Positions 1 through 64,000 of a stretch of DNA of 64,000 nt are shown in pieces. Made by a program: the position numbers and the translations under genes. Location: positions 71,645 to 135,644 of the forward strand of contig CAZBPG010000001.1 in assembly GCA_964493695.1 (NCBI GenBank). Reading direction: 5' to 3'. Numbering within the stretch: position 1 is the first letter of the stretch; each line of letters starts with the position of its first letter. Below the pieces are notes generated by a model that had not been told where the DNA came from, ran no database searches, and saw only the letters and a program-made list of their open reading frames with translations. The stretch comes from an uncultured Chitinophaga sp. (GTDB lineage: Bacteria; Bacteroidota; Bacteroidia; Chitinophagales; LD1).

Positions 1-624
1 ATAGATTACGTGTTGCTTTCACATGCGCACCGCGACCATTGCGATAAAAGTTCGCTGCAGAAAATTTTTGCTCAGAACGGTTCTGCTGTCCTTCTTACTT
101 CGCTCAATACCGGTAAACTTGTTTCGGGTTGGGTAAGCGGGTTACATTTTCATGAGGCGGGATGGTATCAGCAGTACAATCTGCCGGAAGAGAATCTGCG
201 AATTACTTTTTTACCCACTCAACACTGGAGCAACCGGTATATGACAGACATCAATAAAACACTCTACGGAAGTTTTATGATTGAAGCCGATGGATTGAAT
301 ATCTTTTTTAATGGCGATTCGGGTTATTGTACTTACCCGAAACAAATTGCAGCGTTGTTTCCCAATATTGACATTGCTATGATTGGCGTTGGCGCGTATC
401 ATCCGCCATTGATGATGAAAGACGTTCACACGAATCCGCACGAGGCGGTTCAGATTTTTCACGATCTGAAAGCGAAGACTTTTATACCAATGCATTACGG
501 TACTTTTGATTTAGCTGATGAGCCGTTGGGAGAACCTTACAGAATTTTGAAGCAGCTGGAGGCGGAGAAAAAAATAAATGGAGAATTGAAAATGATGGAT
601 GTAGGCGAAAGGATGGCTATTTAA
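1..624 (+). CDS. MBL-fold metallo-hydrolase (beta-lactamase / NAPE-PLD-like), 5' end cut by window edge
   Basis: Frame is open to position 1. It carries the zinc motif HAHRDHCD and later His/Asp residues (QHWSNR, GDSGY, PMHYGTF) typical of the metallo-beta-lactamase fold. Confidence 0.75.
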   Translation: MDYVLLSHAHRDHCDKSSLQKIFAQNGSAVLLTSLNTGKLVSGWVSGLHFHEAGWYQQYNLPEENLRITFLPTQHWSNRYMTDINKTLYGSFMIEADGLNIFFNGDSGYCTYPKQIAALFPNIDIAMIGVGAYHPPLMMKDVHTNPHEAVQIFHDLKAKTFIPMHYGTFDLADEPLGEPYRILKQLEAEKKINGELKMMDVGERMAI

Positions 625-1906
625 CCAACTCTCCCTGCAATCTCATTAACTCCGTCTCTGCAACTTTTGCTGCGTAACGGACATTCACTAAACGTGTTTG
701 AGCATTTACAAAGCTTATCTGCGCTTCGCGAAGTTCGATAGCGGTGGATTGTGCCAGACGAAAACGTTCCAAAGCAATTTTCTGGTTCTCATCTGCCAGG
801 GCAATGTTCTCGATTTCCAAATTCAATTGCTCTTTAGCCATCACGAAATCACGCAACGCTTTGTAGTTGCTCAACTTTATCTGGAAACGAATTTTTTCTG
901 CATTGAATTGCGAAGAAAGAATCTGTATAGAAGCAACTTTGTTTTGACGAATGGTGTTAAGTCCGTTGAAGAGTGGAATGTTTAAACTGAATCCGGCATT
1001 CAATCCATAGGTTTGATTAAACAGAGAAAAGCCCGCTGTGCTGTTGGAGCGGTTGTAGTTATAGCCAAGATTGCCGACCAGATTCGGCAGAAACTCTGAG
1101 AATGCTTCCTTCTTCTCGAATTTTGCAACCTCTACATTTTTCAAAGCAGTTTGCAACTGAAAGTTTTTATCTAAGTCAGTAGAAAGTTTTGGCTCGTTGA
1201 AAGGAATAGAATCAGAAACCGAAAAATCTGTTTCGATATTACGGGCCAGCAGATTATTCAAGTCTCCTTTGCGTTGTTCAATGTTTTTTTTCTGTGCGAG
1301 CAAATTGCTTTTCTGTTCGTTCAAATCAACTTTAGCCTGCAGCAAGTCAACTTTGCTTGAACTTCCTACCTGAAATTTCATGTCCGCAAGTTTTACCCGC
1401 TCTTCTGAAATTTTGATGGCTTCTTCAACGGCTTTTACCTGTTGTTGTGCACGAACAACATCATAGTATGCATTCATAACGTTCGCTACCACTGTCTGCA
1501 TTTCGTCTTTGAATTGTAATTCTCCGATTTCTTCCAGACGCTTCAATTTGCCTTTTGTGGCGAACATTTTTAAGCCATCGAACAAAGTCCAGTTGAGAGC
1601 AACGCCTGCATTGATGTTGTTCCCGGTTACATTGTTTCTGTTGATTTCGGTTCCGTTAGTGAATTTCTGGTTGAGATTATTTAGTGTGTAGTTATCGCCA
1701 ACCGTGGCATTTACTATTGGCAGCATACCGGCATTGCCCACTGAATTGTTTCTTGAAGCAATCTCCAATTCGTTTTTTGCAATCTGTATGTCGTAGTTAC
1801 TTTTGAGAGCAAGCTCAATAGCTTGCGCAATCGTAAAGGTCTCCTGACCGGAAGTAGTTCCAACAGCGAAAAGAGAAAGCCCTATTAGTATCAGTCTATT
1901 CAGCAT
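617..1906 (-). CDS. TolC-family outer membrane efflux protein
   Basis: 429 aa with a signal peptide and the duplicated coiled-coil/beta pattern of outer membrane factor proteins. It overlaps the stop of the upstream RND pump gene by 11 nt. Confidence 0.85.
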   Translation of the reverse strand: MLNRLILIGLSLFAVGTTSGQETFTIAQAIELALKSNYDIQIAKNELEIASRNNSVGNAGMLPIVNATVGDNYTLNNLNQKFTNGTEINRNNVTGNNINAGVALNWTLFDGLKMFATKGKLKRLEEIGELQFKDEMQTVVANVMNAYYDVVRAQQQVKAVEEAIKISEERVKLADMKFQVGSSSKVDLLQAKVDLNEQKSNLLAQKKNIEQRKGDLNNLLARNIETDFSVSDSIPFNEPKLSTDLDKNFQLQTALKNVEVAKFEKKEAFSEFLPNLVGNLGYNYNRSNSTAGFSLFNQTYGLNAGFSLNIPLFNGLNTIRQNKVASIQILSSQFNAEKIRFQIKLSNYKALRDFVMAKEQLNLEIENIALADENQKIALERFRLAQSTAIELREAQISFVNAQTRLVNVRYAAKVAETELMRLQGELVK

Positions 1907-4900
1907 GTTTCTTTGTTCTTGATAGATATGAATACATACTTGGAATTACATACAGCGTAAGTATCAGTGAAAACATAATTCCGCCAATTACTACTATGCC
2001 CAATGAAACGCGGCTGGATGCACCGGCACCGAGTGCCAATGCAATTGGCAAGGCACCTAAAGCTGTGGCAAGACTTGTCATTAAAATCGGGCGCAAGCGA
2101 AGTGCTGCCGCATCTATTACAGCTTCTAACTTTTCTTCACCCGCTTCCCTTTTCTTATTGGCGAATTCCACAATCAGAATTCCGTTTTTGGTTACCAGGC
2201 CTATCAACATGATGATTCCGATTTGAGAAAATATGTTGAGTGTTTGGTTGAACATCCACAAACTGAGCAATGCACCGGCAATGGCAAGAGGCACTGTAAA
2301 CATAATGATGAGCGGGTCGACAAAACTTTCAAACTGCGCGGCAAGGATCAAGAAAATAAGAATGAGTGCCAGAAAAAATGCAAAGCCGATGTTCGATGAG
2401 CTTTCTTTGAAATCGCGCGAAGCACCGGTGAGTGATGTGTTGAAGGTATCGTCCAACACCTTCTTCGAAATTTCTTCCATGGCGGCTACTCCATCGCCAA
2501 TCGTTTTGCCCGGAGCAAGACCGGCAGAAACCGTAGCGCTTTTGTACCGATCGAAGTGATACAGTTGCGGAGGGTTGCTTTGTTCAGTAATCGTAACCAG
2601 ATTATCTAATTGAATAAGTGCTCCCTTGTTGTTGCGCACAAAAAATGTTTTCAGGTCGAGCGGTTCATCTCTGTTGTCGCGGTCAACCTGACCAATCACC
2701 TGATATTGCTTTCCATTCATGATGAAATATCCCAGCCGTCTTCCGCTCAATGCGAGTTGAAGCGTGGTAGAAATATCCAGCACACTTACACCAAGGTCGT
2801 TCGCTTTCAACCGGTCAATTTCAATTTGCAATTCGGGTTTGTTGAATTTCAGGTTTACATCTACTCCCTGAAAAGTTGGATTTTTATTCGCCTCTTCTAA
2901 GAACTTAGGAAGTACTTCGCGAATTTTTTCAAAATTCAGATTCTGAATGACAAACTGAACCGGTAAGCCAAAGCGCGCACCCCCACCGGTAGAAATAGTC
3001 TGATCCTGAATAGGGAAAACCTTGCCTTCATTAAATCGAGCTGCGTTCTTCGCCACATATTGCGCTACATCATTTTGCGAGCGTTTGCGTTCGTCAGGTT
3101 CGCTTAGGCGTAAACGAACAAACCCAGTGTTCACGGCACCGCTTCCGGCAAAACCCGGAGCTGTTACACTCAATACAATTTTAGCCTCCGGTACAGAATC
3201 CATAGCAAACGCAACAAGCTTGTTCATGTACCGAGTCATGTAATCATACGAAGTGCCCTCGGGTGTGCTTACACTTAAACGAAAGGCACCACGGTCTTCC
3301 ATTGGTGCCAATTCACTTTGCAGATTCTTTCCAATAAAAAAGATAAACGCTCCGCAGGCAATCAAAATAGGGAACGCCAGCCATCTGCGTTTCATAAACG
3401 TTTGCAGCGATTCGCGATAGCCGTTATCAAGCGCTTCGTAAAACGGTTCTGTTTTTTCATAGAACCAGGTGCGCTTGTTTTCCTTGCGCGTCAACAAAAC
3501 ATTCAGCACCGGTGTAAGCGTAAGCGAAACAAAGGCAGAAATTAAAACCGCTCCTGCAACTACAATTCCAAACTCGCGGAATAAACTTCCTACAAAGCCT
3601 TGTAAGAAAATGATGGGAAGAAAAACTACGGCAAGTGTGATACTCGTTGCAATTACCGCAAAGAAAATTTCTTCACTTCCTTCTTTTGCTGCACGGTGTT
3701 TATCTAATCCGGCTTCCAGCTTTTTGAAAATATTTTCAGTCACCACAATGCCGTCATCCACCACTAAGCCTGTTGCCAGAACTATTGCCAGGAGCGTTAA
3801 TACATTTATTGTAAAGCCCGCCATGTACATAATGAAGAATGCACCAATGAGTGAAACCGGAATATCAATGAGCGGACGAATCGCAATCAACCAATCGCGG
3901 AAGAAAAGAAAGATGATTATGACCACCAGTGCAAAAGCGATAGCGAGTGTTTCGGCTACTTCCTTGATAGACCGTTTTACAAAAACTGTTTGGTCAAGTG
4001 CGATGTCGAGCTTGATATCATCGGGTACTTCTTTTTTAATCTGCTCGTAGCGTTTGTAGAATTCATCTGCAATTTCCACATAGTTGCTACCGGGTTGGGG
4101 CGTGATGGCGAGTGCTACCATTGGCACCCCGCTTTCTTTCAAAATAGTTTCTTCGTTTTCCGGACCCAATACTACATCCGCTACATCGCGCAAGCGGATA
4201 ATCTGATTCTCTCCGCTTTTAATTATCAGGTTTTCAAAATCAGTTTCCGTGGTTAAGCGACCGAAGGTCTTTACGGTTAACTCGGTGTTGTTGCCATACA
4301 CTTTACCGGCAGGCAGTTCGACATTTTCTCTTGTCAGTGCATTTTGAACATCGGTAAAAGTGAGTGAGTACGCTGAAAGTTTCAGCGGGTCAACCCACAG
4401 TCGCATGGCGTACTTTTTTTCGCCCCAAATCTGAACGGTACTTACACCGGGAATGGTTTGCAGTTTTTCCAGCAACACATTCGAAGCATAATCTGAAACC
4501 TGCAACTGATTACGCGTGTTGCTTTGCACCGTCATGGAAATGATGGCATCGCTGTTGGCATCGGCTTTTGTAACCACCGGTGGAGCATCAATATCCTGTG
4601 GCAGTAAACGAAGCCCCTGCGAAACTTTATCGCGTACATCGTTTGCAGCAGCTTCCAGGTTTGCGCCAAGGTTGAACTCAACAGTAATAATAGATGAGCC
4701 CTGATTGCTGGCAGATGAAATGGTACGGATGCCTTCAACCCCGTTAATGGCTTTTTCGAGCGGCTCGGTAATTTGCGATTCTATCACATCGGCATTGGCA
4801 CCGGTGTAGTTAGTGCGAACGGTAATTACCGGTGGGTCAATACTCGGATATTCACGTACCCCTAAAAATTTATAGCCGATAACGCCAAAAAGCACAATGA

Positions 4901-4958
4901 CTATGCTCATGACAATGGCAAGGACGGGACGCTTTAAACTTAGAGAAGGTAAACTCAT
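1896..4958 (-). CDS. RND efflux transporter permease (AcrB/HAE1-like)
   Basis: 1020 aa with a 12-TM RND layout and two large periplasmic loops. The N-terminus (KRPVLAIVMSIVIVLFG) is typical of this family. Confidence 0.95.
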   Translation of the reverse strand: MSLPSLSLKRPVLAIVMSIVIVLFGVIGYKFLGVREYPSIDPPVITVRTNYTGANADVIESQITEPLEKAINGVEGIRTISSASNQGSSIITVEFNLGANLEAAANDVRDKVSQGLRLLPQDIDAPPVVTKADANSDAIISMTVQSNTRNQLQVSDYASNVLLEKLQTIPGVSTVQIWGEKKYAMRLWVDPLKLSAYSLTFTDVQNALTRENVELPAGKVYGNNTELTVKTFGRLTTETDFENLIIKSGENQIIRLRDVADVVLGPENEETILKESGVPMVALAITPQPGSNYVEIADEFYKRYEQIKKEVPDDIKLDIALDQTVFVKRSIKEVAETLAIAFALVVIIIFLFFRDWLIAIRPLIDIPVSLIGAFFIMYMAGFTINVLTLLAIVLATGLVVDDGIVVTENIFKKLEAGLDKHRAAKEGSEEIFFAVIATSITLAVVFLPIIFLQGFVGSLFREFGIVVAGAVLISAFVSLTLTPVLNVLLTRKENKRTWFYEKTEPFYEALDNGYRESLQTFMKRRWLAFPILIACGAFIFFIGKNLQSELAPMEDRGAFRLSVSTPEGTSYDYMTRYMNKLVAFAMDSVPEAKIVLSVTAPGFAGSGAVNTGFVRLRLSEPDERKRSQNDVAQYVAKNAARFNEGKVFPIQDQTISTGGGARFGLPVQFVIQNLNFEKIREVLPKFLEEANKNPTFQGVDVNLKFNKPELQIEIDRLKANDLGVSVLDISTTLQLALSGRRLGYFIMNGKQYQVIGQVDRDNRDEPLDLKTFFVRNNKGALIQLDNLVTITEQSNPPQLYHFDRYKSATVSAGLAPGKTIGDGVAAMEEISKKVLDDTFNTSLTGASRDFKESSSNIGFAFFLALILIFLILAAQFESFVDPLIIMFTVPLAIAGALLSLWMFNQTLNIFSQIGIIMLIGLVTKNGILIVEFANKKREAGEEKLEAVIDAAALRLRPILMTSLATALGALPIALALGAGASSRVSLGIVVIGGIMFSLILTLYVIPSMYSYLSRTKKHAE

Positions 4959-4961
4959 TTT

Positions 4962-6026
4962 TTATTCAATCACTTTTACAACTTTCACTCCTGCATCGGG
5001 TTTTACATACATCAGTGCAGTTGCCACAATAGTATCGCCAGCTTCTATTCCGCTTGTTATCTGTATATAACTCTCATTCCGCACACCTGTTTCTACAATC
5101 ACAAATTTTGCCTTGCCTTCTTTTACCACAATAAGTTTTTTGTTCCGTGCTTCCGGTATTATGCATTGAGTGGGAACCATCATTGCACCTTCCACGCTTT
5201 TTAAACCCAAATCAATTTTGGCGAATGCACCGGGTAATAATTTTGTTTTTGAGTTGCTAACCAAGGCACGCACTTTTATACTGCGAGTGGCTTCATCAAT
5301 TTTGGGTTCAATAGCAAAAACTTTTCCGGTGAAGGTTTCTGAAGAACCGTCTACTTTGAATTTTACAACATCGCCTTTACTCAGGGATGACGAATATTTT
5401 TCGGGCACTGTAAAGTCAATCTTAAGCGGGTCTATCTGCTGGAGCGCAGCAATAGAAGTGGTGGGAGACACATATGCACCAATGCTCACATTCTTTAAGC
5501 CGACTACCCCGTTAAACGGTGCGCGTACTTCTGTTTTAGAAATCTGCGCCTGTGTTAACTCCATGTCTGCCTTTATGTTGTTGAATTGTGTAACCGCATT
5601 GTCGTATTCCTGCTGTCCGATTCCGTTGATGGCGAGCAATTGTTTTAAACGGGCTTCGGTTCTTTCTGCGGTTTCTTTTTGCAGTGAAAGTTTTTTCAGT
5701 TGCGCCTGCAAATCGGCATCGAACAATTTCACCAACAAAGTTCCTTTAGCAACAGCCGCGCCTTCATTCAGGTTCAGTTCTGTAATCTTTCCCGATGCTT
5801 CCGGATGAAGTTCCACTTCCTCATTTGCCAGCAAAGTTCCCGATGCTACAATTCCGTTTTCTAAATTCTGAGGCCGCACCACAAAACCGCTTACCGAAAT
5901 TTCTTTGGGAGGTCCGCCTTTCGATGCGGGAGAGGCCCTCTCTTTTGGATGAAGAATTTTATTGTAAACAATAACGCCCGCCACTAAAACCACAATTGCT
6001 ACAATAAACCAGGTGAATTTTGACAT
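4962..6026 (-). CDS. RND efflux periplasmic adaptor (membrane fusion protein, HlyD-like)
   Basis: N-terminal TM anchor, coiled-coil hairpin and beta-barrel region. It ends 4 nt upstream of the RND pump gene. ATG at 6026 is preferred over the TTG at 6047 used by the ORF track. Confidence 0.9.
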   Translation of the reverse strand: MSKFTWFIVAIVVLVAGVIVYNKILHPKERASPASKGGPPKEISVSGFVVRPQNLENGIVASGTLLANEEVELHPEASGKITELNLNEGAAVAKGTLLVKLFDADLQAQLKKLSLQKETAERTEARLKQLLAINGIGQQEYDNAVTQFNNIKADMELTQAQISKTEVRAPFNGVVGLKNVSIGAYVSPTTSIAALQQIDPLKIDFTVPEKYSSSLSKGDVVKFKVDGSSETFTGKVFAIEPKIDEATRSIKVRALVSNSKTKLLPGAFAKIDLGLKSVEGAMMVPTQCIIPEARNKKLIVVKEGKAKFVIVETGVRNESYIQITSGIEAGDTIVATALMYVKPDAGVKVVKVIE

Positions 6027-6109
6027 CGGGAAAATTTTGAGACCCAAAAGTAAAATTTGAAGTTACGCGAATAGTTGTTGCTACAAATATTTTTGGTAAA
6101 AGATGCTAA

Positions 6110-7606
6110 TTACCTCTGAAAGGGCACTTTAAAACTGCTCACCTGCTGATTGGCTTCATCTACAATACTTAACTCTACATACTCATTATTAACGATTCGA
6201 ACCTTACCAAAAGCGTTTTTAGATTTTTGTCCTTTCAGCCCATTACCCCCTTGGTTCCAAATCTTCTTCATTTTAAAGGTGGCTGTCAAGTTGCCTATCA
6301 GTTTTAAATAATGTGCAAGTTCTGTGGTCTCTACACTCAGTCCGCTGGCGTTCATTTCCGGAAGACCTGCATTCGTGCCGTCATCCATTACATTATGGTG
6401 CGTATCGCCACTAATCACAATCAGGTTTTTCAGATTGTTCTTCTTTACAAAGTCCATAAAATCGTTCCGTTCTTCGGGATATCCTGCCCAGTATGAACTA
6501 AATCCTGAAGCAATATGAAAGCCAAACCAATTTTTGTAGTGCCAGTTTTGAATTTTTACTCCCGCCCGAATCAGTTTTTCGCAAGCGCCATTTAATGGTA
6601 CACCGCTCACAATAAATTTCCAATCCGCTTTTGATTCGAGTAAACTTTTCTTGAGCCAGTCCATTTGCTTTTCACCAAACAAGGCATATCCGGGAGGAGG
6701 TGCAAAAGCCCACCGGTTTTTGAGCGAATCGTATTTGAACGCATCCATGTTTGGTAATTCTTTTGCGCTGTTGCGGTCGATTACAAAAAATTCAGCATTC
6801 CCTAATTTGAACGAATGAAAAATGCCTTCGCTGGTATCCGGTAATTCGTAATGCGGAAAAAACTCATCGTAGCCTTTAATTACGTTTCTTCTCCACGAAT
6901 CAGGAAACGGGAAAGCATACATTTCATTGCAAGCCTTTCCGCTGCGGATAAACGATTTCATGTCGTTCTTGCAATAACGTCCACCGTTTCCTCCCACATA
7001 ATCGTTGTCATCATACACATAATCTATAGGAACATTGTAAAGCATCTGCTTCATTACCTTCTCATCGTATCGCTTCCGGTAACTGAGCGCAACGGTATCG
7101 TAGTTGTTGGAGTAATCGGATTTAATCTGATAATCGGGATAAGTGTAATCACCGGTGTGCATCATGAAGTAGGGCTCGTGCTTCGGTATAACATCAAACA
7201 CTTTCATGTTTTTTGTTTCCTGGCAACTACCGGTTACAAAAACAAATTCGCCCTTGGTACCTTCGGCAGGGAATGTTCTGAAACTTCCTTTGATGGTATC
7301 TTCCCAACCTTCAAATAGAATGCGATAAAAATATCTCGTGTCGGCCCTAAGCGAAGTGAGCGAAAGCATCACCGTTTTATCGCGCAGGCTGTCGGTAACA
7401 CCACCGACTGAAAATGATTTTTCCAAATCCTGTTTCTCGCTTAGCTCCATCAGCACTTTGCCGCATTGTTTGGTGCGGATGTAAACTTTAGCCGAAGAAG
7501 AAGTAAGCGCACCAATAACAGGGCCGTGAGTAATGTATTGCGCGTGAAGAAGTGAAAAAGCAAAAGTGGAAAGCAAAAAGTAAACAGCCGAAAACAGGCG
7601 CATCAA
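6110..7606 (-). CDS. PhoD-like metallophosphoesterase / alkaline phosphatase D family, secreted
   Basis: 498 aa with a signal peptide. An N-terminal PhoD-type beta domain is followed by calcineurin-like motifs (HTGDYTY, DDNDY, SGDTHHN). Confidence 0.7.
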   Translation of the reverse strand: MMRLFSAVYFLLSTFAFSLLHAQYITHGPVIGALTSSSAKVYIRTKQCGKVLMELSEKQDLEKSFSVGGVTDSLRDKTVMLSLTSLRADTRYFYRILFEGWEDTIKGSFRTFPAEGTKGEFVFVTGSCQETKNMKVFDVIPKHEPYFMMHTGDYTYPDYQIKSDYSNNYDTVALSYRKRYDEKVMKQMLYNVPIDYVYDDNDYVGGNGGRYCKNDMKSFIRSGKACNEMYAFPFPDSWRRNVIKGYDEFFPHYELPDTSEGIFHSFKLGNAEFFVIDRNSAKELPNMDAFKYDSLKNRWAFAPPPGYALFGEKQMDWLKKSLLESKADWKFIVSGVPLNGACEKLIRAGVKIQNWHYKNWFGFHIASGFSSYWAGYPEERNDFMDFVKKNNLKNLIVISGDTHHNVMDDGTNAGLPEMNASGLSVETTELAHYLKLIGNLTATFKMKKIWNQGGNGLKGQKSKNAFGKVRIVNNEYVELSIVDEANQQVSSFKVPFQR

Positions 7607-7635
7607 ATTTTTAGCTTTTTAGTTTTTCCCTTTCA

Positions 7636-10008
7636 TTAAAAACTATATCGGAATTGCATAGTAAAATTCCGTAACGGCTCCGGCTTGCCCGGTCGCAAAG
7701 AATACAACCGGTTGGTTACATTTTTTATAATGAAGCCGAGCGAAATATGGTCGTTCACTTTTACACCGGCACGCATGTCTAAAACAAAATCACCCTTACT
7801 ATGCTTGGCCATATACTTATCCAGCGCATTGATGTCGTGGAAAATCAAATTGGCGGCTGCTTTAAAGAAACCGGGAATCACTTCAGGAATACTTCCGTAA
7901 CTGAAAGTGGCCCCTAAGTAACATTTCCAGTAAGTCAACTCTATGTCTGCACGAACCAGGTGCCGGATACGGTAATAAAGAAGTTTTGAAGTATCCTCCG
8001 GTCCGACTTTTTTGACATTGTATTTAAACAGGTCTTTGATATACTCTCTGGTAGTGTAATGTGCAGCACCGGTATCGCTGTCTTTTTTAGTGGGGAAGTT
8101 ATACGAGTAACCACCGTTAATCTGAATTCCTACCGGACCGATTTTCCCAACGGTCATCAGCCCCACCTCATAACCGGCTACCCGCGCATTTTCTATATTG
8201 AGTGGTTTTGCGCCTAACACTTTATCAATTCCGAACACAATAGGCGCTTCAAGGGTATCATGAAAAATAGGTCTGCCATCCGTGTATTTATTGTCCCATA
8301 TCCCCAATTGATATTCGATAAAATTTTTGTACTCCTGCCAGAAAAACGAGACATCTACAAATGCTTTCCAGTCTTTAATCTGAAAGCCCTGCTTTAATCC
8401 CACTTCAAAACTCCAGCTTGTTTCGTCTTTCAGGGTATCGTTCGGCACAATCATAATCCCGCTTACAAATTCGGCTGCAATATATTTTTCAGCAATAGTC
8501 GGTATCCGGTAGCCCTGCCCCCATGATGCGCGAATAAAAGTTGCTTTAGCCGCCTGAATATTTAAGCCCGAACGAAACACCGGTCTGGAAGTAACTACTA
8601 TGGAGTCAACCCCCGCAACTTCATAACGTACACCGGCCTGCAGCGACAGAATTTTATAGTTGAATTCTGCCTGCGTATAAAAAGCAGTGTTGAAATTTAA
8701 GTGCTTGCCCGGGTATAAATTACTTTCAGAAACGCCCACGCTGAAAGGAAATCCGGCAGTGATAACCAGCAAATCTTTTCTAAAGCGAAACTGATATTGA
8801 TTATCCATGTTTACAAAATGGCTAACCGCATTTATATCCGTGCCACCACCCTTGCGCCAGATGTTCATGTAACGGAAATTCAGTTTATAGTTGTGACCTT
8901 TGGCATTGCTGTAAACCAAATGCGGATCAATCATTGTTTTTACATGGTGGTCGGTTGAAAACGAGGCGGGCACTAACGAAAGTGTATCCAAGTCTTTTGA
9001 AATAAAGAACAGTTCGTTTCGCTCAAAAAATACCTGCCCGTTCAATCCCAAACTTAGGCCTTCAATTTTAGGGTGGATGTACCGGGTCTTTAAAAAGAAC
9101 CGGCTGCGGAAACCGCTGTTACCCTGCAAATAACTCTTATCATAAAAAACGTTCCCACCGGTAACTAACTGAAGGTTATTTATTCTGCGCTGATGAACGG
9201 CATTGATGGAACCGAAGAACCTTGTGTTCGAACCCCACCATTGCATGCGCCTGTCAAGCGGCCGGTCATACATTCCGAAGTTGGCATCAATATCTGTTTT
9301 GGGTTCGCTCTCCTTTGGCCACTCAGTGATTACGTTTATCACACCATTCAACGCGCTGGAGCCATACACTACAGAAGAAGCTCCCTTAATAACCTCTACC
9401 TGTTTTACATTTTCGAGCGGAGCAGTTTTCCCCTGTATTTCGCCACGGTCGGCACTGGCTAACGAGAGCCCATCGCTTAGCACTGCGGTCCGTGAGCCTA
9501 CACCGTACGAAAATGAACTTCCTCCGCGAATAGAAATTTGTCCGTCCTGTACCAAAACACCGGATGTCTTATTCACCACTTCCCCCAAATCGTTGCTGTT
9601 GGTGTGCTTAATAAAATCTTTGCTGATTACCTCAGTTGAAACCGTTTCTTTGGCCGAATTCTTTTTGTACTGGCTTACTGTAACCACCTGCGCAATCTGA
9701 AAAGCAGAAGGTTTCATCAGAATTTCGATAGTAATTTTTTCTCCCTCTTTCAGTGTTACCTGACGTTTGTCGTTTTTGTAACCGATAAAGGAAATCGTCA
9801 AATCATGTTCACCCGGTGGAATGTTCAGTTTAAATTTTCCGCTGGCATCGCTGAATGCACCTTTCGATTTATCAAACTTTACAGTAGCGCCACTTAGCGG
9901 GTCCCTGCTATCGGCATCGAGAATGGTTCCGGAGATAACTGCATTCTGCGAGTAACCGGTGATAAAAAAAAATAAAATAAAGGCAAGAGCAGGTAAAGCT
10001 TTCTTCAT
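7636..10008 (-). CDS. TonB-dependent receptor with N-terminal carboxypeptidase-regulatory-like domain
   Basis: 790 aa with a signal peptide. It has a CarboxypepD_reg-like start (ISGTILDADSRDPLSGATV), a plug region, a long beta-barrel and a C-terminal aromatic residue (RYSF). Confidence 0.9.
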   Translation of the reverse strand: MKKALPALAFILFFFITGYSQNAVISGTILDADSRDPLSGATVKFDKSKGAFSDASGKFKLNIPPGEHDLTISFIGYKNDKRQVTLKEGEKITIEILMKPSAFQIAQVVTVSQYKKNSAKETVSTEVISKDFIKHTNSNDLGEVVNKTSGVLVQDGQISIRGGSSFSYGVGSRTAVLSDGLSLASADRGEIQGKTAPLENVKQVEVIKGASSVVYGSSALNGVINVITEWPKESEPKTDIDANFGMYDRPLDRRMQWWGSNTRFFGSINAVHQRRINNLQLVTGGNVFYDKSYLQGNSGFRSRFFLKTRYIHPKIEGLSLGLNGQVFFERNELFFISKDLDTLSLVPASFSTDHHVKTMIDPHLVYSNAKGHNYKLNFRYMNIWRKGGGTDINAVSHFVNMDNQYQFRFRKDLLVITAGFPFSVGVSESNLYPGKHLNFNTAFYTQAEFNYKILSLQAGVRYEVAGVDSIVVTSRPVFRSGLNIQAAKATFIRASWGQGYRIPTIAEKYIAAEFVSGIMIVPNDTLKDETSWSFEVGLKQGFQIKDWKAFVDVSFFWQEYKNFIEYQLGIWDNKYTDGRPIFHDTLEAPIVFGIDKVLGAKPLNIENARVAGYEVGLMTVGKIGPVGIQINGGYSYNFPTKKDSDTGAAHYTTREYIKDLFKYNVKKVGPEDTSKLLYYRIRHLVRADIELTYWKCYLGATFSYGSIPEVIPGFFKAAANLIFHDINALDKYMAKHSKGDFVLDMRAGVKVNDHISLGFIIKNVTNRLYSLRPGKPEPLRNFTMQFRYSF

Positions 10009-10084
10009 ATTTGTTTTTGACGGTTGGAAGATATTAGGATTTAGTGAATAGCAAATTTTTCAAAAAAAGGTATTCCGGTAAGCT

Positions 10085-11104
10085 TTAGAACGCCAATTCG
10101 CTGAGCAGCACATTCCGCTTGCGAACTGTTTTGCCTTTTTTGTTTTTAAGTTCAAGAAGCAGGCTCCGGTTGTTCCAGTCGAAATTAATGATGCCGTAGT
10201 TGAGGTGACAAAATGCGGTGCCCATTCGGTACTTGTTTTTGTTCGCGAACCAAACCGAGTGAGTCATGCCGCTGGTAGTAAAATCGTAAATGGGATACAA
10301 GCCCGATGCATTGCGTTTTGAAAATTCACCATGATGAATATCGCCACTCACGAAGAAAACCCCGTTGGCTTTTGTCTGGCGAATCAGTTGCAGCATCTTT
10401 TCAGTTTCATGGGGAAAGTTCATCCATGCTTCCCAACCGTTGTAATCAACCAGAAACATAGTACTGCTGCCAATAATGCGCACATCAGCCGGTTTTTGCA
10501 ATTCGCCTTCCAGCCATTTCCACTGTGCTTCGCCCAACATGGTTCTGGTAGTATCCGCGCATTTTTGGTACTCGCCCCAAATCTGCGGATGTTTTTTAAA
10601 GCAGAGCGAATCGCGGAAAGTGCGGCAGTCCAGCATAATAATCTGAACTCGCTTTCCTTCTTCGCCATACATATACGAAGCATAAATGCCTTCGCGGTTT
10701 CTGCGCTCGCTGTTTTGTGGCTCTTTGAAAAAGTCGAGAAATATTTTTTTCGATTCTTCTTTCTTCGGATACTCCTTACCTCCGTCATTCACACCAAAGT
10801 CGTGGTCGTCCCAGGTGGCGATTACAGGGGTTTTCTCCAGCAGTTTCTGATAACCGGGTTTAGTTGCTAACCGGTTATACTTTTCCTGCAACACAGTCAT
10901 ATCTTCGGTATCTCCGTAAACATTATCGCCCAGAAAGAGAAACAACTGGGGTTGCTCGGACACTACTTTATCCCAGATTTCCTGCGGCTCGTCCTGAGAA
11001 ATGCAGGAGCCCAAGGCAATTTTTGTAAGCGTTTGATTGCTTACCGTTTGAGCTGAAGAAACTATTGCCGCTACACAACAGAACAGAAATAAAAATTGTT
11101 TCAT
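10085..11104 (-). CDS. Alkaline phosphatase D (PhoD) family phosphoesterase, secreted
   Basis: 339 aa with a signal peptide and the motifs FLGDNVYGD, WDDHDFGVNDGG, GDIHHGE. Confidence 0.8.
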   Translation of the reverse strand: MKQFLFLFCCVAAIVSSAQTVSNQTLTKIALGSCISQDEPQEIWDKVVSEQPQLFLFLGDNVYGDTEDMTVLQEKYNRLATKPGYQKLLEKTPVIATWDDHDFGVNDGGKEYPKKEESKKIFLDFFKEPQNSERRNREGIYASYMYGEEGKRVQIIMLDCRTFRDSLCFKKHPQIWGEYQKCADTTRTMLGEAQWKWLEGELQKPADVRIIGSSTMFLVDYNGWEAWMNFPHETEKMLQLIRQTKANGVFFVSGDIHHGEFSKRNASGLYPIYDFTTSGMTHSVWFANKNKYRMGTAFCHLNYGIINFDWNNRSLLLELKNKKGKTVRKRNVLLSELAF

Positions 11105-11135
11105 GATGAACTATATGGATGAATGAATGTAAATT

Positions 11136-11930
11136 TTATGGCAAATCTTCTTCTTCTACTTTCAACCAGTTGGAAGGGAATTTCAAATCTTTAAACCAAA
11201 CCAGTTTCCACTCAGCGTTGTTGTATTCCAGCGCGGTCATGTTCTCTACCCAATCGCCACTGTTCAAATACATTACACTGCCGCGCTCGGTTTTAATCTC
11301 TTTAATGCAGGGAATATGCGTGTGTCCATTGATGACAAAATCGTATCCTTCATCCAATGCAATTTCAGCCGCTGTCAATTCGTAATTGCTCAATTTTTTG
11401 ATGCCTTGCTTAGTGGCTACTTTAACCTGTTGGGAGAACGAAGATTTTTCTTTGCCGAAAAGTTCCAGCAGCAGATTGACCAGTTTGTTTATCAGAATCA
11501 GAATTTCGTAACCGGTGGTGCCCAGCTTTGCCAGCCAGCGGGAGCCCTGCATAGACACATCAAAAATATCTCCGTGAAAGAACCAGTGTTGCTTTCCATC
11601 CATCTGCAACACGAGCTTATCTTTCAGTTCAAGATTGCCGAGTTTTAAACCGGAGTACCTCCGCAGCATTTCATCGTGGTTGCCGGTGAGGCAATATACC
11701 TTTACTCCTTCGGAAACAAACCTGAAAATACGCTCTATCACCTTGGTGTGCGATTTAGGAAAGTAGTACGAGCGAAACTGCCAGATGTCAATAAGGTCGC
11801 CATTAATTACGAGGATTTCGGGCTCGATAGTTCCGAGATATTTATCGAGCTCTTTTGCTTTACAGCCGATAAAGCCAAGGTGCACATCGCTGATGACAGC
11901 CACTTTTACTTTTCGTTTTACATCAGCCAT
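11136..11930 (-). CDS. LpxH-family metallophosphoesterase (UDP-2,3-diacylglucosamine diphosphatase-like)
   Basis: 264 aa with the motifs SDVHLG, NGDLIDIW, GNHD, GHTH and an inserted helical cap region as in LpxH. The true substrate is not deducible from sequence. Confidence 0.7.
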   Translation of the reverse strand: MADVKRKVKVAVISDVHLGFIGCKAKELDKYLGTIEPEILVINGDLIDIWQFRSYYFPKSHTKVIERIFRFVSEGVKVYCLTGNHDEMLRRYSGLKLGNLELKDKLVLQMDGKQHWFFHGDIFDVSMQGSRWLAKLGTTGYEILILINKLVNLLLELFGKEKSSFSQQVKVATKQGIKKLSNYELTAAEIALDEGYDFVINGHTHIPCIKEIKTERGSVMYLNSGDWVENMTALEYNNAEWKLVWFKDLKFPSNWLKVEEEDLP

Positions 11931-11968
11931 AAGCGGGTCAAATTTCGCAACGCCATGTTAACGGAAGG

Positions 11969-13156
11969 TTATTCTTTTATCGTACCAAGATTCATTTTAT
12001 CGGTAGCCGAAATGCTGTCAATTCGCGCTACTTCCCCGTTGGGAAACTGCACATGATAATCGGTCCATCCCGGTGTGCCTGCCCGCGAATCGGCTTTGTA
12101 GTAATCGGTTGAAATAATCTGGGCACCGCTTTCAAAAGCGTTGTTCATGTCGGTGTAATCACCGCTTCTGGCTTCGTTGGTTCCGGCATCGGCACGGGTT
12201 CTTACAATGTATCCCTGCCGAACACGATTTTGAATTTGTGTTACCTGAGAAGGGTTATTCATAACTACGAAAGCAGCTTCGGGGGTACCGGGCGAAGAGT
12301 AAACAAACATGGCTCTTCCCTGCAAAGACGGATGACCGGATTTGTAGAGCGATTCAGCCGGACCCTGCATAATGAACACAACTTTGTTTCTGGCTTCGGC
12401 CAAAGTTGGCCAGTTGCCTGCCAGTGCAGCGACTTCGAGCGTAGCGTACGAGCCGCGAACCTTGTCCGGTGTAATAACTTTGTTCAGCGCATCGCCAAAA
12501 ATTGATTTTATCTCTTCGTCCATTTTGTCGCAGGCATCTGCGTCAAAAGGAATAGAGAGCGTCATGTCGGGAAGAGAAGGAAGTGCATCGCCCACCGTTT
12601 CATCTTTTGTTTCGATGTTGATGAAGATGGGAAGGTGGTTCGGGTGCGAAACGCTCCAGTTGTGAACGGCTGTAAGGGCTTCTTTAAACGTAAAGTAGTG
12701 GGTATTAAAATCGAAGTCGGGAATGTGAATGATTTTGAAACCCGGTTGCTTCAATGCCTCTACATGCGAGTCGTTCGACAAGCCCACCATGGACATTCCC
12801 TGACGGTAATAGAAATGTCCGCCTGCGGGGTCATTGTAAAAATCAAGTTCAAGACCGCGAACATTATAATCGCTCATCTGCTGCTCAACCGGTAAGTGGG
12901 TATAGTCAATTCCCGCAGGGTCGTATTGTGCCGGAAGCAAACCGAGGGCCATTGCCTGTGTCATCCAGTTAAAAATACTGTCGTCCGGTTTCAGATGATA
13001 ACTGTTGTGGCTGGCAATAATCTGAATCTGGTTCAGTTTTAAGCTATCGGTAGGCCCGTTGTCGTAAACAACAGGAATGTTTTTTTCTTTGGTTTCTTTT
13101 TTACAGGAAGCAGTCATCAACAGGCAAACGGCAAACGGCAGGACATAACGTTTCAT
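11969..13156 (-). CDS. PI-PLC X-domain-like phosphodiesterase lipoprotein (phosphoinositide/glycerophospholipid phospholipase C-like)
   Basis: 395 aa with a lipoprotein-type signal (LMTASC). The catalytic-His context IIASHNSYH and the TIM-barrel-like spacing are as in bacterial Ca-dependent PI-PLC-like proteins. Confidence 0.6.
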   Translation of the reverse strand: MKRYVLPFAVCLLMTASCKKETKEKNIPVVYDNGPTDSLKLNQIQIIASHNSYHLKPDDSIFNWMTQAMALGLLPAQYDPAGIDYTHLPVEQQMSDYNVRGLELDFYNDPAGGHFYYRQGMSMVGLSNDSHVEALKQPGFKIIHIPDFDFNTHYFTFKEALTAVHNWSVSHPNHLPIFINIETKDETVGDALPSLPDMTLSIPFDADACDKMDEEIKSIFGDALNKVITPDKVRGSYATLEVAALAGNWPTLAEARNKVVFIMQGPAESLYKSGHPSLQGRAMFVYSSPGTPEAAFVVMNNPSQVTQIQNRVRQGYIVRTRADAGTNEARSGDYTDMNNAFESGAQIISTDYYKADSRAGTPGWTDYHVQFPNGEVARIDSISATDKMNLGTIKE

Positions 13157-13219
13157 TAACTATTATTTTACATGAAAGTAATGAAATGGAAATGTGAAGC
13201 AAGAAAGCTAAAGAAGAAA

Positions 13220-14209
13220 TTACTTTTTCTTAACGGGCACAGGTTTGTTCAAACCTGCCATGGCACGCAACTCTTCGCCAATGCCGATAACGGAGCGGTA
13301 GTTCAACGGGAATTCAAGAAACACATGGAGCATACTCAGAAAGTAAAGCGCTATTAAACCGGTTTTGTAATCGTAAGCATAAAGGGCTATTGAACCGAGC
13401 CAAAGCACAATTACCGAGGCAAGCCACCTTTTGGGAATCAGGTGCCACTTAATAACCGATGTTTTCGAAAACCAGTTGAGGTAGTGATAAGTATAGGCGA
13501 ACGCGATAAAGCGCATAATTCCGAAACCGATACTTGAAGTAAAAATGGTTTCGCGGGTGGTGGTGCCCAAATTGAAAATATGGATGAACGACTGATTGAC
13601 CATGGAGAAGCCGCTCTCCACTAAAGTCTTTTGAGCGTAATCGCTCACTTTATAAAAGCTGAACTGAGGGAACAACACAAAAAAGCTGACTGCGCAAATT
13701 GAAAACACCACCAGAGAAATGATGCCGGTGACACTTTTATTTTTCAGCGCACCGAGCAGAATAAACAGACCGGTGAAAATGAAAACATGAATAAGCGTAG
13801 GCAGGAAAACCGCAAACAGGAAAAAGAACGATTGTGTGTTTACTATCAACCCGCCCAGAAAAGCGGCAATGATTACGAACAGAATTTTCCAGAGTAAATC
13901 TTTAAACAGTATAAAGCCGAGCGCACTTGCAAAGGCGAGGTAAATCATAAAGTTAGAGGCCTCTGCATTGCCGGTAAAAACAAAAGTGAACAGGAAAAGA
14001 ACCGAGCAAAGAATAACCAGCCAGATGTAATCGAACTTACCGTTGGTGAAGTAATCGCGCTTATGCAGCCAGGTAATTTCGGTAAGGTAATGCAGGGGGC
14101 CCAGCACCGCATACGAAAACAAAAACAACTCGAAGGGGATGACAAATGCCGCCACGCATGAAACAATCATGAGCGCAATGTTGGCAAGGTCGATGGTTTT
14201 TGTGTTCAT
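13220..14209 (-). CDS. Polytopic membrane protein of unknown function (about 9-10 TM segments)
   Basis: 329 aa, almost entirely hydrophobic helices. The start lies 1 nt after the ybaB stop. I recognised no family. Confidence 0.55.
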   Translation of the reverse strand: MNTKTIDLANIALMIVSCVAAFVIPFELFLFSYAVLGPLHYLTEITWLHKRDYFTNGKFDYIWLVILCSVLFLFTFVFTGNAEASNFMIYLAFASALGFILFKDLLWKILFVIIAAFLGGLIVNTQSFFFLFAVFLPTLIHVFIFTGLFILLGALKNKSVTGIISLVVFSICAVSFFVLFPQFSFYKVSDYAQKTLVESGFSMVNQSFIHIFNLGTTTRETIFTSSIGFGIMRFIAFAYTYHYLNWFSKTSVIKWHLIPKRWLASVIVLWLGSIALYAYDYKTGLIALYFLSMLHVFLEFPLNYRSVIGIGEELRAMAGLNKPVPVKKK

Positions 14210-14210
14210 G

Positions 14211-14498
14211 TTAGCCGGTCAGCCCGGGAATCTTTGGCATAGCCCCCATCATTTCGCTTTGCATTACTTTATCGGCCTGTTCAAGGGCATCGTTGATGGC
14301 GGCCTGTAACTTTCCTTCCAACACAAGCTTATCATCCTGTTTCAGAATTTCGATGTTCTTAACTTTACGGTTGCCCGAAACCGAAACTTTTACATAATCG
14401 TTTTCGGAAACCACTTCAATACTGTCGAGACGTTTTTTGGTCTCTTCCATTTTTTCCTGAAGTTCTTTCAGTTGTTTCATTTGGTCAAGGAAGCCCAT
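14211..14498 (-). CDS. ybaB: YbaB/EbfC-family nucleoid-associated DNA-binding protein
   Basis: 95 aa with the characteristic MKQLKELQEKMEE N-terminal helix and the tweezer-like core of YbaB. Confidence 0.85.
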   Translation of the reverse strand: MGFLDQMKQLKELQEKMEETKKRLDSIEVVSENDYVKVSVSGNRKVKNIEILKQDDKLVLEGKLQAAINDALEQADKVMQSEMMGAMPKIPGLTG

Positions 14499-14519
14499 AG
14501 TAATTTTAGATTTTAGAAG

Positions 14520-14873
14520 TTACTGAATAGATTCTATTCGGTCTTTATAGATATAAATCATTTTACTTACGGCAATCAGCTCTACTGCCTGCTGCCAAAA
14601 TTTGGACATCACCTCAAAAAATTCCTTCATTTTCAAATTACCAAAACGGATATGAATAACTTTTGGCGGAGGCGTAACCGAAAGCATTCGGTTAGAGAAA
14701 TCAGTATCTTTAGTTACAATAATCAAATTGTTTTCGCGGGCATAGCGCCAGATTATTGAGTCGTTCATTCGCTCATCAATATCTTTTGCATAAACAAATT
14801 CTTCTGTATTCCACAACTTGAATTTATTGGGCAAGTTTACATCAACCAAATATTTTGGCAACATATCAGGCAA
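14520..14873 (-). CDS. PIN-like (DUF5615-type) putative toxin
   Basis: 117 aa with acidic residues in a PIN-like arrangement (LVDVNLP..., TKDTDF). It overlaps the DUF433 gene by 8 nt, which is the canonical pairing. Confidence 0.65.
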   Translation of the reverse strand: MPDMLPKYLVDVNLPNKFKLWNTEEFVYAKDIDERMNDSIIWRYARENNLIIVTKDTDFSNRMLSVTPPPKVIHIRFGNLKMKEFFEVMSKFWQQAVELIAVSKMIYIYKDRIESIQ

Positions 14874-15099
14874 CCGATTTTATAATGTAGTTGCGGTTCA
14901 TTAGGTCGGCTGCAAATTTTATACAGGCGGTGATATCTGCTTTTTCTAAAGACGGGTATTGATAGAGTATTTCTGTTTCCGTTTCACCGGCACCTAAAAA
15001 TTCCAGAATAGTTTGTACGCTAATTCGCATACCGCGTATAGTTGGTTTACCGTTACACAAGTCAGGGTCAATGGTAATTCTGTCTGATAAATATTCCAT
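14866..15099 (-). CDS. DUF433-family putative antitoxin
   Basis: 77 aa. The motif ITIDPDLCNGKPTIRGMRISVQTILEFL matches the DUF433 signature. Confidence 0.8.
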   Translation of the reverse strand: MEYLSDRITIDPDLCNGKPTIRGMRISVQTILEFLGAGETETEILYQYPSLEKADITACIKFAADLMNRNYIIKSVA

Positions 15100-15119
15100 A
15101 GTGCTAATGTAAGTGAAAT

Positions 15120-15611
15120 TTAACTCTTCATATTATCGAACTGCAAAGGAAAACCATAATCGCCTTTGCGGAGGAAGGCCATCACCGCCTGCAGGTCGTC
15201 AATCTTTTTGCCTGTTACGCGGATGATGTTATCCATTTGAGCGGCCTGCACTTTTAAGCCGGTGTCTTTAATGGCTTTGGCAATTTTCTTCATGGTTTCT
15301 TTATCGAGCCCGTTTTTCAGTTTTACATCTTTCTTAATCATGGGGCCCGATGCGTAGTGTTCTTTGCTTACATCGTAACTGCGCGGGTCAATGCCCTGCT
15401 TGCTGCCGCGGGCAATGATAACATCGAGCACGGTGTTCAGGCGCATTTCGTTTTCGGTGGTGATAAGAAGCGTGAGGTCTTTCTTGTTCAAATCCACTTC
15501 GGTTTTAGAGCCGTGAAAGTCGTACCGGTTCACGATTTCTTTCTTCGCCACGTTAATGGCGTTCTCTACTGCCTGTGCATCTACTTTGCTTATTACATCA
15601 AAACTCGGCAT
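15120..15611 (-). CDS. yajQ: YajQ-family nucleotide/c-di-GMP-binding protein
   Basis: 163 aa. The N-terminus MPSFDVISKVD...NAI......NRYDF is characteristic of YajQ. Confidence 0.9.
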   Translation of the reverse strand: MPSFDVISKVDAQAVENAINVAKKEIVNRYDFHGSKTEVDLNKKDLTLLITTENEMRLNTVLDVIIARGSKQGIDPRSYDVSKEHYASGPMIKKDVKLKNGLDKETMKKIAKAIKDTGLKVQAAQMDNIIRVTGKKIDDLQAVMAFLRKGDYGFPLQFDNMKS

Positions 15612-15732
15612 AGAAATAATGATTAACTGAATGAATTACAAAAGGCAATAGAACGCTGATTTTTATGATTGTCATTATTAAAGGCATTGATTTAAAATCA
15701 TTTTTATCATGATAATAATGATGATAAGCGAT

Positions 15733-16128
15733 CTATTGTTTTATCTGCCCTTTAAAAAATGAATTACCCTGTGCGTTCAGCAGGTTCACATATTCTTTTC
15801 CGTCTTTCTGAAAGAGCACATAACCGGTGCTGTCGCCCAGGTAGTAGTTACCGGAGATAAACTCCCTTCCGTTGATGAGCCACATAATGTTACCCGACAG
15901 CGGCACGTTCACTTTCGGGGCAGTTTTGCTTTCGAAAAGATTGTTGAACAGCTTTACGTTTCTTCCGTCTAAACTCATGCTTCCGCCTTTGCCCTGATAC
16001 ATCACTATATCCATGCTTGTAGTAGAATCGCGCATGGTGAGGTAGGTTTTTGCGGGAAGCGGTTGCTGTGCTTTGCAAAAGGCAAAAAGCAAAAGGCAAA
16101 AGGCAAAAGTGAAATGCAGTTTCTTCAT
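15733..16128 (-). CDS. Small secreted protein of unknown function
   Basis: 131 aa with a signal peptide MKKLHFTFAFCLLLFAFCKA, whose h-region is encoded by the (CTTTTGC)n heptamer run. Confidence 0.5.
   Translation of the reverse strand: MKKLHFTFAFCLLLFAFCKAQQPLPAKTYLTMRDSTTSMDIVMYQGKGGSMSLDGRNVKLFNNLFESKTAPKVNVPLSGNIMWLINGREFISGNYYLGDSTGYVLFQKDGKEYVNLLNAQGNSFFKGQIKQ
16075..16109. repeat. Tandem heptamer (GCAAAAG)x5, equal to (CTTTTGC)n on the coding strand
   Basis: Read directly: gcaaaag gcaaaaa gcaaaag gcaaaag gcaaaag. It encodes FTFAFCLLLFAFC of the 15733-16128 signal peptide. Confidence 0.9.
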
Positions 16129-16154
16129 ACGACTTCAAAAATAATTTTTTCCTA

Positions 16155-16189
16155 TAAGGGTGCCACGGTTCCGAACCGTGGCACCCTTA
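16155..16189. promoter_or_regulatory. Perfect 16-bp-stem palindrome (TAAGGGTGCCACGGTT ccg AACCGTGGCACCCTTA) in a divergent promoter region
   Basis: Base-by-base pairing was checked. It lies between the starts of the 15733-16128 (-) and GH3 16221 (+) genes. Confidence 0.7.
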
Positions 16190-16220
16190 ATATTTACAAT
16201 AAACTTATTTTGGCTTTACC

Positions 16221-18527
16221 ATGCTGCGCTCCGTTATCCTACTTTCCTGTTTTTCTGTATTCATTTCCATAGCTACTTTAAGTGCACAAACCATGACAGC
16301 CACCCAAGCCGATACCAAAGCACGCGAACTGATTGCGCAAATGAGTTTGAAAGAGAAAGTGTACGAAATGCACGGACACGGCATGATTCGCTTTGGTATG
16401 TCTATTCTGTTTTCGAAAAAAATTAAACCGGTGCATGCCGGTGGCAATAAGCGGTTGGGAATTCCTTCCACTATTTTTTTGGATGGTCCGCGCGGGGTGA
16501 GTTTGCATAAAGGCGCTACTGCTTTTCCTACAACTATGGCGCGCGGTGCCAGTTGGGATATTGGTCTGGAAAAAAGAGTTGGTGAGGCTATTGCCGAAGA
16601 AATACGCGCACTGGGTGCCAACTACAGCGGTGCGGTTTGTATGAATTTGCTGCGGCACCCTGCTTGGGGACGCGCGCAGGAAACCTATGGCGAAGACCCG
16701 CACCATGTGGGTGAAATGGCTTCGGCTTTGGTGGATGGAATTCAGCAACACAACGTGCAGGCCTGCGCCAAACACTTTGCCGCCAACAGCATGGAGAACA
16801 ACCGGTTTGGCGGAAGCATGAATATGGATGAGCGCACGCTGCGCGAAGTGTATCTGCCGCATTTTAAAAAAGTGATTGAGCGCGGTGCCGCTTCGGTAAT
16901 GAGCGCTTACAACAAACTGAACGGTGGGTTTTGCGGGCACCACAAAATGTTGTTGACGGATATTCTGCGCAACGAGTGGGGATTTAAGGGTTACGTAACC
17001 AGCGACTGGATGAACGGTCTTTACGATGCGCAAAAAGGAATTGAAGCCGGAATGAATATTGAAATGCCCAGCGATAAAGTTTACTCGCTCAAGAAAGTGA
17101 AACAGCTTTTGAGCGATGGGAAAATAAAAGAGCAGCAGATTGATGATTTGATTTTGCCCATCATCCGCACCAAATTATTTTTTGTAGCGAAGAAAGATGT
17201 GCAGGAGTATCCGAAGAGTTTAGTGGGTTGTAAAGCGCACATTGATTTAGCGCGCGAAGTGGCGGAGAAGAGTGCGGTGCTGCTGAAGAACGAAAATTCA
17301 TTTCTGCCCTTAGACAAAAGCAAAGTAAAGCGCATTGCGGTTATCGGCTCGCTGGCTTCTGTAAAACAAACCGGTGACCACGGCAGCAGCCGTGTGTTTC
17401 CCAAATATGTGGTTTCTCCGCTGGATGGAATCAGTATTTACCTTACAGGCGAATGTCACCCTGAGCGGAGTCGAAGGGGGAAGGCGAGGAAAGGCTTCGA
17501 CTACGCTCAGCCTGACATTGCTGGTACAGTAGAAATCCTCACCGCACCGGTAGATGACATAGCAGCCATTAAAAACATCTGCACCGGTGCAGATGCCGTG
17601 ATTGTTGTTGCCGGTACTACTTACAAAGACGAAGGCGAGTTTATAGGCAACGGACAAATACGCGATAAGAATAACCCCGACAAAAAAGATTTTATTACCC
17701 GCACCGGTATACTTGCTGTGGGTGGCGACCGGAAGTATCTGCATCTGCATCAACCGGATATTGAGGTGATACATGCCGCGGCTTCGGTAAACAAAAATGT
17801 GGTGGTGAGTTTAGTGGCAGGCAGCGCGGTAACGGTGGAGGAATGGCACGAAGAAGTGCCCGCCATCATCGAAACGTTTTACAACGGCATGGAAGGCGGC
17901 ACCGCCCTTGCGCGTATTTTGTTTGGCGATGTAAACCCATCCGGTAAACTTCCCTTCACCGTTCCGAAACTCGAAAGCGATTTGCCTGCGTTTAACTCGT
18001 ACGATACGGCTGTTGATTATGGTTACTACCATGGCTACACGCTTTTCGATAAAGAGAAAAAAGAAGCGCGTTATCCTTTCGGCTTTGGTTTAAGCTATAC
18101 ACAGTTTGATATTTCTGATTTAAAAACGAATGTCTTCGCAGGGTCTCCGTCTCGGGACCCTGCGTTCGTGCAAAGCCACAGGGTCTTCGCAGAGCCGAAA
18201 GACCCTGTGGGGACATCCGAAACCTGCGAGGTTTCGGTTAGCGTAAAAAACACCGGTGCGCGTGCCGGTGCCGAAGTGGTGCAGGTATATGTTGGTTTCC
18301 CCGATTCGAAAATTGAGCAACCGGTGAAACTTCTCCGGGGCTTCAGCAAAGTTTTTCTTCAACCGGGCGAGGAGCGCAGGGTTGAGTTCAACATCAGCGC
18401 CAGCGATTTGGCCTCTTTCCACCCTGATACCCAAACCTGGCAAACCGCTAAAGGCACCTACCGGGTTAGCGTGGGCAATTCTTCGAGCAACGCAGAGATG
18501 CTTACTTCCACCTTCCAAATTAACTAA
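16221..18527 (+). CDS. Glycoside hydrolase family 3 beta-glucosidase (BglX-like), secreted
   Basis: 768 aa with a signal peptide. It has GH3 N-terminal (KHFAANSMENNR, SDW) and C-terminal domains plus an Fn3-like tail (GFGLSYTQF...VKNTGARAGAEVVQVY). It carries two in-frame repeat insertions. Confidence 0.9.
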   Translation: MLRSVILLSCFSVFISIATLSAQTMTATQADTKARELIAQMSLKEKVYEMHGHGMIRFGMSILFSKKIKPVHAGGNKRLGIPSTIFLDGPRGVSLHKGATAFPTTMARGASWDIGLEKRVGEAIAEEIRALGANYSGAVCMNLLRHPAWGRAQETYGEDPHHVGEMASALVDGIQQHNVQACAKHFAANSMENNRFGGSMNMDERTLREVYLPHFKKVIERGAASVMSAYNKLNGGFCGHHKMLLTDILRNEWGFKGYVTSDWMNGLYDAQKGIEAGMNIEMPSDKVYSLKKVKQLLSDGKIKEQQIDDLILPIIRTKLFFVAKKDVQEYPKSLVGCKAHIDLAREVAEKSAVLLKNENSFLPLDKSKVKRIAVIGSLASVKQTGDHGSSRVFPKYVVSPLDGISIYLTGECHPERSRRGKARKGFDYAQPDIAGTVEILTAPVDDIAAIKNICTGADAVIVVAGTTYKDEGEFIGNGQIRDKNNPDKKDFITRTGILAVGGDRKYLHLHQPDIEVIHAAASVNKNVVVSLVAGSAVTVEEWHEEVPAIIETFYNGMEGGTALARILFGDVNPSGKLPFTVPKLESDLPAFNSYDTAVDYGYYHGYTLFDKEKKEARYPFGFGLSYTQFDISDLKTNVFAGSPSRDPAFVQSHRVFAEPKDPVGTSETCEVSVSVKNTGARAGAEVVQVYVGFPDSKIEQPVKLLRGFSKVFLQPGEERRVEFNISASDLASFHPDTQTWQTAKGTYRVSVGNSSSNAEMLTSTFQIN
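17455..17516. repeat. 62-bp palindromic element inside the GH3 coding frame
   Basis: The 22-nt arms GTCACCCTGAGCGGAGTCGAAG / CTTCGACTACGCTCAGCCTGAC pair at 19 of 22 positions. Translated as CHPERSRRGKARKGFDYAQPD. Confidence 0.85.
18131..18237. repeat. Three consecutive hairpins (CGCAGGGTC-type) inside the GH3 coding frame
   Basis: The stems are 18137-45/18156-64, 18177-90/18196-210 and 18217-24/18230-37. Translated as VFAGSPSRDPAFVQSHRVFAEPKDPVGTSETCE. Confidence 0.8.
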
Positions 18528-18544
18528 CAAAACAGGGAGGTTAA

Positions 18545-18860
18545 CAGACCTGTCAGCGGCTTTCCGCCTTAGCGGGAAAGGTCATACAGGTCTGCAGGGA
18601 TGATACCGGAATTCCGCTATATACCTTTCAGGTCTGGTAATGGCTGTCCGCTAACGCGGGAAGAGTCATGCAGGTCTGGAGGGATGATACCGGCATAGCG
18701 GTATAAACCCGACAGGTCAGACGGGATGATAGCGGAATCCCGCTATAAACCATACAGGTCTGGTAGCGGCTGTCCGCTAAAGCGGGGAGGCTCATACAGG
18801 TCTGCAGGGATGATAGCAGAATGCCGCTATAAGCCCGTTTGGTCTGTAAACAGGTACCTT
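18545..18860. repeat. 42-bp tandem array, about 7.5 units, with two alternating hairpin-containing unit types
   Basis: CAGGTCTG-like unit starts occur at 18545, 18587, 18629, 18671, 18713, 18755, 18797 and 18839, spaced exactly 42 nt apart. Confidence 0.9.
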
Positions 18861-18928
18861 GTTATAGAAAAGGCCATTTTCAGGATAAAAATCGGTCATT
18901 TCTATATAAAAGAGGAGATTTAAGGAGT

Positions 18929-19375
18929 TTACAAATACCTCCTTCTTCTGCGTTGTTTGGGCGGCTTGGTAAACTGCTCCTTGCGTGCGGTTTCGGCAAG
19001 GGCTATCTGGCGGGCATCGTCTGCGCGGGCAAAAAATGTTCCGCCAATCCAGTATATATCCATGCGGTTGAAGAGCGCCCAACTCAGCATCAGTGCTTCG
19101 CCCACTTTGGCCAGCTTGCTTACTTTGTTTAATGCAGTTAAACCGGCAGGCACGTGGTCACCGGTTATTACCGGCAGGCCTTCCCACGATGCTACACCGT
19201 AAAAGGCAGCTGTTGCTTCGGGCGTGGAGTGAGCATACTTAAGCCGCCCGATAGAGATGACCGCTGCCCGCCCGTGTTTGCGGGCGCGCGATAAACTTTG
19301 CAGCGATGAAAACTTACGCGTGGTGCGCAGATAATCGCCTGAGGGAAGAAGCGTGTTATGAAAGTAAATTGCCAT
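18929..19375 (-). CDS. Hypothetical protein (148 aa), basic C-terminus
   Basis: The ORF has an ATG start and is divergent from the T9SS gene. I recognised no family. Its first roughly 14 codons are duplicated at 53762-53806. Confidence 0.45.
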   Translation of the reverse strand: MAIYFHNTLLPSGDYLRTTRKFSSLQSLSRARKHGRAAVISIGRLKYAHSTPEATAAFYGVASWEGLPVITGDHVPAGLTALNKVSKLAKVGEALMLSWALFNRMDIYWIGGTFFARADDARQIALAETARKEQFTKPPKQRRRRRYL

Positions 19376-19470
19376 AATGTTTTGTTTACAGCCAAGATAA
19401 AAACAAAATAAAAAAGTGGAAGGGTGGGGCTTTTACTTACTTTTATGGAAAGGAATTTTATGAAATGGGT
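19331..19470. repeat. Duplicated divergent-promoter/leader block, copy 1
   Basis: Aligns by eye to 53762-53897, with shared strings tgtttacagccaagataaaaacaaaa and ggaagggtggggcttttacttacttttatg. Confidence 0.85.
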
Positions 19471-20335
19471 TTACCGGTGTATGCTTCCTGTTCTTCTTTT
19501 GCTTTCTGCTGAAGCAAAATCGCAGGCGTATGTTTATCATCCTTTTCCGGATTCGAATTTTACATGGAAAGGGTATACTGCATGTATTGGTGGTGGCGGT
19601 CATTGGTCATGTAATATACGAGGCGACACTCTCATCAACGGCATAACTTATAAAAACATTGGGAATATCGCTAGTATTTTGTTTATGGGTAGTATTCGTG
19701 TAGATACCAGTAAGAAAGTTTTTTTCTACAACTACAAGGAGTATGTAAACCACGAACGACTTTTGTATGATTTTTCATTTTCGGTTGGAGACACAATTTC
19801 CTCTTTGGCTACCGGAGAATTGTTGAATGTGTATCTTGTAGATACTCCAAGCTACTTTGGTATACCTAGAAGAACCTTACATTTAAGGACTGCCGGGGGA
19901 GCGGATAAAGACAAATGGATTGAAGGTGTTGGAAGTCATTTGGGTCCCTTAAGTTTATCAAAAGTTTCCCCGGGATATTGCGCTTGGTCTTGTTTATGCC
20001 AAGCGTTTGATGATTCACTGTTGGTATTTGAAAGGAATGATTACCTATCAAACTTGTGTTTCCCAACTTCTTCAATATTGGAAGTAAAGGGTTTATACAT
20101 AGTAAAGGTATATCCAAACCCCTCCACCACCTACTTCACTCTCCAGCTCTCCTCATCACCAAGCACGCCAACTCATTTTCAACTTTACGATGCACTCGGC
20201 CGACCGGTGATGCGCGAAGCGATAAATACTGAAACCACTGCCCTGCAACGCGGCAACCTGCCCACCGGTATTTACTTTTGGCAGTTAGAATCAGCAAATA
20301 AAATATTGGGGAGAGGGAAGGTGGTGATGGAGTAA
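19460..20335 (+). CDS. Secreted protein with T9SS C-terminal sorting domain (type A CTD)
   Basis: Signal peptide MKWVYRCMLPVLLLLSAEAKSQA and a C-terminal VYPNPSTTYFTLQL...GIYFWQL CTD signature. The start is moved to the Met preceding the signal peptide. Confidence 0.8.
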   Translation: MKWVYRCMLPVLLLLSAEAKSQAYVYHPFPDSNFTWKGYTACIGGGGHWSCNIRGDTLINGITYKNIGNIASILFMGSIRVDTSKKVFFYNYKEYVNHERLLYDFSFSVGDTISSLATGELLNVYLVDTPSYFGIPRRTLHLRTAGGADKDKWIEGVGSHLGPLSLSKVSPGYCAWSCLCQAFDDSLLVFERNDYLSNLCFPTSSILEVKGLYIVKVYPNPSTTYFTLQLSSSPSTPTHFQLYDALGRPVMREAINTETTALQRGNLPTGIYFWQLESANKILGRGKVVME

Positions 20336-20340
20336 ACTCC

Positions 20341-20373
20341 AACCCCGAAAGGGTTTAAAACCCTTTCGGGGTT
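20341..20373 (+). terminator. Hairpin AACCCCGAAAGGGTTT aaa ACCCTTTCGGGGTT after the first T9SS gene (dispersed repeat, putative terminator)
   Basis: 14-bp stem starting 6 nt after the stop codon with only a weak T-run. A near-identical copy lies at 37480-37514. Confidence 0.55.
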
Positions 20374-20398
20374 TGGTTATGCCTCTTATATTCGTTTC

Positions 20399-21334
20399 AT
20401 GAAATTGAAAGAACCAATCTCTGCCAAACAAATTGCTGAGTGGACCAACTGCGAAATTATTGGCGATGAAAAGGCACTGGTTAAAGGGCTGAACGAAATT
20501 CATAATGTAGAAGAAGGCGACATTACCTTTGTTGACCACGAGAAGTATTACGATTTTACCCTGAAGTCGAAAGCCACTTTCATCATCCTCAACAAGAAAG
20601 TAGAACCGGTGGCGGGCAAGGTGTTGTTCTATTCCGAAAATCCGTTTGCCGCCTACAACTATCTGGCAGAACGGTTTAAGCCCGAAGTAAGAACCGGTAA
20701 AAGCGTTGGCGAAACTTCGAAGATTGGTGAGGGAACTTTCATCTACCCCAATGCGTTTATCGGTGAGCATGTAACTATAGGTAACAACTGCGTCATTCAC
20801 CCCAACGCCACTATTTACGCCTATACCCAAATTGGCAACAACGTTATTATACACGCCAACGCTACCATCGGTGGCGATGCCTTTTATTACAAGCGCTATA
20901 AAACACACTACCAAAAAATGCACAGCGCAGGGCGCGTGGTGATTGCTGATGATGTGGAAATTGGTGCCGGCACTACTATAGATGCCGGTGTAAGCAGCGA
21001 TACCGTTATAGGCAAAGGCACCAAGCTCGATGACCAAGTGCATATTGGCCACGATGTAAAAATTGGTGAGCAATGCATTATTGCCGCGCAGGTGGGTATT
21101 GCAGGCAACACCAAAATAGGCAACCGGGTTACACTTTACGGCAAAGTGGCGGTAAACAAAAACATCACCATCGGTGACGATGCCATAGTTATGGCAACCT
21201 CAGCCGTGCCTAATAATTTAGAAGGAGGAAAAACCTATATCGGCTATCCGGCCGTAGAAGCCCGCACTTTTGCCAAGCAGGTAGCGGTGATAAAGAAGCT
21301 GCCGGAGCTTTGGGAGAAGTTGAAGAATCTTTGA
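20399..21334 (+). CDS. lpxD: UDP-3-O-acylglucosamine N-acyltransferase
   Basis: 311 aa with an LpxD N-terminal domain followed by a long left-handed beta-helix hexapeptide-repeat region. Confidence 0.85.
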   Translation: MKLKEPISAKQIAEWTNCEIIGDEKALVKGLNEIHNVEEGDITFVDHEKYYDFTLKSKATFIILNKKVEPVAGKVLFYSENPFAAYNYLAERFKPEVRTGKSVGETSKIGEGTFIYPNAFIGEHVTIGNNCVIHPNATIYAYTQIGNNVIIHANATIGGDAFYYKRYKTHYQKMHSAGRVVIADDVEIGAGTTIDAGVSSDTVIGKGTKLDDQVHIGHDVKIGEQCIIAAQVGIAGNTKIGNRVTLYGKVAVNKNITIGDDAIVMATSAVPNNLEGGKTYIGYPAVEARTFAKQVAVIKKLPELWEKLKNL

Positions 21335-21376
21335 TTCAACTTTCAAAAACTTTATCTTTGCTATAAACAACTACAC

Positions 21377-21607
21377 ATGGACTTAATTTCAAAATACGAT
21401 TTGATTGAGAAGATTGTGAAAACAGAAAATGAAACGCTGCTTAATCAGGTAAAGCATTTGCTGGAAGAAGAGGAAGTTGAATCTTGGAGAAATCTTGACC
21501 CTGCTTTAAAGGCATCTATAAAAAGAGGATTGTCGCAATCCGCTAAAGGGGAAGTGACACCACATGCACAAGTTATGAAGCGTTTACGCAAAAAGTATGC
21601 TAAGTAA
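21377..21607 (+). CDS. Putative antitoxin partner of the downstream RelE/ParE-like toxin
   Basis: 76 aa. It ends 2 nt before the toxin-like ORF. The call rests on position and size only. Confidence 0.45.
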   Translation: MDLISKYDLIEKIVKTENETLLNQVKHLLEEEEVESWRNLDPALKASIKRGLSQSAKGEVTPHAQVMKRLRKKYAK

Positions 21608-21609
21608 CA

Positions 21610-21900
21610 ATGAAAGTTTTCTGGACAAAGGAGGCGGAAGAAACATTCAACCAAAACATTGCCTACCTTGAAGAAGAATGGAATGAAGCCGTAATTGACA
21701 ATTTCATTGATAAAGTCGAAGAAGTTATAGCAGCCATTTCAAAACATCCCTTGGTTTTTCCTGCCATAAGTAAAAAGAAAGCTACCCATAAATGTTTGAT
21801 AGTAAAGCAGGTTTCACTCTATTATAAAGTTTTGGAAGACAGAATTGACCTGCTTACCTTTTGGAACAATTACCAAAACCCGAAACGGCTTAAGCTATAA
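21610..21900 (+). CDS. RelE/ParE-superfamily type II toxin-like protein
   Basis: 96 aa. The N-terminus (MKVFWTKEAEETFNQNIAYLEEEW) and overall size are typical of the Bacteroidota RelE/ParE-like family. Confidence 0.65.
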   Translation: MKVFWTKEAEETFNQNIAYLEEEWNEAVIDNFIDKVEEVIAAISKHPLVFPAISKKKATHKCLIVKQVSLYYKVLEDRIDLLTFWNNYQNPKRLKL

Positions 21901-22006
21901 TTGTGGTAATCTTTTCCTGCGTGGAAAACCTGTTACTAAAAACCTGAAATACTGAATCTATAATCCGAAGCAGGAAAATACATTCGCGCATTCAAATCTT
22001 CCCGAC

Positions 22007-23533
22007 ATGCGCAAAAAAATAAAGTCAGCTCTCATCTCCGTTTATTATAAAGATAAACTCGACCTCATTGTAAAAGAACTCGCTAAGCTCGGGGTGAAAA
22101 TTTACAGCACCGGTGGCACTCAAAGTTTTATTGAAGGGCTTGGTGTAAAAGTAACTGCGGTAGAAGACCTTACTTCTTATCCATCTATTTTAGGCGGGAG
22201 AGTAAAAACCCTTCACCCGAAAGTTTTCGGAGGCATTTTAGGAAGAAGAGATAACGCCAGCGACCAAAAAGAAATGGCGCAATACGAAATTCCTGAAATT
22301 GATTTGGTGATTGTTGACCTCTATCCGTTTGAAGAAACGGTGAAAGGCGGAGGAAGTGAAGAAGATATTATTGAGAAGATTGACATTGGCGGAATTTCGC
22401 TCATCCGTGCGGCAGCAAAAAACTTCAACGACACTATTATTGTTTCTACCCGCAACGATTACGAATCGCTTTTAGAATTACTGCAAACAAAAAATGGCGA
22501 AAGCGATTTAGAAGACCGTAAAAAGTTTGCCGCCAAAGCCTTCATGAACTCTTCGCATTACGATACGCTTATCTTTAATTACTTCAATAACGAATTCAAA
22601 TTCGAAGTTTTCAAAAGGAGCGAACTGAATGCAAAGGTGCTTCGCTATGGCGAGAACCCTCACCAACGCGGAGTGTTCTACGGCAATCTTGATGAGATTT
22701 TTGAAATACTAAACGGCAAAGAACTTTCTTACAACAATCTGGTAGATGTAGATGCTTCTATAAATCTCGTAGCTGAATTTTCTGAACCGACTATTGCCAT
22801 CATCAAACACACCAACAGCTGCGGGCTTGCTTCGCGCGAAACTATTGCGGAAGCCTACAAGGCCGCTTTTGCCTGCGATACTACTTCGGCATTTGGTGGT
22901 GTAATTGCCTCTAACCGCAAAATTGATTTGGCAACCGCCAACGAAATGAATTCCCTTTTCTTCGAAGTACTCACTGCACCCGGTTATGATGATGATGCGT
23001 TGGCCGTTTTAAAAAGTAAGAAGAACAGAATTATTATCAGACAACGGACAACGGACAACGGACAACAGAAAATACAGTTCAAAAATTTGCTGAATGGAGT
23101 ATTGACACAAGATGTTGATTCTAAAGCGGAAGGCAAAAGCGAATTCAAAGTAGCTACTGCAAAAGCCCCAGCCGCTACAGAAGTTTCTGATTTAGAGTTT
23201 GCCGTAATTGCCGTTAAGCATTTAAAGAGCAACGGTATTGCGCTCGTAAAAAACAAACAACTCATCGGCAGTAACTGCGGGCAAACATCGCGTGTAGATG
23301 CTTTGCAAAATGCAGTCCGCAAAGCAAAAGAGTTCGGTTTCGATTTAACCGGTGCCGTAATGGCAAGCGATGCCTTCTTCCCTTTTCCCGATTGCGTGCA
23401 GATTTCGCACGAAGCGGGAATAACCGCCATCGCGCAACCGGGTGGCAGTATCAAAGACCAGGACTCCATAGATGCCGCCAACAAAAACAACCAGGCCATG
23501 GTAATGACTGGTGTTAGGCACTTTAAGCACTAA
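22007..23533 (+). CDS. purH: Bifunctional AICAR transformylase / IMP cyclohydrolase
   Basis: 508 aa with an MGS-like N-terminal domain (ALISVYYKDKL...STGGT) and an AICARFT domain ending VMTGVRHFKH. Confidence 0.97.
   Translation: MRKKIKSALISVYYKDKLDLIVKELAKLGVKIYSTGGTQSFIEGLGVKVTAVEDLTSYPSILGGRVKTLHPKVFGGILGRRDNASDQKEMAQYEIPEIDLVIVDLYPFEETVKGGGSEEDIIEKIDIGGISLIRAAAKNFNDTIIVSTRNDYESLLELLQTKNGESDLEDRKKFAAKAFMNSSHYDTLIFNYFNNEFKFEVFKRSELNAKVLRYGENPHQRGVFYGNLDEIFEILNGKELSYNNLVDVDASINLVAEFSEPTIAIIKHTNSCGLASRETIAEAYKAAFACDTTSAFGGVIASNRKIDLATANEMNSLFFEVLTAPGYDDDALAVLKSKKNRIIIRQRTTDNGQQKIQFKNLLNGVLTQDVDSKAEGKSEFKVATAKAPAATEVSDLEFAVIAVKHLKSNGIALVKNKQLIGSNCGQTSRVDALQNAVRKAKEFGFDLTGAVMASDAFFPFPDCVQISHEAGITAIAQPGGSIKDQDSIDAANKNNQAMVMTGVRHFKH
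23038..23072. repeat. Tandem heptamer (CGGACAA)x4-5 inside purH
   Basis: cagacaa cggacaa cggacaa cggacaa cagaaaa, translated as RQRTTDNGQQK. Confidence 0.85.
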
Positions 23534-23584
23534 AATTAGAATTGTCATTGCGAGGCTCTGCGAAGCAATCTCTCTAAAACAAAA

Positions 23585-23612
23585 AGTCACTTTCAATTGA
23601 AAGTGGCTTTTT
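23585..23612. terminator. Bidirectional rho-independent terminator between purH (+) and 23632-24108 (-)
   Basis: aaaaAGTCACTTTC aatt GAAAGTGGCTtttt. The stem is flanked by an A-run and a T-run. Confidence 0.8.
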
Positions 23613-23631
23613 GTCTAATGTCTTGTGCCTG

Positions 23632-24108
23632 TTATCTAACGTCTACACGGAACTCTTTGCTCGCTCCAACTTTTCCTGCAGGATAATTCTGTCCGGTCGT
23701 AAAAGTTGATTTACCGGCTTCAAACGAAATCTTAAAACGAATCTGGTCGAAAGGCATTAACATATCCGGAACGAAATAAGTAATTGCATAGTCATAACGG
23801 TTTACGCGCGGGTCAAGCGTGGTCAAATCTTCAAAAAACAACGTGTCGGGATAAGTTGGTACATAACCGGAGGTATTCATGGAGTCAATATCAAACTTTC
23901 CCATAATCCAGTTTATCGGTCTGTCGGTAGTAAACTTAAAACTCATCGGTACCGAATCGCTGGGGAAATAAAAAGTTATAGAGGAATCTGGCAGCACAAT
24001 CGAAATGGGCTCAAGCGGTTCGCTGTCCACTTTCTTAGTACAGCCATTCATTACAGAAACAAACAGTGCAATTGCAATAACGGAGAGAAAAAGGATTTTA
24101 TTCTTCAT
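23632..24108 (-). CDS. Lipoprotein of unknown function
   Basis: 158 aa with a signal peptide and lipobox (VMNGC). Confidence 0.5.
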   Translation of the reverse strand: MKNKILFLSVIAIALFVSVMNGCTKKVDSEPLEPISIVLPDSSITFYFPSDSVPMSFKFTTDRPINWIMGKFDIDSMNTSGYVPTYPDTLFFEDLTTLDPRVNRYDYAITYFVPDMLMPFDQIRFKISFEAGKSTFTTGQNYPAGKVGASKEFRVDVR

Positions 24109-24121
24109 GGTGTTTTCAAAG

Positions 24122-24142
24122 TCCCCTTTAGGGGATTTAGGG
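24122..24142. repeat. Dispersed hairpin repeat TCCCCTTTAGGGGATTTAGGG
   Basis: Reverse complement of 62832-62853 (21 of 22 identical by eye). Confidence 0.8.
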
Positions 24143-24144
24143 TT

Positions 24145-25593
24145 TTACAAATACTTCATCATTATATCAGCCAAAGTTTTGTGGAACTTCTTGTATGGCG
24201 GTAACAATAGTTTGCTTGGCGGATTCCACGCCTTTAAAATAGAGCGCTCATTTACAAATTCCTTAAAACCATAATGCCCGTGGCTTTTGCCGATTCCGGA
24301 ATTGTTTACTCCGCCAAAAGGTAAATTAGCATGAGCATTATGCAGCAAGGTTTCATTAATACAGGTAGCTCCGGCAGAGGTATTTTTAATTACATACTCC
24401 TGATTTTTATTGCTCTTACTGTAGATGTAAAGCGCCAGTGGTTTTTCTTTTGAGTTGATAATGCGGATAGCTTCATCAATGTTGCCGTAAGAGATAACCG
24501 GAACAATCGGTCCGAAAATTTCTTCTTCCATCAAAAGCATATCGGGAGTAATGTTGGTGAGAATAGTGGGTGCTATATAATTCTGTGAAGCATCACTGTT
24601 TCCACCGGTTTCTACTTTTGCTCCTTTGCTTATGGCATCATCTAACAGTACTTTTATTCTGTTGAAATGTTTTGCATTTACAATTCTGCAATCATCTTTC
24701 GATTCAATGGGGTTAGCACCGAATCCTTTTTTAATAGAATCTTTTAATGCAGCTACAAACGCATCTTTCTTCTTTTCATCAACCAAAACATAGTCAACAG
24801 CTATACAGGTTTGACCACAGTTCACAAACTTACCAAACAGGAAATTATCAGCAGTTGCTTTCAGGTCGGCCGTGTCATCAATAATAGCGGGAGATTTGCC
24901 GCCTAACTCCAGCGTTACGCTGGTTAAATTCTCTGCCGCCTTTTTCATTACTGACTTGCCGTGCATAGGACTGCCGGTGAAATGAATATGGTCAAACTTC
25001 AAATTCATTAACTCCATCGAAACGGTATGGTCACCAGAAATAACCGCTACTTCGTTTTCAGGAAAAACCTCCTTCACAATTTCCTTAATCAATTTATCTG
25101 TATTAGGAGTAAATTCTGAAGGTTTAATAATAGCAGCACAGCCCGCAGCTACTGCTGAAATCAGATTTTTCAACGGAATCTGAAAAGGATAATTCCAAGG
25201 GCACAAGAAAAGCACATTGCCTTTCGGCTCTAAAACAACTTTTGCAGAAGTGCCGAAAAGCGGCAGAGGAGTATCCACTTCTTTATCTGCCGCCCAGTCA
25301 TGCAAATTCGCCTCAAAATTTTTGGCTTCCGCTATAATTGGTGTTATCTCGGTCATGTCTACCTGAACAGCAGGTTTGTGAAAATCATCCCATAATGCTT
25401 TCTGAACTTTCTCGCGGTTGGCAAATACTACTTCACGTAGCTTTTTAATTTTTTTCAGCCTGTCCGAAACAGATGTGTTCTTCAGGTTTTGAAGATTCTT
25501 TTTTTGAGCGTCATATATCCGGAGAATTTCTTCGAGCTTTGTGTTGGGTGCAATCGGAACCTCAACGGGCGGAATAGCAACTACTGTATCCAT
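24145..25593 (-). CDS. NAD(P)-dependent aldehyde dehydrogenase (class-3-like)
   Basis: 482 aa. It has the ALDH motifs WNYP, ELGGKSP and the catalytic Cys context (FVNCGQTCIAVDY). Confidence 0.9.
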   Translation of the reverse strand: MDTVVAIPPVEVPIAPNTKLEEILRIYDAQKKNLQNLKNTSVSDRLKKIKKLREVVFANREKVQKALWDDFHKPAVQVDMTEITPIIAEAKNFEANLHDWAADKEVDTPLPLFGTSAKVVLEPKGNVLFLCPWNYPFQIPLKNLISAVAAGCAAIIKPSEFTPNTDKLIKEIVKEVFPENEVAVISGDHTVSMELMNLKFDHIHFTGSPMHGKSVMKKAAENLTSVTLELGGKSPAIIDDTADLKATADNFLFGKFVNCGQTCIAVDYVLVDEKKKDAFVAALKDSIKKGFGANPIESKDDCRIVNAKHFNRIKVLLDDAISKGAKVETGGNSDASQNYIAPTILTNITPDMLLMEEEIFGPIVPVISYGNIDEAIRIINSKEKPLALYIYSKSNKNQEYVIKNTSAGATCINETLLHNAHANLPFGGVNNSGIGKSHGHYGFKEFVNERSILKAWNPPSKLLLPPYKKFHKTLADIMMKYL

Positions 25594-25672
25594 AGTTTTA
25601 TTTTAAGGCACTAAAAATAGAAATTATTTCTGCTTCTGAAACGCAGAATCTGCCAATAACTATATTCGGCAC

Positions 25673-26989
25673 ATGGAAAATTCGAGCAGCGGACATTTGA
25701 AGAAAACGCTTACTCCCATTATGCTCTGGGGCTTGGGTGTTGGTTATGTTATTTCAGGAATGTATTTCGGCTGGAATATCGGATTGGATAAAGGCGGAAC
25801 AGTCGGATTGGGTATTGCTACGGTGTTCATCCTTATCATGTATATCACATTTTCACTTTCGTATTCCGAGTTGGCATGTGCTATTCCCAAAGCCGGTGGA
25901 GCGTTTGATTATGCGGCACGTGCTTTTGGCAAGGACATTGGTTTTATTGCCGGTATGGCGCAATGGATTGAATTTGTTTTTGCCCCACCGGCTATTGCAC
26001 TTGGTATCGGAGCTTATTTCCATTTGCTGTTCCCGTCCGTTGATGCAATGGTTTTTGCAATTGTGGCTTATTTCATTTTCACCGGCATCAATATTCTGGG
26101 TGTGAAAATTTCTGCCACCTTCGAACTCATCATCACAATAATTGCTGTAGGCGAATTGACTTTGTTTGCAGCGCTTACACTTCCGCATTTTCAAATTGAG
26201 AATTTACAAACCAATCCATTCCCCCACGGAATCCCCGGAATTTTTGCCGCCATTCCGTTTGCCATTTGGTTTTTCCTTGGTATGGAAGGATTGGCAAACG
26301 TTGCAGAAGAAACCATCAACCCGCAGCAGAACATTACTAAGGGGTTTATGTATTCTATGATAACCTTAGGCATTTTAGCTGCCATGACTTTTTGTGCGGC
26401 AGTTGGTGTTGGTGGCTGGGAAAAGGTAGTTTACGATAGTGCGGGAAATGTTTCTGATTCACCGTTACCGATGGCACTCGGACAAATTACCGGCAACAGC
26501 GGATTCATGTATCATATGCTGGTTAGTGTCGGTCTATTTGGTTTTGTTGCTTCGTTCAATGGTTTGTTATTAGCTGCGGGCAGATGCACGTATGAATTTG
26601 GAAAAGTGGGACAGTTTCCTCGGGTACTCGGAAAAATTCATGCAGGGTTTCACACTCCTCATTACGCTTTGGTGTTTAACATGCTGATTGGAATTGTGGC
26701 GCTTTTCACGGGAAGAACCGGTGATATTATTACCGTTTCTGTTTTGGGGGCTCTCTGTCTTTATATTTTTTCTTGTTTATCTATTTTGAAGTTACGAAAA
26801 ACAGAGCCCGATATGCCTCGTCCTTTTCATGTTCCCTTTTTTCCGGTGCTTCCGTTAATTGCTTTAACTATTGCATCCGTAGCATTAGTGGCAATGATTT
26901 ACTACAACTATCAACTGGCAATAATTTATTTCGCGGTAATTACAGTAGCATTTGTGCTTTATCGCTTATTTAACTCATCAGGAAAATAA
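25673..26989 (+). CDS. APC-family amino acid/ethanolamine permease (Eat-like)
   Basis: 438 aa, 12 TM. The N-terminus LKKTLTPIMLWGLGVGYVISGMYFGWN closely resembles ethanolamine permeases. Confidence 0.75.
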   Translation: MENSSSGHLKKTLTPIMLWGLGVGYVISGMYFGWNIGLDKGGTVGLGIATVFILIMYITFSLSYSELACAIPKAGGAFDYAARAFGKDIGFIAGMAQWIEFVFAPPAIALGIGAYFHLLFPSVDAMVFAIVAYFIFTGINILGVKISATFELIITIIAVGELTLFAALTLPHFQIENLQTNPFPHGIPGIFAAIPFAIWFFLGMEGLANVAEETINPQQNITKGFMYSMITLGILAAMTFCAAVGVGGWEKVVYDSAGNVSDSPLPMALGQITGNSGFMYHMLVSVGLFGFVASFNGLLLAAGRCTYEFGKVGQFPRVLGKIHAGFHTPHYALVFNMLIGIVALFTGRTGDIITVSVLGALCLYIFSCLSILKLRKTEPDMPRPFHVPFFPVLPLIALTIASVALVAMIYYNYQLAIIYFAVITVAFVLYRLFNSSGK

Positions 26990-27009
26990 ACTCTTCAAAT
27001 TTTCGAACT

Positions 27010-28368
27010 ATGACAACCAAACAAATTCTCGAGTACGTAAAGAATCATCCTTCGCAAAAAGTAAAAGTTGCGGTTACAGATATTGATGGAATACTTCGCG
27101 GCAAATACATGAGTGCCGAAAAATTTCTCTCAGTGGCCGATTCCAGTTTCGGGTTTTGCGATGTAGTGTTCGGTTGGGACGCCAATGATTTAGCGTATGA
27201 TAACGCACAATACACAGGCTGGCATACCGGTTACCCCGATGCAAAAGCAACTATTGATTTAAGCACGTTCCGTAAGATTCCCTGGGAAAACGATGTGCCT
27301 TTTTTTCTTGGCGAATTTGTAGGTGATAAAAATCAACCGCTTCCGGTTTGTCCGCGCCAGCTTTTGAAAAGAATAATTGGTGAAGCGGATAAAGCAGGCT
27401 TTGCTCCATTTATGTCGCAGGAGTTTGAATGGTTCAATTTCGAAGAAACCCCACAAACTCTGCACGATAAAAACTTCAGCAAACTTCAACCGCTTACACC
27501 CGGCATGTTTGGTTATTCTATTTTACGCAGCACTTACCGTAACGATTTTTTCAATGCCCTTTTCGATGGCATGAAAAATTTCAATGTTCCGTTAGAAGGG
27601 TTGCATACAGAAACCGGTCCCGGGGTTTATGAAGCAGCTATTACTTATTCGGCTCCGCTTGAAGCCGCAGACCGTGCGGTGCTTTTTAAAACAGCCGCAA
27701 AAGAAATCGCTTACAAGCATGGCATCATCGCTACGTTTATGGCAAAGTTCAACGAAAACTTACCGGGGTGCAGCGGGCACATTCACCAAAGCTTATGGGA
27801 TAAGAAGGCAACAAAGAATCTTTTCCATGAAGAGAAAGACAAAAATAAAATGAGCGAGCTATTCAAAAGCTATTTAGCCGGTCAGCTTTTTTGTCTGCCG
27901 CACATTTTGCCGATGGTTGCTCCCACCATAAATTCATACAAACGATTAGTAGAAGGTGCATGGGCGCCAACTACCGTAACCTGGAGTGTAGACAACAGAA
28001 CAGTTGCGTTGCGTGCCCTGCCCGGTGGAAGTAAATCATCGCGCTTGGAAACGCGTGTTGTGGGCAGCGATACCAACCCATATCTCGCCATAGCGGCATG
28101 TTTAGCAGCTGGTTTATATGGAATAAGAAAAAACCTGAAATTGAAGCAACCGGCCACGTTGGGTAACGGCTATCGCGATGAAAGCAACGGACGCTTTCCG
28201 AAAAACCTACACGATGCAACAGTAGCTATGCGCGATTCAAAAATTTCCAACGAACTGTTCGGAGAAAAATTTGTGCAACACTTTACACAAACCCGCGAAT
28301 GGGAATGGAAGCAGTTTGCAAAGGTTGTTACTGACTGGGAATTGAAACGATATCTGGAAATCATTTAA
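27010..28368 (+). CDS. Glutamine-synthetase-family gamma-glutamyl ligase (PuuA/GlnA4-like)
   Basis: 452 aa with a GS beta-grasp N-domain and catalytic domain (HTETGPGVYE, SGHIHQSLW, NSYKRL, NRTVALR...SRLETR). Confidence 0.85.
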   Translation: MTTKQILEYVKNHPSQKVKVAVTDIDGILRGKYMSAEKFLSVADSSFGFCDVVFGWDANDLAYDNAQYTGWHTGYPDAKATIDLSTFRKIPWENDVPFFLGEFVGDKNQPLPVCPRQLLKRIIGEADKAGFAPFMSQEFEWFNFEETPQTLHDKNFSKLQPLTPGMFGYSILRSTYRNDFFNALFDGMKNFNVPLEGLHTETGPGVYEAAITYSAPLEAADRAVLFKTAAKEIAYKHGIIATFMAKFNENLPGCSGHIHQSLWDKKATKNLFHEEKDKNKMSELFKSYLAGQLFCLPHILPMVAPTINSYKRLVEGAWAPTTVTWSVDNRTVALRALPGGSKSSRLETRVVGSDTNPYLAIAACLAAGLYGIRKNLKLKQPATLGNGYRDESNGRFPKNLHDATVAMRDSKISNELFGEKFVQHFTQTREWEWKQFAKVVTDWELKRYLEII

Positions 28369-28385
28369 AGTGTGAATTAAATAAA

Positions 28386-28424
28386 ACAGAAACGTCCCGA
28401 ACTTTCGGGACGTTTCTGTTTTAT
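28386..28424. terminator. Bidirectional rho-independent terminator between the GS-like gene (+) and hemD-like gene (-)
   Basis: ACAGAAACGTCCCGAA ct TTCGGGACGTTTCTGT followed by tttt and preceded by aaaa. Confidence 0.85.
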
Positions 28425-28437
28425 GATTTCTCCGGAT

Positions 28438-29370
28438 TTATTTATGCAATTCTTTCAGGTATTGGTCAAGGGCAACTAAAATAGTAGGAGTGTGCCCGAG
28501 TGGAGCCATGATGTGAAGTTTCAATCCTTTGTCAAGTACTGCATCGGCAGTCGTTTTTCCATACGCGCCAATTTTTAACTTCTCCTGTTTAAATTTCGGG
28601 AAACTGTTGAACAACGAATGAATTCCACTTGGGCTAAAGAAAATCAGCATATCGTATTCCGATGGCTTTACCGTTTTCAAATCATTAGGCACTGTGCGAT
28701 ACATCATGCCTTCAGCGTAATTAAAATTGTTAGCTGCCATAAATGCAGGAATTTCATCTTTCCGGACTTCAGCGCAGATATACAAGAAGCGCGTAGCATC
28801 ACGGTGCTTCATCAGCAACATGCGCAGTTCTTTGTTGTTGTTCATGTCGCCATAAAAAACTTTGCGTTTTCTGTATTGTGTATATTTCTGTAAGTACAAG
28901 GCAATAGCCTCACTCGTGCAAAAGAATTTTGTTTCCTGGCTCATCTTTACGCGCAGCTCATCGCAAATGCGGAAGAAGTGGTCAATGGCGTTTCGGCTGG
29001 TAAAAATGATACCGCTGTAATCGTTTAATGCAATGCGTTGCTTTCTGAAATCTTTTCCTGCGACACCTTCCACTTTAACAAAAGGCGAGAAATTTATCTT
29101 CAGTTTATATTTCTCGGCTAAATCGAAGTAGGGCGATTTAGGTCCTTCAGGTTGCGGCTGCGCAATCAGTATATGTTTGATTTTGTTCTTAGGCTCTTTA
29201 GAAATTAACTCCGCGTAGTTCTTCTCGGGGCGTTGAGGTATAATGATTTGCGGCTTGGCGGGTTTTTCTGACTTGGCTAAAAAAGAAGTAGCACTCTTAT
29301 CAGGTGATATCACATCAGCCTTTTTTTTCAGAGTGCTACTACTGTTGGATGTTTTGCTGCTTTTGTTCAA
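28438..29370 (-). CDS. Uroporphyrinogen-III synthase (HemD)-like protein with long Lys/Ser-rich N-terminal extension; probable true start at 29501 across an A10 frameshift
   Basis: The HemD-like core starts near IKHILIAQPQPEG, and there is no ATG upstream of it. The ORF track uses TTG at 29370. See the frameshift finding. Confidence 0.7.
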   Translation of the reverse strand: MNKSSKTSNSSSTLKKKADVISPDKSATSFLAKSEKPAKPQIIIPQRPEKNYAELISKEPKNKIKHILIAQPQPEGPKSPYFDLAEKYKLKINFSPFVKVEGVAGKDFRKQRIALNDYSGIIFTSRNAIDHFFRICDELRVKMSQETKFFCTSEAIALYLQKYTQYRKRKVFYGDMNNNKELRMLLMKHRDATRFLYICAEVRKDEIPAFMAANNFNYAEGMMYRTVPNDLKTVKPSEYDMLIFFSPSGIHSLFNSFPKFKQEKLKIGAYGKTTADAVLDKGLKLHIMAPLGHTPTILVALDQYLKELHK

Positions 29371-29426
29371 CCCCTTCTTCGAAGAAGCCGTTCTCAGCGC
29401 AGACTTTTTAGAAGATGCCCGCTTAC

Positions 29427-29501
29427 TTATTTTTTTTTTGCGGCTTTCTTCTTAGCAGGCTTCTTGGCTGCTTTTTTTGCGGCTTTCTTTTTTGTTGCCA
29501 T
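29427..29501 (-). CDS. 24-codon Lys/Ala-rich ORF (MATKKKAAKKAAKKPAKKKAAKKK), probably the real 5' end of the hemD-like gene
   Basis: The ATG lies 4 nt after the DUF4271 stop. The ORF ends at a TAA created by the reading frame of a 10-A run, and a 1-nt change in that run fuses it to the hemD-like frame. Confidence 0.4.
   Translation of the reverse strand: MATKKKAAKKAAKKPAKKKAAKKK
29430..29439. repeat. Homopolymer T10 (A10 on the coding strand) at the frameshift point of the hemD-like gene
   Basis: Counted directly in the sequence (cttat tttttttttg). Confidence 0.95.
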
Positions 29502-29504
29502 GGT

Positions 29505-30386
29505 TTAGGTAATTGTTTTGGTTAACAATTTGATAAATAGAAATGTTATCGACATCTCTACAACACAAACGTAAATAAAAAAGTGATACACACTTCTGTA
29601 CAGCAATTTGTATGCTGTGGATAACGCTCGCCAAGCAAAAATTATTGCGAACACAGCAAAAAACAAAATCGTAATCAGAAAAATAAAATTGAAAAACTTC
29701 ACCGGTGCCACATAAAATATAAATAACGCTGGAAGCAGCGTCAATCCTAATGTTTTGCAGAGTGTAGTGAAATTGAAAATATATTCATCGCACACTTGTT
29801 GAAGTTCAAAAATCTTTCCAATGAATTGCAGTGCAATGATTTTTGCGAGGTAAAAAAATGTGAATAAAAAGATTAAAAAAAGTACGGAAGAAAAATTATC
29901 AAGCGATAAAACATGAAAGTATTTCATCAAAAAAAAACGCACATACAAACTAACTGTCACTATAAAATTTGCATTCAGCAAAACATCTGCAAAAGAAATT
30001 TCACCGGACTGTGTTCTGAAAATTTGCTGTGATAAATTCTGGTTGAGTACTGACTGCAACATCTCTTCCAGGTATTTGCTGAAGGCTGTTTTTACGTAGG
30101 TAAGAGCGGCTAACAATACCATCAGCATTATGAAAACGAATCCGTTTCGCTTAGATGAATTGAACTGCTGAATATCATTCCTTATCGGCTTGTCCGCTTC
30201 CGCCAAAAACGATTTATGGTTGGCATAGTGTGAGTAATTTTGATTGATGACTGAATCAACTGAAGAATACTTCGCAGCCAAAATTGAATCAGCAGTATGT
30301 TTCAAAACGAGTGAATCTTTTTGCGAAAATCCGCTGATAGCGATAAAGACAAATAGAAAAACAGTAGAGAGAACCTTCTTTATCAC
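29505..30386 (-). CDS. DUF4271-like polytopic membrane protein
   Basis: 293 aa with a signal/anchor plus about 6 TM. The position next to a hemD-like gene is the usual Bacteroidota arrangement for this family. Confidence 0.65.
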   Translation of the reverse strand: MIKKVLSTVFLFVFIAISGFSQKDSLVLKHTADSILAAKYSSVDSVINQNYSHYANHKSFLAEADKPIRNDIQQFNSSKRNGFVFIMLMVLLAALTYVKTAFSKYLEEMLQSVLNQNLSQQIFRTQSGEISFADVLLNANFIVTVSLYVRFFLMKYFHVLSLDNFSSVLFLIFLFTFFYLAKIIALQFIGKIFELQQVCDEYIFNFTTLCKTLGLTLLPALFIFYVAPVKFFNFIFLITILFFAVFAIIFAWRALSTAYKLLYRSVYHFFIYVCVVEMSITFLFIKLLTKTIT

Positions 30387-32158
30387 TAAAAATAATTGAC
30401 GTAGCCGATATGAATTTTAGCTGACTTAATGGTGATTTTATTGTCTAACTGTTTCCCCATAGCATAAGTGATTCCGAAGATGCCGACTTTGGTTTCAATA
30501 GCAGCTCCTGCACCAAATCCGAAGGGAAAATCAACCGGACCTTTCCCAACTCTTGTATCTTCCACAACAGCTGCATTGAAGAAAGTACTAAAGTATGAAT
30601 TCTTAGAAAGCAGAAAACGGTATTCAAGGTTTGCCATAGCGTAGTATGGGGTAAAAATAGATTGATCGTCAAAACCGCGCAGAGAGTTTACTCCACCCAA
30701 TCTGTATTTTTCATTTTCAAAAATGTTCGGGCTGAAAAAATATTTTCCTTCAAAGGAGGTCTTGATAGTATGCCGTGGAGCGAGCTTCCAGTATTTATCA
30801 AACGCCAAAGCTATCCGAAACTGAAATGCTTTTAAACGGGCTGTATCGTACAGAAAATCAAAATTACTCCCGGTCACCTCATCAAACAAGCCGACTATGT
30901 TATTGTTTCGCTTTATCTTTTTTAGCCCCGCTGAACCGCTTACTCTTAAAACATAGCCATCCACAGGATTAAATCGATAGTTTAGTTTCTGTAAAAAATA
31001 TTCGAGAGCAAACTCGTTTGTAGTAATGTCAAGGTTTTTGGGTAAGGTGCGTGTTTGTTTTATGTAGCCTGTATCAACGTTGGTGATGATCGAAATCTTT
31101 TGCCGTAACGATGCTTTCAGATAATTGCTTCCCACAAACTGGTACTGTACACCATAGTCTCCATCTATATCTACATAAGAAGTATCGCGTTTGTAAAGTT
31201 GAAACTGCGCATTTATACCGAGAGGAAGCCCGAGCAGATAAGGATATACAAATCTCACATCGAGCTGTTGGGTTTTGGGCTGAAGTTTTTTCCATTGCAG
31301 ATAAAACTCTTCTCCTACCCCGAACAAGCTAAAAAGATGTATTCGCGCTTCACCGGTTATCAAAAGCTTTTGACCCGATGAGCCCGGCAGCAAGCCAAGT
31401 AAAAAATCAAACTGGCTGGCTTTTTTATCCTTTAGATACAAGTTCACTTTTGCTTTTCCGTTTTGAAACAAGACCGTGCGCGGCTGAATAGATTCAACAA
31501 ACTGAAGTTCGTTCAGGCGTTGCTGAATCTTCTTAATGTTCGATTCATTATAAGGTTTGCCTACTTTCAATCCCAGATAGTTTCGAAGGAAAACTTTTTT
31601 CGTTTTTGTTTTGCCGAGTATCTGAATCGAATCGTAGGTTATCAGCTCGTTCTTTTGCAGATAAATTTTTGCAGTGTAAGAATTCTGGAAGGTGGTAAAG
31701 CTGTCAAGTCTGACACTTGCAAACGGGTAGCCTGTGTTTTCGCATTGTTGGATAATTTTTGCTTTCACTACTTCAGCATCTCCAATCGGAATTTTCTTTC
31801 CGTTCAATACCTGGTTTTTAACTCCGGCACTTGCCAGCAGCGAAGGGTCAACATTTCCGTTTTGCAAAACGAGGTTTTCAAACTTATCGCCTACATATAT
31901 GTATATGACAGTTTTTGAGGTATCGCTTTCGGTACTATCGATGGAGGAAGCGAGGTAGCCGAATGACCGAATCTTGCTGAACAATTCTTTCCATTCAAGA
32001 TTCGCCTGCAACGAATCTTTGAAATGGGTTTTGTAAGAGAACTTCTTGGTAAAAAATTCTTTCGGCTTATCGGAACTGACCAACTGCAGCGAATAATTAT
32101 TCTGACTGAAAGAAAATTTCAGCAGCAACAAAAAAAAGATGGTTGATGCAAATCGCAT
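30386..32158 (-). CDS. Omp85/BamA-family outer membrane protein
   Basis: 590 aa with a signal peptide, a POTRA-like N-terminal region and a surface-antigen beta-barrel ending in a C-terminal Phe (GYVNYF). Confidence 0.8.
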   Translation of the reverse strand: MRFASTIFFLLLLKFSFSQNNYSLQLVSSDKPKEFFTKKFSYKTHFKDSLQANLEWKELFSKIRSFGYLASSIDSTESDTSKTVIYIYVGDKFENLVLQNGNVDPSLLASAGVKNQVLNGKKIPIGDAEVVKAKIIQQCENTGYPFASVRLDSFTTFQNSYTAKIYLQKNELITYDSIQILGKTKTKKVFLRNYLGLKVGKPYNESNIKKIQQRLNELQFVESIQPRTVLFQNGKAKVNLYLKDKKASQFDFLLGLLPGSSGQKLLITGEARIHLFSLFGVGEEFYLQWKKLQPKTQQLDVRFVYPYLLGLPLGINAQFQLYKRDTSYVDIDGDYGVQYQFVGSNYLKASLRQKISIITNVDTGYIKQTRTLPKNLDITTNEFALEYFLQKLNYRFNPVDGYVLRVSGSAGLKKIKRNNNIVGLFDEVTGSNFDFLYDTARLKAFQFRIALAFDKYWKLAPRHTIKTSFEGKYFFSPNIFENEKYRLGGVNSLRGFDDQSIFTPYYAMANLEYRFLLSKNSYFSTFFNAAVVEDTRVGKGPVDFPFGFGAGAAIETKVGIFGITYAMGKQLDNKITIKSAKIHIGYVNYF

Positions 32159-32230
32159 TAGTATTGAACGAAGATAACGTGAAAGTGCATTTTGTATTTC
32201 ACTTTGTAGTTCTTACTTCGCAAATTCAAA

Positions 32231-33352
32231 ATGGCAGGCATCTATATTCATATCCCTTTTTGTAAGCAGGCCTGCCATTATTGCAATTTCTATTTCAGCA
32301 CTTCGCTGGGCAATAAAGACAAATTCGTTCAGGCATTGCTGAAAGAAATTGGGTTGAGCAAAGATTACTTAGCGGGCGAAAAAATAGAAACCCTCTATTT
32401 GGGTGGAGGAACACCTTCGCAGTTAAGCATTCAAGATTTAAGGTTGATTACAGATAAACTTCACCTGTATTACGATTTAAGTCAACTGAAAGAATTTACA
32501 ATTGAAACCAATCCTGATGATTTGAAAGAGGAGAAAGGCATTAAAGGAATAGGAACGTTAGGAGTGGACCGTTTTTCCATCGGCATTCAATCTTTTTTTG
32601 ATGAAGATTTAAAATACATGAACCGCGCGCATAATTCCGATGAAGCACTTTCCTCGGTTAAAAGAGTGCAGGATGCCGGTTTTGAAAACATCACGATTGA
32701 TTTAATTTATGGAACTCCCACCATGAATGATGAGAAATGGAAGCAGAACCTTGCCACAGCCTTTTCATTGAACGTTCCGCATATTTCTTCTTACGCTTTA
32801 ACCGTTGAGTCAAAAACATCTTTAGAGAAGAAAATTGCAAAAGGAGAATCGAAACAGGTTGACGAAGAACAATCTGCAAGGCAATTCAAGATGCTGATGA
32901 ACGAAATGCGCATACATGGTTTTGAGCAGTATGAGATTTCAAATTTTGCGCGGAATGGGAAACATGCTGTCCATAATTCCAACTACTGGTTTGGTAAAAA
33001 GTATCTGGGGCTTGGCCCTTCGGCACATTCCTTTAACGGAGTTTCAAGGCGATGGAATGTTTCAAATAATCTGAACTATATCAACAGCATCAACGAAGGC
33101 AAAATTCTTTTTGAGGAAGAGGTGTTGACTGAAGCACAAAAAGTGAATGAGAAAATTATGACTTCACTTCGTACGCAATGGGGCTTAGATATTGCGGAAT
33201 GTGGAACGCGGAACGCGGAATTAATTCAAGAGGGCTCAAAAGAAATTGACCCCACACATTATACGCTTGAAAGCGGAGTTCTTAAATTGACTGACGAAGG
33301 AAAATTGTTTGCCGATTCTATTGCTGCTGCGCTTTTTGTCGAAGAGCAGTAA
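32231..33352 (+). CDS. hemW: Radical SAM heme chaperone HemW (oxygen-independent coproporphyrinogen oxidase-like)
   Basis: 373 aa with CxxxCxxC (CKQACHYC) at the N-terminus and a HemN_C-like tail. Confidence 0.9.
   Translation: MAGIYIHIPFCKQACHYCNFYFSTSLGNKDKFVQALLKEIGLSKDYLAGEKIETLYLGGGTPSQLSIQDLRLITDKLHLYYDLSQLKEFTIETNPDDLKEEKGIKGIGTLGVDRFSIGIQSFFDEDLKYMNRAHNSDEALSSVKRVQDAGFENITIDLIYGTPTMNDEKWKQNLATAFSLNVPHISSYALTVESKTSLEKKIAKGESKQVDEEQSARQFKMLMNEMRIHGFEQYEISNFARNGKHAVHNSNYWFGKKYLGLGPSAHSFNGVSRRWNVSNNLNYINSINEGKILFEEEVLTEAQKVNEKIMTSLRTQWGLDIAECGTRNAELIQEGSKEIDPTHYTLESGVLKLTDEGKLFADSIAAALFVEEQ
33191..33226. repeat. Tandem heptamer (GCGGAAY/GTGGAAC)x4 inside hemW
   Basis: attgcggaat gtggaac gcggaac gcggaat taat, translated as IAECGTRNAELI. 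Confidence 0.75.
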
Positions 33353-33982
33353 TTACTTCCATTCAAATGTTTTCAGCATTTGTTTTACATCGGCTTTTAC
33401 ATAATCAAGCACCGGTGCCATACTGTCGGCATTGGGTGAACTGTAAAAATAAAGTGCTCCGCGAATAAAATGACGATTGCTATCGGTTAGGAAAAACTGA
33501 ACATTACTGGCTGCGTCTCCGCCCAAATCGTAAAGTATCCCGCCAACACCATGTGCGTTATCAATTTTAATCTCGTCAATGTAGTTTGCTTTTTTGGTGT
33601 GCTTAAAAGCCATCTTGTGTGCGTCTTCCACTAAGTGCTCCAGCCTCATCGTATCATTAATGTCCTTGTAAGTAAGATTTACCACTCCGTTAAGCGATGG
33701 GAAGTAAACATTCAGCCAGCATTGGTCGCTTCTCAGTTTGTTTCCAAAATAGGTGGTATCGCGTGATACTTCCGTGTAAACGGGTTTCTCAAATTTAAAC
33801 GGACATTCCTTCGGGTCGTACAATTCATATTTTCTCTCCGGAAAAATTACCCGCGGATATGCCTTTTGTTTGGGAGTGTAATCACCATGACAAGAAGGAA
33901 GGATAACAGATAATAGACAACAGACAACAGACAAAATCCATTTCTGATTTCTGATTTCTGATTTCTGATTTCTAACTCTCAT
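33353..33982 (-). CDS. gldD: Gliding motility lipoprotein GldD
   Basis: 209 aa with a lipobox (LPSC). It shows conserved GldD blocks (YPRV.FPE..Y, LTYK, DAHKM.F.H..KA, FFLTDS..HF.RGALYFY..PN.DS..P) and lies immediately downstream of gldE. Confidence 0.8.
   Translation of the reverse strand: MRVRNQKSEIRNQKWILSVVCCLLSVILPSCHGDYTPKQKAYPRVIFPERKYELYDPKECPFKFEKPVYTEVSRDTTYFGNKLRSDQCWLNVYFPSLNGVVNLTYKDINDTMRLEHLVEDAHKMAFKHTKKANYIDEIKIDNAHGVGGILYDLGGDAASNVQFFLTDSNRHFIRGALYFYSSPNADSMAPVLDYVKADVKQMLKTFEWK
33902..33974. repeat. Two-armed heptamer element at the gldE/gldD junction
   Basis: On the plus strand, (ACAGAYA)x4 at 33902-33935 and (ATTTCTG)x5 at 33940-33974. The arms are about 5/7 complementary per unit. 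Confidence 0.9.
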
Positions 33983-35318
33983 TCGTAATTTTCACTTTTT
34001 CAATCCGGTTATTCAGTACCGATACAATGGTGAATTTATAGTTCTTCATTTTCAGTTCTTCTCCGTTCTTAGGAATTCGACCTGCAATTTCAAGTATCAA
34101 ACCGGCAAGCGATTCTGATTCTCCTTTCGTTTCTTCAAATGTAGCAACGTCTACTTCCATCAAACGGCAGGCATCGGCCAAAGGTGTTTTGCCATCAAAT
34201 AAAAAATTCTTGTCGTCAATTTTTTTGAAGCCGGTTTCAGTAGCCTCATCAAACTCATCCGTAATATCACCTACCACTTCTTCTACAATATCTTCAAGCG
34301 TTATAATTCCGCAAGTGCCCCCGTATTCATCAACTACTACGGCAAGATGTTTTCTGTTCTGCTGAATCTCACGCAGCAGGTCGTCAATCTTTTTTGTTTC
34401 CGGAACAAAAAACGGTTCGCGTATCATGTTCTGCCATCCGAACGCTTCATCCTGATTCAGATGTTCTATCAAATCTTTTATGTTGAGTACACCCACCACG
34501 TTATCAGGGTTTTCTTTGTAAACGGGATAACGCGAATAGCCATTCTCTTTCACAAAAGCCATCAATTCTTTAAAATTGAAATCATAGTCAATAGATACTA
34601 CATCGGTTCGCGGGCGCATCACCTGCTTCACCATAATGTTGCCGAAGTGCACAATCCCCTTCAGTAACTTGGCATCCTGTTTCGACTCTTTTTTCTCAAC
34701 GGTAATTTCAATCGCCTTGTTTATTTCTTCAATATCAATTTCTGCATTGTGCCTCTTTAATCTTTTTTCCAAAGATTGAGTGCCGCCAATCAGAATATAG
34801 TTTACCGGTTGCATTATTTTTACGAGCAGGTTGAAGAAGCCGCTCATAGCACGGGCAATTTTTACTTTGTTATGTGTAGCATAAACCTTCGGAGTGGCTT
34901 CGCCAAACAACACCAGGAAAAAAGTTACAATCAAAACGTTCCAAATAAACTCAATAGCGTAACCGTGCAGCACGAAGTTGCCGATAAGAAAATCCTGAAA
35001 GTTAAACATGCGCTTGGTTACGTAATAGGAGGTAACCACAACGCCAATATTCACCAGGTTGTTGCTGATAAGAATGGTGGATAGAAGATAGCGCGGGCTA
35101 TCGAGCAGTTTTCCAACACGGTTGTCTGCTGCGTCTTCGCTTTCGCGCAAGGCACCAACTTCCACATTGCTCAACGAGAAATACGCAATCTCACTGGCCG
35201 ACATGATAGCGGAACAGATAATTAAAACCAGAATGATAAGATTGGCGATAAAAACAGAAGCGGTAGGCGCGTTAACCAGCGACTGAAGAAAAATTTGCAA
35301 ACTGACGGAAGAATCCAT
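33972..35318 (-). CDS. gldE: Gliding motility protein GldE (CNNM/HlyC-type TM domain + CBS pair + CorC_HlyC)
   Basis: 448 aa with a DUF21 TM region, tandem CBS domains and a CorC C-terminal domain. The synteny ssb-gldE-gldD supports the call. Confidence 0.8.
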   Translation of the reverse strand: MDSSVSLQIFLQSLVNAPTASVFIANLIILVLIICSAIMSASEIAYFSLSNVEVGALRESEDAADNRVGKLLDSPRYLLSTILISNNLVNIGVVVTSYYVTKRMFNFQDFLIGNFVLHGYAIEFIWNVLIVTFFLVLFGEATPKVYATHNKVKIARAMSGFFNLLVKIMQPVNYILIGGTQSLEKRLKRHNAEIDIEEINKAIEITVEKKESKQDAKLLKGIVHFGNIMVKQVMRPRTDVVSIDYDFNFKELMAFVKENGYSRYPVYKENPDNVVGVLNIKDLIEHLNQDEAFGWQNMIREPFFVPETKKIDDLLREIQQNRKHLAVVVDEYGGTCGIITLEDIVEEVVGDITDEFDEATETGFKKIDDKNFLFDGKTPLADACRLMEVDVATFEETKGESESLAGLILEIAGRIPKNGEELKMKNYKFTIVSVLNNRIEKVKITNES

Positions 35319-35331
35319 ATTGGCTGGTGGT

Positions 35332-35394
35332 GAATAGCAAGTGGCGAATGATAAGCAGTAATTTACTGCTCGCTACCCGCCACTTGCTATTTGC
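35332..35394. repeat. Two-armed heptamer palindrome between ssb and gldE (possible terminator/attenuator)
   Basis: GAATAGCAAGTGGCG...AGCAGTAA pairs with TTACTGCT...CGCCACTTGCTATT, giving 15-bp and 8-bp stems separated by one mismatched heptamer. Confidence 0.8.
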
Positions 35395-35400
35395 TGAATA

Positions 35401-35838
35401 CTAAAATGGTAAATCATCATCTGCAGCCGATGTGGAAGCAGGAGACTCTTCATTGGCAGAAGGACCTGTATTGGTAGATGAGTAATTGCCGCTTCCGCTA
35501 TCGCTTCCTTCCTTGTTGCCCAGCATTCTGAAATTATCAACGATAATTTCAGTAGTTCTTCTTTTGTTGCCGTCTTTATCATCGTATTCGCGGGTGCGGA
35601 TTTTCCCTTCTATCCAAATCTGCATGCCCTTTTTCAGATTTTTCTCGGCACGTTCAGCAGCGAATTTGTTGTTGACTTTAATGTTGTGCCAATCAGTAAT
35701 GTCTTTCCAGTTGCCGTCTTTGTCCTTGTAGCTTTCGTTCGTGGCAAGTGAGAATTCGGCAATTGCTCCACCGTTATCGAAATGTTTTATAACCGGGTCC
35801 TTGCCCAGTCTGCCTATTAAAAATACTTTGTTTACCAT
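35401..35838 (-). CDS. ssb: Single-stranded DNA-binding protein
   Basis: 145 aa with an OB fold (MVNKVFLIGRLGKDP), a Gly/Ser-rich tail and an acidic tip DDDLPF. Confidence 0.95.
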   Translation of the reverse strand: MVNKVFLIGRLGKDPVIKHFDNGGAIAEFSLATNESYKDKDGNWKDITDWHNIKVNNKFAAERAEKNLKKGMQIWIEGKIRTREYDDKDGNKRRTTEIIVDNFRMLGNKEGSDSGSGNYSSTNTGPSANEESPASTSAADDDLPF

Positions 35839-35958
35839 AGCTGTAAATTTTGTTAGTGATGTAATTTGGGATGTCTAAAATAAGGACTTTTGTTCTAAAC
35901 CAAATCAATTCATTGAATATTTTTGAGATTAAAGGATTGATTTGGTTCACGAAGTCTG

Positions 35959-37017
35959 CTAAATTTTCAAACCGACACTGAGTAAATACAAGTACAAGGT
36001 TTTGGGAAAGGCGTATTGAGAAATCAATTTTAGTTTTACTTTCTGCGTATTTGCCAATGAAAACGATTTAAAATCCTTTAGCTCAACTTCAATAAACCTA
36101 AAATGAATTTTGCGGTGCGAAAGCATTTGAGATATTTCCCTTGAATGCGATTGGATAGAAAAACGTTTTGTGCCGAGAAGCTTTGCCACCGCCTCAGCAA
36201 AACCCTTCTTCAAAGGTTTTGTTGTTTCAATCATCGGCAGTTCGTAGAGGTTTTTCCAGATGTCCTTGCCCGTTCGCTTTCGAATCAGAATTTCTTTATC
36301 GTTTTTTATTAAGAGGTAATTAAAATACCGGTTGGTGATTTTGGTTCGCTTCCCCCTGTAAGGAAGCTGCTCAATCAGCTCATGATTTTTTGCCACACAA
36401 ATTTTTCTGAACGGACATTCCTCACACTTCGGGTTTTTAGGTAGGCAAACTACTCCGCCAAAATCCATGATAGCCTGATTATAAAGAGCGGGATTCTTTT
36501 CATCAATTAAATCTTGGGCCAGTTGCGCAAATCTCTTTTTGCCTTCGGTGTTGTCAAAAGCTGTTTCAATTCCGAAAACACGTGCCAGTACACGGATAAC
36601 ATTGCCATCTACCACCGCTTTGTTTTCACCAAAGGCGAATGATGCAATAGCCGCAGCGGTGTAATCACCTACGCCCTTCAGCTTTTTTAGTTCATCGAAC
36701 GTTTCCGGAAACTTCCCTTTCCGGTTATCCTGAATGTTTTTGGCGGTTTCGTGCAAGTTACGTGCACGCGAATAGTAGCCCAGGCCCTGCCACAGTTTCA
36801 TCACATCATCTTCTTTGGCTTTAGCCAAATGCTGTATCGTGGGATACTTCTGTTTAAAGCGAAGAAAATACGGCAGCCCCTGCTCTACCCGCGTTTGCTG
36901 CAGAATAATTTCACTCAGCCAGATGTAATAAGGATTCTTTTCTCCCTTCCACGGCATGTGCCGGGTGTTTTCTTCTTTATGCCATTTTAGTAAAACCGAA
37001 GCGAATTTGTTACTCAT
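35959..37017 (-). CDS. mutY: A/G-specific adenine DNA glycosylase
   Basis: HhH-GPD domain, a 4Fe-4S Cys cluster (C..PKNPKCEECPFRKIC) and a NUDIX-like C-terminal domain. The start is moved to the Met at MSNKF. Confidence 0.9.
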   Translation of the reverse strand: MSNKFASVLLKWHKEENTRHMPWKGEKNPYYIWLSEIILQQTRVEQGLPYFLRFKQKYPTIQHLAKAKEDDVMKLWQGLGYYSRARNLHETAKNIQDNRKGKFPETFDELKKLKGVGDYTAAAIASFAFGENKAVVDGNVIRVLARVFGIETAFDNTEGKKRFAQLAQDLIDEKNPALYNQAIMDFGGVVCLPKNPKCEECPFRKICVAKNHELIEQLPYRGKRTKITNRYFNYLLIKNDKEILIRKRTGKDIWKNLYELPMIETTKPLKKGFAEAVAKLLGTKRFSIQSHSREISQMLSHRKIHFRFIEVELKDFKSFSLANTQKVKLKLISQYAFPKTLYLYLLSVGLKI

Positions 37018-37139
37018 TATATATATGACAAAGAAGAAAGTTTTTGTCAATTCAAACCATCAATGAATTGTCAGCGCCAACTTTCCCCCGGCCTTGAACT
37101 ATTGGTTCAAACCAAAAGAACAACGTTAAAAGTTAAATC

Positions 37140-37690
37140 GAATGCAATTCACAACCATTTTGGCGAAATCCTCCACCCATTTCGCCCCTATTTTCTTAAA
37201 AAAGGCAATATTTTTTTACAAACAGCCATCATATTTTTATATATATTCAAAAATTATTTACAAATAGCGAATATAATTTCTTATATAATCAATGTATTTT
37301 TTAGTATAGGCAATGTATTTTTACAATAAGCAATAATTAATTTACATTAATCAATAGTATTTCTTCACACAGTCGAAGTATTTTTTCATATAGGCATAAT
37401 TTTTTCGCGTTGGTTCAAAAATATTTCCATTAATCATTACTTTCACACTAAATTAAATCCATAAAACTATGCTTTTCCGAAACCCCGAAAGGGTTGTAAA
37501 CCCTTTCAGGGTTTGCCTACCGCGCAATAATTAAACTCGGAAACGCAAACCCCATTCATGGAACCGGAACCCCCGCGCATGGAGTAGCAAACGCCACACC
37601 TGGAACCGCGAACGCCCCGCACAGTATCGAAAATCACAAACGCAGAACCGGAAACTCCGTACGTAGAAACCCAAACCATACTCCAAAAAA
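37140..37690. repeat. About 26 degenerate tandem units with a strict 21-bp phase (AT-rich T-tract half at 37203-37433, GC-richer GGAACCG-type half at 37539-37685)
   Basis: Unit starts were read at 37203, 224, 245, 266, 287, 308, 329, 350, 371, 392 and 413, and at 37539, 560, 581, 602, 623, 644 and 665. 37539 equals 37203 + 16x21. Confidence 0.8.
37480..37514. repeat. Second copy of the ACCCCGAAAGGGTT hairpin repeat
   Basis: aaaccccgaaagggttgtaaaccctttcagggttt, about 30 of 33 nt identical to 20341-20373. Confidence 0.8.
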
Positions 37691-37751
37691 TTCTAAGTTT
37701 GCGGCCCTTGTATTCAAATCCAAAACCACACTTCTAAAATCTAAAATCAGA

Positions 37752-38804
37752 ATGATTAACGTTCCTCTCCTCAAACAAATCTGCGAAACCCCCGGGGTTC
37801 CCGGCCACGAACAAAAAGTGCGCGAACTTATTCAACGCGAACTCAAAAATATTGCTGATGACATCTATACCGATAATATGGGTAACCTGATAGCGGTAAA
37901 AAAAGGAAAGAGCAGCACCAAAAAAGTAATGGCCGCTGCGCACATGGACGAAATCGGCTTTATCGTTCATCATATTGACGAAAACGGTTTTCTCCGCTTT
38001 CATCCCCTTGGCGGCTTCGACCCTAAAACTTTAACGGCACAGCGCGTAGTAGTTCACGGAAAAAAAGATGTGGTTGGTGTAATGGGCACAAAACCTATTC
38101 ACTTAATGACAGCAGAAGAGCGTGGAAAGCCGCTTCACCTCACCGATTATTTTATTGACCTCGGCATGAGTCGCAAAGAAGTAGTGAAGATTGTGGAGGT
38201 GGGAAATGTAGTAACCCGCGAGCGCGAATTGATTGAAATGGGCGATTGCGTGAACTGCAAAAGTATCGACAACCGGGTAGCGGTTTTTGTTCTGATTGAA
38301 ACACTCCGCGAACTCAAAGGAAAAAATATCCCTTACGACTTCTACGGCATCTTTACCGTGCAGGAAGAAGTGGGTATCCGTGGCGCACAGGTTGCCGCCC
38401 ACCACATTGGTGCCGAATTCAGTTTTTGTATTGATACAACAATAGCTTTTGATACACCCGGTGCAAAACCCGAAGAAATGGTTACTAAACTGGGGGATGG
38501 TGTAGCGATAAAAATTATGGATTCGTCCGCCATCTGCGATTACCGCATGGTGAAGTTTATGAAAGAGCTGGCCGACAAAAACAAAATTAAATGGCAACCG
38601 GAGTTGCTCCCTGCCGGTGGAACCGACACAGCGGGCATGCAGCGCATGGCACCGAACGGAACTATTGCCGGTGCGGTATCTATTCCAACCCGCCACATTC
38701 ATTCCGTAATTGAAATGGCAAACAAAAAAGACATTAAAGGCAACATTGATTTGCTGAAACTTTGCTTGAGCAATCTGGATAAATACGATTGGAGCTTTAA
38801 GTAA
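37752..38804 (+). CDS. M42-family glutamyl aminopeptidase / endoglucanase-like peptidase
   Basis: 350 aa. It has the motifs ETPGVPGHE, AHMDEIGF, DNRVA, VQEEVGIRGA. Confidence 0.9.
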   Translation: MINVPLLKQICETPGVPGHEQKVRELIQRELKNIADDIYTDNMGNLIAVKKGKSSTKKVMAAAHMDEIGFIVHHIDENGFLRFHPLGGFDPKTLTAQRVVVHGKKDVVGVMGTKPIHLMTAEERGKPLHLTDYFIDLGMSRKEVVKIVEVGNVVTRERELIEMGDCVNCKSIDNRVAVFVLIETLRELKGKNIPYDFYGIFTVQEEVGIRGAQVAAHHIGAEFSFCIDTTIAFDTPGAKPEEMVTKLGDGVAIKIMDSSAICDYRMVKFMKELADKNKIKWQPELLPAGGTDTAGMQRMAPNGTIAGAVSIPTRHIHSVIEMANKKDIKGNIDLLKLCLSNLDKYDWSFK

Positions 38805-38862
38805 CTTGGTCTGAACTATAAATACAATCCTCGCTCACGCGGGGATTTTTTATTTTCGGAAC

Positions 38863-39186
38863 ATGAACTTGATTGAACTACATAGAAAGGAAATAGAGGC
38901 GCTGTGTGAAAAGCACAAAGTAGATTCATTGGATTTAGTGGGTTCTTTTGCAAAGGGAACATCTAACAGCGAAAGTGATGTTGACTTTCTGGTAACGTTT
39001 GGCGATGTTGATTTGTATCAATATGCCGACAATTATTTTGACTTTATTACTTCTATGGAAACTCTTTTCAATAGAAAAGTTGATTTGATTTCCGAAAAAG
39101 CGATTGACAACCCGTATTTATTGAAATCATTCAACCGTAACCGCGTCAAAATCTATGAGCGAAGAAATCCTCGTTTGGCTGCATGA
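38863..39186 (+). CDS. Nucleotidyltransferase-domain antitoxin (MntA-like)
   Basis: 107 aa with the minimal NTase motif GSFAKGT..SESDVDFLV. It overlaps the downstream HepT-like gene. Confidence 0.85.
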   Translation: MNLIELHRKEIEALCEKHKVDSLDLVGSFAKGTSNSESDVDFLVTFGDVDLYQYADNYFDFITSMETLFNRKVDLISEKAIDNPYLLKSFNRNRVKIYERRNPRLAA

Positions 39187-39502
39187 CATTCGCAAACAGG
39201 TTTTGCAGATTGATGAGTTTTATGCCACCACACAAAAATCTTTCGAAGAATTTCAGAAAAACACCATGCTCCGCAAAGCCATTGAGCGGAATCTGGAAAT
39301 CGCAGCAGAAGCGCTAAACAGAATTTTAGAAAAGGAACCGGATTTCCCTATTTCCAACGCAAGAAAAATCATCGGCTTCCGTAACCGGTTAGCACACGAA
39401 TATGACCGGCTGGATGACGAAACTGTTTACAGTGTTTCCGTTAAGTATCTTCCGGAACTCCTGAAAGAAGTTTCTGCAATTCTTGATAAAAATAAACCAT
39501 GA
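39155..39502 (+). CDS. HepT-like (DUF86) HEPN toxin
   Basis: 115 aa with the Rx4HxY HEPN motif (RNRLAHEY). It overlaps the MNT gene by 32 nt. Confidence 0.85.
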   Translation: MSEEILVWLHDIRKQVLQIDEFYATTQKSFEEFQKNTMLRKAIERNLEIAAEALNRILEKEPDFPISNARKIIGFRNRLAHEYDRLDDETVYSVSVKYLPELLKEVSAILDKNKP

Positions 39503-39505
39503 ATC

Positions 39506-39736
39506 ATGTGGACGGAAAAGGATAATTCACTCCAACGCACTTTCACCTTCAAAGATTTCTCTGAAGCATTTGCCTTTATGACGCGCGTGGCACTGATAGC
39601 TGAAAAGATGGACCATCATCCTTACTGGGTGAATGTGTGGAACCGGGTAGAAATAACGCTCAACACGCACAGTGCCGGAAACACCGTAACAGAAAAAGAC
39701 AGAAAGCTGGCTGCCGAAATTGATAAACTCGTATAG
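39506..39736 (+). CDS. 4a-hydroxytetrahydrobiopterin dehydratase (pterin-4-alpha-carbinolamine dehydratase)
   Basis: 76 aa. The pattern F.F.DF..AF.FM..VA..AEKM.HHP matches the PCD/DCoH signature. Confidence 0.85.
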
Positions 39737-39766
39737 TTCCTTTCCTTTGCCTTCGAATTCGAAGAA

Positions 39767-41407
39767 ATGAAGATTGCCCTTGCCCAGTTAAATTATCACG
39801 TAGGAAATTTTGAGGCGAACACGCAGAAAATAATTGCTGCTATCCGCCATGCCGAAAAGCAAAATGCAGAGCTGGTAGTCTTCAGCGAGCTTTGCATCTG
39901 CGGTTATCCTTCCCGCGATTTTTTAGAGTTTGATGATTTCATTAACCAGTGCACAAATGCTTTGAGGGAAATCGCAAAGCACACAGGTAAAGTTGCTGTG
40001 CTCGTTGGTTGCCCTCGTAAAAACCCGGTGAAAGAGGGCAAGGATTTGTTCAACGCTGCATTCTTTCTGTATGAAGGCGAAGTAAAACACATCACCGATA
40101 AAACATTGCTGCCGGTTTACGATGTGTTTGATGAATACCGGTATTTTGAACCGAACAGGAAATTTGAAGTAGTCAGCTTCAAAGGCAAAAAATTAGCCCT
40201 TACCATTTGCGAAGATATCTGGAACGTAGGCAACGACAATCCGCTCTATACCATCTGCCCGATGGATGAATTGATAAAGCAGTCACCGGATATGATTATT
40301 AATCTTTCTGCTTCGCCTTTCAGTTATGTTCAACACGAAGAGCGGATGAAAGTAATCCGCGCCAATGTAGCCCGGTATAAAATTCCGATGGCCTACGTAA
40401 ACCAGGTAGGCGCACAAACCGAATTAATTTTTGACGGAGGAAGTGTAGTGGTGAATGAGAAGGGAGAAGTAGTTGAGCAATTGAAGTTTTTTGAAGAAGA
40501 AATCAGGATTGCGGATTGCGGATTTTCGATTTCGGATTTAGAATTCGAATGCACCAATCCGCAATCCGCAATTTCGCTGATTCACTCCGGATTAGTTCTC
40601 GGCATCCGCGATTACTTCGCCAAGCTCGGTTTTAAAAAAGCAATCCTCGGTTTAAGCGGGGGAATAGATTCTGCTTTGGTTCTCTGTTTGGCAGCCGAAG
40701 CATTAGGAAAAGAGAATGTCATGTCGCTCCTTCTTCCATCCGGTTTTTCATCTGACCATTCTATAGCCGATTCAAAACAACTTTGCGAAAATCTGGGAAC
40801 GAAATACGAAACAGTCCCTATCGAAAATAATTTTCAGGCTTTTATACAAACGCTGAATCCGTTTTTCAAAGACCTTCCGTTCAATGTAGCGGAAGAAAAT
40901 CTACAGGCGCGCGTGCGCGGGGTTTTGCTCATGGCTTTCAGCAATAAATTCGGGTACATTTTGCTCAACACTACCAACAAGAGCGAAGCAGCTGTTGGCT
41001 ACGGAACTTTGTATGGCGATATGTGCGGAGGGTTGGCTGTGTTGGGCGATGTTTACAAAACACAGGTGTATGAACTCGCCAATTACATTAACCGGAACGG
41101 TGAAGTGATTCCCCGGAATATTATTTCAAAGCCCCCGTCCGCGGAGCTTCGCCCCAACCAAAAAGATTCCGATTCGTTGCCTGAGTATGATGTGTTGGAC
41201 AAGGTGCTCTACCAATACATCGAAAAACGCCAGGGCCCCAAAGAACTGACCGCAATGGGTTTTGAAAAAAAATTAGTTGACCGGGTGTTGAAAATGGTTA
41301 ACGGCAGCGAATGGAAACGTTTTCAAACACCGCCCATTCTTCGCGTTTCTCCAAAGGCATTCGGCATGGGGCGCAGAATGAACATTGAAGGGAAGTATCT
41401 CGGTTAA
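39767..41407 (+). CDS. nadE: Glutamine-dependent NAD+ synthetase
   Basis: 546 aa with an N-terminal nitrilase/CN-hydrolase domain and a C-terminal synthetase domain with an SGGIDS P-loop. The linker carries an in-frame palindromic repeat. Confidence 0.95.
   Translation: MKIALAQLNYHVGNFEANTQKIIAAIRHAEKQNAELVVFSELCICGYPSRDFLEFDDFINQCTNALREIAKHTGKVAVLVGCPRKNPVKEGKDLFNAAFFLYEGEVKHITDKTLLPVYDVFDEYRYFEPNRKFEVVSFKGKKLALTICEDIWNVGNDNPLYTICPMDELIKQSPDMIINLSASPFSYVQHEERMKVIRANVARYKIPMAYVNQVGAQTELIFDGGSVVVNEKGEVVEQLKFFEEEIRIADCGFSISDLEFECTNPQSAISLIHSGLVLGIRDYFAKLGFKKAILGLSGGIDSALVLCLAAEALGKENVMSLLLPSGFSSDHSIADSKQLCENLGTKYETVPIENNFQAFIQTLNPFFKDLPFNVAEENLQARVRGVLLMAFSNKFGYILLNTTNKSEAAVGYGTLYGDMCGGLAVLGDVYKTQVYELANYINRNGEVIPRNIISKPPSAELRPNQKDSDSLPEYDVLDKVLYQYIEKRQGPKELTAMGFEKKLVDRVLKMVNGSEWKRFQTPPILRVSPKAFGMGRRMNIEGKYLG
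40506..40576. repeat. Two-armed heptamer palindrome in-frame inside nadE
   Basis: (GGATTNC)x5, then GAATTC, then (AATCCGC)x2-3. A perfect 17-bp stem forms between attgcggattgcggatt (40508-24) and aatccgcaatccgcaat (40556-72). Confidence 0.9.
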
Positions 41408-41469
41408 TCCGCGCATTCAGCGCAATAATTACATTTGCCGCTCGTTATTGAAGCCGATAAAAATAAATC

Positions 41470-42258
41470 ATGAAGAACCTACTGTTTTTGTTTCTGTTAT
41501 TGAGTTCAACTGTTGCCTTTGCCTTTGAAGCCGACTCTGTGAAAGTGGCAAGAAAACCCATGCCTAAAAAGGAATTGACACAGGCGCAAATCACCAAGAA
41601 AAACGAGGTAGAAAAGAAGTTCTCTAAGTTCGCCAAAGACCGTTTTACCGTTGATTTGTTCGGCAGCAACTGGATTTATAACAAGAGCGATGCACGGTTA
41701 GGACAGGATTTTAAAACCAAGTGGTGGAGCCGCGGCATCAGCATTTACTTCTCATGGGATTTCCGCATTAAAAAATCGCGGGTGAGTTTTGCCCCAGGTA
41801 TTGGTTACAGCTGCTCTAACATCTACAGCCGCTCCGGAATAGTAGAAGATTCTCTCGGTACACACTTCGAAACACTAACCACTATTAATCCGGCTATTGC
41901 CATGGCAGATTATAAAGTGAACAAACTCACCTTGCAGTACATAGATATTCCCCTCGAACTTCGCATTCGCACGAATCCCGACAAATTCAATAACTGCTGG
42001 AAATTTGTAGTGGGCTTTAAAGCCGGCATCCGTGTTGATGCACATACAAAAGAGAAAACCAAAATCGGTTCGGTGGTGAAAGTGGATGTGGAGAGAAGGT
42101 TTCCCGATTTCAGTTTGCTGAGAATGGGACCTACTATTCGTATCGGCTATAGTGTGGTAAACGTGTTTGCTTATTACGGCATCCTCGATGTTTTCAAAAA
42201 AGACCGGGGGCCTAAGGCTAACGAATTTACTGTCGGCATTTCATTTAACGGTTTGTAA
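41470..42258 (+). CDS. Outer membrane beta-barrel (porin-family/PorT-like) protein
   Basis: 262 aa with a signal peptide and an alternating amphipathic beta-strand pattern. Confidence 0.55.
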
Positions 42259-42278
42259 TCATCTCAGGCATTTCATCT

Positions 42279-43019
42279 ATGCTTACCCTTCGCTCCGAAA
42301 ATCTTGTAAAAACCTATAAGGGAAGAGCCGTTGTTAATCATGTTTCGGTGGAAGTAAATCAGGGCGAGATTGTTGGTCTGCTCGGTCCCAACGGTGCCGG
42401 TAAAACAACTTCCTTCTATCAGATTGTCGGCTTGATACCACCCGATGAAGGAAAAATATTTTTAGGCAATCAGGAGATTACCGACTTGCCCATGTATAAG
42501 CGCGCTCAGCTCGGTGTGGGTTATCTGCCTCAGGAAGCGTCAGTATTCCGCAATCTTTCGGTAGAAGATAATATTGCCGGTGTGCTCGAAATGACAAAAC
42601 TTTCAAAGCACGAACAGAAAGAAAGACTGGAATTATTGCTCAGCGAATTCGGTTTGAACCGCGTGCGTAAAAGTATGGGCAATGTATTGAGCGGTGGCGA
42701 ACGAAGAAGAACCGAGATTGCCCGCGCACTGGCCACCGACCCTAAATTTATTTTGCTCGATGAACCTTTTGCCGGTATCGACCCTATTGCGGTGGAAGAC
42801 ATTCAGCGCATTGTGGAAGATTTGAAGAAGAGAAACATCGGTGTGCTCATCACCGACCACAATGTACAGGAAACGCTGAGTATCACCGACCGCGCCTATC
42901 TTCTGTTCGAAGGCAAAATTCTGAAAGCCGGAACGGCAGAAGAACTGGCAAACGATGAACAGGTCCGCAGGGTTTATCTCGGACAGAATTTCATTTTGCG
43001 TAAGCGAATTGCCTCCTGA
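42279..43019 (+). CDS. lptB: LPS export ABC transporter ATP-binding protein
   Basis: 246 aa with Walker [10 protein letters not shown], signature LSGGERRR and Walker B ILLDEP. The LptB-type N-terminus is [13 protein letters not shown]. Confidence 0.9.
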
Positions 43020-43034
43020 TTTTATCTTGGCTTC

Positions 43035-44549
43035 ATGCGTTTCGACTGGAAAAACTTTCTATTGCGCATTTATTTTAAAGTTTTCTTTTCTCCTGATTTT
43101 ACACAAGAGAAATCGCTTCTTCATCAACAAAAAACTTTAAATAAAATTCTCCGTCAGCTATCTGCAACAGAGTTGGGAAAGGACTTAAAGTTTGCTGAAA
43201 TAGCCTCTTACAGCAATTTTAAAAAAATTGTTCCCGTTACTCATTACGATTTCTACGAAGGCTACATTGAGAAAATAAAATCCGGACAGCAAAAAGTAAT
43301 GACCGGCCGACCGGTGAAGTGGTTTGCGAAAACGTCCGGAACAACCAGCGGTAAAAACAAACTGGTTCCTGTCACTACCCAGATAATGAAGCAGTGCCAT
43401 GTACGTGGAAGTTTCTTCGCGCTTTCCAAAATTCATCAGCTTGATGAAAACATACGCCTGCTCAGCCACAAAAATCTTTTAATTCCCGGGAGCATTTACG
43501 AAACACTCAATTCGGGAATTACCATTGCCGATATTTCGGGTATTCTCACCGTCAACATCCCTTACCTCTATCGCAGTTATTACACGCCCGATATTCATGT
43601 GCAGACCGTTTCTAAATGGGAAGAGAAAATCTCCGGTGCTGCAAAGCAGATTGCACAGGAAGATGTAGGCACCATAAGCGGTGTACCCACCTGGATTTTA
43701 TCGGTGCTGTATAAAATGAAAGAGGAGCATCCTTTCGAAAAACTCAGCCATGTCTGGAAGAACCTCCAGGTTTATTTTCACGGAGGCGTCAGTTTCGAAC
43801 CGTATCGCAAGCAGTTCGAAGACTTAATCGGCAAAAGCAATTTCCATTTTTTCGAAATCTACAACGCCACCGAAGGCTTCTTCGCCATTCAGGAAAACCT
43901 CAAGAGCAACAATCTTCTCCTGCTTACCGACAACTTCATTTTCTACGAGTTCATTCCGCTCTATAAATATTCTGCCGGTGACAGAACGGCAATTGACCTT
44001 AGCGAAATCGCAACCGGTGTGCCTTATGTCATGCTCATCACCGCACCTAACGGATTGGTTCGTTATGTAATGGGCGATGTGCTTACTTTCCAATCGCTCG
44101 ACCCGTTCACTTTTAAAATCACCGGTCGCACACAGGAATATATCAACGCCTTTGGCGAAGACCTGCTGTTGAGCAACGTGCAAAACGCCCTGATGAAAAC
44201 AAATCAAGCGCTCAATTGCGCGGTGAGCGATTACACCGTTGCCCCGCTTTACATCAGCATCGGAGAAAAAGGAAGAATGCAGTTCGCCATCGAGTTCTCT
44301 AAACCACCGGTTAATGTTTCGGCTTACGAAAAACTCCTCGATGAAAACCTGCAAAGCGAAAACTCCAACTATAAACAAAAGCGCACCAACAATCTCGCGC
44401 TTACATCGCTGGAGGTAATAACCTTACCGGAGGGCACCTTCTATAAATGGCTTTCTTCAAAAAATAAACTGGGAGGACAACACAAAGTTCCGCGCTTAGT
44501 GAACGGGCGAAACGTGATGGAAGAGATTCTAGAAATTAAAAACCGGTAA
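43035..44549 (+). CDS. GH3 auxin-responsive-promoter family (acyl-adenylate-forming, JAR1/GH3-like) protein
   Basis: 504 aa. The motifs SGTTSGKNKLVP, YNATEGFF and the overall length are typical of bacterial GH3-family members. Confidence 0.75.
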   Translation: MRFDWKNFLLRIYFKVFFSPDFTQEKSLLHQQKTLNKILRQLSATELGKDLKFAEIASYSNFKKIVPVTHYDFYEGYIEKIKSGQQKVMTGRPVKWFAKTSGTTSGKNKLVPVTTQIMKQCHVRGSFFALSKIHQLDENIRLLSHKNLLIPGSIYETLNSGITIADISGILTVNIPYLYRSYYTPDIHVQTVSKWEEKISGAAKQIAQEDVGTISGVPTWILSVLYKMKEEHPFEKLSHVWKNLQVYFHGGVSFEPYRKQFEDLIGKSNFHFFEIYNATEGFFAIQENLKSNNLLLLTDNFIFYEFIPLYKYSAGDRTAIDLSEIATGVPYVMLITAPNGLVRYVMGDVLTFQSLDPFTFKITGRTQEYINAFGEDLLLSNVQNALMKTNQALNCAVSDYTVAPLYISIGEKGRMQFAIEFSKPPVNVSAYEKLLDENLQSENSNYKQKRTNNLALTSLEVITLPEGTFYKWLSSKNKLGGQHKVPRLVNGRNVMEEILEIKNR

Positions 44550-44589
44550 ACCACCGGTTGCACAATTACTCTAAGGCTGTTCCGTATTT

Positions 44590-44614
44590 ATTCGTGCCAT
44601 TCGTGTAATTCGTG
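44590..44614. repeat. (ATTCGTG)x3 at 9-bp period between convergent genes
   Basis: attcgtg occurs at 44590, 44599 and 44608. Confidence 0.8.
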
Positions 44615-44623
44615 GCAAGTATT

Positions 44624-45598
44624 TTAAATCTTCCTCTCAATCGTAAACTCAATCAACTGCTCTACCGATTTTCGCGACTCACTTTCCGGAAACTCATACA
44701 ACAACTTCAATGCTTCATCGCGGTATTCTTCCATCTTCTTTTTCGCGTAATCCATTCCTCCGTTCTGCCGCACCAAATCAATCACCCAGCGCACCTTCTC
44801 CGTATTCTGGTTTTCGTTCTTAACCACGTTAGTTATTCTACGTTTCGTCAACCAATCCACTTTGTTCAAAGTATAAATCAGCGGTAGCGTCATCTTCCGT
44901 TCCTTAATATCAATGCCGCGCGGCTTGCCTATTTCGGCTTCTTCGTAATCAAACAAATCATCCTTAATCTGAAACGCGATTCCTATTTTCTCTCCCATCA
45001 GCTTCACCCGAGCAATCTTGTCTGCATCTTTCGTAGTAGTCGAAGCCCCGCAGGCACAGGCCGATGCAATAAGCGAAGCGGTTTTGCCTTTTATTATCTC
45101 AAAATAAATATCCTCCCGTATATCGAGCCGTCTTGCTTTTTCTAATTGCAGCAATTCACCTTCGCTCATTTCGCGGATGGTATTCGAAAGTATTTCCAGC
45201 AGTTGATATTGCTTGTGCTCTATCGAAACCAAAAGCCCCTTCGACAACAGATAATCACCCACCAGCACCGCAATTTTATTTTTCCAAAGCGCGTTGATAG
45301 AAAAAAATCCTCTGCGCTGATACGAATCATCCACCACATCATCGTGCACCAGTGTTGCCGTGTGCAATATCTCCACCAGCGATGCCGCCACATAAGTAGC
45401 TTCATTCAACTCACCGCAAAGCCGTGCCGAAAGAAAAACAAACATCGGGCGCATCTGCTTGCCCTTGCGCGTAACTATATAATGGGTAATGCGGTCGAGC
45501 AGGGGCGCCTTGCTTTTCATGCTCTCGCGAAAGCGCACTTCAAACTCATCCAGTTCCTTGGCAATTGGCTTTTTTATGTCTTCCAGTTTCAGCGGCAT
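44624..45598 (-). CDS. Polyprenyl diphosphate synthase (IspB-like, long-chain)
   Basis: It has both DDxxD motifs (LVHDDVVDD, IKDDLFD). The start is moved to the Met at MPLKLEDIKKP, because the upstream 34 codons read through a repeat element. Confidence 0.9.
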   Translation of the reverse strand: MPLKLEDIKKPIAKELDEFEVRFRESMKSKAPLLDRITHYIVTRKGKQMRPMFVFLSARLCGELNEATYVAASLVEILHTATLVHDDVVDDSYQRRGFFSINALWKNKIAVLVGDYLLSKGLLVSIEHKQYQLLEILSNTIREMSEGELLQLEKARRLDIREDIYFEIIKGKTASLIASACACGASTTTKDADKIARVKLMGEKIGIAFQIKDDLFDYEEAEIGKPRGIDIKERKMTLPLIYTLNKVDWLTKRRITNVVKNENQNTEKVRWVIDLVRQNGGMDYAKKKMEEYRDEALKLLYEFPESESRKSVEQLIEFTIERKI

Positions 45599-45698
45599 AA
45601 TTTGAGCGAATGTAAAAGTTAAAAGCAAAAGGCATGGGCACGCAGAGGTCACGGAGGAAACAGATTTACACCGGTTCAAAATCCATTTTAATCTGCCC

Positions 45699-45715
45699 AA
45701 TCCGTGTTATCCGTG
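45699..45715. repeat. (ATCCGTG)x2 at 9-bp period in the ispB-like / PBP-like divergent region
   Basis: aatccgtg ttatccgtg. Related to the 44590 motif. Confidence 0.7.
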
Positions 45716-45744
45716 TGCCATTGTATTTTATGTTTGCATTCTTC

Positions 45745-46614
45745 ATGAACAACGAAATAAAAATTGGCGGAGTAACCGAGCACTTCAACCTGCCTTGGAA
45801 CTTAGCCGCAGAGCAAAATAAATTTTCCCAAGCCGGAGCAGATTTAAACTGGAAATTCTTTCCCGGTGGCACCGGTGTAATGACCGAAGCCCTCCGCACC
45901 GGTGAGCTTGACCTTGCCATTCTCCTCACCGAAGGTTTTATCTCAGCCGCTTCTAAAGGACTCAAAGCAAAAATTGTAAAAGAGTATATCACCTCCCCGC
46001 TCGGCTGGGGCATCTTTACCGGTGCCAAATCGCAGTTCTATTCCGTGTATAACCGGTTGCCTAAAAAATATGCTATCAGCAAACCCGGCTCCGGTTCGCA
46101 CCTCATGGCCATGATACATGCCGAGCAGCGCGGAGAAAAAATTAATCCTGCAGACCTCATCGAAGTGCGCAGTATTGACGGGGCTATCGAATCGCTCACC
46201 AACAACGAAACCCAGATTTTCTATTGGGAAAAATACATGACCAAAGCCCATGTAGAAAACGGCACCGTGCGCACCATTGGCGAGTTCAGCGCACCCTGGA
46301 GCAGCATGCTCATCATCGCCAGCGACCTTGCCCTGCAAACAAAACGCAGCGCCATACAAAAAGTGCTCGAAGTAATCAACCGCGAAAGCGCGGCTTTTGT
46401 TGCCTCGCCACAATCCGTGCAGCTGCTCGGCCAAAGGTTCAACCTCAGCCAGGCCGATGCCTACACCTGGCTGCTCTCCACCGTCTGGAGCTCTGACTAC
46501 TCCGTGCGCCTCCTCGGCCTCGAAAACGCTAAACAGGCATTAATAAAAATCGGCAGTGCCAGTGCCGATTTGAATATGGAGGAGTTGTGTGATGAGGGAG
46601 TGACGCTCGTTTAA
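45745..46614 (+). CDS. Periplasmic-binding-protein-fold (NMT1/THI5- or MqnA-like) protein without signal peptide
   Basis: About 290 aa, starting MNNEIKIGGVTEHFNLPW. The type-2 PBP-like pattern and the start choice are both uncertain. Confidence 0.45.
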   Translation: MNNEIKIGGVTEHFNLPWNLAAEQNKFSQAGADLNWKFFPGGTGVMTEALRTGELDLAILLTEGFISAASKGLKAKIVKEYITSPLGWGIFTGAKSQFYSVYNRLPKKYAISKPGSGSHLMAMIHAEQRGEKINPADLIEVRSIDGAIESLTNNETQIFYWEKYMTKAHVENGTVRTIGEFSAPWSSMLIIASDLALQTKRSAIQKVLEVINRESAAFVASPQSVQLLGQRFNLSQADAYTWLLSTVWSSDYSVRLLGLENAKQALIKIGSASADLNMEELCDEGVTLV

Positions 46615-46780
46615 GCGGAAAGATTTTTTCTTACAGCATACAGATTCCCAATGCGGGAATGTGATTACCTTAAAACAGATTGCGAATAGAGGAAGGCGAA
46701 TTGCGCTTGGGGGATGATTTATTTGGAATAGGACAAGGCGAAAGAGAGTTGCACTGAGACTCAACCTTATTTGCGCCATC

Positions 46781-47010
46781 TATAACATGGTTTACTAAAA
46801 TATAGCGTTTTGGCTAATTAATTAAACCATTTAATTAAATGTTCAACTATTTAAGTTATACTATAAAATATTGTGATTAATATTTAAACAATATAAATTA
46901 ATCCGTTTTATACATTACTTTATTATACCAACAATTTTATTTAAAGTTTTAATAGTTGTAATTATTCGTTTAATTATTTATTTTAGTCGTTAAAACCAAT
47001 TTATTAATTT
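46781..47010. other. Extremely AT-rich 230-bp tract upstream of the 159-aa orphan ORF
   Basis: Runs of ttaattaa/atttaa-type sequence with very few G or C, visibly unlike the flanking DNA. Confidence 0.8.
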
Positions 47011-47490
47011 ATGAGGAACAGAGTTGATGCCACGCTTAGTCCTGCCGATATTCAGAACCTTAAAGATGCTTTTGAAACCATTAAGAACAAAATTGGATTC
47101 CGTCAAACCCTGATTGATAAAGAAAGGCGCAAGGGCGGTTGGTATTTAAGTTCCAATGCTTTGCTTTTGGCTGAGCTTGCCCTGAGCCAGGCGAAACACG
47201 CACCGGCTAATTTTCCGAAAATAGACGCGGCAGAGTTTGAGCGCGATGTAAAGCTGATTAAGGAGCTGGCCAATCTTGAATCGCAGGTGCTTAATCTTCA
47301 ATATATGCTGAAAGACACCCGCAGGATGCTTACGGTAGATACCACTGAGCAGTGCTCGTATGTGTATGCCATGCTTAAAATATTTTACGAGCAGGGCATA
47401 CCGGGCGGTGAGGCTTTTCCTACGCTTAAAGAACGTATGCCGCGCTCCGGCAAAAAAGCAACCCCTAAAAAAACCAATACGCTTACTTAA
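47011..47490 (+). CDS. Hypothetical protein (159 aa) downstream of an extremely AT-rich tract
   Basis: Clean ATG ORF, helical, with a basic tail. It resembles an uncharacterised small-protein family I believe is common in Bacteroidota. It overlaps the convergent TauE gene by 8 nt. Confidence 0.5.
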   Translation: MRNRVDATLSPADIQNLKDAFETIKNKIGFRQTLIDKERRKGGWYLSSNALLLAELALSQAKHAPANFPKIDAAEFERDVKLIKELANLESQVLNLQYMLKDTRRMLTVDTTEQCSYVYAMLKIFYEQGIPGGEAFPTLKERMPRSGKKATPKKTNTLT

Positions 47491-48235
47491 AGAACCAAAC
47501 ATACACGGTAAGCGAAAGAATGAGGCCGACCATAATTCGCTTCATCCATACTTCGTCCACCGTTACACTCCACCGGCTGGTAAGCCAGCCGCCCAGCGAG
47601 GTGCCCGCACTCATCACCAGTCCGTAATACCAGCTAATGTTTCCCTTCCAGATAAAAATGGCGAGAGCCGCTATGGTGTAAATGAGCGTTATAAAAACTT
47701 TGTAATAGTTTGTTTTGCTGATGTTGAACCGGTGAAGTAAAAGAGCCGGAGCCATCAGAAAAAAACCGGAACCGGCCTGTATAAACCCTCCGTAAATACC
47801 AATAAAGAAATAAAGAAGCAGTCCGGTGAGCTTGTGTTTTAATTCCACCCGCTCTTCTGCCACACCGGTTGCCTTCAGCGGGTTGATGAGCGTGATAACA
47901 AGAAAAAGAAGCATCACCCCTGCCAGTATTTTATTAAATACATCGGCAGGAATTTTTACCGCCCACAAAGCCCCTATAACTGCTCCGGGCACACAGGCAG
48001 CTGCGAGCCACCATTTGTAAGCATCGCCCTTAACGCCTTTGCTTTCAAAACCTCTGGCCGAAAAAAAACTTTGAAAAATAATCGGTATCCGGTTAGTGGC
48101 GTTGGCTTCTACCGAACTAAGGCCGCAGAACATGAAAGCCGAAAGCGAAACCAGCGAACCGGCAGCCGAAATGGTATTGATAAACGCTACCGCAATACCG
48201 GCCACAAAAAGAATAAGCAGATGAATAATTTCCAC
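47483..48235 (-). CDS. TauE/SafE-family sulfite/anion exporter
   Basis: About 250 aa, 7-8 TM, with duplicated TauE halves. The start is moved to GTG at 48235 (MEIIHLLILF), because the ORF-track N-terminus reads through a palindromic repeat. Confidence 0.8.
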   Translation of the reverse strand: MEIIHLLILFVAGIAVAFINTISAAGSLVSLSAFMFCGLSSVEANATNRIPIIFQSFFSARGFESKGVKGDAYKWWLAAACVPGAVIGALWAVKIPADVFNKILAGVMLLFLVITLINPLKATGVAEERVELKHKLTGLLLYFFIGIYGGFIQAGSGFFLMAPALLLHRFNISKTNYYKVFITLIYTIAALAIFIWKGNISWYYGLVMSAGTSLGGWLTSRWSVTVDEVWMKRIMVGLILSLTVYVWFFK

Positions 48236-48247
48236 TCGGCAATATAA

Positions 48248-48324
48248 GAGAAGGGACGAAGGACGAGGGCGAGGGAAGAGGATACGGCTGCTACCCTCGT
48301 CACCCGTCCCTCGCTCTCGTCCCT
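48248..48324. repeat. Two-armed heptamer palindrome (GAGGGAC-type / CCCTCGY-type) in a divergent intergenic region
   Basis: gagaagggacgaaggacgagggcgagggaagagg ... ccctcgtcacccgtccctcgctctcgtccct. The arms are imperfectly complementary. Confidence 0.85.
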
Positions 48325-48401
48325 TTTTCAATTAGACAATATTTCTAAACGTGTTGAGAGCAACGAACCCCTGCTCAATTCAATTCTTATTTTTGACCGG
48401 T

Positions 48402-49073
48402 ATGCAAAAAACAGCGTTAGTAATTGGTGCCACCGGCCTGGTGGGCGAACAGTGTTTGAATGAACTGCTTAATTCTGTTGCATACGGAAAAGTAATTGCG
48501 CTTAGCCGTACAAAAATTAATAGTAAGAAAGCCAAGTTGCACAACATTGTTACCGATTTTGAAAACCTCGAAAGCCTCCGCGAACAATTAAAAGCAGATG
48601 ATGTTTTTTGCGCTATGGGCACCACTATTGCAAAGGCGGGAAGCCAGGCTGCTTTCCGGAAAGTAGATTATGAAATTCCGTTGAAGGTAGCGGAACTTGC
48701 CCGGCAGAACGGTGCGAAAAAATTCATTCTTGTTTCATCGTTAGGTGCAGATGCCGGCTCGCGTGTGTTTTACAGCAAAGTAAAAGGCGAACTGGAAGAA
48801 GCGGTAAAAAAACTGCGATACGACTGGTTAATTATTTTCCGCCCCTCCATTCTGCTTGGCGACCGCAAAGAAAAACGAACCGGTGAAGCTATCGGACGTT
48901 TTGCAGCAGAAAAACTTTCGTTTCTGTTTGCAGGTCCTCTTAAAAAATACAAAGGCACACCGGTTTACCTGCTTGGCAGGCTTATGGTAAAAATTGCACA
49001 GGAAGTTTTGCCTTCCACTTTAGAAAAAATACCGGTGGTGCGGATTATTGAAAACGAAGAGATTTTGAAGTGA
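48402..49073 (+). CDS. NAD(P)-binding Rossmann-fold oxidoreductase (HTATIP2/YbjT-like)
   Basis: It has a GATGLVG dinucleotide-binding motif right after the chosen Met (MQKTALVIGATGLVG). Confidence 0.75.
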   Translation: MQKTALVIGATGLVGEQCLNELLNSVAYGKVIALSRTKINSKKAKLHNIVTDFENLESLREQLKADDVFCAMGTTIAKAGSQAAFRKVDYEIPLKVAELARQNGAKKFILVSSLGADAGSRVFYSKVKGELEEAVKKLRYDWLIIFRPSILLGDRKEKRTGEAIGRFAAEKLSFLFAGPLKKYKGTPVYLLGRLMVKIAQEVLPSTLEKIPVVRIIENEEILK

Positions 49074-51043
49074 TGAGAGAACGACCATCGACCATTGACC
49101 ATCGGCAAGGCAAACAAGTAAATTTTGCACGCCCGGCAAGGGCGGGTGTTATTTTTATATGGTTAATCGTCTTTGGTCAGTCGTCCTTTGCTCAGCCTAA
49201 AGAAACTCCGCTCATTACGTTCCGCCAAAAACTGCTCCGCGAAAAGCATAACGATAACGTGGAGAAAATAGATTCGTTTGCTAAGCTTCACTTAATGATT
49301 GCCGGCAACATCTACCAAACCGAAAAACATGCGGCTTACGCGTATGATAAAGCCACCGGTAAATACGATTACAAAAGCGAGTTAAAATACATCCAGCCGA
49401 TACTCAACCTGGGCGATGTTACCATTGCCAATCTCAAAACCTCTTTCAGCAACAGCACAAAAAACATGTTCTCCTCGCCCGATGAATTCGGGCTGGCACT
49501 GAAATATTCCGGAGTAAATGTGGCGCTCCATGCCAACGTGCATACTGCCAACATCAGCAAGGCCAATTTAAAACGCACACACGAAGTGCTTGATGGATAT
49601 GATGTTTATCACACCGGTGCTTTCATGGATAACATTCAGCGCAACGGCAACTATCCGCTTATCGTCAACAAAAAGGGTTTTCGGATTGCCGTGCTCAATT
49701 ACACCAACCTCACTTCGCGCCCTTCCGTTTCGCGCGATTTTGTCATCAACGAAATTGACAAAACCACTATTGATAAGGATATGCGCCTCACACACGCCTA
49801 CAAACCGGATTTTACCATCGTTTATTTCGACTGGGGCGCGAACATGCAGGACATTCCCTCCTATGCTCAACAGGAATTGGCGCAATACGTTTTTCAAGCT
49901 GGAGCCAACTTAGTGGTGGGCACACACCCCAATACCCCGATGCGCATTGATATGATGAACTACAGTTATAATGGCGAACTGCGCGAGGGCATCATTGCTT
50001 ATTCTCTCGGAAACCTCATCAGCAGCAACGAAGAAATACGCAACCGCAACGGCTATGTGATTGATATGGAGATTCAGAAAAACAATTTTACCACCGAAAC
50101 CCGTGTAAGCGATTGGGGGGTGATACCCGTTTATAATTATTACGATACTACTTCCGTACGCGGAAAAACCAGCCTGTTCGTTGTGCCTTGCGCTAACGTA
50201 GAAAGCGGAGATATTTTGCCCAACCTCGCATACATTGAAAAGCGAAGGGCAGTGAATAGTGCGTATGAAGTGCGAAAACTGCTGGGCAACGTAGCCGATG
50301 AAATTCAATACAACCTGAACGAACTGATTGTAAACAATGTGGAGGAAAGCATAAATATTACCAATGCTTCGCTTAACAACAAATACAATCCAAAGCGCGA
50401 AGAAGAAGTAAGCCCAAGCGATGCACCCGAACTGCCGGTAGCAACTACCGGCTCTGATAATCCCCCTTCACTGGCATTGCTTTACGAACAACCTGCAGAA
50501 ACAAAAACCACCACACCGGTTGTTACAAAAGCGGAAAAGAAAAGCGAAAAAGAAACCTCGTATTTAACTCAACGGAAAAAAGCAGAGGCGGTTATGGAAG
50601 CGCCAATAATTCCCAAAGAGCCGGTTGCTGAAATTTCAACGGAAAAAGTTTCGGAAAGCGATAACCCAAAAGAGGAAGTGTTAAACCCGAAAGCAAGCAG
50701 TGTGGAAGTTTCTTCGCATGAGGCAACAAAAATTTCCACCGGTGCAAATGGCGGCCTCACAGGAAATGTAGAAATGACCAAGGCAAAAAATTTGGAGTTA
50801 CAGGTTGATACGTTTTACCGCATTCAGTTCTATGCGCTTAAAACTTTTATCCCGCTGGATACTAATTACTATACCCACCTGAAAGGTTACGAGGTGCGGG
50901 TAGAAGAGGGTTTATATAAATACATGCTGGGCATGTACAGAAGTTTTAAGGAGTGTGAAACATACTGGAAAAGCCAGATACAGCCGCGCTACAAACAAAG
51001 CTTTATAGTTAAATTTATCGATGGAAAAAGAGTGGTAAGATGA
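49073..51043 (+). CDS. CapA-family (PGA_cap metallophosphatase-like) protein fused to a C-terminal SPOR domain
   Basis: About 656 aa. The CapA-like region spans roughly residues 60-400, followed by a low-complexity Pro/Glu/Lys linker and a SPOR-like end (FYRIQFYALK...YKYMLGMYRSFKECE). Confidence 0.7.
   Translation: MRERPSTIDHRQGKQVNFARPARAGVIFIWLIVFGQSSFAQPKETPLITFRQKLLREKHNDNVEKIDSFAKLHLMIAGNIYQTEKHAAYAYDKATGKYDYKSELKYIQPILNLGDVTIANLKTSFSNSTKNMFSSPDEFGLALKYSGVNVALHANVHTANISKANLKRTHEVLDGYDVYHTGAFMDNIQRNGNYPLIVNKKGFRIAVLNYTNLTSRPSVSRDFVINEIDKTTIDKDMRLTHAYKPDFTIVYFDWGANMQDIPSYAQQELAQYVFQAGANLVVGTHPNTPMRIDMMNYSYNGELREGIIAYSLGNLISSNEEIRNRNGYVIDMEIQKNNFTTETRVSDWGVIPVYNYYDTTSVRGKTSLFVVPCANVESGDILPNLAYIEKRRAVNSAYEVRKLLGNVADEIQYNLNELIVNNVEESINITNASLNNKYNPKREEEVSPSDAPELPVATTGSDNPPSLALLYEQPAETKTTTPVVTKAEKKSEKETSYLTQRKKAEAVMEAPIIPKEPVAEISTEKVSESDNPKEEVLNPKASSVEVSSHEATKISTGANGGLTGNVEMTKAKNLELQVDTFYRIQFYALKTFIPLDTNYYTHLKGYEVRVEEGLYKYMLGMYRSFKECETYWKSQIQPRYKQSFIVKFIDGKRVVR
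49082..49186. repeat. Two-armed heptamer element at the start of the CapA-SPOR gene
   Basis: (CGACCAT)x3 at 49082-49104. The second arm atggtta atcgtct ttggtca gtcgtcc at 49159-49186 is about 5-6/7 complementary per unit. Confidence 0.7.
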
Positions 51044-51756
51044 ACCTTGCTGTTGACATCGGAAACACACAGGTAAAATTCGGCTTGTTCGAAAAGGACG
51101 AAGCGGTTGAATTTGGCTTTGGCGAAACTGCGCTGAAAGAACTTCTTTCCCGTCACAAGATTGATAATGCTATTCTTTCTAAAACCGGTTCAAACGATAG
51201 TATAGAGCGCAAACTGAACGGGGAAAATATCCGCACCTTTTTTCTTTCCACCGGGCTAAAGCTTCCGGTAAAAATTCTTTACAAAACACCTGAAACACTC
51301 GGGGCAGACCGGATTGCCGGAAGCACAGCTGCCTGTTTTCTATACCCTGAAAAAAATGTGCTGAAAATTGATTTCGGCACTTGTATCACTTACGATTTTG
51401 TAAACGAAAAGGCGGAATATCTCGGGGGCTCTATTGCCCCTGGCATGATGATGCGGTTTAAATCGCTGCACAATTACACGGCTAAACTGCCTTTAGTTGA
51501 TCCTATGCAGTTTACTTCTTTCGAGTTAACCGGCACCGACACCTCCACTTCCATTTTAAGCGGGGTGGTGAACGGAATAAAAGAAGAGGTGGCCGGCATA
51601 ATAAAAGAATACGAATTGCGTTTTGGAAACCTCACAGTTGTAGCTACCGGTGGCGATGCCCTCTTATTTGTTACTCTGCTCAAATGTGAGATATTTGCCC
51701 GCCCTAATTTAGTGCTGGAGGGTTTGAACCGTATTTTGAATTACAATCTCGAATGA
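51040..51756 (+). CDS. coaX: Type III pantothenate kinase
   Basis: 238 aa. The motifs MNLAVDIGNT, GADR and GTC...D are typical of CoaX. Confidence 0.9.
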   Translation: MNLAVDIGNTQVKFGLFEKDEAVEFGFGETALKELLSRHKIDNAILSKTGSNDSIERKLNGENIRTFFLSTGLKLPVKILYKTPETLGADRIAGSTAACFLYPEKNVLKIDFGTCITYDFVNEKAEYLGGSIAPGMMMRFKSLHNYTAKLPLVDPMQFTSFELTGTDTSTSILSGVVNGIKEEVAGIIKEYELRFGNLTVVATGGDALLFVTLLKCEIFARPNLVLEGLNRILNYNLE

Positions 51757-53081
51757 AAAAACAAGTTGGCAGTTGGCAGTTAGCGGTTGGCAGAGTAATC
51801 GCCCTTGTTGTGTGTCTTTTGCTGCTCGATAGTCAACTCTCAATAGGCCAGGCATCTTCTCCATATTCCCGGTTTGGCCTGGGCTATATTCACTCTCCGG
51901 TTTTTTCGGGCAATAAAGCCATGGGCGAGGTGGCAGCCCCTTACGCCAGCGGAGCAAACATCAATTTCGCCAATCCGGCTTCGTATGCTTCGCTTACGCG
52001 CACTACTATCGAAATTGGAATGAATGTAGAAGGCGCAAAAATCTATGCGCGGGATTCCAACTACACCGCTACACAGGCAGGCATTAACCATTTTGCGCTG
52101 GCTTTTGTGCCTGCGCCTAAGCGAAATAACTATGCTATCAGCATCGGCTTGCTTCCTTACTCGCACATCAACTATACCTTCATTCAGAATTTTAATGACT
52201 CTGCACTTGGCCCGTTTCGTCAGATATACGGTGGCAAGGGTTCTTTGTACCAGGTGTATGCAGGCGGTGCTTATAAAGTGAAAGGTTTTTCTATCGGTGC
52301 AAATCTCGGATTCCTCTTCGGTAAGTTAGATTATCAAAAGACCATCACTTTCCCTGATTCGCTTTATGCAAACACCACGCGTAACATCACCAGCATGAAT
52401 GTGAAAAGTTTTGTTTACACGGTTGGCGTACAATATCAGCGGCTGATTTTTCACAGCAGTAACGACCCCGATGCGCGGACAGATATCTTCATGACTCTGG
52501 GGGCTTATGGTTCGGGCGGAATGAAAATGCAGGCAAAACTTTCCAACTATTGGGACCGGTACACTATTGACCCTCTGCTGGGAGTTCTGGCAGATACGGT
52601 AGCGGCTAATTTCAATCAAAAAGCAAGCGTGAATCTTCCATTTAACATCGGGGCCGGTGTAATGTTCGGCAACGAACGCTACTGGATGCTGGGAACCGAC
52701 TTCAAGTTTATGAACTGGGAAAAGTATTCTTCTCCGTTGAACAACGGCAATTTGAGCAATAGCTGGAGAATTTCGTTTGGCGGACAGATAACACCGAAGT
52801 TTGATGAAGTAGACAAGAAAAAGTATTTAAGCAAAGTGCAGTACCGTGCCGGAGTTTATTATGGCAAAAGCGAAGTTAATTTCAATGGAAACCAGTTGAG
52901 TGAAGTGGGCGGAACTATAGGATTAGGATTTCCGTTTAAATCAGTGGCCCGCTTAAACCTTACCGGTGATTTTGGTTCGCGTGGCGGAAGCGATAAAACA
53001 ACTATCCGCGAAACCTATTATCGCATTACCTTCGGCTTTGTGTTAAACGATATCTGGTTTATCAAACGCAAATTCGATTAA
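51753..53081 (+). CDS. Outer membrane beta-barrel protein of unknown function (conserved coaX-lptC neighbourhood)
   Basis: 442 aa with a signal-like N-terminus, Gly/aromatic-rich beta-strand periodicity and a C-terminal KRKFD. Confidence 0.5.
   Translation: MKKQVGSWQLAVGRVIALVVCLLLLDSQLSIGQASSPYSRFGLGYIHSPVFSGNKAMGEVAAPYASGANINFANPASYASLTRTTIEIGMNVEGAKIYARDSNYTATQAGINHFALAFVPAPKRNNYAISIGLLPYSHINYTFIQNFNDSALGPFRQIYGGKGSLYQVYAGGAYKVKGFSIGANLGFLFGKLDYQKTITFPDSLYANTTRNITSMNVKSFVYTVGVQYQRLIFHSSNDPDARTDIFMTLGAYGSGGMKMQAKLSNYWDRYTIDPLLGVLADTVAANFNQKASVNLPFNIGAGVMFGNERYWMLGTDFKFMNWEKYSSPLNNGNLSNSWRISFGGQITPKFDEVDKKKYLSKVQYRAGVYYGKSEVNFNGNQLSEVGGTIGLGFPFKSVARLNLTGDFGSRGGSDKTTIRETYYRITFGFVLNDIWFIKRKFD
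51765..51792. repeat. Tandem heptamer (GTTGGCA)x4 at the coaX / OMP gene junction
   Basis: gttggca gttggca gttagcg gttggca, translated as VGSWQLAVGR. Confidence 0.9.
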
Positions 53082-53082
53082 G

Positions 53083-53685
53083 GTGAAAGCCCAAAGCTCA
53101 AAGCCCAAAGCCCAAATAAAACCCGTTTCGCGTTTTTTATTTTGCTTTTGCCTTTTGCCTTTTGCGCTTTGCCTTTTACTCTCCTCCTGCAAAAACTCTC
53201 TTGAAGAAGCCAGGCTGATTGTATCGCGCGCTAACGTGAATATTGAAAAGGGCAAAGATGTAGAAATCAATTATTCGGATAATGGGGTGGTGCGCATTAA
53301 AGCATCGGGCCCTACGGCTACCCGGTTTAATTCCGAAAAACCTTACCTCGAATTTTCGGACGGCATAAAGATTCTCTTTTACAATGCTGCTCACCAAATA
53401 GAAAGCACGCTCACCGCAAAACATGCTACTGCGGTAGAAAACAGCCATTCCATGACGGCCCGCGACAGTGTGGTGGTGGTAAACGACAAAGGCGATGTAT
53501 TGAACACGGATGAGTTGATTTGGGATGAGGAGAAAAAAATAATTTACAGCAACTCGTTTGTAAAAATCTCTACTGACGATGAAATTATTTACGGTAACGG
53601 CATGATTGCCAACGAAAATTTTTCCGACTACACCATTAAGCACATTACCGGAAAGATTAAAGTGAAAACAAGTGAGCTGGAGTAG
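53083..53685 (+). CDS. lptC: LptC-like LPS export periplasmic protein (lipoprotein form)
   Basis: 200 aa with a lipobox (LSSC) and OstA/LptC-like beta-jellyroll repeats (LEFSDGIKILFYN...DELIWDEEKKIIYSNSFVKI). Confidence 0.65.
   Translation: MKAQSSKPKAQIKPVSRFLFCFCLLPFALCLLLSSCKNSLEEARLIVSRANVNIEKGKDVEINYSDNGVVRIKASGPTATRFNSEKPYLEFSDGIKILFYNAAHQIESTLTAKHATAVENSHSMTARDSVVVVNDKGDVLNTDELIWDEEKKIIYSNSFVKISTDDEIIYGNGMIANENFSDYTIKHITGKIKVKTSELE
53086..53177. repeat. Two-armed heptamer element at the OMP / lptC-like junction
   Basis: (AAAGCCC)x4 at 53086-53120 and (TTTTGCC)x5 at 53140-53177. Confidence 0.9.
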
Positions 53686-53728
53686 GGCAGATTACAAGTC
53701 TACAACTGCCTATTAGTTCCGTAGCTGG

Positions 53729-53756
53729 CGCAGGGTCGTCTGCGACAGACCCTGCG
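53729..53756. repeat. CGCAGGGTC ... GACCCTGCG hairpin repeat
   Basis: 9-bp stem. The same stem sequence occurs at 18137-18164, with a related stem at 54810-54857. Confidence 0.8.
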
Positions 53757-53761
53757 GGGAA

Positions 53762-53806
53762 TTAATCGCCCGATTTAATTATACGGTTGTGCAGGTGTAT
53801 AGCCAT
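53762..53806 (-). pseudogene. 14-codon 5' remnant (MAIHLHNRIIKSGD*) of a paralogue of the 18929-19375 gene
   Basis: Aligns to MAIYFHNTLLPSGDY of the intact copy. It lies inside the duplicated divergent-promoter block and is followed 5 nt later by a CGCAGGGTC hairpin repeat. Confidence 0.6.
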
Positions 53807-53897
53807 AGCGTTTTGTTTACAGCCAAGATAAAAACAAAAAAACGGAAGGGTGGGGCTTTTACTTACTTTTATGAAAAGGGATTTTATGAGGAAGGTT
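53762..53897. repeat. Duplicated divergent-promoter/leader block, copy 2
   Basis: See copy 1. It includes the truncated 14-codon remnant and the 5' leader of the second T9SS gene. Confidence 0.85.
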
Positions 53898-54788
53898 TGC
53901 CTTTTTCTGTTGGTAGGGTTCTTATGGTTGAAGGGCTCTTCTCAACCAGAGAAGAAGTTTGCTGATTCCACCTCACAATGGACTGTTTTGGCAAGCGGTT
54001 GGAGTTTTGACTGGGGGGCTTATCAATACAGACTTTTCTATTCAGTTACAGGAAATACAATTATTAGTAACCGCGAATACCAAGTAATTAGCGAATCTAC
54101 AGATAATACACGGACAAGATTTATCAGAATGGATTCATTAGGTAGAGTTTGGATGCTTATCCCTAACGATACATTTGAATACCCGCTTTACGATTTTCAA
54201 AAAATTTCGGGAGATACTTTTTATTCTACCGTAGATGAATTTGTTAATTGGAAAGATTCCTTGTGTGTTATTGTTGACTCAGTTGATTCCCTGTATTTAG
54301 ATAAGTGGAGGGCAAGGATGTTTGTACACGGTCAAACATTGCATAATAGCGGTTGTCAATGTCAGAATGATGTATTGGTTGAAGGTATAGGCTCTCTAAA
54401 CAAATACTTGTTTGGTCCTTTATGTAATCTGGCATCTACCGATGACGTAACCTTTGATCTACTCTGTTATCAAGAGCATGGTCAGTTACTTTATGTGAAC
54501 CCAATGCACAACAACTGCATATTAGGGATTGAGAATGATGGAGTAGAATATGGTTTTCAAATTTTCCCCAACCCCTCCACCACCTCCTTCACCCTCCAAC
54601 TCTCTTCACCTCTCACCGCACAAACCTATTTTCAACTTTACGATGCACTCGGCCGACCGGTGATGCGCGAAACGGTAAATACTGAAACCACCACCCTGCA
54701 ACGCGGCAACCTGCCCACCGGTATTTACTTTTGGCAGTTGGTGCAAGGCAATAAAATATTGGGGAGAGGGAAGGTGGTGATGGAGTAA
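53886..54788 (+). CDS. Secreted protein with T9SS C-terminal sorting domain (paralogue of 19460-20335)
   Basis: Signal peptide MRKVCLFLLVGFLWLKGSSQ. The CTD IFPNPSTTSFTLQL...GIYFWQL is nearly identical at the nucleotide level to the other copy. Confidence 0.8.
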   Translation: MRKVCLFLLVGFLWLKGSSQPEKKFADSTSQWTVLASGWSFDWGAYQYRLFYSVTGNTIISNREYQVISESTDNTRTRFIRMDSLGRVWMLIPNDTFEYPLYDFQKISGDTFYSTVDEFVNWKDSLCVIVDSVDSLYLDKWRARMFVHGQTLHNSGCQCQNDVLVEGIGSLNKYLFGPLCNLASTDDVTFDLLCYQEHGQLLYVNPMHNNCILGIENDGVEYGFQIFPNPSTTSFTLQLSSPLTAQTYFQLYDALGRPVMRETVNTETTTLQRGNLPTGIYFWQLVQGNKILGRGKVVME

Positions 54789-54809
54789 AAAGGGTAATAG
54801 TTCCCTTCC

Positions 54810-54865
54810 CCGCAGGGTGTTCCTGCTGCATTGTTTTTTGCGTTGGGCACCCTGCGGTTTTATTT
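54810..54865 (+). terminator. Hairpin CCGCAGGGTG ... CACCCTGCGG followed by ttttatttt, after the second T9SS gene
   Basis: 10-bp stem, 28-nt loop and a T-run. It belongs to the CGCAGGGT repeat family. Confidence 0.6.
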
Positions 54866-54949
54866 TAAAGTCACCGCAAAGCCGGAAGACCCTATTGCGA
54901 AGAAACAAATTTGTTTTGGTAATAGGGCAACAGCACGAACACAAAATAA

Positions 54950-54979
54950 AAAATCTGCTCCCAAGCAGGAGCAGATTTT
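54950..54979. terminator. Rho-independent terminator downstream of the MORN gene (bidirectional geometry)
   Basis: AAAATCTGCTCC caagca GGAGCAGATTTT. The 12-bp stem was checked base by base. Confidence 0.8.
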
Positions 54980-55001
54980 ATTGTAGTTGCTGAGCTCGTA
55001 C

Positions 55002-55811
55002 TTATTGTTCGCCCCCGTTGGCGTAAGCTACCATTTTCTCTTTACCGTTTGCAGAGACTAAAGTTCCCTGCCCGTAACGAACATTGTTGGTCCATGTGCC
55101 GGTGTATTTTTCACCGTCTGCCCATACAAAGCTTCCAAAGCCGTGCATTTGCCCGTTCAGAAATTCGCCTTCGTACCGGTCACCGTTATCCCAGGTATAG
55201 GTTCCTGTACCTGTGCGGGCATTGTTTTTAAACTCGCCCACATACCGGTCGCCACTTGGCATGGTCAATTTGCCAAAACCTTCTTTTTTATCAGCTATAA
55301 AATAGCCGTCATAAACGTTTCCGTTTTTATAATAGTAAACTCCTTTGCCTGTTTTTCTTCCATTTACAAAGCTACCTTCGTAAAGTTCCCCTGCAGCATA
55401 GTGCAGTGTACCGGTACCGGTAACCACCCCGCTTACAAACTCTCCCACATATTTGTTACCGTTAGCATACTGATATGTTCCCCAACCGTTCATTTCATCG
55501 TTTACAAACTGACCGATGTACCGGTCTCCGTTTGCAAACTCATAGTTGCCGCGACCCTGACGTTTGTCATCTCTCCAATCACCGTAATAGGAAGAGCCGT
55601 CTTTAAAGATTGCCCTGCCCACACCATTGCGCATGTCGTTTGACCACATGCCGTCATACAAAGAACCATCGTAGTAAATAGCCTGACCCTGTCCGTGTTT
55701 TTTTCCGTTTTTGGTTTCTCCGGTGTATTTGCCATTAATGTATTCTGCCGACTGCGCTTGAATGCAGCAGAAAAAAGAAACCAGAAAGAGGGAGAGTAAA
55801 AAGGCTTTCAT
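55002..55811 (-). CDS. Secreted MORN-repeat protein
   Basis: 269 aa with a signal peptide and about 10 tandem 23-aa MORN units (Y.G....G...G.G......G..Y.G.W). Confidence 0.85.
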   Translation of the reverse strand: MKAFLLSLFLVSFFCCIQAQSAEYINGKYTGETKNGKKHGQGQAIYYDGSLYDGMWSNDMRNGVGRAIFKDGSSYYGDWRDDKRQGRGNYEFANGDRYIGQFVNDEMNGWGTYQYANGNKYVGEFVSGVVTGTGTLHYAAGELYEGSFVNGRKTGKGVYYYKNGNVYDGYFIADKKEGFGKLTMPSGDRYVGEFKNNARTGTGTYTWDNGDRYEGEFLNGQMHGFGSFVWADGEKYTGTWTNNVRYGQGTLVSANGKEKMVAYANGGEQ

Positions 55812-55969
55812 ACTTCTTCGCTTATCATTAACTACAGGTTATTCCTCTACTCTAGCTATACGCGGGTGTATTCTAAAAGTTATTACTTGTAGGCTGTTTG
55901 TTGAAAGCTACAGTTTGTAATCATCATAAAAGAAACAACTTAGCGTTGATATAAGTCAAAAAGCCATAC

Positions 55970-57469
55970 GTGAATCCTATAAAAAAGCTAGCGTCACAAA
56001 CCGCTATCTACGGTTTGAGCAGTATTATCGGAAGGTTTCTGAATTACCTGCTGGTGCCGCTTTACACGTACACTTTCGGTAAAGCGGAGTATGGAATTGT
56101 TAGTGAGTTTTATGCTTATGCCGGGTTTCTTGGAACATTACTGGTGTTTGGATTTGAAACGGGCTTCTTCCGGTTTAGCCAGGAAGAGGCTAACAAAGAG
56201 AAAGTTTATTCCACAGCACTCAATTTTGTTTTGATTGCCAACCTTGTTTTCATTCTGCTGATTGCTGTTTTTATCTCTCCTGTTTCATCCGCACTTCTCT
56301 ACGCTAACCACCACGAATATTTTTACTGGTTCGCCCTTATTCTGGTCTTCGACTCTGTAGCATCTATTCCGTTTGCGCGCCTGCGGTCAGAAAACAGAGC
56401 CTTACAGTTTGTGGTTGTAAAACTTATTGAAATTGGTTTTATCGTTCTGCTCAGTCTTTTCTTCCTGCTGGTTTGTAAACCGGCCTTCGAGGCAGATGCC
56501 AACTCATTCTTCGGCAAACTCTACAATCCCGAAATAGGTGTTGGTTACATTTTTATTGCAAACCTGATAGCAAGCGCGGTAAAGATGTTATTGCTCTCAC
56601 CGCAATTGAAAGGAGTATTGGGCGGAATAGATACAGCACTTTTAAAAAAGATGCTCGCCTATTCGCTGCCGATGGTGATTATCGGTTTTGCAGGAATCAT
56701 CAACGAAATGCTCGACCGGGTTATACTTAAGTTTCTCCTTCCGTTTGATGCACATACAAACATGGAGCAATTGGGCATCTACGGAGCCTGCTACAAACTC
56801 TCTATTGTGATGACACTGTTTATTCAGGCCTTCCGCTATGCGGCAGAGCCGTTTTTCTTCGCACATGCCAAAGAGAAAAACTCAACTAAAGTTTACGCAG
56901 ATGTTATGAAATACTTTGTAATTGTTTGTGTTTCTATTTTTATGCTGGTAACACTTTACATCGATGCTTTCCAATATTTTATCGGCAAAGATTTCCGTGT
57001 TGGTTTACCGGTGGTGCCTATTTTACTGATGGCGAATTTGTTTTTGGGCGTGTATGTCAATCTTTCTATTTGGTATAAACTGAAAGACAAAACTTTGCTG
57101 GGTTCGTTTGTCTCTATCGGAGGAGCAGTGCTTACGCTTGTTTTAAATGTTGCGTTCATTCCGAAATACGGCTACATGGCAAGTGCTTGGGCAACGCTTG
57201 CGTGTTATGCGGGCATGGCCACTGTTTCTTATTTGCTCGGCCAGAAGTATTATCCGGTTGAATACGATTTAAAGAGTTTCTTCAAATACTTTTTCATCGC
57301 ATTGCTTTTCTATTTCTCATTTACGATGATGAACGAACATTTACCGGTGACGAAGCAATTGCCTCCGTTTGTTTTAAGCAGCGTTTTTATGCTTGCGTTT
57401 TTAATTTTTGCTTGGTTTGAAGACGGAAGGAAACTCCTCAGTCGCGTTAAATCATCTGCCTCTATCTAA
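55970..57469 (+). CDS. MOP-superfamily oligosaccharide/polysaccharide flippase (Wzx/MurJ-like)
   Basis: 499 aa, about 14 TM. The N-terminus ([29 protein letters not shown]) is typical of this family. Confidence 0.75.
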
Positions 57470-57488
57470 ATTTTATATTTGCGCCCTT

Positions 57489-57920
57489 ATGCAAATCCGC
57501 ATCATCAACAAAAGCAACAACCCTTTGCCCGCTTATGAAACGAGTGGTTCGGCAGGCATGGATTTGCGCGCCTTTATTGAAGAAGAAATTGTGCTGAAGC
57601 CGCTGGAACGCAAATTAGTGCCCACCGGTTTATTCATTGAATTGCCCACCGGTTATGAAGCTCAGCTTCGCCCGCGAAGCGGATTGGCATTTAAACACGG
57701 AATAAGCCTGCCTAATACTCCGGCAACTATTGACAGCGATTATCGCGGGGAGATAAAAATCGCCCTCATCAATTTAAGCAACGAAACTTTTATAGTGAAG
57801 AGCGGTGAGCGCATTGCACAAATGATAATTGCCAAACACGAACAGGCAGAATTTATTCAGGTAGAAACTTTAAACGAAACACAGCGCGGTGAAGGCGGCT
57901 TTGGCTCAACAGGAAAATAA
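57489..57920 (+). CDS. dut: dUTP diphosphatase
   Basis: It has the motifs [23 protein letters not shown] and a C-terminal [10 protein letters not shown]. The start is moved to MQIRIINK. Confidence 0.95.
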
Positions 57921-57931
57921 ACAGCATAGAA

Positions 57932-58939
57932 ATGAGAATCATTATCCCTATGGCGGGTTGGGGAAGCCGCTTAAGACCACACACACTTACTATTCCCAAA
58001 CCGATGTTGCCGATAGCCGGCAAGCCGATTGTAGAAAGACTGGTAAATGATTTAATCAAAAGCACCGATGAGAAAATTGAAGACATCGTTTTCATTATCC
58101 GTGAGGACTTTGGTAAGGCTGTTGAAGAAAAATTATTGCAGATAGCAAAGGCTGCCGGTGTGCCGGGCACCATAAAATATCAGGATGTTCCGCTGGGAAC
58201 AGCTCACGCTATTTTATGTGCGGGCGACTTTCTGCAAGGTAACCTGATTGTTGCTTTTGCCGATACCCTTTTCCGTGCCGATTACAAAATTGACACTTCG
58301 AAAGACGGCATTATCTGGGTTCAGAAAGTGGAAGACCCTTCAGCATTCGGTGTAGTGAAGATGAATGCGGACGGAGTAATTACAGATTTTGTGGAGAAGC
58401 CGAAGGAATATGTTTCTGACCTTGCCATCATCGGTATTTATTATTTTAAAGACGGAAAATATCTGCGCGATGAAATGCAGTACCTGCTCGACAACAACAT
58501 CCAGAAGGGCGGTGAGTTCTGGCTGACTGATGCTATGGAAAACATGAAGAAGAAAGGCTCTAAGTTTTACAAAGGCGAAGTGCTTGAATGGCTTGACTGC
58601 GGAAATAAAGACGCCACGGTTTATACTAATCAACGCATTCTGGAGTTTATAAAGAAAGAAAAACTGGTGAGTGATAAAACCGTTATGGAAAACTCGGTGG
58701 TAGTGCATCCTTGTTATATAGAAGATGATGTGGTGCTGAAAAATTCGGTGGTGGGTCCTTATGTTTCTATAAGTAAAGGAACGGTGATTGAAAACTGCAT
58801 CGTGAAAAACAGCATTATTCAAAGCAAGACAATTCTGAAAAATAAGTTAATTGAAAACTCAATGATTGGGAATAATACTAAACTTGAAGGCAGAATGGAG
58901 GACTTAAGTGTGGGCGATTACAATTCTTTAAAGCAGTAA
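57932..58939 (+). CDS. Sugar-phosphate nucleotidyltransferase with C-terminal left-handed beta-helix
   Basis: 335 aa with the N-terminal motif IIPMAGWGSRLRP...PK and a hexapeptide-like tail. Confidence 0.8.
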   Translation: MRIIIPMAGWGSRLRPHTLTIPKPMLPIAGKPIVERLVNDLIKSTDEKIEDIVFIIREDFGKAVEEKLLQIAKAAGVPGTIKYQDVPLGTAHAILCAGDFLQGNLIVAFADTLFRADYKIDTSKDGIIWVQKVEDPSAFGVVKMNADGVITDFVEKPKEYVSDLAIIGIYYFKDGKYLRDEMQYLLDNNIQKGGEFWLTDAMENMKKKGSKFYKGEVLEWLDCGNKDATVYTNQRILEFIKKEKLVSDKTVMENSVVVHPCYIEDDVVLKNSVVGPYVSISKGTVIENCIVKNSIIQSKTILKNKLIENSMIGNNTKLEGRMEDLSVGDYNSLKQ

Positions 58940-58961
58940 GAAATCTGCGTTCAAATTTTCA

Positions 58962-60722
58962 ATGAAATTTTTCTCAACCATATTATTTTTTCTGTGCCTC
59001 ATAATTTCCTGCGAGGCATTCTCTCAACGGGCATCCGAAAAAGAAAAAAAGAAAAAGAAGAAGGGCGGTGACAAAGAGCAGACTTCTGCGCTGAGCAAAG
59101 CTGACCAGCAAAAGTGCGAGCGTCTTTTTATGGAAGCTGAAAAAGCTAAAGTGACAGAGGACTGGGAAAACGCCATCAAAAATTACAAGGAGGTTTTGGA
59201 GATAGACGATAAAAATGCAAATGCACATTTTCAGCTCGCGCAGATTTATACCAACACAAGCAAACTTGCCGAATCGGAAAAAGAAGCAGCGGAAGCTGCG
59301 CGTCTGGACCCGGGCAATAAGTGGTACCTCGAAATGCTCGCCAGCGTTTACATGAATCAGGGTAAAGCGAAAGAAGCAACCGATGTTTTCAAAACCCTCA
59401 TCACAAAATTTCCGAACACTCCCGAATACTATCTCAACCTCGGTTTTCTGCAATCGAAAGCCGGACAATATGAAGCAGCCATTAAAACTTATGAGCAGTT
59501 TGAAAAGAATTTTGGCTTAGATGAAAACATAGTGATGGAAAAAAAGAATTTGTTTCTGCGCATGAACAAATTCAATGAAGCGGTGAATGAAATCCATAAA
59601 CTGGTGGATGAGTTTCCCGGAGAAACCGATTACCTGATGATGGAAGCTGATTTGTACCGCGCAAACCGGATGAAAGAAAAGGCCACCGAGCTTTACAAAA
59701 AAATTCTGGAGAAAGAACCGGACAATGCCCAGGCTTCGCTGGCCCTTGCTGATTTAGGAATGCAAAGCGGCAACGAACAGCAGAGTTTAGAGAGCATCAA
59801 AAAAGTTTTTGGTAATGAGAAGGTGGATGTGGACACCAAAATCAAAATACTTTTTCCTTACCTGCAATACTGGGATATACAGAAAGACAAAAAGCAGGAT
59901 GCCTTTGACCTTGCAGAAATTTTAACTGCCACTCATCCAAATGAAGCAAAAGGTTTTGCTATTAAAGGCGACCTGTATTACCTCGACAACCAAAGTGAGA
60001 AAGCACTTGAATCATATCTGAAATCGCTTTCGCTGAACAAAGATGTTTTTCAGGTGTGGCAGCAGGTGATGGTGCTTTACAACCAGAACAAAGACTGGAA
60101 AAATTTAGAGAAAACCTGCAACGATGCTATGGAACTGTTTCCTAATCAGGCATTGATTTATTTGTTTAAAGGTGGCGCTGAAGTGCAGAACAAGGAATAC
60201 GAAAAGGCGCTGAAGAGTTTTTCGAGAGGGGAAAAGATGAGCGGAGATAACGACAAAGTACGCGCTCAGTTTCTGGCAAATCTGGGTGATGTGTATCACA
60301 ATCTTAACCGGAGCGGAGAAAGCGACAGCGCTTACGACCGGTCGCTGAAACTGGATCCGGAAAATTCTTATGTGCTGAATAACTACAGTTACTACCTGAG
60401 TTTGCGGAAAGCAAGTTTGGAAAAGGCCAAACAGATGAGCGCGTATGCCAATAAACTGGAACCGGATAACAGTTCTTTCCTCGACACGTATGCCTGGATA
60501 CTTTTTCAACTGAATGATTTTACCGGTGCAAAGGAGTGGCAGGAAAAAGCCATGAAAGCCGGTGGCGATAAAAGCGGAACTATTCTGGAACACTACGGAG
60601 ATATTCTTTTTCAATTAGGCAATAAAGAAGAAGCACTCAAATACTGGAAACAGGCTAAAGAACTCGGCACCGACTCTTCTACCATCGACAAGAAGATTCT
60701 GGACGGGAAGTATATAGAATGA
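58962..60722 (+). CDS. Secreted TPR-repeat protein
   Basis: 586 aa with a signal peptide and many 34-aa TPR-like units. Confidence 0.8.
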   Translation: MKFFSTILFFLCLIISCEAFSQRASEKEKKKKKKGGDKEQTSALSKADQQKCERLFMEAEKAKVTEDWENAIKNYKEVLEIDDKNANAHFQLAQIYTNTSKLAESEKEAAEAARLDPGNKWYLEMLASVYMNQGKAKEATDVFKTLITKFPNTPEYYLNLGFLQSKAGQYEAAIKTYEQFEKNFGLDENIVMEKKNLFLRMNKFNEAVNEIHKLVDEFPGETDYLMMEADLYRANRMKEKATELYKKILEKEPDNAQASLALADLGMQSGNEQQSLESIKKVFGNEKVDVDTKIKILFPYLQYWDIQKDKKQDAFDLAEILTATHPNEAKGFAIKGDLYYLDNQSEKALESYLKSLSLNKDVFQVWQQVMVLYNQNKDWKNLEKTCNDAMELFPNQALIYLFKGGAEVQNKEYEKALKSFSRGEKMSGDNDKVRAQFLANLGDVYHNLNRSGESDSAYDRSLKLDPENSYVLNNYSYYLSLRKASLEKAKQMSAYANKLEPDNSSFLDTYAWILFQLNDFTGAKEWQEKAMKAGGDKSGTILEHYGDILFQLGNKEEALKYWKQAKELGTDSSTIDKKILDGKYIE

Positions 60723-60765
60723 ACACTCCTTCGCCAACAGTAATCTTTGGCACGTTATTTATCCA

Positions 60766-61530
60766 ATGGTTCGCATGAATTTCAGAATAACTTTTCTTTT
60801 TCTGTTTTTATACTCCGGTGCTTTCGCGCAGGATTCTTTGCTGGTGAATTTCGATTCGGTGCTTGCCAAAATTTCTGCTAATCAGATTTCATACAAAACA
60901 CTTTCCGAAAGAACCATCCTCACCTGGGATGATGGCAACACTGCCCAGCAATTCAATGCGGGTATCCGGTTGAAGAGGGATAGTTTGATTTGGATGAGTT
61001 TAGGAATGTTTGGCTTTGAAGGGGCACGCGTGCTTGTCTCGCCTGATTCGTTTCGGCTGGTTAATAAACTAACGAACGAATATATGGTGCGCGATTACAG
61101 TTTTATTCAAAGCTGGATTTTAATGCCGGTGAGTTTTGAAATGCTGCAACAGATAATTGCCGGTGAAAAAATTTCAGTGAATGAAAAAGCAACTTTCGCC
61201 ACCAAAGAAGACAGCAGCTATGTGCTTTATCTCGAATCGGATAAACTGCTGGAGAAAGTGTGGGTGGACACCGTAAGCTACACCATCAAAAAAATTCTGT
61301 TGAAAGACAAGCTGCTGAAGCAGGACATGACGATTACTTTTGACTCGTATAATTCTTTAAACCCCCGCCTGACGGTCGGGCAGGAAAAGCCGTTTAGTTA
61401 TAAGCGAAACATCATCATCCACCGCGATGCGGCAACAATGAAGTTGAGCATGGAGATAACGAAAGCACAGGTTGACGAAGAATTGAGTTTCCCCTTTGAG
61501 GTAAATGAAAAGTATAAACGGGTAGAGTGA
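60766..61530 (+). CDS. DUF4292-like (LolB-fold) outer-membrane-associated protein
   Basis: 254 aa with a signal peptide. Its position between the TPR protein and the M23 peptidase is a common Bacteroidota arrangement. Confidence 0.55.
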   Translation: MVRMNFRITFLFLFLYSGAFAQDSLLVNFDSVLAKISANQISYKTLSERTILTWDDGNTAQQFNAGIRLKRDSLIWMSLGMFGFEGARVLVSPDSFRLVNKLTNEYMVRDYSFIQSWILMPVSFEMLQQIIAGEKISVNEKATFATKEDSSYVLYLESDKLLEKVWVDTVSYTIKKILLKDKLLKQDMTITFDSYNSLNPRLTVGQEKPFSYKRNIIIHRDAATMKLSMEITKAQVDEELSFPFEVNEKYKRVE

Positions 61531-62819
61531 GAAAATTAAAAGTTAAAAGTCAAAAGCTAAAAGTTAATGGCCTGATACTGCTGTTATCTTGTGTCTTGTG
61601 TCTTGTGTCCGTAATCTCTCTCGCTCAAACTTCTGCCAAGTTAAAGAAAGAGCAACTGCAGCAGCAGATGAAAAAACTGCAGGATGAGATTAAGACCATC
61701 GAAGCCGCTATCAAGAGCAACAGCGCGAAAAAACAAAAGAGCATGAGCGAGATTCTCTCACTGCAGGCTAAAATAAAATCGCGCGAAAACCTGATTGGCA
61801 ACATCAACAACCAGATTGGTGATTTAGATGAAAACATTGGCGAAACACAGGTGGCCATTGCAAAGAAAGCTGACGAGGTGGAGCAAATGAAAACAGAGTA
61901 TGCCGAAATGCTCCGCAAAAGCTACCGGAACATTGCCCTGCAAAATCAGGTGGTGTTTCTGCTTTCTTCCAATTCGTTTTACGATGCCATACGCAGATAC
62001 AATTACCTGCTGAAAGTTGCCGAGTACAGGAGAGGTCAGGCAAAAACGATTCAAAAAACTATTGGCGAACTGGAAGTAAAAAAAGAAGACCTGCTGGAGA
62101 ACAAACACGAGAAAGAAGATTTACTGGTAAAACAAACCGCGCAGAAAAAGGAACTGGAAAACGAACGAAAGCAAAAAGATGCTGCGGTGGCTTTGTTGCT
62201 GGAGAAAGAAAAAAAACTGCGCAGGTCGCAACAGGAAAAAAACAAAGCGGTGGCACAACTCAACAACCGCATTCAGACAATTATTGAAGAAGAGATTCGG
62301 CTGGCACGCGAAGCGGCTAAGAGAAATGCCGGTAGCACCAAAGACGTAGCTGTAAAAAAAGGAAGCAACGAAACCATGCCGCTTACACCGGCAGAGCAAG
62401 CACTGTCGAAAGATTTTTCGAACAACCAGGGCAAGTTGCCGTGGCCGGTGGTGCGGGGGCATATTGTTTCGCGTTTCGGCAAGCATGAGCATCCGGTGCT
62501 GAAAGGAGTGGTGATTGAAAACAACGGAGTGGATATTAAAACCGAAGCCGGTTCGGAGGCGCGCGCCCTGTTTGGTGGAACGGTGGCGAGTGTGTTTTAT
62601 TTACCCACCACACAAAATTGTGTGATTGTAAAACACGGTGAGTTTTTTACCGTGTATTCCAACATCGAAAATGTAGCGGTAAAGACCGGTCAGGCTTTAA
62701 CTACTAAACAGTCGCTCGGGAAACTGCACACCGATAAAAACGAAGACCTCACTAAGGTGCACCTCGAAATCTGGAAAGGAAAAGATAAGATGGACCCGCA
62801 GGGTTGGCTGGCGAATTGA
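61527..62819 (+). CDS. M23-family peptidase with long N-terminal coiled coil (EnvC-like murein hydrolase activator)
   Basis: 430 aa with about 250 aa of coiled coil followed by a LytM/M23 domain (GVDIK...VKHGEFFTVYSNI...HLEIW). Confidence 0.85.
   Translation: MRKLKVKSQKLKVNGLILLLSCVLCLVSVISLAQTSAKLKKEQLQQQMKKLQDEIKTIEAAIKSNSAKKQKSMSEILSLQAKIKSRENLIGNINNQIGDLDENIGETQVAIAKKADEVEQMKTEYAEMLRKSYRNIALQNQVVFLLSSNSFYDAIRRYNYLLKVAEYRRGQAKTIQKTIGELEVKKEDLLENKHEKEDLLVKQTAQKKELENERKQKDAAVALLLEKEKKLRRSQQEKNKAVAQLNNRIQTIIEEEIRLAREAAKRNAGSTKDVAVKKGSNETMPLTPAEQALSKDFSNNQGKLPWPVVRGHIVSRFGKHEHPVLKGVVIENNGVDIKTEAGSEARALFGGTVASVFYLPTTQNCVIVKHGEFFTVYSNIENVAVKTGQALTTKQSLGKLHTDKNEDLTKVHLEIWKGKDKMDPQGWLAN
61532..61610. 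repeat. Two-armed heptamer element at the DUF4292 / M23 peptidase junction
   Basis: (TTAAAAG/TCAAAAG/CTAAAAG)x4-5 at 61532-61567 and (TCTTGTG)x3 at 61587-61610. Confidence 0.9.
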
Positions 62820-62831
62820 CCCCCAACCCAA

Positions 62832-62878
62832 CCCCTAAATCCCCTAAAGGGGACTTACCCCCAACCCCCTAGAGGGGG
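62832..62878. repeat. Hairpin repeats CCCCTAAATCCCCTAAAGGGGA and CCCCCTAGAGGGGG between convergent genes
   Basis: The first is the reverse complement of 24122-24142. The second contains the stop codon of the 62869-63993 gene. Confidence 0.8.
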
Positions 62879-63993
62879 CTTTTAATTTGCCCTTTTTTCT
62901 TAGGGGTGATTCTGAATAGATACTTTATTCCTCCTTCCCCGTACGGATAATACACCTTCGGGTTTTTCACGCGCATGTTCAGGTCGCTGTTGTATTCGTT
63001 GAACGGAATAGCGCAGTGGAACGATGCAAATATTTCTAAGTTTTTTATCCGCCAGTCAGCGGTCAGCCCCGGTTCTATGTTCAGGAAGCCGAAAAATTTA
63101 TCGTAAGCTAAAATGTCTTGCAACCGGAGGCCGCGGGTGATGAAGGTGTTGTTATCGTGGCCGAACAAAAAGTAAATATCCGGTGTAAGGGTAAAGACCT
63201 TGGCACCAATTACGTTGTAAAAACAAAAATCTTTGCGCAACGAAAGGCCTATGCTGGCGGCATACGCCTGACCGGCTTCTTTGGTAATGTCCTTATAGTA
63301 AATTTTTCGGGGCGGCAGGTTTTGAGGAAACGGAGGCGGAAGTTTTACCTCTTTGTATTTTTTGCTGTTGAGGTTGCTGCTCCAGCTTATACCGGCATTT
63401 ACCGCCACAGTGAGGTAACGCCAGAAATCGAAACTGTTGTAAAGGCTGAATGAATTGTTGAGCAGGCCTTTCTGCACATCGTTGCCGTAAAAAACAAAGT
63501 TACGCGCGTAAGCAATACCAAAAGTCCACCGGTTGAAAAAAACACGGCTGAAACCCGGTGATACAAAAAGCGAAGGAACTTTGGCGCTTCGGCTGATAGT
63601 GGTGTCGGTAAAAAAATTCATTCCCATTGCTGCGTATAAACCCAACCGGTGGTAATACATAACCGAGGGCGTAAACATGGCACCGGTAAGGCCTGAGGCC
63701 CTGCCGTTAGAGAGGACCGGACCGGTGGCGTTCAGGCTTATCTCCACATGGCTGCTGCGGTTCATAAGCGCCACGGTGGTATCCACCGGTTTGCGGCTTT
63801 TATAACCAAGGGCGGCTTTTATCTGTTTTACTTCCAGCAGAAAAGAGTCTTTGTATTCTTCAAGTAAAGCGAGGTCTTCATCGCTTAAACTATCGAGCGA
63901 GATGATTTGGTATTTGGTGCTGTCGGGTACAGAGGCGGTTACCAGGCCGGTAAAAAACAAAAGCAGAAAAAGGGCGGACAGGGCAATGCGCAC
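62869..63993 (-). CDS. Secreted / outer-membrane protein of unknown function
   Basis: 374 aa with a signal peptide and an aromatic/Gly-rich beta pattern. Its last codons and stop lie inside a hairpin repeat. Confidence 0.45.
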   Translation of the reverse strand: MRIALSALFLLLFFTGLVTASVPDSTKYQIISLDSLSDEDLALLEEYKDSFLLEVKQIKAALGYKSRKPVDTTVALMNRSSHVEISLNATGPVLSNGRASGLTGAMFTPSVMYYHRLGLYAAMGMNFFTDTTISRSAKVPSLFVSPGFSRVFFNRWTFGIAYARNFVFYGNDVQKGLLNNSFSLYNSFDFWRYLTVAVNAGISWSSNLNSKKYKEVKLPPPFPQNLPPRKIYYKDITKEAGQAYAASIGLSLRKDFCFYNVIGAKVFTLTPDIYFLFGHDNNTFITRGLRLQDILAYDKFFGFLNIEPGLTADWRIKNLEIFASFHCAIPFNEYNSDLNMRVKNPKVYYPYGEGGIKYLFRITPKKKGQIKSPL

Positions 63994-64000
63994 CGGTTGG

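Follow-up and report, generated by a model that had tools for sequence, protein, structure and literature searches.

A translated heptanucleotide palindrome takes the place of ordinary linker DNA in the NAD+ synthetase gene nadE

Results

A heptamer palindrome is translated in the linker of NadE

The gene for glutamine-dependent NAD+ synthetase, nadE, contains head-to-tail 7-nt units followed by an inverted copy of them. We read this tract as a heptanucleotide simple-sequence repeat in coding DNA that forms a quasi-palindrome and lies in the unconstrained, disordered interdomain linker of the protein (probability of about 0.7). The tract takes the place of ordinary linker at equal length and adds none, as shown by comparison with orthologues. 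It is therefore a curiosity of genome evolution, one among many 7-base tracts, and not an inserted mobile element. The features of heptanucleotide repeats were found here, namely head-to-tail 7-nt copies, an excess of period 7, and differences of unit and copy number among relatives. Throughout, "the window" denotes the whole 64-kb stretch of DNA that was analyzed.

The tract, at positions 40506-40576, reads (GGATTGC)x2 plus degenerate units and then (CAATCCG)x2.6. The left array (40506..40539, + strand) consists of the units GGATTGC, GGATTGC, GGATTTT, CGATTTC, and GGATTTA and encodes RIADCGFSISDL; Tandem Repeats Finder (TRF) reported a period of 7, 4.9 copies, and 81% matches, and an exact-array scan placed the exact core at 40506-40524. 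The right array (40555..40572, + strand) carries the left units inverted as (CAATCCG)x2.6 and encodes NPQSAI, with a TRF period of 7, 2.6 copies, and 100% matches; its exact core is 40555-40572. Within these arrays lies a perfect 17-bp inverted repeat, whose left arm ATTGCGGATTGCGGATT (40508..40524) matched exactly on the + strand and whose right arm AATCCGCAATCCGCAAT (40556..40572, written on the + strand), 31 nt from the left one, matched exactly on the − strand. The heptamer sequence and the perfect pairing of the 17-nt arms had been described in a first-pass annotation of this DNA, and both were confirmed by reading the sequence, with TRF arrays at both arms. The real palindrome is larger, spanning 40501..40582 (+ strand) with ~32 paired positions and a center near 40540 in RNA and DNA folds. 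An inverted-repeat search returned it as repeat I1, with arms of 31 nt and 81% complementarity. Its outer extension is formed by AATCAG (40501-40506) pairing with CTGATT (40577-40582). In the minimum-free-energy structure, the center is an inner stem-loop, TTCGGATT-TAG-AATTCGAA (40531..40549, + strand), with GAATTC inside and 8 bp between 40531-40538 and 40542-40549.

The RNA fold of 40500-40582 reached −41.4 kcal/mol, compared with −19.1 ± 2.9 kcal/mol for shuffled sequences (z −7.7; 0 of 200 shuffles as good), and the DNA fold of the same segment reached −27.7 kcal/mol (z −7.1). The arm pattern, with three mismatches or fewer allowed, matched four times in the window, where 0.30 matches were expected; all four were at this locus, and none of 100 shuffles reached that count. 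A second copy of the tract was thus absent from the window at this threshold, the window being the part of the genome that was searched. Distinct termini or a duplicated flank were not visible at the tract, the whole of which is one palindrome. Rfam gave sub-threshold miRNA-precursor matches alone at the palindrome, reflecting a generic hairpin, and no gathering-level match anywhere in the window. No terminator-like site or tail was found at the palindrome.

The nadE ORF (39767..41407, + strand, stop codon included) encodes 546 aa, in which Pfam recognized CN_hydrolase at residues 2-251 and NAD_synthase at residues 276-519, and residues 2-540 matched PDB entry 5kha (E 2e-126). The tract is in frame between the two domains, with residues 247-270 encoded by 40506-40576. 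The gene assignment, the position at the interdomain boundary, and the open, translated state of the tract in the first-pass annotation were accordingly upheld. In the AlphaFold model, a strand at residues 245-250 is followed by a coil at 251-267 and a helix from 268, and pLDDT falls below 50 at residues 253-264, whose codons are 40523..40558 (+ strand). The structure-model check that had been proposed for a linker location thus came out in its favor: judged by the model, the tract lies at a structurally permissive site, a coil between two well-modelled domains.

The linker has the normal length

The first-pass annotation had regarded the tract as an in-frame insertion, and this claim did not survive the alignment, which gave the very outcome that the annotation had named as refuting it. 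The spacing between the invariant residues F242 and G279 is 37 here, and it ranges from 30 to 46, with a mode of 34, in 120 orthologues. Similarly, the FDG and GLSGG anchors are 73 residues apart here and 69-77 apart in Saprospiraceae and Chitinophaga loci. Two solved proteobacterial NadE structures, from Acinetobacter (5kha) and Burkholderia (4f4h), can be aligned across the site and differ there by an indel of one residue. A lineage-specific insertion of 20-23 residues was absent relative to the 120 orthologues and the two solved structures, and the insertion reading was rejected on the orthologue alignment, the anchor spacing at genome loci, and the PDB alignments together. What holds of the earlier description is that the encoded peptide is repeat-derived and that its sequence is particular to this lineage.

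Relatives carry different heptamers at the same site

All ten close relatives examined have period-7 arrays at the nadE linker site, with a period-7 match fraction of 0.43-0.61; among 34 more distant loci the fraction was 0.13-0.34 in all but one (L006, 0.44). These arrays are thus present throughout a Chitinophagales-like clade. They were absent in 59 of the 80 Chitinophagales loci scanned, so the distribution is patchy. Array carriers include cultivable relatives, for example Portibacter lacus (L065) and the isolate behind L014. The units themselves differ: GGATTGC/CAATCCG here, AGTCCGA in relative L206, GAAATTC/AAAACTC in L001, and ATTGCGG plus AAATTCG/AAATCCG in L081. The closest NadE homologue is 89% identical, and outside the linker the protein is 88-91% identical in the five closest genomes. 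Linker lengths across the closest relatives with differing units are 36-38 aa. Between the window and L206, whose proteins are 91% identical, ~60 nt are fully replaced at constant length, and L083 lacks exactly 21 nt, i.e., three units, at the site. The left arm (ATTGCGG)x2 is common to L081 and L083. These comparisons show that the heptamer units at the linker turn over much faster than the protein while the length stays nearly constant.

In lineages that lack heptamers, the linker fold z ranged from −2.5 to +1.8 and was mostly close to 0; it was −0.2 to −2.0 in the relatives and −5.6 in the window. Some close relatives have direct arrays alone at the site, such as CAATTAC and GCAATCC in L204 and a dominant (CAATCAT)x4.6 in L003. 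A conserved hairpin with covarying arms was rejected because the strong fold occurred in the window alone. Judged by the computed folds, a strong hairpin exists in this genome alone among those compared. TRF found no GGATTGC array outside nadE in ~115 kb from close relatives.

Period-7 arrays are abundant in the window

An exact-array scan of the 64 kb yielded 12 arrays of period 7 and 0-3 for each other period within 4-12, and 200 Markov-1 simulations gave an expectation of 0.05 exact period-7 arrays and a maximum of 1. Period 7 also accounted for 17 of the 39 TRF rows in the window. Of the 12 exact arrays, nine fall within an ORF and are in frame with it, five in N-terminal signal peptides or tails and four in internal loops or linkers. 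An example is (GACAACG)x3.9 in purH (23040..23066, + strand), seen by TRF and the exact-array scan, which encodes residues 345-354 (RQRTTDNGQQ) of a variable loop; it replaces the loop, with no net insertion relative to PDB entries 4ehi and 3zzm. The same two methods detected (GCGGAAC)x3.9 (33194..33220, + strand), lying in frame close to the C-terminal end of a radical-SAM (HemN/HemW-like) protein, and two heptamer arrays (33905..33973, − strand) encoding the n-region and h-region of the signal peptide of the GldD lipoprotein. The period-7 arrays within ORFs were shown to be confined to regions of weak constraint, that is, signal peptides, N-terminal tails, loops, and linkers.

At least three further hairpin modules with unrelated units occur in the same 64 kb. 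One is an intergenic heptamer-array hairpin, AGGGACG ... CGTCCCT (48248..48328), which TRF reported and whose RNA fold is −43.3 kcal/mol (z −4.5). Another, also intergenic, pairs the arrays (AAAGCCC)x4.4 and (TTTTGCC)x5.6, which flank a small stem followed by a T-run (53082..53180; TRF); its RNA fold z is −3.0. Taken together, the data show that period-7 tandem arrays are made genome-wide in this lineage, each with its own unit.

Similar arrays occur in metagenome contigs

Arrays of (GGATTGC)n or (ATTGCGG)n were found in at least 120 metagenome contigs with a GC content of 37-73%, and an inverted partner array lay nearby in 33 of them. The resulting (GGATTGC)n-loop-(GCAATCC)n modules are 60-190 nt long and occur in many unrelated contigs. 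About half of the 14 paired modules checked against flanking long ORFs fill an intergenic spacer almost exactly; inspection of the flanking ORFs was used here instead of an open-frame test, which was uninformative on coding or intergenic status in high-GC contigs. The contigs L124, L125, and L171 share the order of variant units and have different flanks. MITE-like conserved flanks were rejected by an all-against-all BLAST of 120 contigs, in which similarity was confined to the arrays except in one orthologous pair. None of the 120 array-bearing contigs contained nadE.

Discussion

Origin of the tract

The origin of the tract is most likely slippage combined with template switching from arm to arm. 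Arrays would arise and turn over as 7-nt units slip during replication or are exchanged unequally. Of the resulting changes, an essential gene would retain only those that preserve the frame, i.e., 21-nt (7 aa) steps or compensated changes, and net growth would be removed by selection on linker length. The arms may owe their perfect complementarity to quasi-palindrome correction, i.e., to intrastrand template switching that acted on imperfect inverted repeats. The peptide would then serve as a spacer only, and the hairpin would be a by-product that translating ribosomes unwind. Since single 7-nt slips would shift the frame of an essential gene, this origin has to invoke events of three units or a conversion-like replacement. 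Counted against this origin is the ~60-nt replacement at constant length between the window and L206, which is not obviously predicted by simple slippage. Furthermore, at least 120 metagenome contigs carry (ATTGCGG)n arrays, often paired with an inverted copy, which hints at a process of greater specificity than neutral slippage.

These observations keep a broader reading under consideration, to which we give a low probability. Heptamer-array hairpins might form a distinct, actively generated class across phyla, in which a 7-nt-periodic process writes mirrored arrays into unconstrained DNA with its length unchanged. Templated copying might maintain the complementarity of the arms, or the arrays might offer a platform to a protein whose footprint is 7 nt, and the nadE linker would be a long-lived, repeatedly rewritten "landing pad". 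The constant-length replacement, the additional hairpin modules of the window, and the metagenome contigs are what leave room for such a class. The DNA targeted by such a process would comprise intergenic spacers, signal peptides, and linkers of essential enzymes.

Other explanations of the tract

A small mobile palindromic element of the RPE (Rickettsia palindromic element), MITE, or REP type, transposed in frame into nadE and tolerated at a surface site, would account for a palindromic and translated tract in a permissive linker. It would also agree with the GGATTGC modules scattered over many unrelated metagenome contigs, three of which share their variant-unit order despite different flanks. 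We nevertheless regard it as improbable, because there is no net insertion relative to the orthologues and the two solved structures, no other copy in the 64 kb or in the ~115 kb of close relatives outside nadE, and because relatives carry other units at equal site and length. Moreover, the metagenome modules have no common flanks or termini beyond the arrays, and their contigs are devoid of nadE. An assembly or amplification artefact, such as a chimeric inverted repeat, is extremely unlikely. The source is apparently a metagenome-assembled contig and the closest relatives are all uncultured MAGs, but the ORF is uninterrupted and its length is normal, and independent assemblies of relatives have related arrays at the site, including the shared left arm of L081 and L083.

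The tract might instead be a nucleic-acid element under selection, for example, a pause in translation between the domains that aids co-translational folding, an element of mRNA processing or stability, or a docking platform for a protein whose footprint is 7 nt. The hairpin is highly stable and sits exactly at a domain boundary, and the relatives' linkers are weakly negative in fold z compared with those of lineages without heptamers. In other bacteria, modules of this kind exactly occupy intergenic spacers, further ones exist in this window, and cold-shock proteins bind heptamer repeats with one protein per unit (PMC4679880). However, a strong hairpin unique to one genome, with direct arrays alone in relatives such as L204 and L003, and the lack of an Rfam family or a terminator-like tail make selection for the nucleic acid rather unlikely. 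Even less probable, to a marked degree, is a contingency (phase-variation) tract, in which a slip of one unit would switch off the synthetase domain or a −1 shift would yield a stand-alone glutaminase domain. Phase variation classically works through simple-sequence repeats within coding DNA, which is plausible for the arrays in signal peptides of surface proteins in the window, and the stem is preceded at a distance of 13 nt by a T-run, TTTTTTG. This run corresponds to FF-E codons, though, which are conserved in orthologues without any hairpin. In addition, nadE and purH are housekeeping genes, their arrays are short (2.6-4.9 units), and the sole length difference seen among relatives is the frame-preserving 21 nt.

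Implications

What looks like an in-frame "insertion" can turn out to be ordinary linker DNA that a lineage-specific repeat process has overwritten, and the two can be told apart only by orthologue comparison. Chitinophagales-like genomes tolerate 7-nt repeats in essential genes where a spacer or a hydrophobic stretch suffices, and whole signal peptides are written in heptamers in these genomes. At the nadE linker, the turnover of arrays forms a natural time series in which the length is fixed and selectable. Such a series could serve to measure how heptamer arrays arise, a question posed ever since heptamers proved to be the most over-represented simple repeats of bacteria. For annotation and protein engineering, this NadE linker is marked as sequence-indifferent.

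Comparison with known systems

REP and BIME sequences are likewise short hairpin-forming repeats, and REPs occupy intergenic spacers in the way that the metagenomic modules of (GGATTGC)n do. REPs are, however, a conserved extragenic family mobilized by RAYT transposases, whereas the nadE module is intragenic and single in the sequence examined; neither the extragenic location nor the conserved consensus of REP/RAYT systems was found, the tract having no other copy in the window. The contingency loci of the Neisseria opa genes, with CTCTT repeats in the signal-peptide region, share non-triplet repeats inside ORFs with our case, and the signal-peptide arrays of the window are similar to them in position. 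The nadE tract differs in that the gene is a housekeeping one, the arrays are short, and frame-shifting variants were absent among the relatives compared.

RPEs are dispersed families of ~150 bp, each adding a conserved peptide (PMC10969869). The likeness to RPEs proposed in the first-pass annotation holds for palindromic repeat DNA translated in frame in housekeeping proteins at permissive, fold-compatible positions, and fails for net insertion and, within the sequence examined, for a dispersed conserved family. In size and make-up the nadE tract is unlike RPEs: it measures 71-82 nt and leaves the protein no longer than its orthologues, it occurs once in the sequence examined, and its units differ among relatives.

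Heptamer repeats are over-represented in bacteria and change fast between close relatives (PMC4679880, PMC4692102), as exemplified by TAACTGA in Beggiatoaceae, Cyanobacteria, and Bacteroidetes (PMC4679880) and GGGAATC in Xanthomonas and Nostoc (PMC4692102). The arrays described here resemble these bacterial heptanucleotide repeats (LSSR/STRR) in their head-to-tail 7-nt units, arrays of 2-6 copies, excess of period 7, and patchy phylogeny. The resemblance extends to location near ORF boundaries or the protein periphery and to orthologous sites that vary in length and sequence. In contrast, nearly every array in the window has its own unit with no dominant heptamer, and most of the exact arrays are intra-ORF and in frame. 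The nadE array, moreover, sits mid-gene in an essential two-domain enzyme and is paired with an inverted copy through a perfect 17-bp stem. The named cyanobacterial heptamers are STRR1 (CCCCAGT), STRR2 (TTGGTCA), and STRR3 (CAACAGT), and neither GGATTGC/GCAATCC nor any other unit of the window matches them.

Finally, in quasi-palindrome template-switch mutagenesis, known from the Ripley model and from the work of the Lovett laboratory in E. coli, the nascent strand copies the other arm, so that an imperfect repeat becomes perfect. It is a mutational mechanism rather than an element family, and one whose action on the nadE tract we infer; it would explain why (GGATTGC)x2.4 is exact in both arms here and why the arms are imperfect in relatives.

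Results

The nadE tract at 40506-40576 reads GGATTGC GGATTGC GGATTTT CGATTTC GGATTTA GAATTC GAATGCACC AATCCGC AATCCGC AATTTCG, identical to the heptamer wording of the first-pass annotation. Tandem Repeats Finder (TRF) detected a left period-7 array (40506-40539, 4.9 copies) and a right one (40555-40572, 2.6 copies, 100% matches). The arms of the inverted repeat, ATTGCGGATTGCGGATT at 40508-40524 and AATCCGCAATCCGCAAT at 40556-40572, are fully complementary, as had been claimed, and the symmetry reaches beyond that description: an outer 6-bp stem pairs 40501-40506 with 40577-40582, and an inner 8-bp stem pairs 40531-40538 with 40542-40549. The 83-nt segment folded at -41.4 kcal/mol as RNA (z -7.7) and at -27.7 kcal/mol as DNA (z -7.1), and none of 200 shuffles folded as well as the native sequence. 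The palindrome is real and far beyond chance. A search of the 64 kb for the arm pattern with up to 3 mismatches found no site beyond the nadE locus (0.30 matches expected).

The tract lies open and in frame, as proposed, inside a 546-aa ORF (39767-41407) identified as a glutamine-dependent NAD+ synthetase, with the Pfam domains CN_hydrolase at residues 2-251 and NAD_synthase at residues 276-519; the closest solved relative is Acinetobacter NadE (5kha, E 2e-126). The tract encodes residues 247-270. In an AlphaFold model computed from 72 orthologues, residues 245-250 form the final strand of the hydrolase domain, residues 251-267 are coil (pLDDT <50 at 253-264), and the initial synthetase helix starts at residue 268. 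The interdomain-linker position given in the first-pass annotation is therefore correct.

The claim that the tract had been inserted there did not hold. In the top 120 homologues (524-558 aa, 75-89% identity), this stretch was hypervariable in sequence, not in length. From the invariant F242 to G279, there are 37 residues in the window versus 30-46 (mode 34) in the other homologues, and from the FDG to the GLSGG anchor 73 versus 69-77 in relatives' loci (Saprospiraceae, Haliscomenobacter, Portibacter, and other Chitinophagales). Alignments with the proteobacterial structures 5kha and 4f4h (Burkholderia NadE) run through the site with one 1-residue indel. Thus, the linker length is ordinary, and the tract stands in for an ordinary linker of equal length, the very outcome that the first-pass annotation had said would refute an insertion. 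A genuine in-frame insertion of 14 residues, ALRAPSPKGEGNTTP, does occur elsewhere in the NadE of some relatives, in a loop at window residue ~443. It is found in the relative's locus L083 (11323-11364, nadE of P0011) and in the homologues P0031, P0034, and P0103, and is missing from the window. Its DNA contains a perfect 8-bp palindrome, CCTTCTCC-TAAA-GGAGAAGG, with only one copy among the relatives' loci compared. This insertion is nearer to an event of the Rickettsia palindromic element (RPE) type than the linker tract is.

Next, nadE was scanned in relatives, with one genome per species (80 loci). Period-7 arrays were patchy: 59 loci had none, and arrays occurred in the nearest relatives plus a small number of other lineages, a distribution suggestive of a mutational or repair trait particular to certain lineages. 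All 10 close relatives for which DNA was obtained had linker arrays, and in several of them the linker array was the sole, or almost the sole, array in 5-21 kb. Within the linker, the fraction of period-7 matches was 0.43-0.61 in the clade versus 0.13-0.34 in more distant loci (34 scored; L006 alone, at 0.44, fell outside that range). Outside the linker, NadE of the window and of the relatives L083, L206, L001, and L081 is 88-91% identical, and four of these five genomes keep a linker of 36-38 aa despite differing units. These are GGATTGC/CAATCCG in the window; ATTGCGG, then AAATTCG/AAATCCG in L081; ATTGCGG, minus exactly 21 nt (three units), in L083; (AGTCCGA)x4.4 in L206; and GAAATTC/AAAACTC in L001. 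The strong hairpin was not conserved, the fold z being -5.6 in the window versus -0.2 to -2.0 in relatives. In some relatives the site holds direct arrays alone: L204 has CAATTAC and GCAATCC, and (CAATCAT)x4.6 dominates in L003. The clade therefore has the site and the periodicity in common, not the hairpin structure, and the site kept arrays while their units turned over. Some Chitinophagales and Saprospiraceae nadE neighborhoods are rich in period-7 arrays (per 10 kb, L059 6.6, L076 4.4, and L014 1.8). Just upstream of nadE, a toxin-antitoxin pair (MntA-like nucleotidyltransferase and HepT-like RNase; 38863-39502, plus strand) separates the M42 peptidase and pterin-4a dehydratase genes; as these two genes adjoin in L081, L083, and L206, the pair is a lineage-specific insertion.

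Period 7 also prevailed across the window, with 17 of 39 TRF rows and 12 exact arrays, compared with 0-3 for each other period from 4 to 12 and a Markov-1 expectation of 0.05. The units are mostly array-specific (GGCAAAC, GCAAAAG, GACAACG, GCGGAAC, AACAGAC, ATTTCTG, AGGGACG, CGACCAT, AGTTGGC, AAAGCCC, TTTTGCC, AAAGTTA, and TCTTGTG). Nine of the 12 exact arrays are in frame within ORFs, every one at a weakly constrained segment. On the minus strand, in-frame heptamers write the signal peptide of the GldD lipoprotein (MRVRNQKSEIRNQKWILSVVCCLLSVILPSC, 33905-33973, (AGAAATC)x5 + (TTGTCTG)x4), the N-terminus of a small secreted protein (MKKLHFTFAFCLLLFAFC, 16075-16109, (CTTTTGC)x5), and the signal peptide of a PI-PLC lipoprotein (MKRYVLPFAVCLL, 13123-13140); on the plus strand, they write the N-terminus of a membrane protein (MKKQVGSWQLAVGRV, 51764-51793) and the N-terminal region of a PGA_cap protein (MRERPSTIDHRQ, 49082-49104). 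Such arrays may fill low-constraint segments neutrally, or they may serve surface proteins as phase-variation tracts. Also in frame on the plus strand are (GACAACG)x3.9 in the variable PurH loop RQRTTDNGQQ (23040-23066), equal in length to its counterpart in the PurH structures 4ehi and 3zzm and thus no net insertion, and (GCGGAAC)x3.9 close to the C-terminus of a radical-SAM HemN/HemW-like protein (33194-33220). Besides nadE, at least three hairpin modules of paired arrays, with unrelated units, were observed: AGGGACG/CGTCCCT at 48248-48328 (dG -43.3 kcal/mol, z -4.5); AAAGCCC/TTTTGCC flanking a small stem, then a T-run, at 53082-53180 (z -3.0); and CGACCAT with a degenerate inverse in an N-terminal coding region at 49078-49198 (z -2.2). 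The nadE tract is one of many genome-wide heptamer arrays confined to unconstrained DNA. A different tandem repeat (18586-18815; period 126, 1.8 copies, 84% matches, 42-nt periodicity inside) occupies a gap between two ORFs and had no Rfam match.

An exact search for ATTGCGGATTGCGGATT matched at least 120 metagenome contigs (L084-L203) of 37%-73% GC, and therefore of many different organisms, in which (ATTGCGG)n arrays have 3-7 units. Among the matches listed, no contig carried nadE, and 33 paired the array with an inverted one no more than 250 nt away. Of 14 such paired modules checked, roughly half took up almost exactly the whole spacer separating two long ORFs. These contigs had no sequence in common outside the arrays, and ~105 further period-7 arrays of 66 other units were found in them. 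Hairpin modules built from (GGATTGC)n are thus frequent between the genes of unrelated bacteria. The nadE tract is an intragenic case of this structural class and no copy of a flank-defined family. Three contigs (L124, L125, and L171) have an identical order of variant units with different flanks.

Discussion

The feature is real and statistically striking, and its explanation is ordinary. We favor, at a probability of about 0.7, a slippage-derived heptamer array in a length-selected linker, with arms perfected by template switching. Arrays would originate and turn over as 7-nt units slip or are exchanged unequally; a difference of exactly three units was seen among relatives. The same explanation was proposed for the bacterial heptamer excess by a 2007 survey, as cited in PMC4679880 and PMC4692102. 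An essential ORF would tolerate only 21-nt steps or compensated changes, and net linker growth would be purged by selection on length. The perfect arms may have been made by template switching between imperfect inverted repeats, a process called quasi-palindrome correction. The linker peptide would then be a spacer and the hairpin a by-product, and the nadE palindrome is probably neutral. The main weakness is that ~60 nt were wholly replaced at constant length between 91%-identical proteins, which is not obvious from simple slippage.

A hairpin selected as a pause site, mRNA element, or protein platform would suit the fold strength, but it is not conserved in relatives and corresponds to neither a known RNA family nor a terminator, so we consider it unlikely. 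A mobile RPE-, MITE-, or REP-like element is more doubtful still, as it fails on both net insertion and copy number. Phase variation or recoding is very improbable for this tract, and an assembly artefact is scarcely credible since the left arm is common to independent assemblies. Beyond nadE, it is the wider pattern that merits attention, with site-stable coding heptamer arrays whose units turn over fast at fixed length, heptamer-written signal peptides, and hairpin modules common to several phyla.

The first-pass annotation likened the tract to RPEs, which are dispersed ~150-bp families, each adding a conserved peptide (PMC10969869). The likeness stands in that a palindromic repeat is translated where the protein permits it; family membership does not, the tract departing from RPEs in both insertion and copy number. 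The closest known class is that of bacterial heptanucleotide simple-sequence repeats, including the cyanobacterial STRR, TAACTGA of Beggiatoaceae, Cyanobacteria, and five Bacteroidetes (PMC4679880), and GGGAATC of Xanthomonas (PMC4692102). The window arrays resemble these in unit length, in being short and patchily distributed, in their location near ORF boundaries or at protein peripheries, and in how rapidly they diverge among close relatives. However, the nadE case differs from them in that its units are locus-specific, sit in frame midway through an essential enzyme, and are mirrored into a perfect stem.

Follow-up and report, generated by a model that had tools for sequence, protein, structure and literature searches.

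Heptanucleotide repeat arrays in the predicted signal peptide of LptC and near other translation starts of an uncultured Chitinophaga sp.

The lptC 5' end and the period-7 arrays of the window

The window, a 64-kb stretch of DNA from an uncultured Chitinophaga sp., carries an lptC gene that begins directly downstream of an ORF for a 442-aa outer-membrane-type protein (Table 1). The end of this upstream ORF, AAATTCGATTAA (K-F-D-stop), is kept in orthologues. The lptC product, whose translation begins MKAQSSKPKAQIKPVSRFLFCFCLLPFALCLLLSSCKNS, matched the Pfam LptC family with 36.7 bits vs. a cut-off of 21 (E = 4.2e-9, residues 61–186). Its homologues numbered 192, and many of them carry the name LptC from JGI and NCBI. 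Nearly all of the first 36 codons (5' 108 nt) were represented by two heptamer arrays, referred to below as arms. According to Tandem Repeats Finder, arm 1 had period 7, 4.4 copies, and 91% matches with the unit AAAGCCC, T at position 53098 being a single variant unit. Arm 2 had the same period, 5.6 copies, and 84% matches, and its unit TTTTGCC is a rotation of CTTTTGC.

Signals of the signal peptidase II type were recognized by a positive n-region, an h-region of approximately 7–22 residues, and a lipobox [LVI][ASTVI][GAS]C. LptC had the charged residues K2, K7, K9, K13, and R17, an h-region F18–L32, and the lipobox LSSC. Cleavage probably occurs before Cys36, which would then be lipidated; this cysteine was kept in at least 90% of 50 LptC homologues. 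The original prediction, made from the letters of the window, had described a GTG start 1 nt past a stop codon, two translated heptamer arrays giving a K/Q-rich n-region, a Leu/Phe/Cys h-region and LSSC, and an LptC-like product. All of this agreed with our data: TAA 53079–53081 was read in the sequence, the translation was identical, the arrays were recovered by Tandem Repeats Finder in a frame that is open in orthologues, and LptC was identified by Pfam (E = 4e-9).

Table 1. Features of the lptC 5' end and other heptamer arrays and hairpins of the window.
Feature	Position	Strand	Remarks
Stop TAA of the upstream outer-membrane-type ORF (51753-53081)	53079..53081	+	left limit of the variable region
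lptC start GTG	53083..53085	+	1 nt past the upstream TAA; 200-aa product also in the genome's NCBI record (P0131)
lptC arm 1, (AAAGCCC)x4.4	53086..53116	+	KAQSSKPKAQ, positively charged n-region, three frames used
lptC non-repeat spacer	53117..53139	+	codons I12-L19; R17 closes the n-region
lptC arm 2, (TTTTGCC / CTTTTGC)x5.6	53140..53177	+	encodes FCFCLLPFALCLL, hydrophobic h-region
lptC lipobox L33-S34-S35-C36	53179..53190	+	Cys36 codon 53188-53190; predicted lipidated first residue of mature LptC
lptC ORF, 200 aa	53083..53685	+	Pfam PF06835
442-aa outer-membrane-type protein, upstream of lptC, (AGTTGGC)x4.3	51764..51793	+	n-region
GldD, (AGAAATC)x5 and (GTCTGTT)x3-4	33905..33973	-	n-region and h-region, then lipobox LPSC
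M23 peptidase, (AAAGTTA)x5 and (TCTTGTG)x3	61532..61609	+	n-region and h-region
PGA_cap protein, (CGACCAT)x3.3	49080..49102	+	n-region
PI-PLC lipoprotein, (GTTTGCC)x2.6	13123..13140	-	h-region (MKRYVLPFAVCLLMTASC)
131-aa protein (p131), (CTTTTGC)x5	16075..16109	- (sense of ORF 15733-16128)	h-region FTFAFCLLLFAFC; signal peptidase I-type signal peptide MKKLHFTFAFCLLLFAFCKA↓QQ
Claimed degenerate CTTTTGC copy	45605..45632	-	~3 loose units CCTTTTG CTTTTAA CTTTTAC; not significant
Inverted heptamer hairpin, NadE linker	40506..40572		
Inverted heptamer hairpin, upstream of TauE gene	48253..48323		

Overall, 17 period-7 arrays with at least 12 different units were detected in the window by Tandem Repeats Finder. 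The run count for period 7 was 14 vs. 0–6 for each of the other periods from 4 to 12. Thirteen of the 17 arrays were located within −25 to +105 nt of a start codon (P = 1e-9), and the genes with N-terminal arrays all encoded exported or membrane proteins (8 of 8 vs. 29 of 57 in the background, P = 0.004). The n-region arrays started 1–12 nt after the start codon and the h-region arrays 40–95 nt downstream of it. Translation is certainly absent for two 2-copy arrays (14503 and 37733) and probably also for the one preceding the TauE gene. True intergenic DNA of the window was nearly free of arrays, the exceptions being two 2-copy CTAAAAT arrays, each 4 nt before an ATG. This near-absence would not be expected if the arrays were tolerated in a purely neutral manner, and indicates that they are in some way tied to translation starts or to genes of exported proteins.

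The CTTTTGC unit of lptC was found again, as predicted, in the signal peptide of the unrelated p131 (on the + strand, (GCAAAAG)x5 with 92% matches). All homologues of p131 had a signal peptide of 20–21 residues ending AQ↓Q; the signal peptide is thus real, and the array overwrote its h-region at unchanged length. With up to 2 mismatches, CTTTTGCCTTTTGC had 12 matches in the window vs. 2.4 ± 1.6 after shuffling, and 12 matches were reached in 0 of 100 shuffles. The degenerate copy claimed for the leader of the ispB gene, 10–32 nt upstream of its probable ATG (45597), had no match even at 2 mismatches and was therefore not distinguishable from chance.

All three (CTTTTGC)n runs of the lineage were in the sense orientation and encoded signal-peptide h-regions, which is the bias that had been expected; this did not extend to metagenomes, where the runs were mostly non-coding, and (CTTTTGC)n was rejected as a motif specific to signal peptides in bacteria at large. 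Among 133 metagenome arrays, 43 had no ORF, and those at gene 5' ends showed a sense bias of 39:17 (39 in sense at or just upstream of the 5' end, 17 antisense there). Many metagenome runs were part of a 5' untranslated region or of terminator-like palindromes in high-G+C contigs.

Open frames, unit composition, and turnover

In approximately 20 close orthologues, the lptC start codon was located −1 to +3 nt from the upstream stop and in frame with the lipobox cysteine, and the frame was open through entirely different sequence up to this nearly invariant residue. Each variable region (78–132 nt) was shuffled, the in-frame reading was open in 12–44% of shuffles, and the probabilities were multiplied. 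The joint chance of open frames was 10^-11.3 (~1e-11) for 17 distinct N-terminal types. The open frames, as an argument from sequence comparison, indicate that both lptC arms are translated.

Since a 7-nt unit exceeds a multiple of 3 by 1, an array passes through all three frames in turn and gives a peptide with a period of 7 residues. AAAGCCC encodes KAQSPKP, stop-free and hydrophilic (hydropathy rank 1407 of 1608 stop-free classes); CTTTTGC, a unit without A, encodes LLPFAFC and is stop-free as well (rank 48). The same partition was observed for the other N-terminal arrays. The n-region units were A-rich and hydrophilic, with ranks of 1242–1504 for four of five of them and 430 for AGTTGGC. 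The h-region units were mostly A-free, T-rich, and at the top of the hydropathy ranking (13–208; Mann-Whitney P = 0.0025 vs. n-region units). Units of the N-terminal arrays were stop-free in 30 of 32 cases in sense and in 20 of 32 in antisense, the background being 0.69. In the M23 peptidase array, the sole copy with a would-be in-frame TAA reads TCA instead.

Close relatives had 0.5–3 arrays per 10 kb, and the majority of distant relatives had none. Species with mature LptC at least 90% identical carried entirely different heptamers: a single cluster at 90% identity of mature LptC contained the N-termini MQTTDNGQRTT.., MTIDQRPLTI.., MKFEARSPKSEV.., and MKAQSSKPKAQ... Between orthologues, MNAECGMRNAEVK vs. 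MNAEVK corresponds to an indel of 7 aa, i.e., 3 units, and the start arrays of orthologous outer-membrane-type and PGA_cap genes differed by unit-wide substitutions. More distant relatives had a spacer of 15–59 nt and an LptC signal peptide of 18–30 codons (45 in one outlier, L028). The distance from the upstream stop to the cysteine was similar in both groups (81–161 nt in more distant relatives vs. 85–139 nt in close orthologues). Likewise, the stretches occupied by arrays in PurH, NadE, and the p131 signal peptide had the same length as in homologues, with no net insertion. An exact 22-mer scan of metagenome contigs for same-species population variants gave no match.

Taken together, the arrays probably reflect a lineage-specific turnover of heptanucleotide simple sequence repeats, filtered by the tolerance of cleaved signal peptides. 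The first 108 nt of lptC are best explained as a translated signal peptidase II-type signal peptide that was apparently overwritten by two independent heptanucleotide arrays. Translation would begin at GTG 53083 directly past the upstream stop, an arrangement that suggests termination-reinitiation coupling. Arm 1 would supply a long n-region with five positive charges and arm 2 the h-region, followed by LSS↓C. From the comparison of relatives, this Chitinophagales lineage appears to make and homogenise 7-nt arrays fast, presumably by replication slippage, and mostly near translation starts. The arrays would survive only where triple-frame translation does no harm, namely in signal peptides that are cleaved off, linkers between domains, and surface loops. 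Units that pass such a filter would have to be stop-free in sense; those of n-regions would be A-rich and hydrophilic, and those of h-regions T-rich, hydrophobic, and mostly without A. The filter could thus produce both the appearance of an A-arm followed by a T-arm and the recurrence of a few hydrophobic units, including CTTTTGC. In the ancestor, an untranslated spacer of 15–59 nt probably preceded a short LptC signal peptide. In the clade rich in heptamers, translation would begin at the upstream stop, with what had been the spacer now read as an extended n-region.

The repeated use of CTTTTGC, described originally as reuse of an element, is real as a recurrence and is best explained by convergence within a small set of permitted units, as a mean hydropathy of 2.0 or more in each of the three frames was reached by only 82 of 2340 heptamer classes. 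Unit families also recurred at non-orthologous loci and in both orientations, which hints at exchange between arrays or a unit preference in addition to convergence.

Alternative readings of the arrays

It is unlikely that the arrays are primarily RNA-level signals of the translation start and are translated incidentally. Possible forms of such a signal are multivalent sites for S1 or cold-shock-domain proteins (6–7 nt footprint), an unstructured initiation enhancer, or a membrane-targeting tag in the U-rich mRNA of the h-region. The position of the arrays on both sides of start codons, their scarcity in true intergenic DNA, and the short distance of n-region arrays from the start are consistent with this reading. 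Two identical 16-mers TTCTAAAATCTAAAAT also lie 4 nt before the ATGs of two genes for cytoplasmic proteins, and (CTTTTGC)n occurs in metagenomes in sense just 5' of real starts, e.g., of a glycogen synthase gene (L083). S1, Csp, or CsrA were proposed to bind the TAACTGA heptamer repeats that are known from just upstream of starts in Beggiatoaceae, cyanobacteria, and a few Bacteroidetes (PMC4679880), and a regulatory role was proposed for the TTTTGAA repeats near starts in Nostoc (bioRxiv 10.1101/2022.06.06.494920). However, the units change completely from one orthologue or locus to the next, which leaves no binding motif in common. The h-region arrays fall outside the initiation footprint, and the composition of units follows the need of the peptide, both in hydropathy and in the avoidance of stops on the sense strand.

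The lptC arms folded better than shuffles (z = −3.3, 1 of 200 shuffles; z = −2.2 for a longer stretch). A conserved hairpin between the arms was rejected: z-scores of orthologues were centred on 0 (about 0 in 28 of 30), and the GldD, M23 peptidase, and p131 arrays folded no better than shuffles. The view of the arms as a single two-armed element was accordingly abandoned. Complementarity averaged 4.4 of 7 positions for arms of the same gene vs. 3.9 of 7 for arms of different genes. The lptC element matched no Rfam family at E up to 1, contained no detectable terminator-like site, and did not show the properties of a structured cis-regulatory RNA, attenuator, or terminator, for which conserved pairing, a G+C-rich stem with a U-run after it, or a known RNA family was the criterion.

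Inverted heptamer arrays might be ready-made, strand-symmetric signal-peptide modules, with which the lineage creates, extends, or replaces export signals by positive selection or by a dedicated system of 7-nt register, and not by neutral slippage alone; we regard this as quite unlikely. Complementary strands encode opposite hydropathy, so a palindrome that is A-rich and then T-rich would read as an n-region and an h-region on either strand. For example, (GCAAAAG)n...(CTTTTGC)n would give KRQKAKG...LLPFAFC in the metagenome element L086. The dedicated system could generate repeats or bind RNA; an example would be cold-shock-domain proteins that recognise U-rich heptamers in the mRNAs for exported proteins.

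Improbable, too, is phase variation, in which slippage by 1–2 units would shift the frame and switch envelope proteins off and on. Repeat units not divisible by three in the 5' coding part of genes for exported or surface proteins, as found here, are the classical arrangement of contingency loci (PMC3745409); simple sequence repeats are enriched at N-termini (PMC3315296), and copy number changed over evolutionary time, as in the 3-unit indel. Against this reading, all of the approximately 20 orthologous loci were in frame, and no out-of-frame allele was found among them and seven further contigs, a set that includes no same-species sample. The 194-aa members with MTIDQRPLTI or MSIDPRPLTI were all equal in length, as were L008, L012, and L018. 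Moreover, the arrays are short (3–5 units), and lptC, purH, and nadE have core functions and do not encode dispensable antigens.

In many metagenome records LptC is 160–161 aa long. Frameshifted "off" alleles were rejected as the source of these entries: all seven contigs that show the junction, which come from different metagenomes and have gene-caller-truncated products of 161 aa, were open upstream with a start at the stop codon. The short entries are thus gene-caller truncations, as is the 100-aa p131 in the genome's own NCBI record. By misleading gene callers, the repeats cause lipoproteins and secreted proteins to be mis-annotated as cytoplasmic.

We consider it very improbable that the two arms are remains of a mobile palindromic miniature hairpin element inserted in frame, like the Rickettsia palindromic elements. 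Inverted heptamer hairpins were present in the NadE linker (−37.4 kcal/mol, z = −7.0) and upstream of the TauE gene (z = −5.0), and the LptC arms, with the fold noted above, were complementary at 5 of 7 positions. Unrelated metagenome contigs contained 18 inverted elements (GCAAAAG)n...(CTTTTGC)n, always with the A-rich arm first, 2 of which were seemingly translated as n- and h-region (L086: MPEGKRQKAKGKRQ...FAFCLLPFAFCLAAQ). Insertion of a mobile cassette was nevertheless rejected, given the absence of length gain in PurH, NadE, and p131. Neither a conserved element sequence nor extra length was found: the units differed at every locus, no shared flanks were seen, arms of the same gene were barely more complementary than arms of different genes, and orthologous LptC starts folded no better than shuffles.

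Finally, arm 1 as an untranslated intercistronic spacer, with LptC initiating at the internal TTG codon 25 (53155), can practically be dismissed: in-frame TTG codons exist within the T-rich arm and some gene callers shorten orthologues to 160–161 aa, yet the lptC frame has no ATG, GTG, or TTG between codon 1 and codon 25, such a start would leave a 12-residue peptide MPFALCLLLSSC without a charged n-region, the upstream frames of the shortened calls are open, and in approximately 20 orthologues the start adjoins the upstream stop.

Significance and comparison with known repeat systems

If the turnover of heptanucleotide repeats holds genome-wide, approximately one gene in five of the lineage is partly written by 7-nt repeats, and orthologues at least 90% identical bear unrelated signal peptides. 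It would be a natural experiment on the minimal sequence needs of Sec and lipoprotein signals, on the origin of new coding sequence and start codons from intercistronic spacers, and on the driver of the long-noted excess of heptamer repeats in bacteria. Heptamers are over-represented among long simple sequence repeats, a result credited to Mrazek 2007 in PMC4692102.

Tandem heptamers close to start codons are already known; a description of such arrays translated into signal peptides in Bacteroidota was not found in the literature. Like the cyanobacterial STRR-type, TAACTGA, and TTTTGAA repeats, the arrays of the window have a 7-nt unit, several dispersed types, and 2–6 copies near translation starts. 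With STRR-like arrays taken as head-to-tail copies of a 7-nt unit (about 3 or more) at many loci of a genome and with several unit types, the arrays of the window belong to this group. Both groups have a patchy, lineage-specific distribution and vary in length and sequence between close relatives. The known STRR-type heptamers are intergenic, lie upstream of the start, are under-represented in ORFs, and often have one dominant unit, and TAACTGA contains stop codons in the forward orientation. In contrast, the arrays described here are mostly inside ORFs (14–15 of 17), stop-free in sense, translated in three frames, and sorted by encoded hydropathy.

The CTCTT repeats of Neisseria opa genes (PMC3745409) are similar in being pyrimidine-rich repeats of a unit not divisible by three in signal-peptide coding sequence, where they encode the hydrophobic core. 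The opa repeats are long and switch dispensable adhesins on and off, with variation in populations at ~1e-3 per generation. Unlike them, the window arrays have 3–5 units, include genes of core function, and yielded no out-of-frame allele.

Rickettsia palindromic elements are a family of conserved sequence, inserted in genes in frame as palindromes that add length. The NadE linker hairpin resembles them as a hairpin-forming repeat tolerated in coding sequence; the window units, unlike these elements, differ per locus and show no net insertion. Repeats inside genes of Borgs are reported to have unit lengths divisible by three. The tandem repeats of Borgs (PMC9879509) resemble the window arrays in that they evolve fast, originate in situ, and extend or alter proteins in weakly constrained regions. 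Borg repeats form disordered segments and belong to an archaeal extrachromosomal element, whereas the arrays of the window are located in targeting signals and have a 7-nt unit read in three frames.

Heptamer arrays at the start of lptC

The original prediction, in which an LptC-like lipoprotein gene begins at GTG 53083 and its signal peptide is encoded by two heptamer runs, was essentially right: the lptC 5' end encodes a lipoprotein signal peptide, and two heptanucleotide arrays that are translated supply its sequence. The GTG lies 1 nt after TAA 53079–53081, which closes the ORF of a 442-aa outer-membrane-type protein (OMP, 51753–53081), and begins an ORF of 200 aa (MKAQSSKPKAQIKPVSRFLFCFCLLPFALCLLLSSC followed by KNS...) with a Pfam LptC match (E=4e-9). 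Both runs, one in the n-region and one in the h-region, were recovered by Tandem Repeats Finder (see table). GTG 53083 rather than an internal TTG is very probably the start: no other in-frame start occurs in the window before codon 25, and a start at codon 25 would cost LptC its charged n-region. (AAAGCCC)n can equally be read as repeated CCCAAAG, a slippery heptamer of X_XXY_YYZ type (53097–53103, +). The sole variant unit of this array (T at 53098, giving C-TCA-AAG) is the copy that would fall in the -1 frameshift-prone phase; being a single case, this may be chance.

The lptC region was compared among 80 loci taken from species-representative genomes; these were all metagenome-assembled and belonged to Chitinophagales or other Bacteroidota, many being of freshwater origin. 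About 20 close relatives share the K-F/Y-D-stop end of the upstream gene and have, at -1 to +3 nt from this stop, a start codon whose frame leads to the lipobox Cys. The reading frame is open across 78–132 nt in close relatives, though the sequence is unrelated between species; shuffling of 17 distinct N-terminal types gave a joint probability of an open frame of 10^-11.3. Of 50 homologues, at least 90% keep the lipobox Cys, and the residues preceding it are not alignable. In distant relatives, an untranslated spacer of 15–59 nt is followed by a short signal peptide, e.g., MQKLLFVCFFLSLILSGC. The distance from stop to Cys is about equal in both groups (81–161 nt in distant vs. 85–139 nt in close relatives), so the former spacer appears to be now part of the ORF in the heptamer-rich clade. 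Many metagenome records give LptC as 160–161 aa. These entries were rejected as real short forms and are gene-caller truncations, as the upstream frame was open, with a start codon beside the stop, in 7/7 contigs showing the junction.

Repeat features of the window
Feature	Position	Strand	Details
(AAAGCCC)x4.4	53086–53116	+	lptC n-region; 91% matches
(TTTTGCC)x5.6	53140–53177	+	lptC h-region; 84% matches
(CTTTTGC)x5	16075–16109	-	p131 h-region
(GACAACG)x4	23038–23066	+	PurH ORF 22007–23533; encodes RQRTTDNGQ, a variable stretch
(GCGGAAC)x3.9	33194–33220	+	near 3' end of ORF 32231–33352; encodes AECGTRNAEL, residues ~323–330
(GGATTGC)x2.7...(CAATCCG)x2.6	40506–40572	+	perfect inverted pair, in frame in NadE ORF 39767–41407; hairpin with 19-bp stem, -37.4 kcal/mol, z=-7.0
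GGGACGA-like + TCGTCCC-like units	48253–48323	-	imperfect hairpin upstream of TauE-family ORF; -45.6 kcal/mol, z=-5.0
TTCTAAAATCTAAAAT, (CTAAAAT)x2	14501–14517	-	4 nt upstream of ATG of 95-aa ORF 14211–14498
TTCTAAAATCTAAAAT, (CTAAAAT)x2	37732–37748	+	4 nt upstream of ATG of ORF 37752–38804
42-nt units in 126-nt super-repeat	18586–18815	+	intergenic; 1.8 copies, 84% matches; rich in CAGGTCTG...GGGATGATACCGG...CCGCTATAAACC
AT-rich period-21 (3 x 7) repeats, then GGAAC/CGGAAAC-rich stretch	37276–37362, 37500–37700	+	intergenic, upstream of ORF 37752; units like ATAAGCAATGTATTTTTTACA
Common ~75-nt block	19380–19470, 53806–53900	+	TTTGTTTACAGCCAAGATAAAAACAAAA...GGAAGGGTGGGGCTTTTACTTACTTTTATG

Period-7 arrays in the window and in related species

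Period-7 runs numbered 14 in the window vs. 0–6 for periods 4–12, and Tandem Repeats Finder listed 17 arrays of period 7, built of 12 or more different units; 13 of these arrays lie within -25 to +105 nt of one of the 57 start codons (P=1e-9). All eight genes with N-terminal arrays encode exported or membrane proteins (PI-PLC lipoprotein, the 131-aa secreted protein p131, GldD, TauE-family membrane protein, PGA_cap protein, OMP, LptC, and M23 peptidase) vs. 29/57 overall (P=0.004). The two-part build of LptC was also found in GldD, with (AGAAATC)5, then (GTCTGTT)3-4 and LPSC, and in M23, with (AAAGTTA)5, then (TCTTGTG)3. Internal arrays number four: a surface loop of PurH holds one, the linker joining the CN_hydrolase and NAD_synthase domains of NadE holds two, and another is close to the C-terminus of a 373-aa ORF. 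Aligned with solved structures, PurH (4ehi) has no insertion at its array and NadE (5kha) no added length in the linker. The PurH unit GACAACG recurs in the LptC n-region of another species (MQTTDNGQRTT; L003, P0003), and the LptC N-terminus MNAECGMQNAEVK of further species (P0001, P0121, P0124) is made of GCGGAAC-family units. Per 10 kb, 0.5–3 arrays were counted in close relatives and none in most of the distant ones, and arrays occur at orthologous PGA_cap, OMP, and LptC starts in several species. The LptC signal peptide thus has many counterparts in this Chitinophagales lineage.

Since 7 = 1 mod 3, translation passes through all three frames of each array. Among 32 N-terminal arrays of the window and close relatives, the tandem units were free of stops on the sense strand in 30 and on the antisense strand in 20 (genomic background 0.69); in the M23 array, the lone copy where TAA would be in frame has TCA instead. 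When 1608 stop-free heptamer classes were ranked by mean hydropathy, h-region units ranked 13–208 (CTTTTGC, encoding LLPFAFC, 48) and four of five n-region units 1242–1504, the fifth, AGTTGGC, ranking 430.

Within one 90%-identity LptC cluster, the N-termini are built of different heptamers (MQTTDNGQRTT..., MTIDQRPLTI..., MKFEARSPKSEV..., and MKAQSSKPKAQ..., the last being the window protein P0131); MNAECGMRNAEVK differs from MNAEVK by 7 residues, i.e., three units. The OMP-start arrays consist of AGTTGGC, ACAGTTT, AGTTTCA, or GGTTACA depending on the species, with substitutions common to all units of an array, which is concerted evolution. At loci L008, L012, and L018 of other genomes, LptC starts are near-identical and PGA_cap n-region arrays (at about 5560–5612) are completely different: (AGACAAG)3, (GACCATT)3, and (ACAGACR)4.5. 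Hence, an array can be replaced faster than a decayed array ~4.4 kb from it within the locus diverges by point mutation. LptC length is constant within an N-terminal type.

The best explanation is likely that heptamer repeats turn over fast and persist only within the limits that a cleaved signal peptide tolerates. Turnover by itself does not account for the 7-nt period, the near lack of arrays in genuinely intergenic DNA, the reappearance of unit families at different loci and in both orientations, or the strict A-arm-first order of inverted arrays among the matches listed; less probably, the arrays may therefore have an RNA-level or module-type function. The architecture would be compatible with phase variation, given the opa CTCTT precedent (PMC3745409) and the concentration of simple sequence repeats at N-termini (PMC3315296); however, the arrays are short, core genes are affected, and no off alleles were found, with no out-of-frame lptC allele among the orthologous loci and junction-showing contigs compared, and we set it aside. 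A conserved hairpin of the LptC arms was rejected: the window arms fold with z=-3.3 (-2.2 over a longer stretch), but 28/30 orthologous starts fold no better than shuffles, and the GldD and M23 arms lack significant folding. Searches of the LptC element for a known RNA family or a terminator gave none.

CTTTTGC in p131 and in metagenomes

As predicted, CTTTTGC also encodes the h-region of an unrelated signal peptide, that of p131 (15733–16128, -), for which no Pfam family was found. Two-unit near-matches in the window numbered 12 vs. 2.4 expected, and 0/100 shuffles reached 12; the pattern is beyond chance. The further copy proposed in the ispB leader (45605–45632) did not hold up, consisting of three loose units absent from these 12. 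All p131 homologues have a signal peptide of 20–21 residues ending in AQ before Q, so the array apparently overwrote an existing h-region with length unchanged. A mean hydropathy of 2.0 is reached by only 82/2340 heptamer classes; therefore, one unit common to two of ~7 h-region arrays is unremarkable, and no common element is needed. The genome's own NCBI record gives p131 as 100 aa (P0180), with the signal peptide lost; the repeat-built signal peptides of both p131 and LptC are mis-annotated in public databases.

A metagenome scan for (CTTTTGC)3 yielded at least 120 contigs, mostly of 55–65% G+C. The anticipated orientation and position bias was borne out in part: contexts were mixed, with a sense bias of 39:17 at gene 5' ends among the matches listed. 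In at least 18 inverted elements among the matches listed, (GCAAAAG)n came first and (CTTTTGC)n followed 14–91 nt downstream; the opposite order was not seen among these matches. They sit in unrelated contigs, mostly of high G+C, e.g., L140 (2118–2250), L086 (526–632), and L131 (two copies). The L086 pair reads as MPEGKRQKAKGKRQ...FAFCLLPFAFCLAAQ, a complete n-region plus h-region, and appears to be translated; it illustrates the general point that an A-rich arm encodes a hydrophilic peptide and its complement a hydrophobic one. Several inverted elements have the flank GAAAATCAAAAG in common, and some flank or enclose G+C-rich palindromes resembling bidirectional terminators.

Other possible leaders and known heptamer repeats

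The maximal TauE-family ORF (TTG 48331) spans the hairpin. In Pfam, the TauE match covers the product from residue 41 on, and in-frame GTG 48235, probably the true start, gives MEIIHLLILF...; thus, the hairpin is probably a 5' leader between divergent genes. The super-repeat at 18586–18815 had no Rfam match. The period-21 repeats are followed by a GGAAC/CGGAAAC-rich stretch resembling decayed heptamer arrays. The ~75-nt block, possibly a common promoter or leader, precedes two paralogous secreted-protein genes (19424–20335 and 53850–54788), whose maximal ORFs probably begin too far upstream. We read the PNPS...GIYFWQL end of the 53850–54788 product as a type IX secretion C-terminal sorting domain.

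Our literature search found no report of heptamer arrays translated into signal peptides. Heptameric repeats are in excess in bacteria, and the polymerase active-site footprint was suggested as a link (PMC4692102). Start codons are directly preceded by such repeats in Beggiatoaceae, cyanobacteria, and five Bacteroidetes (PMC4679880) and in Nostoc (bioRxiv 10.1101/2022.06.06.494920). The two copies of the identical 16-mer (CTAAAAT)x2, which precede unrelated cytoplasmic-protein genes, resemble the TAACTGA repeats (PMC4679880) in being heptamers just upstream of the start.
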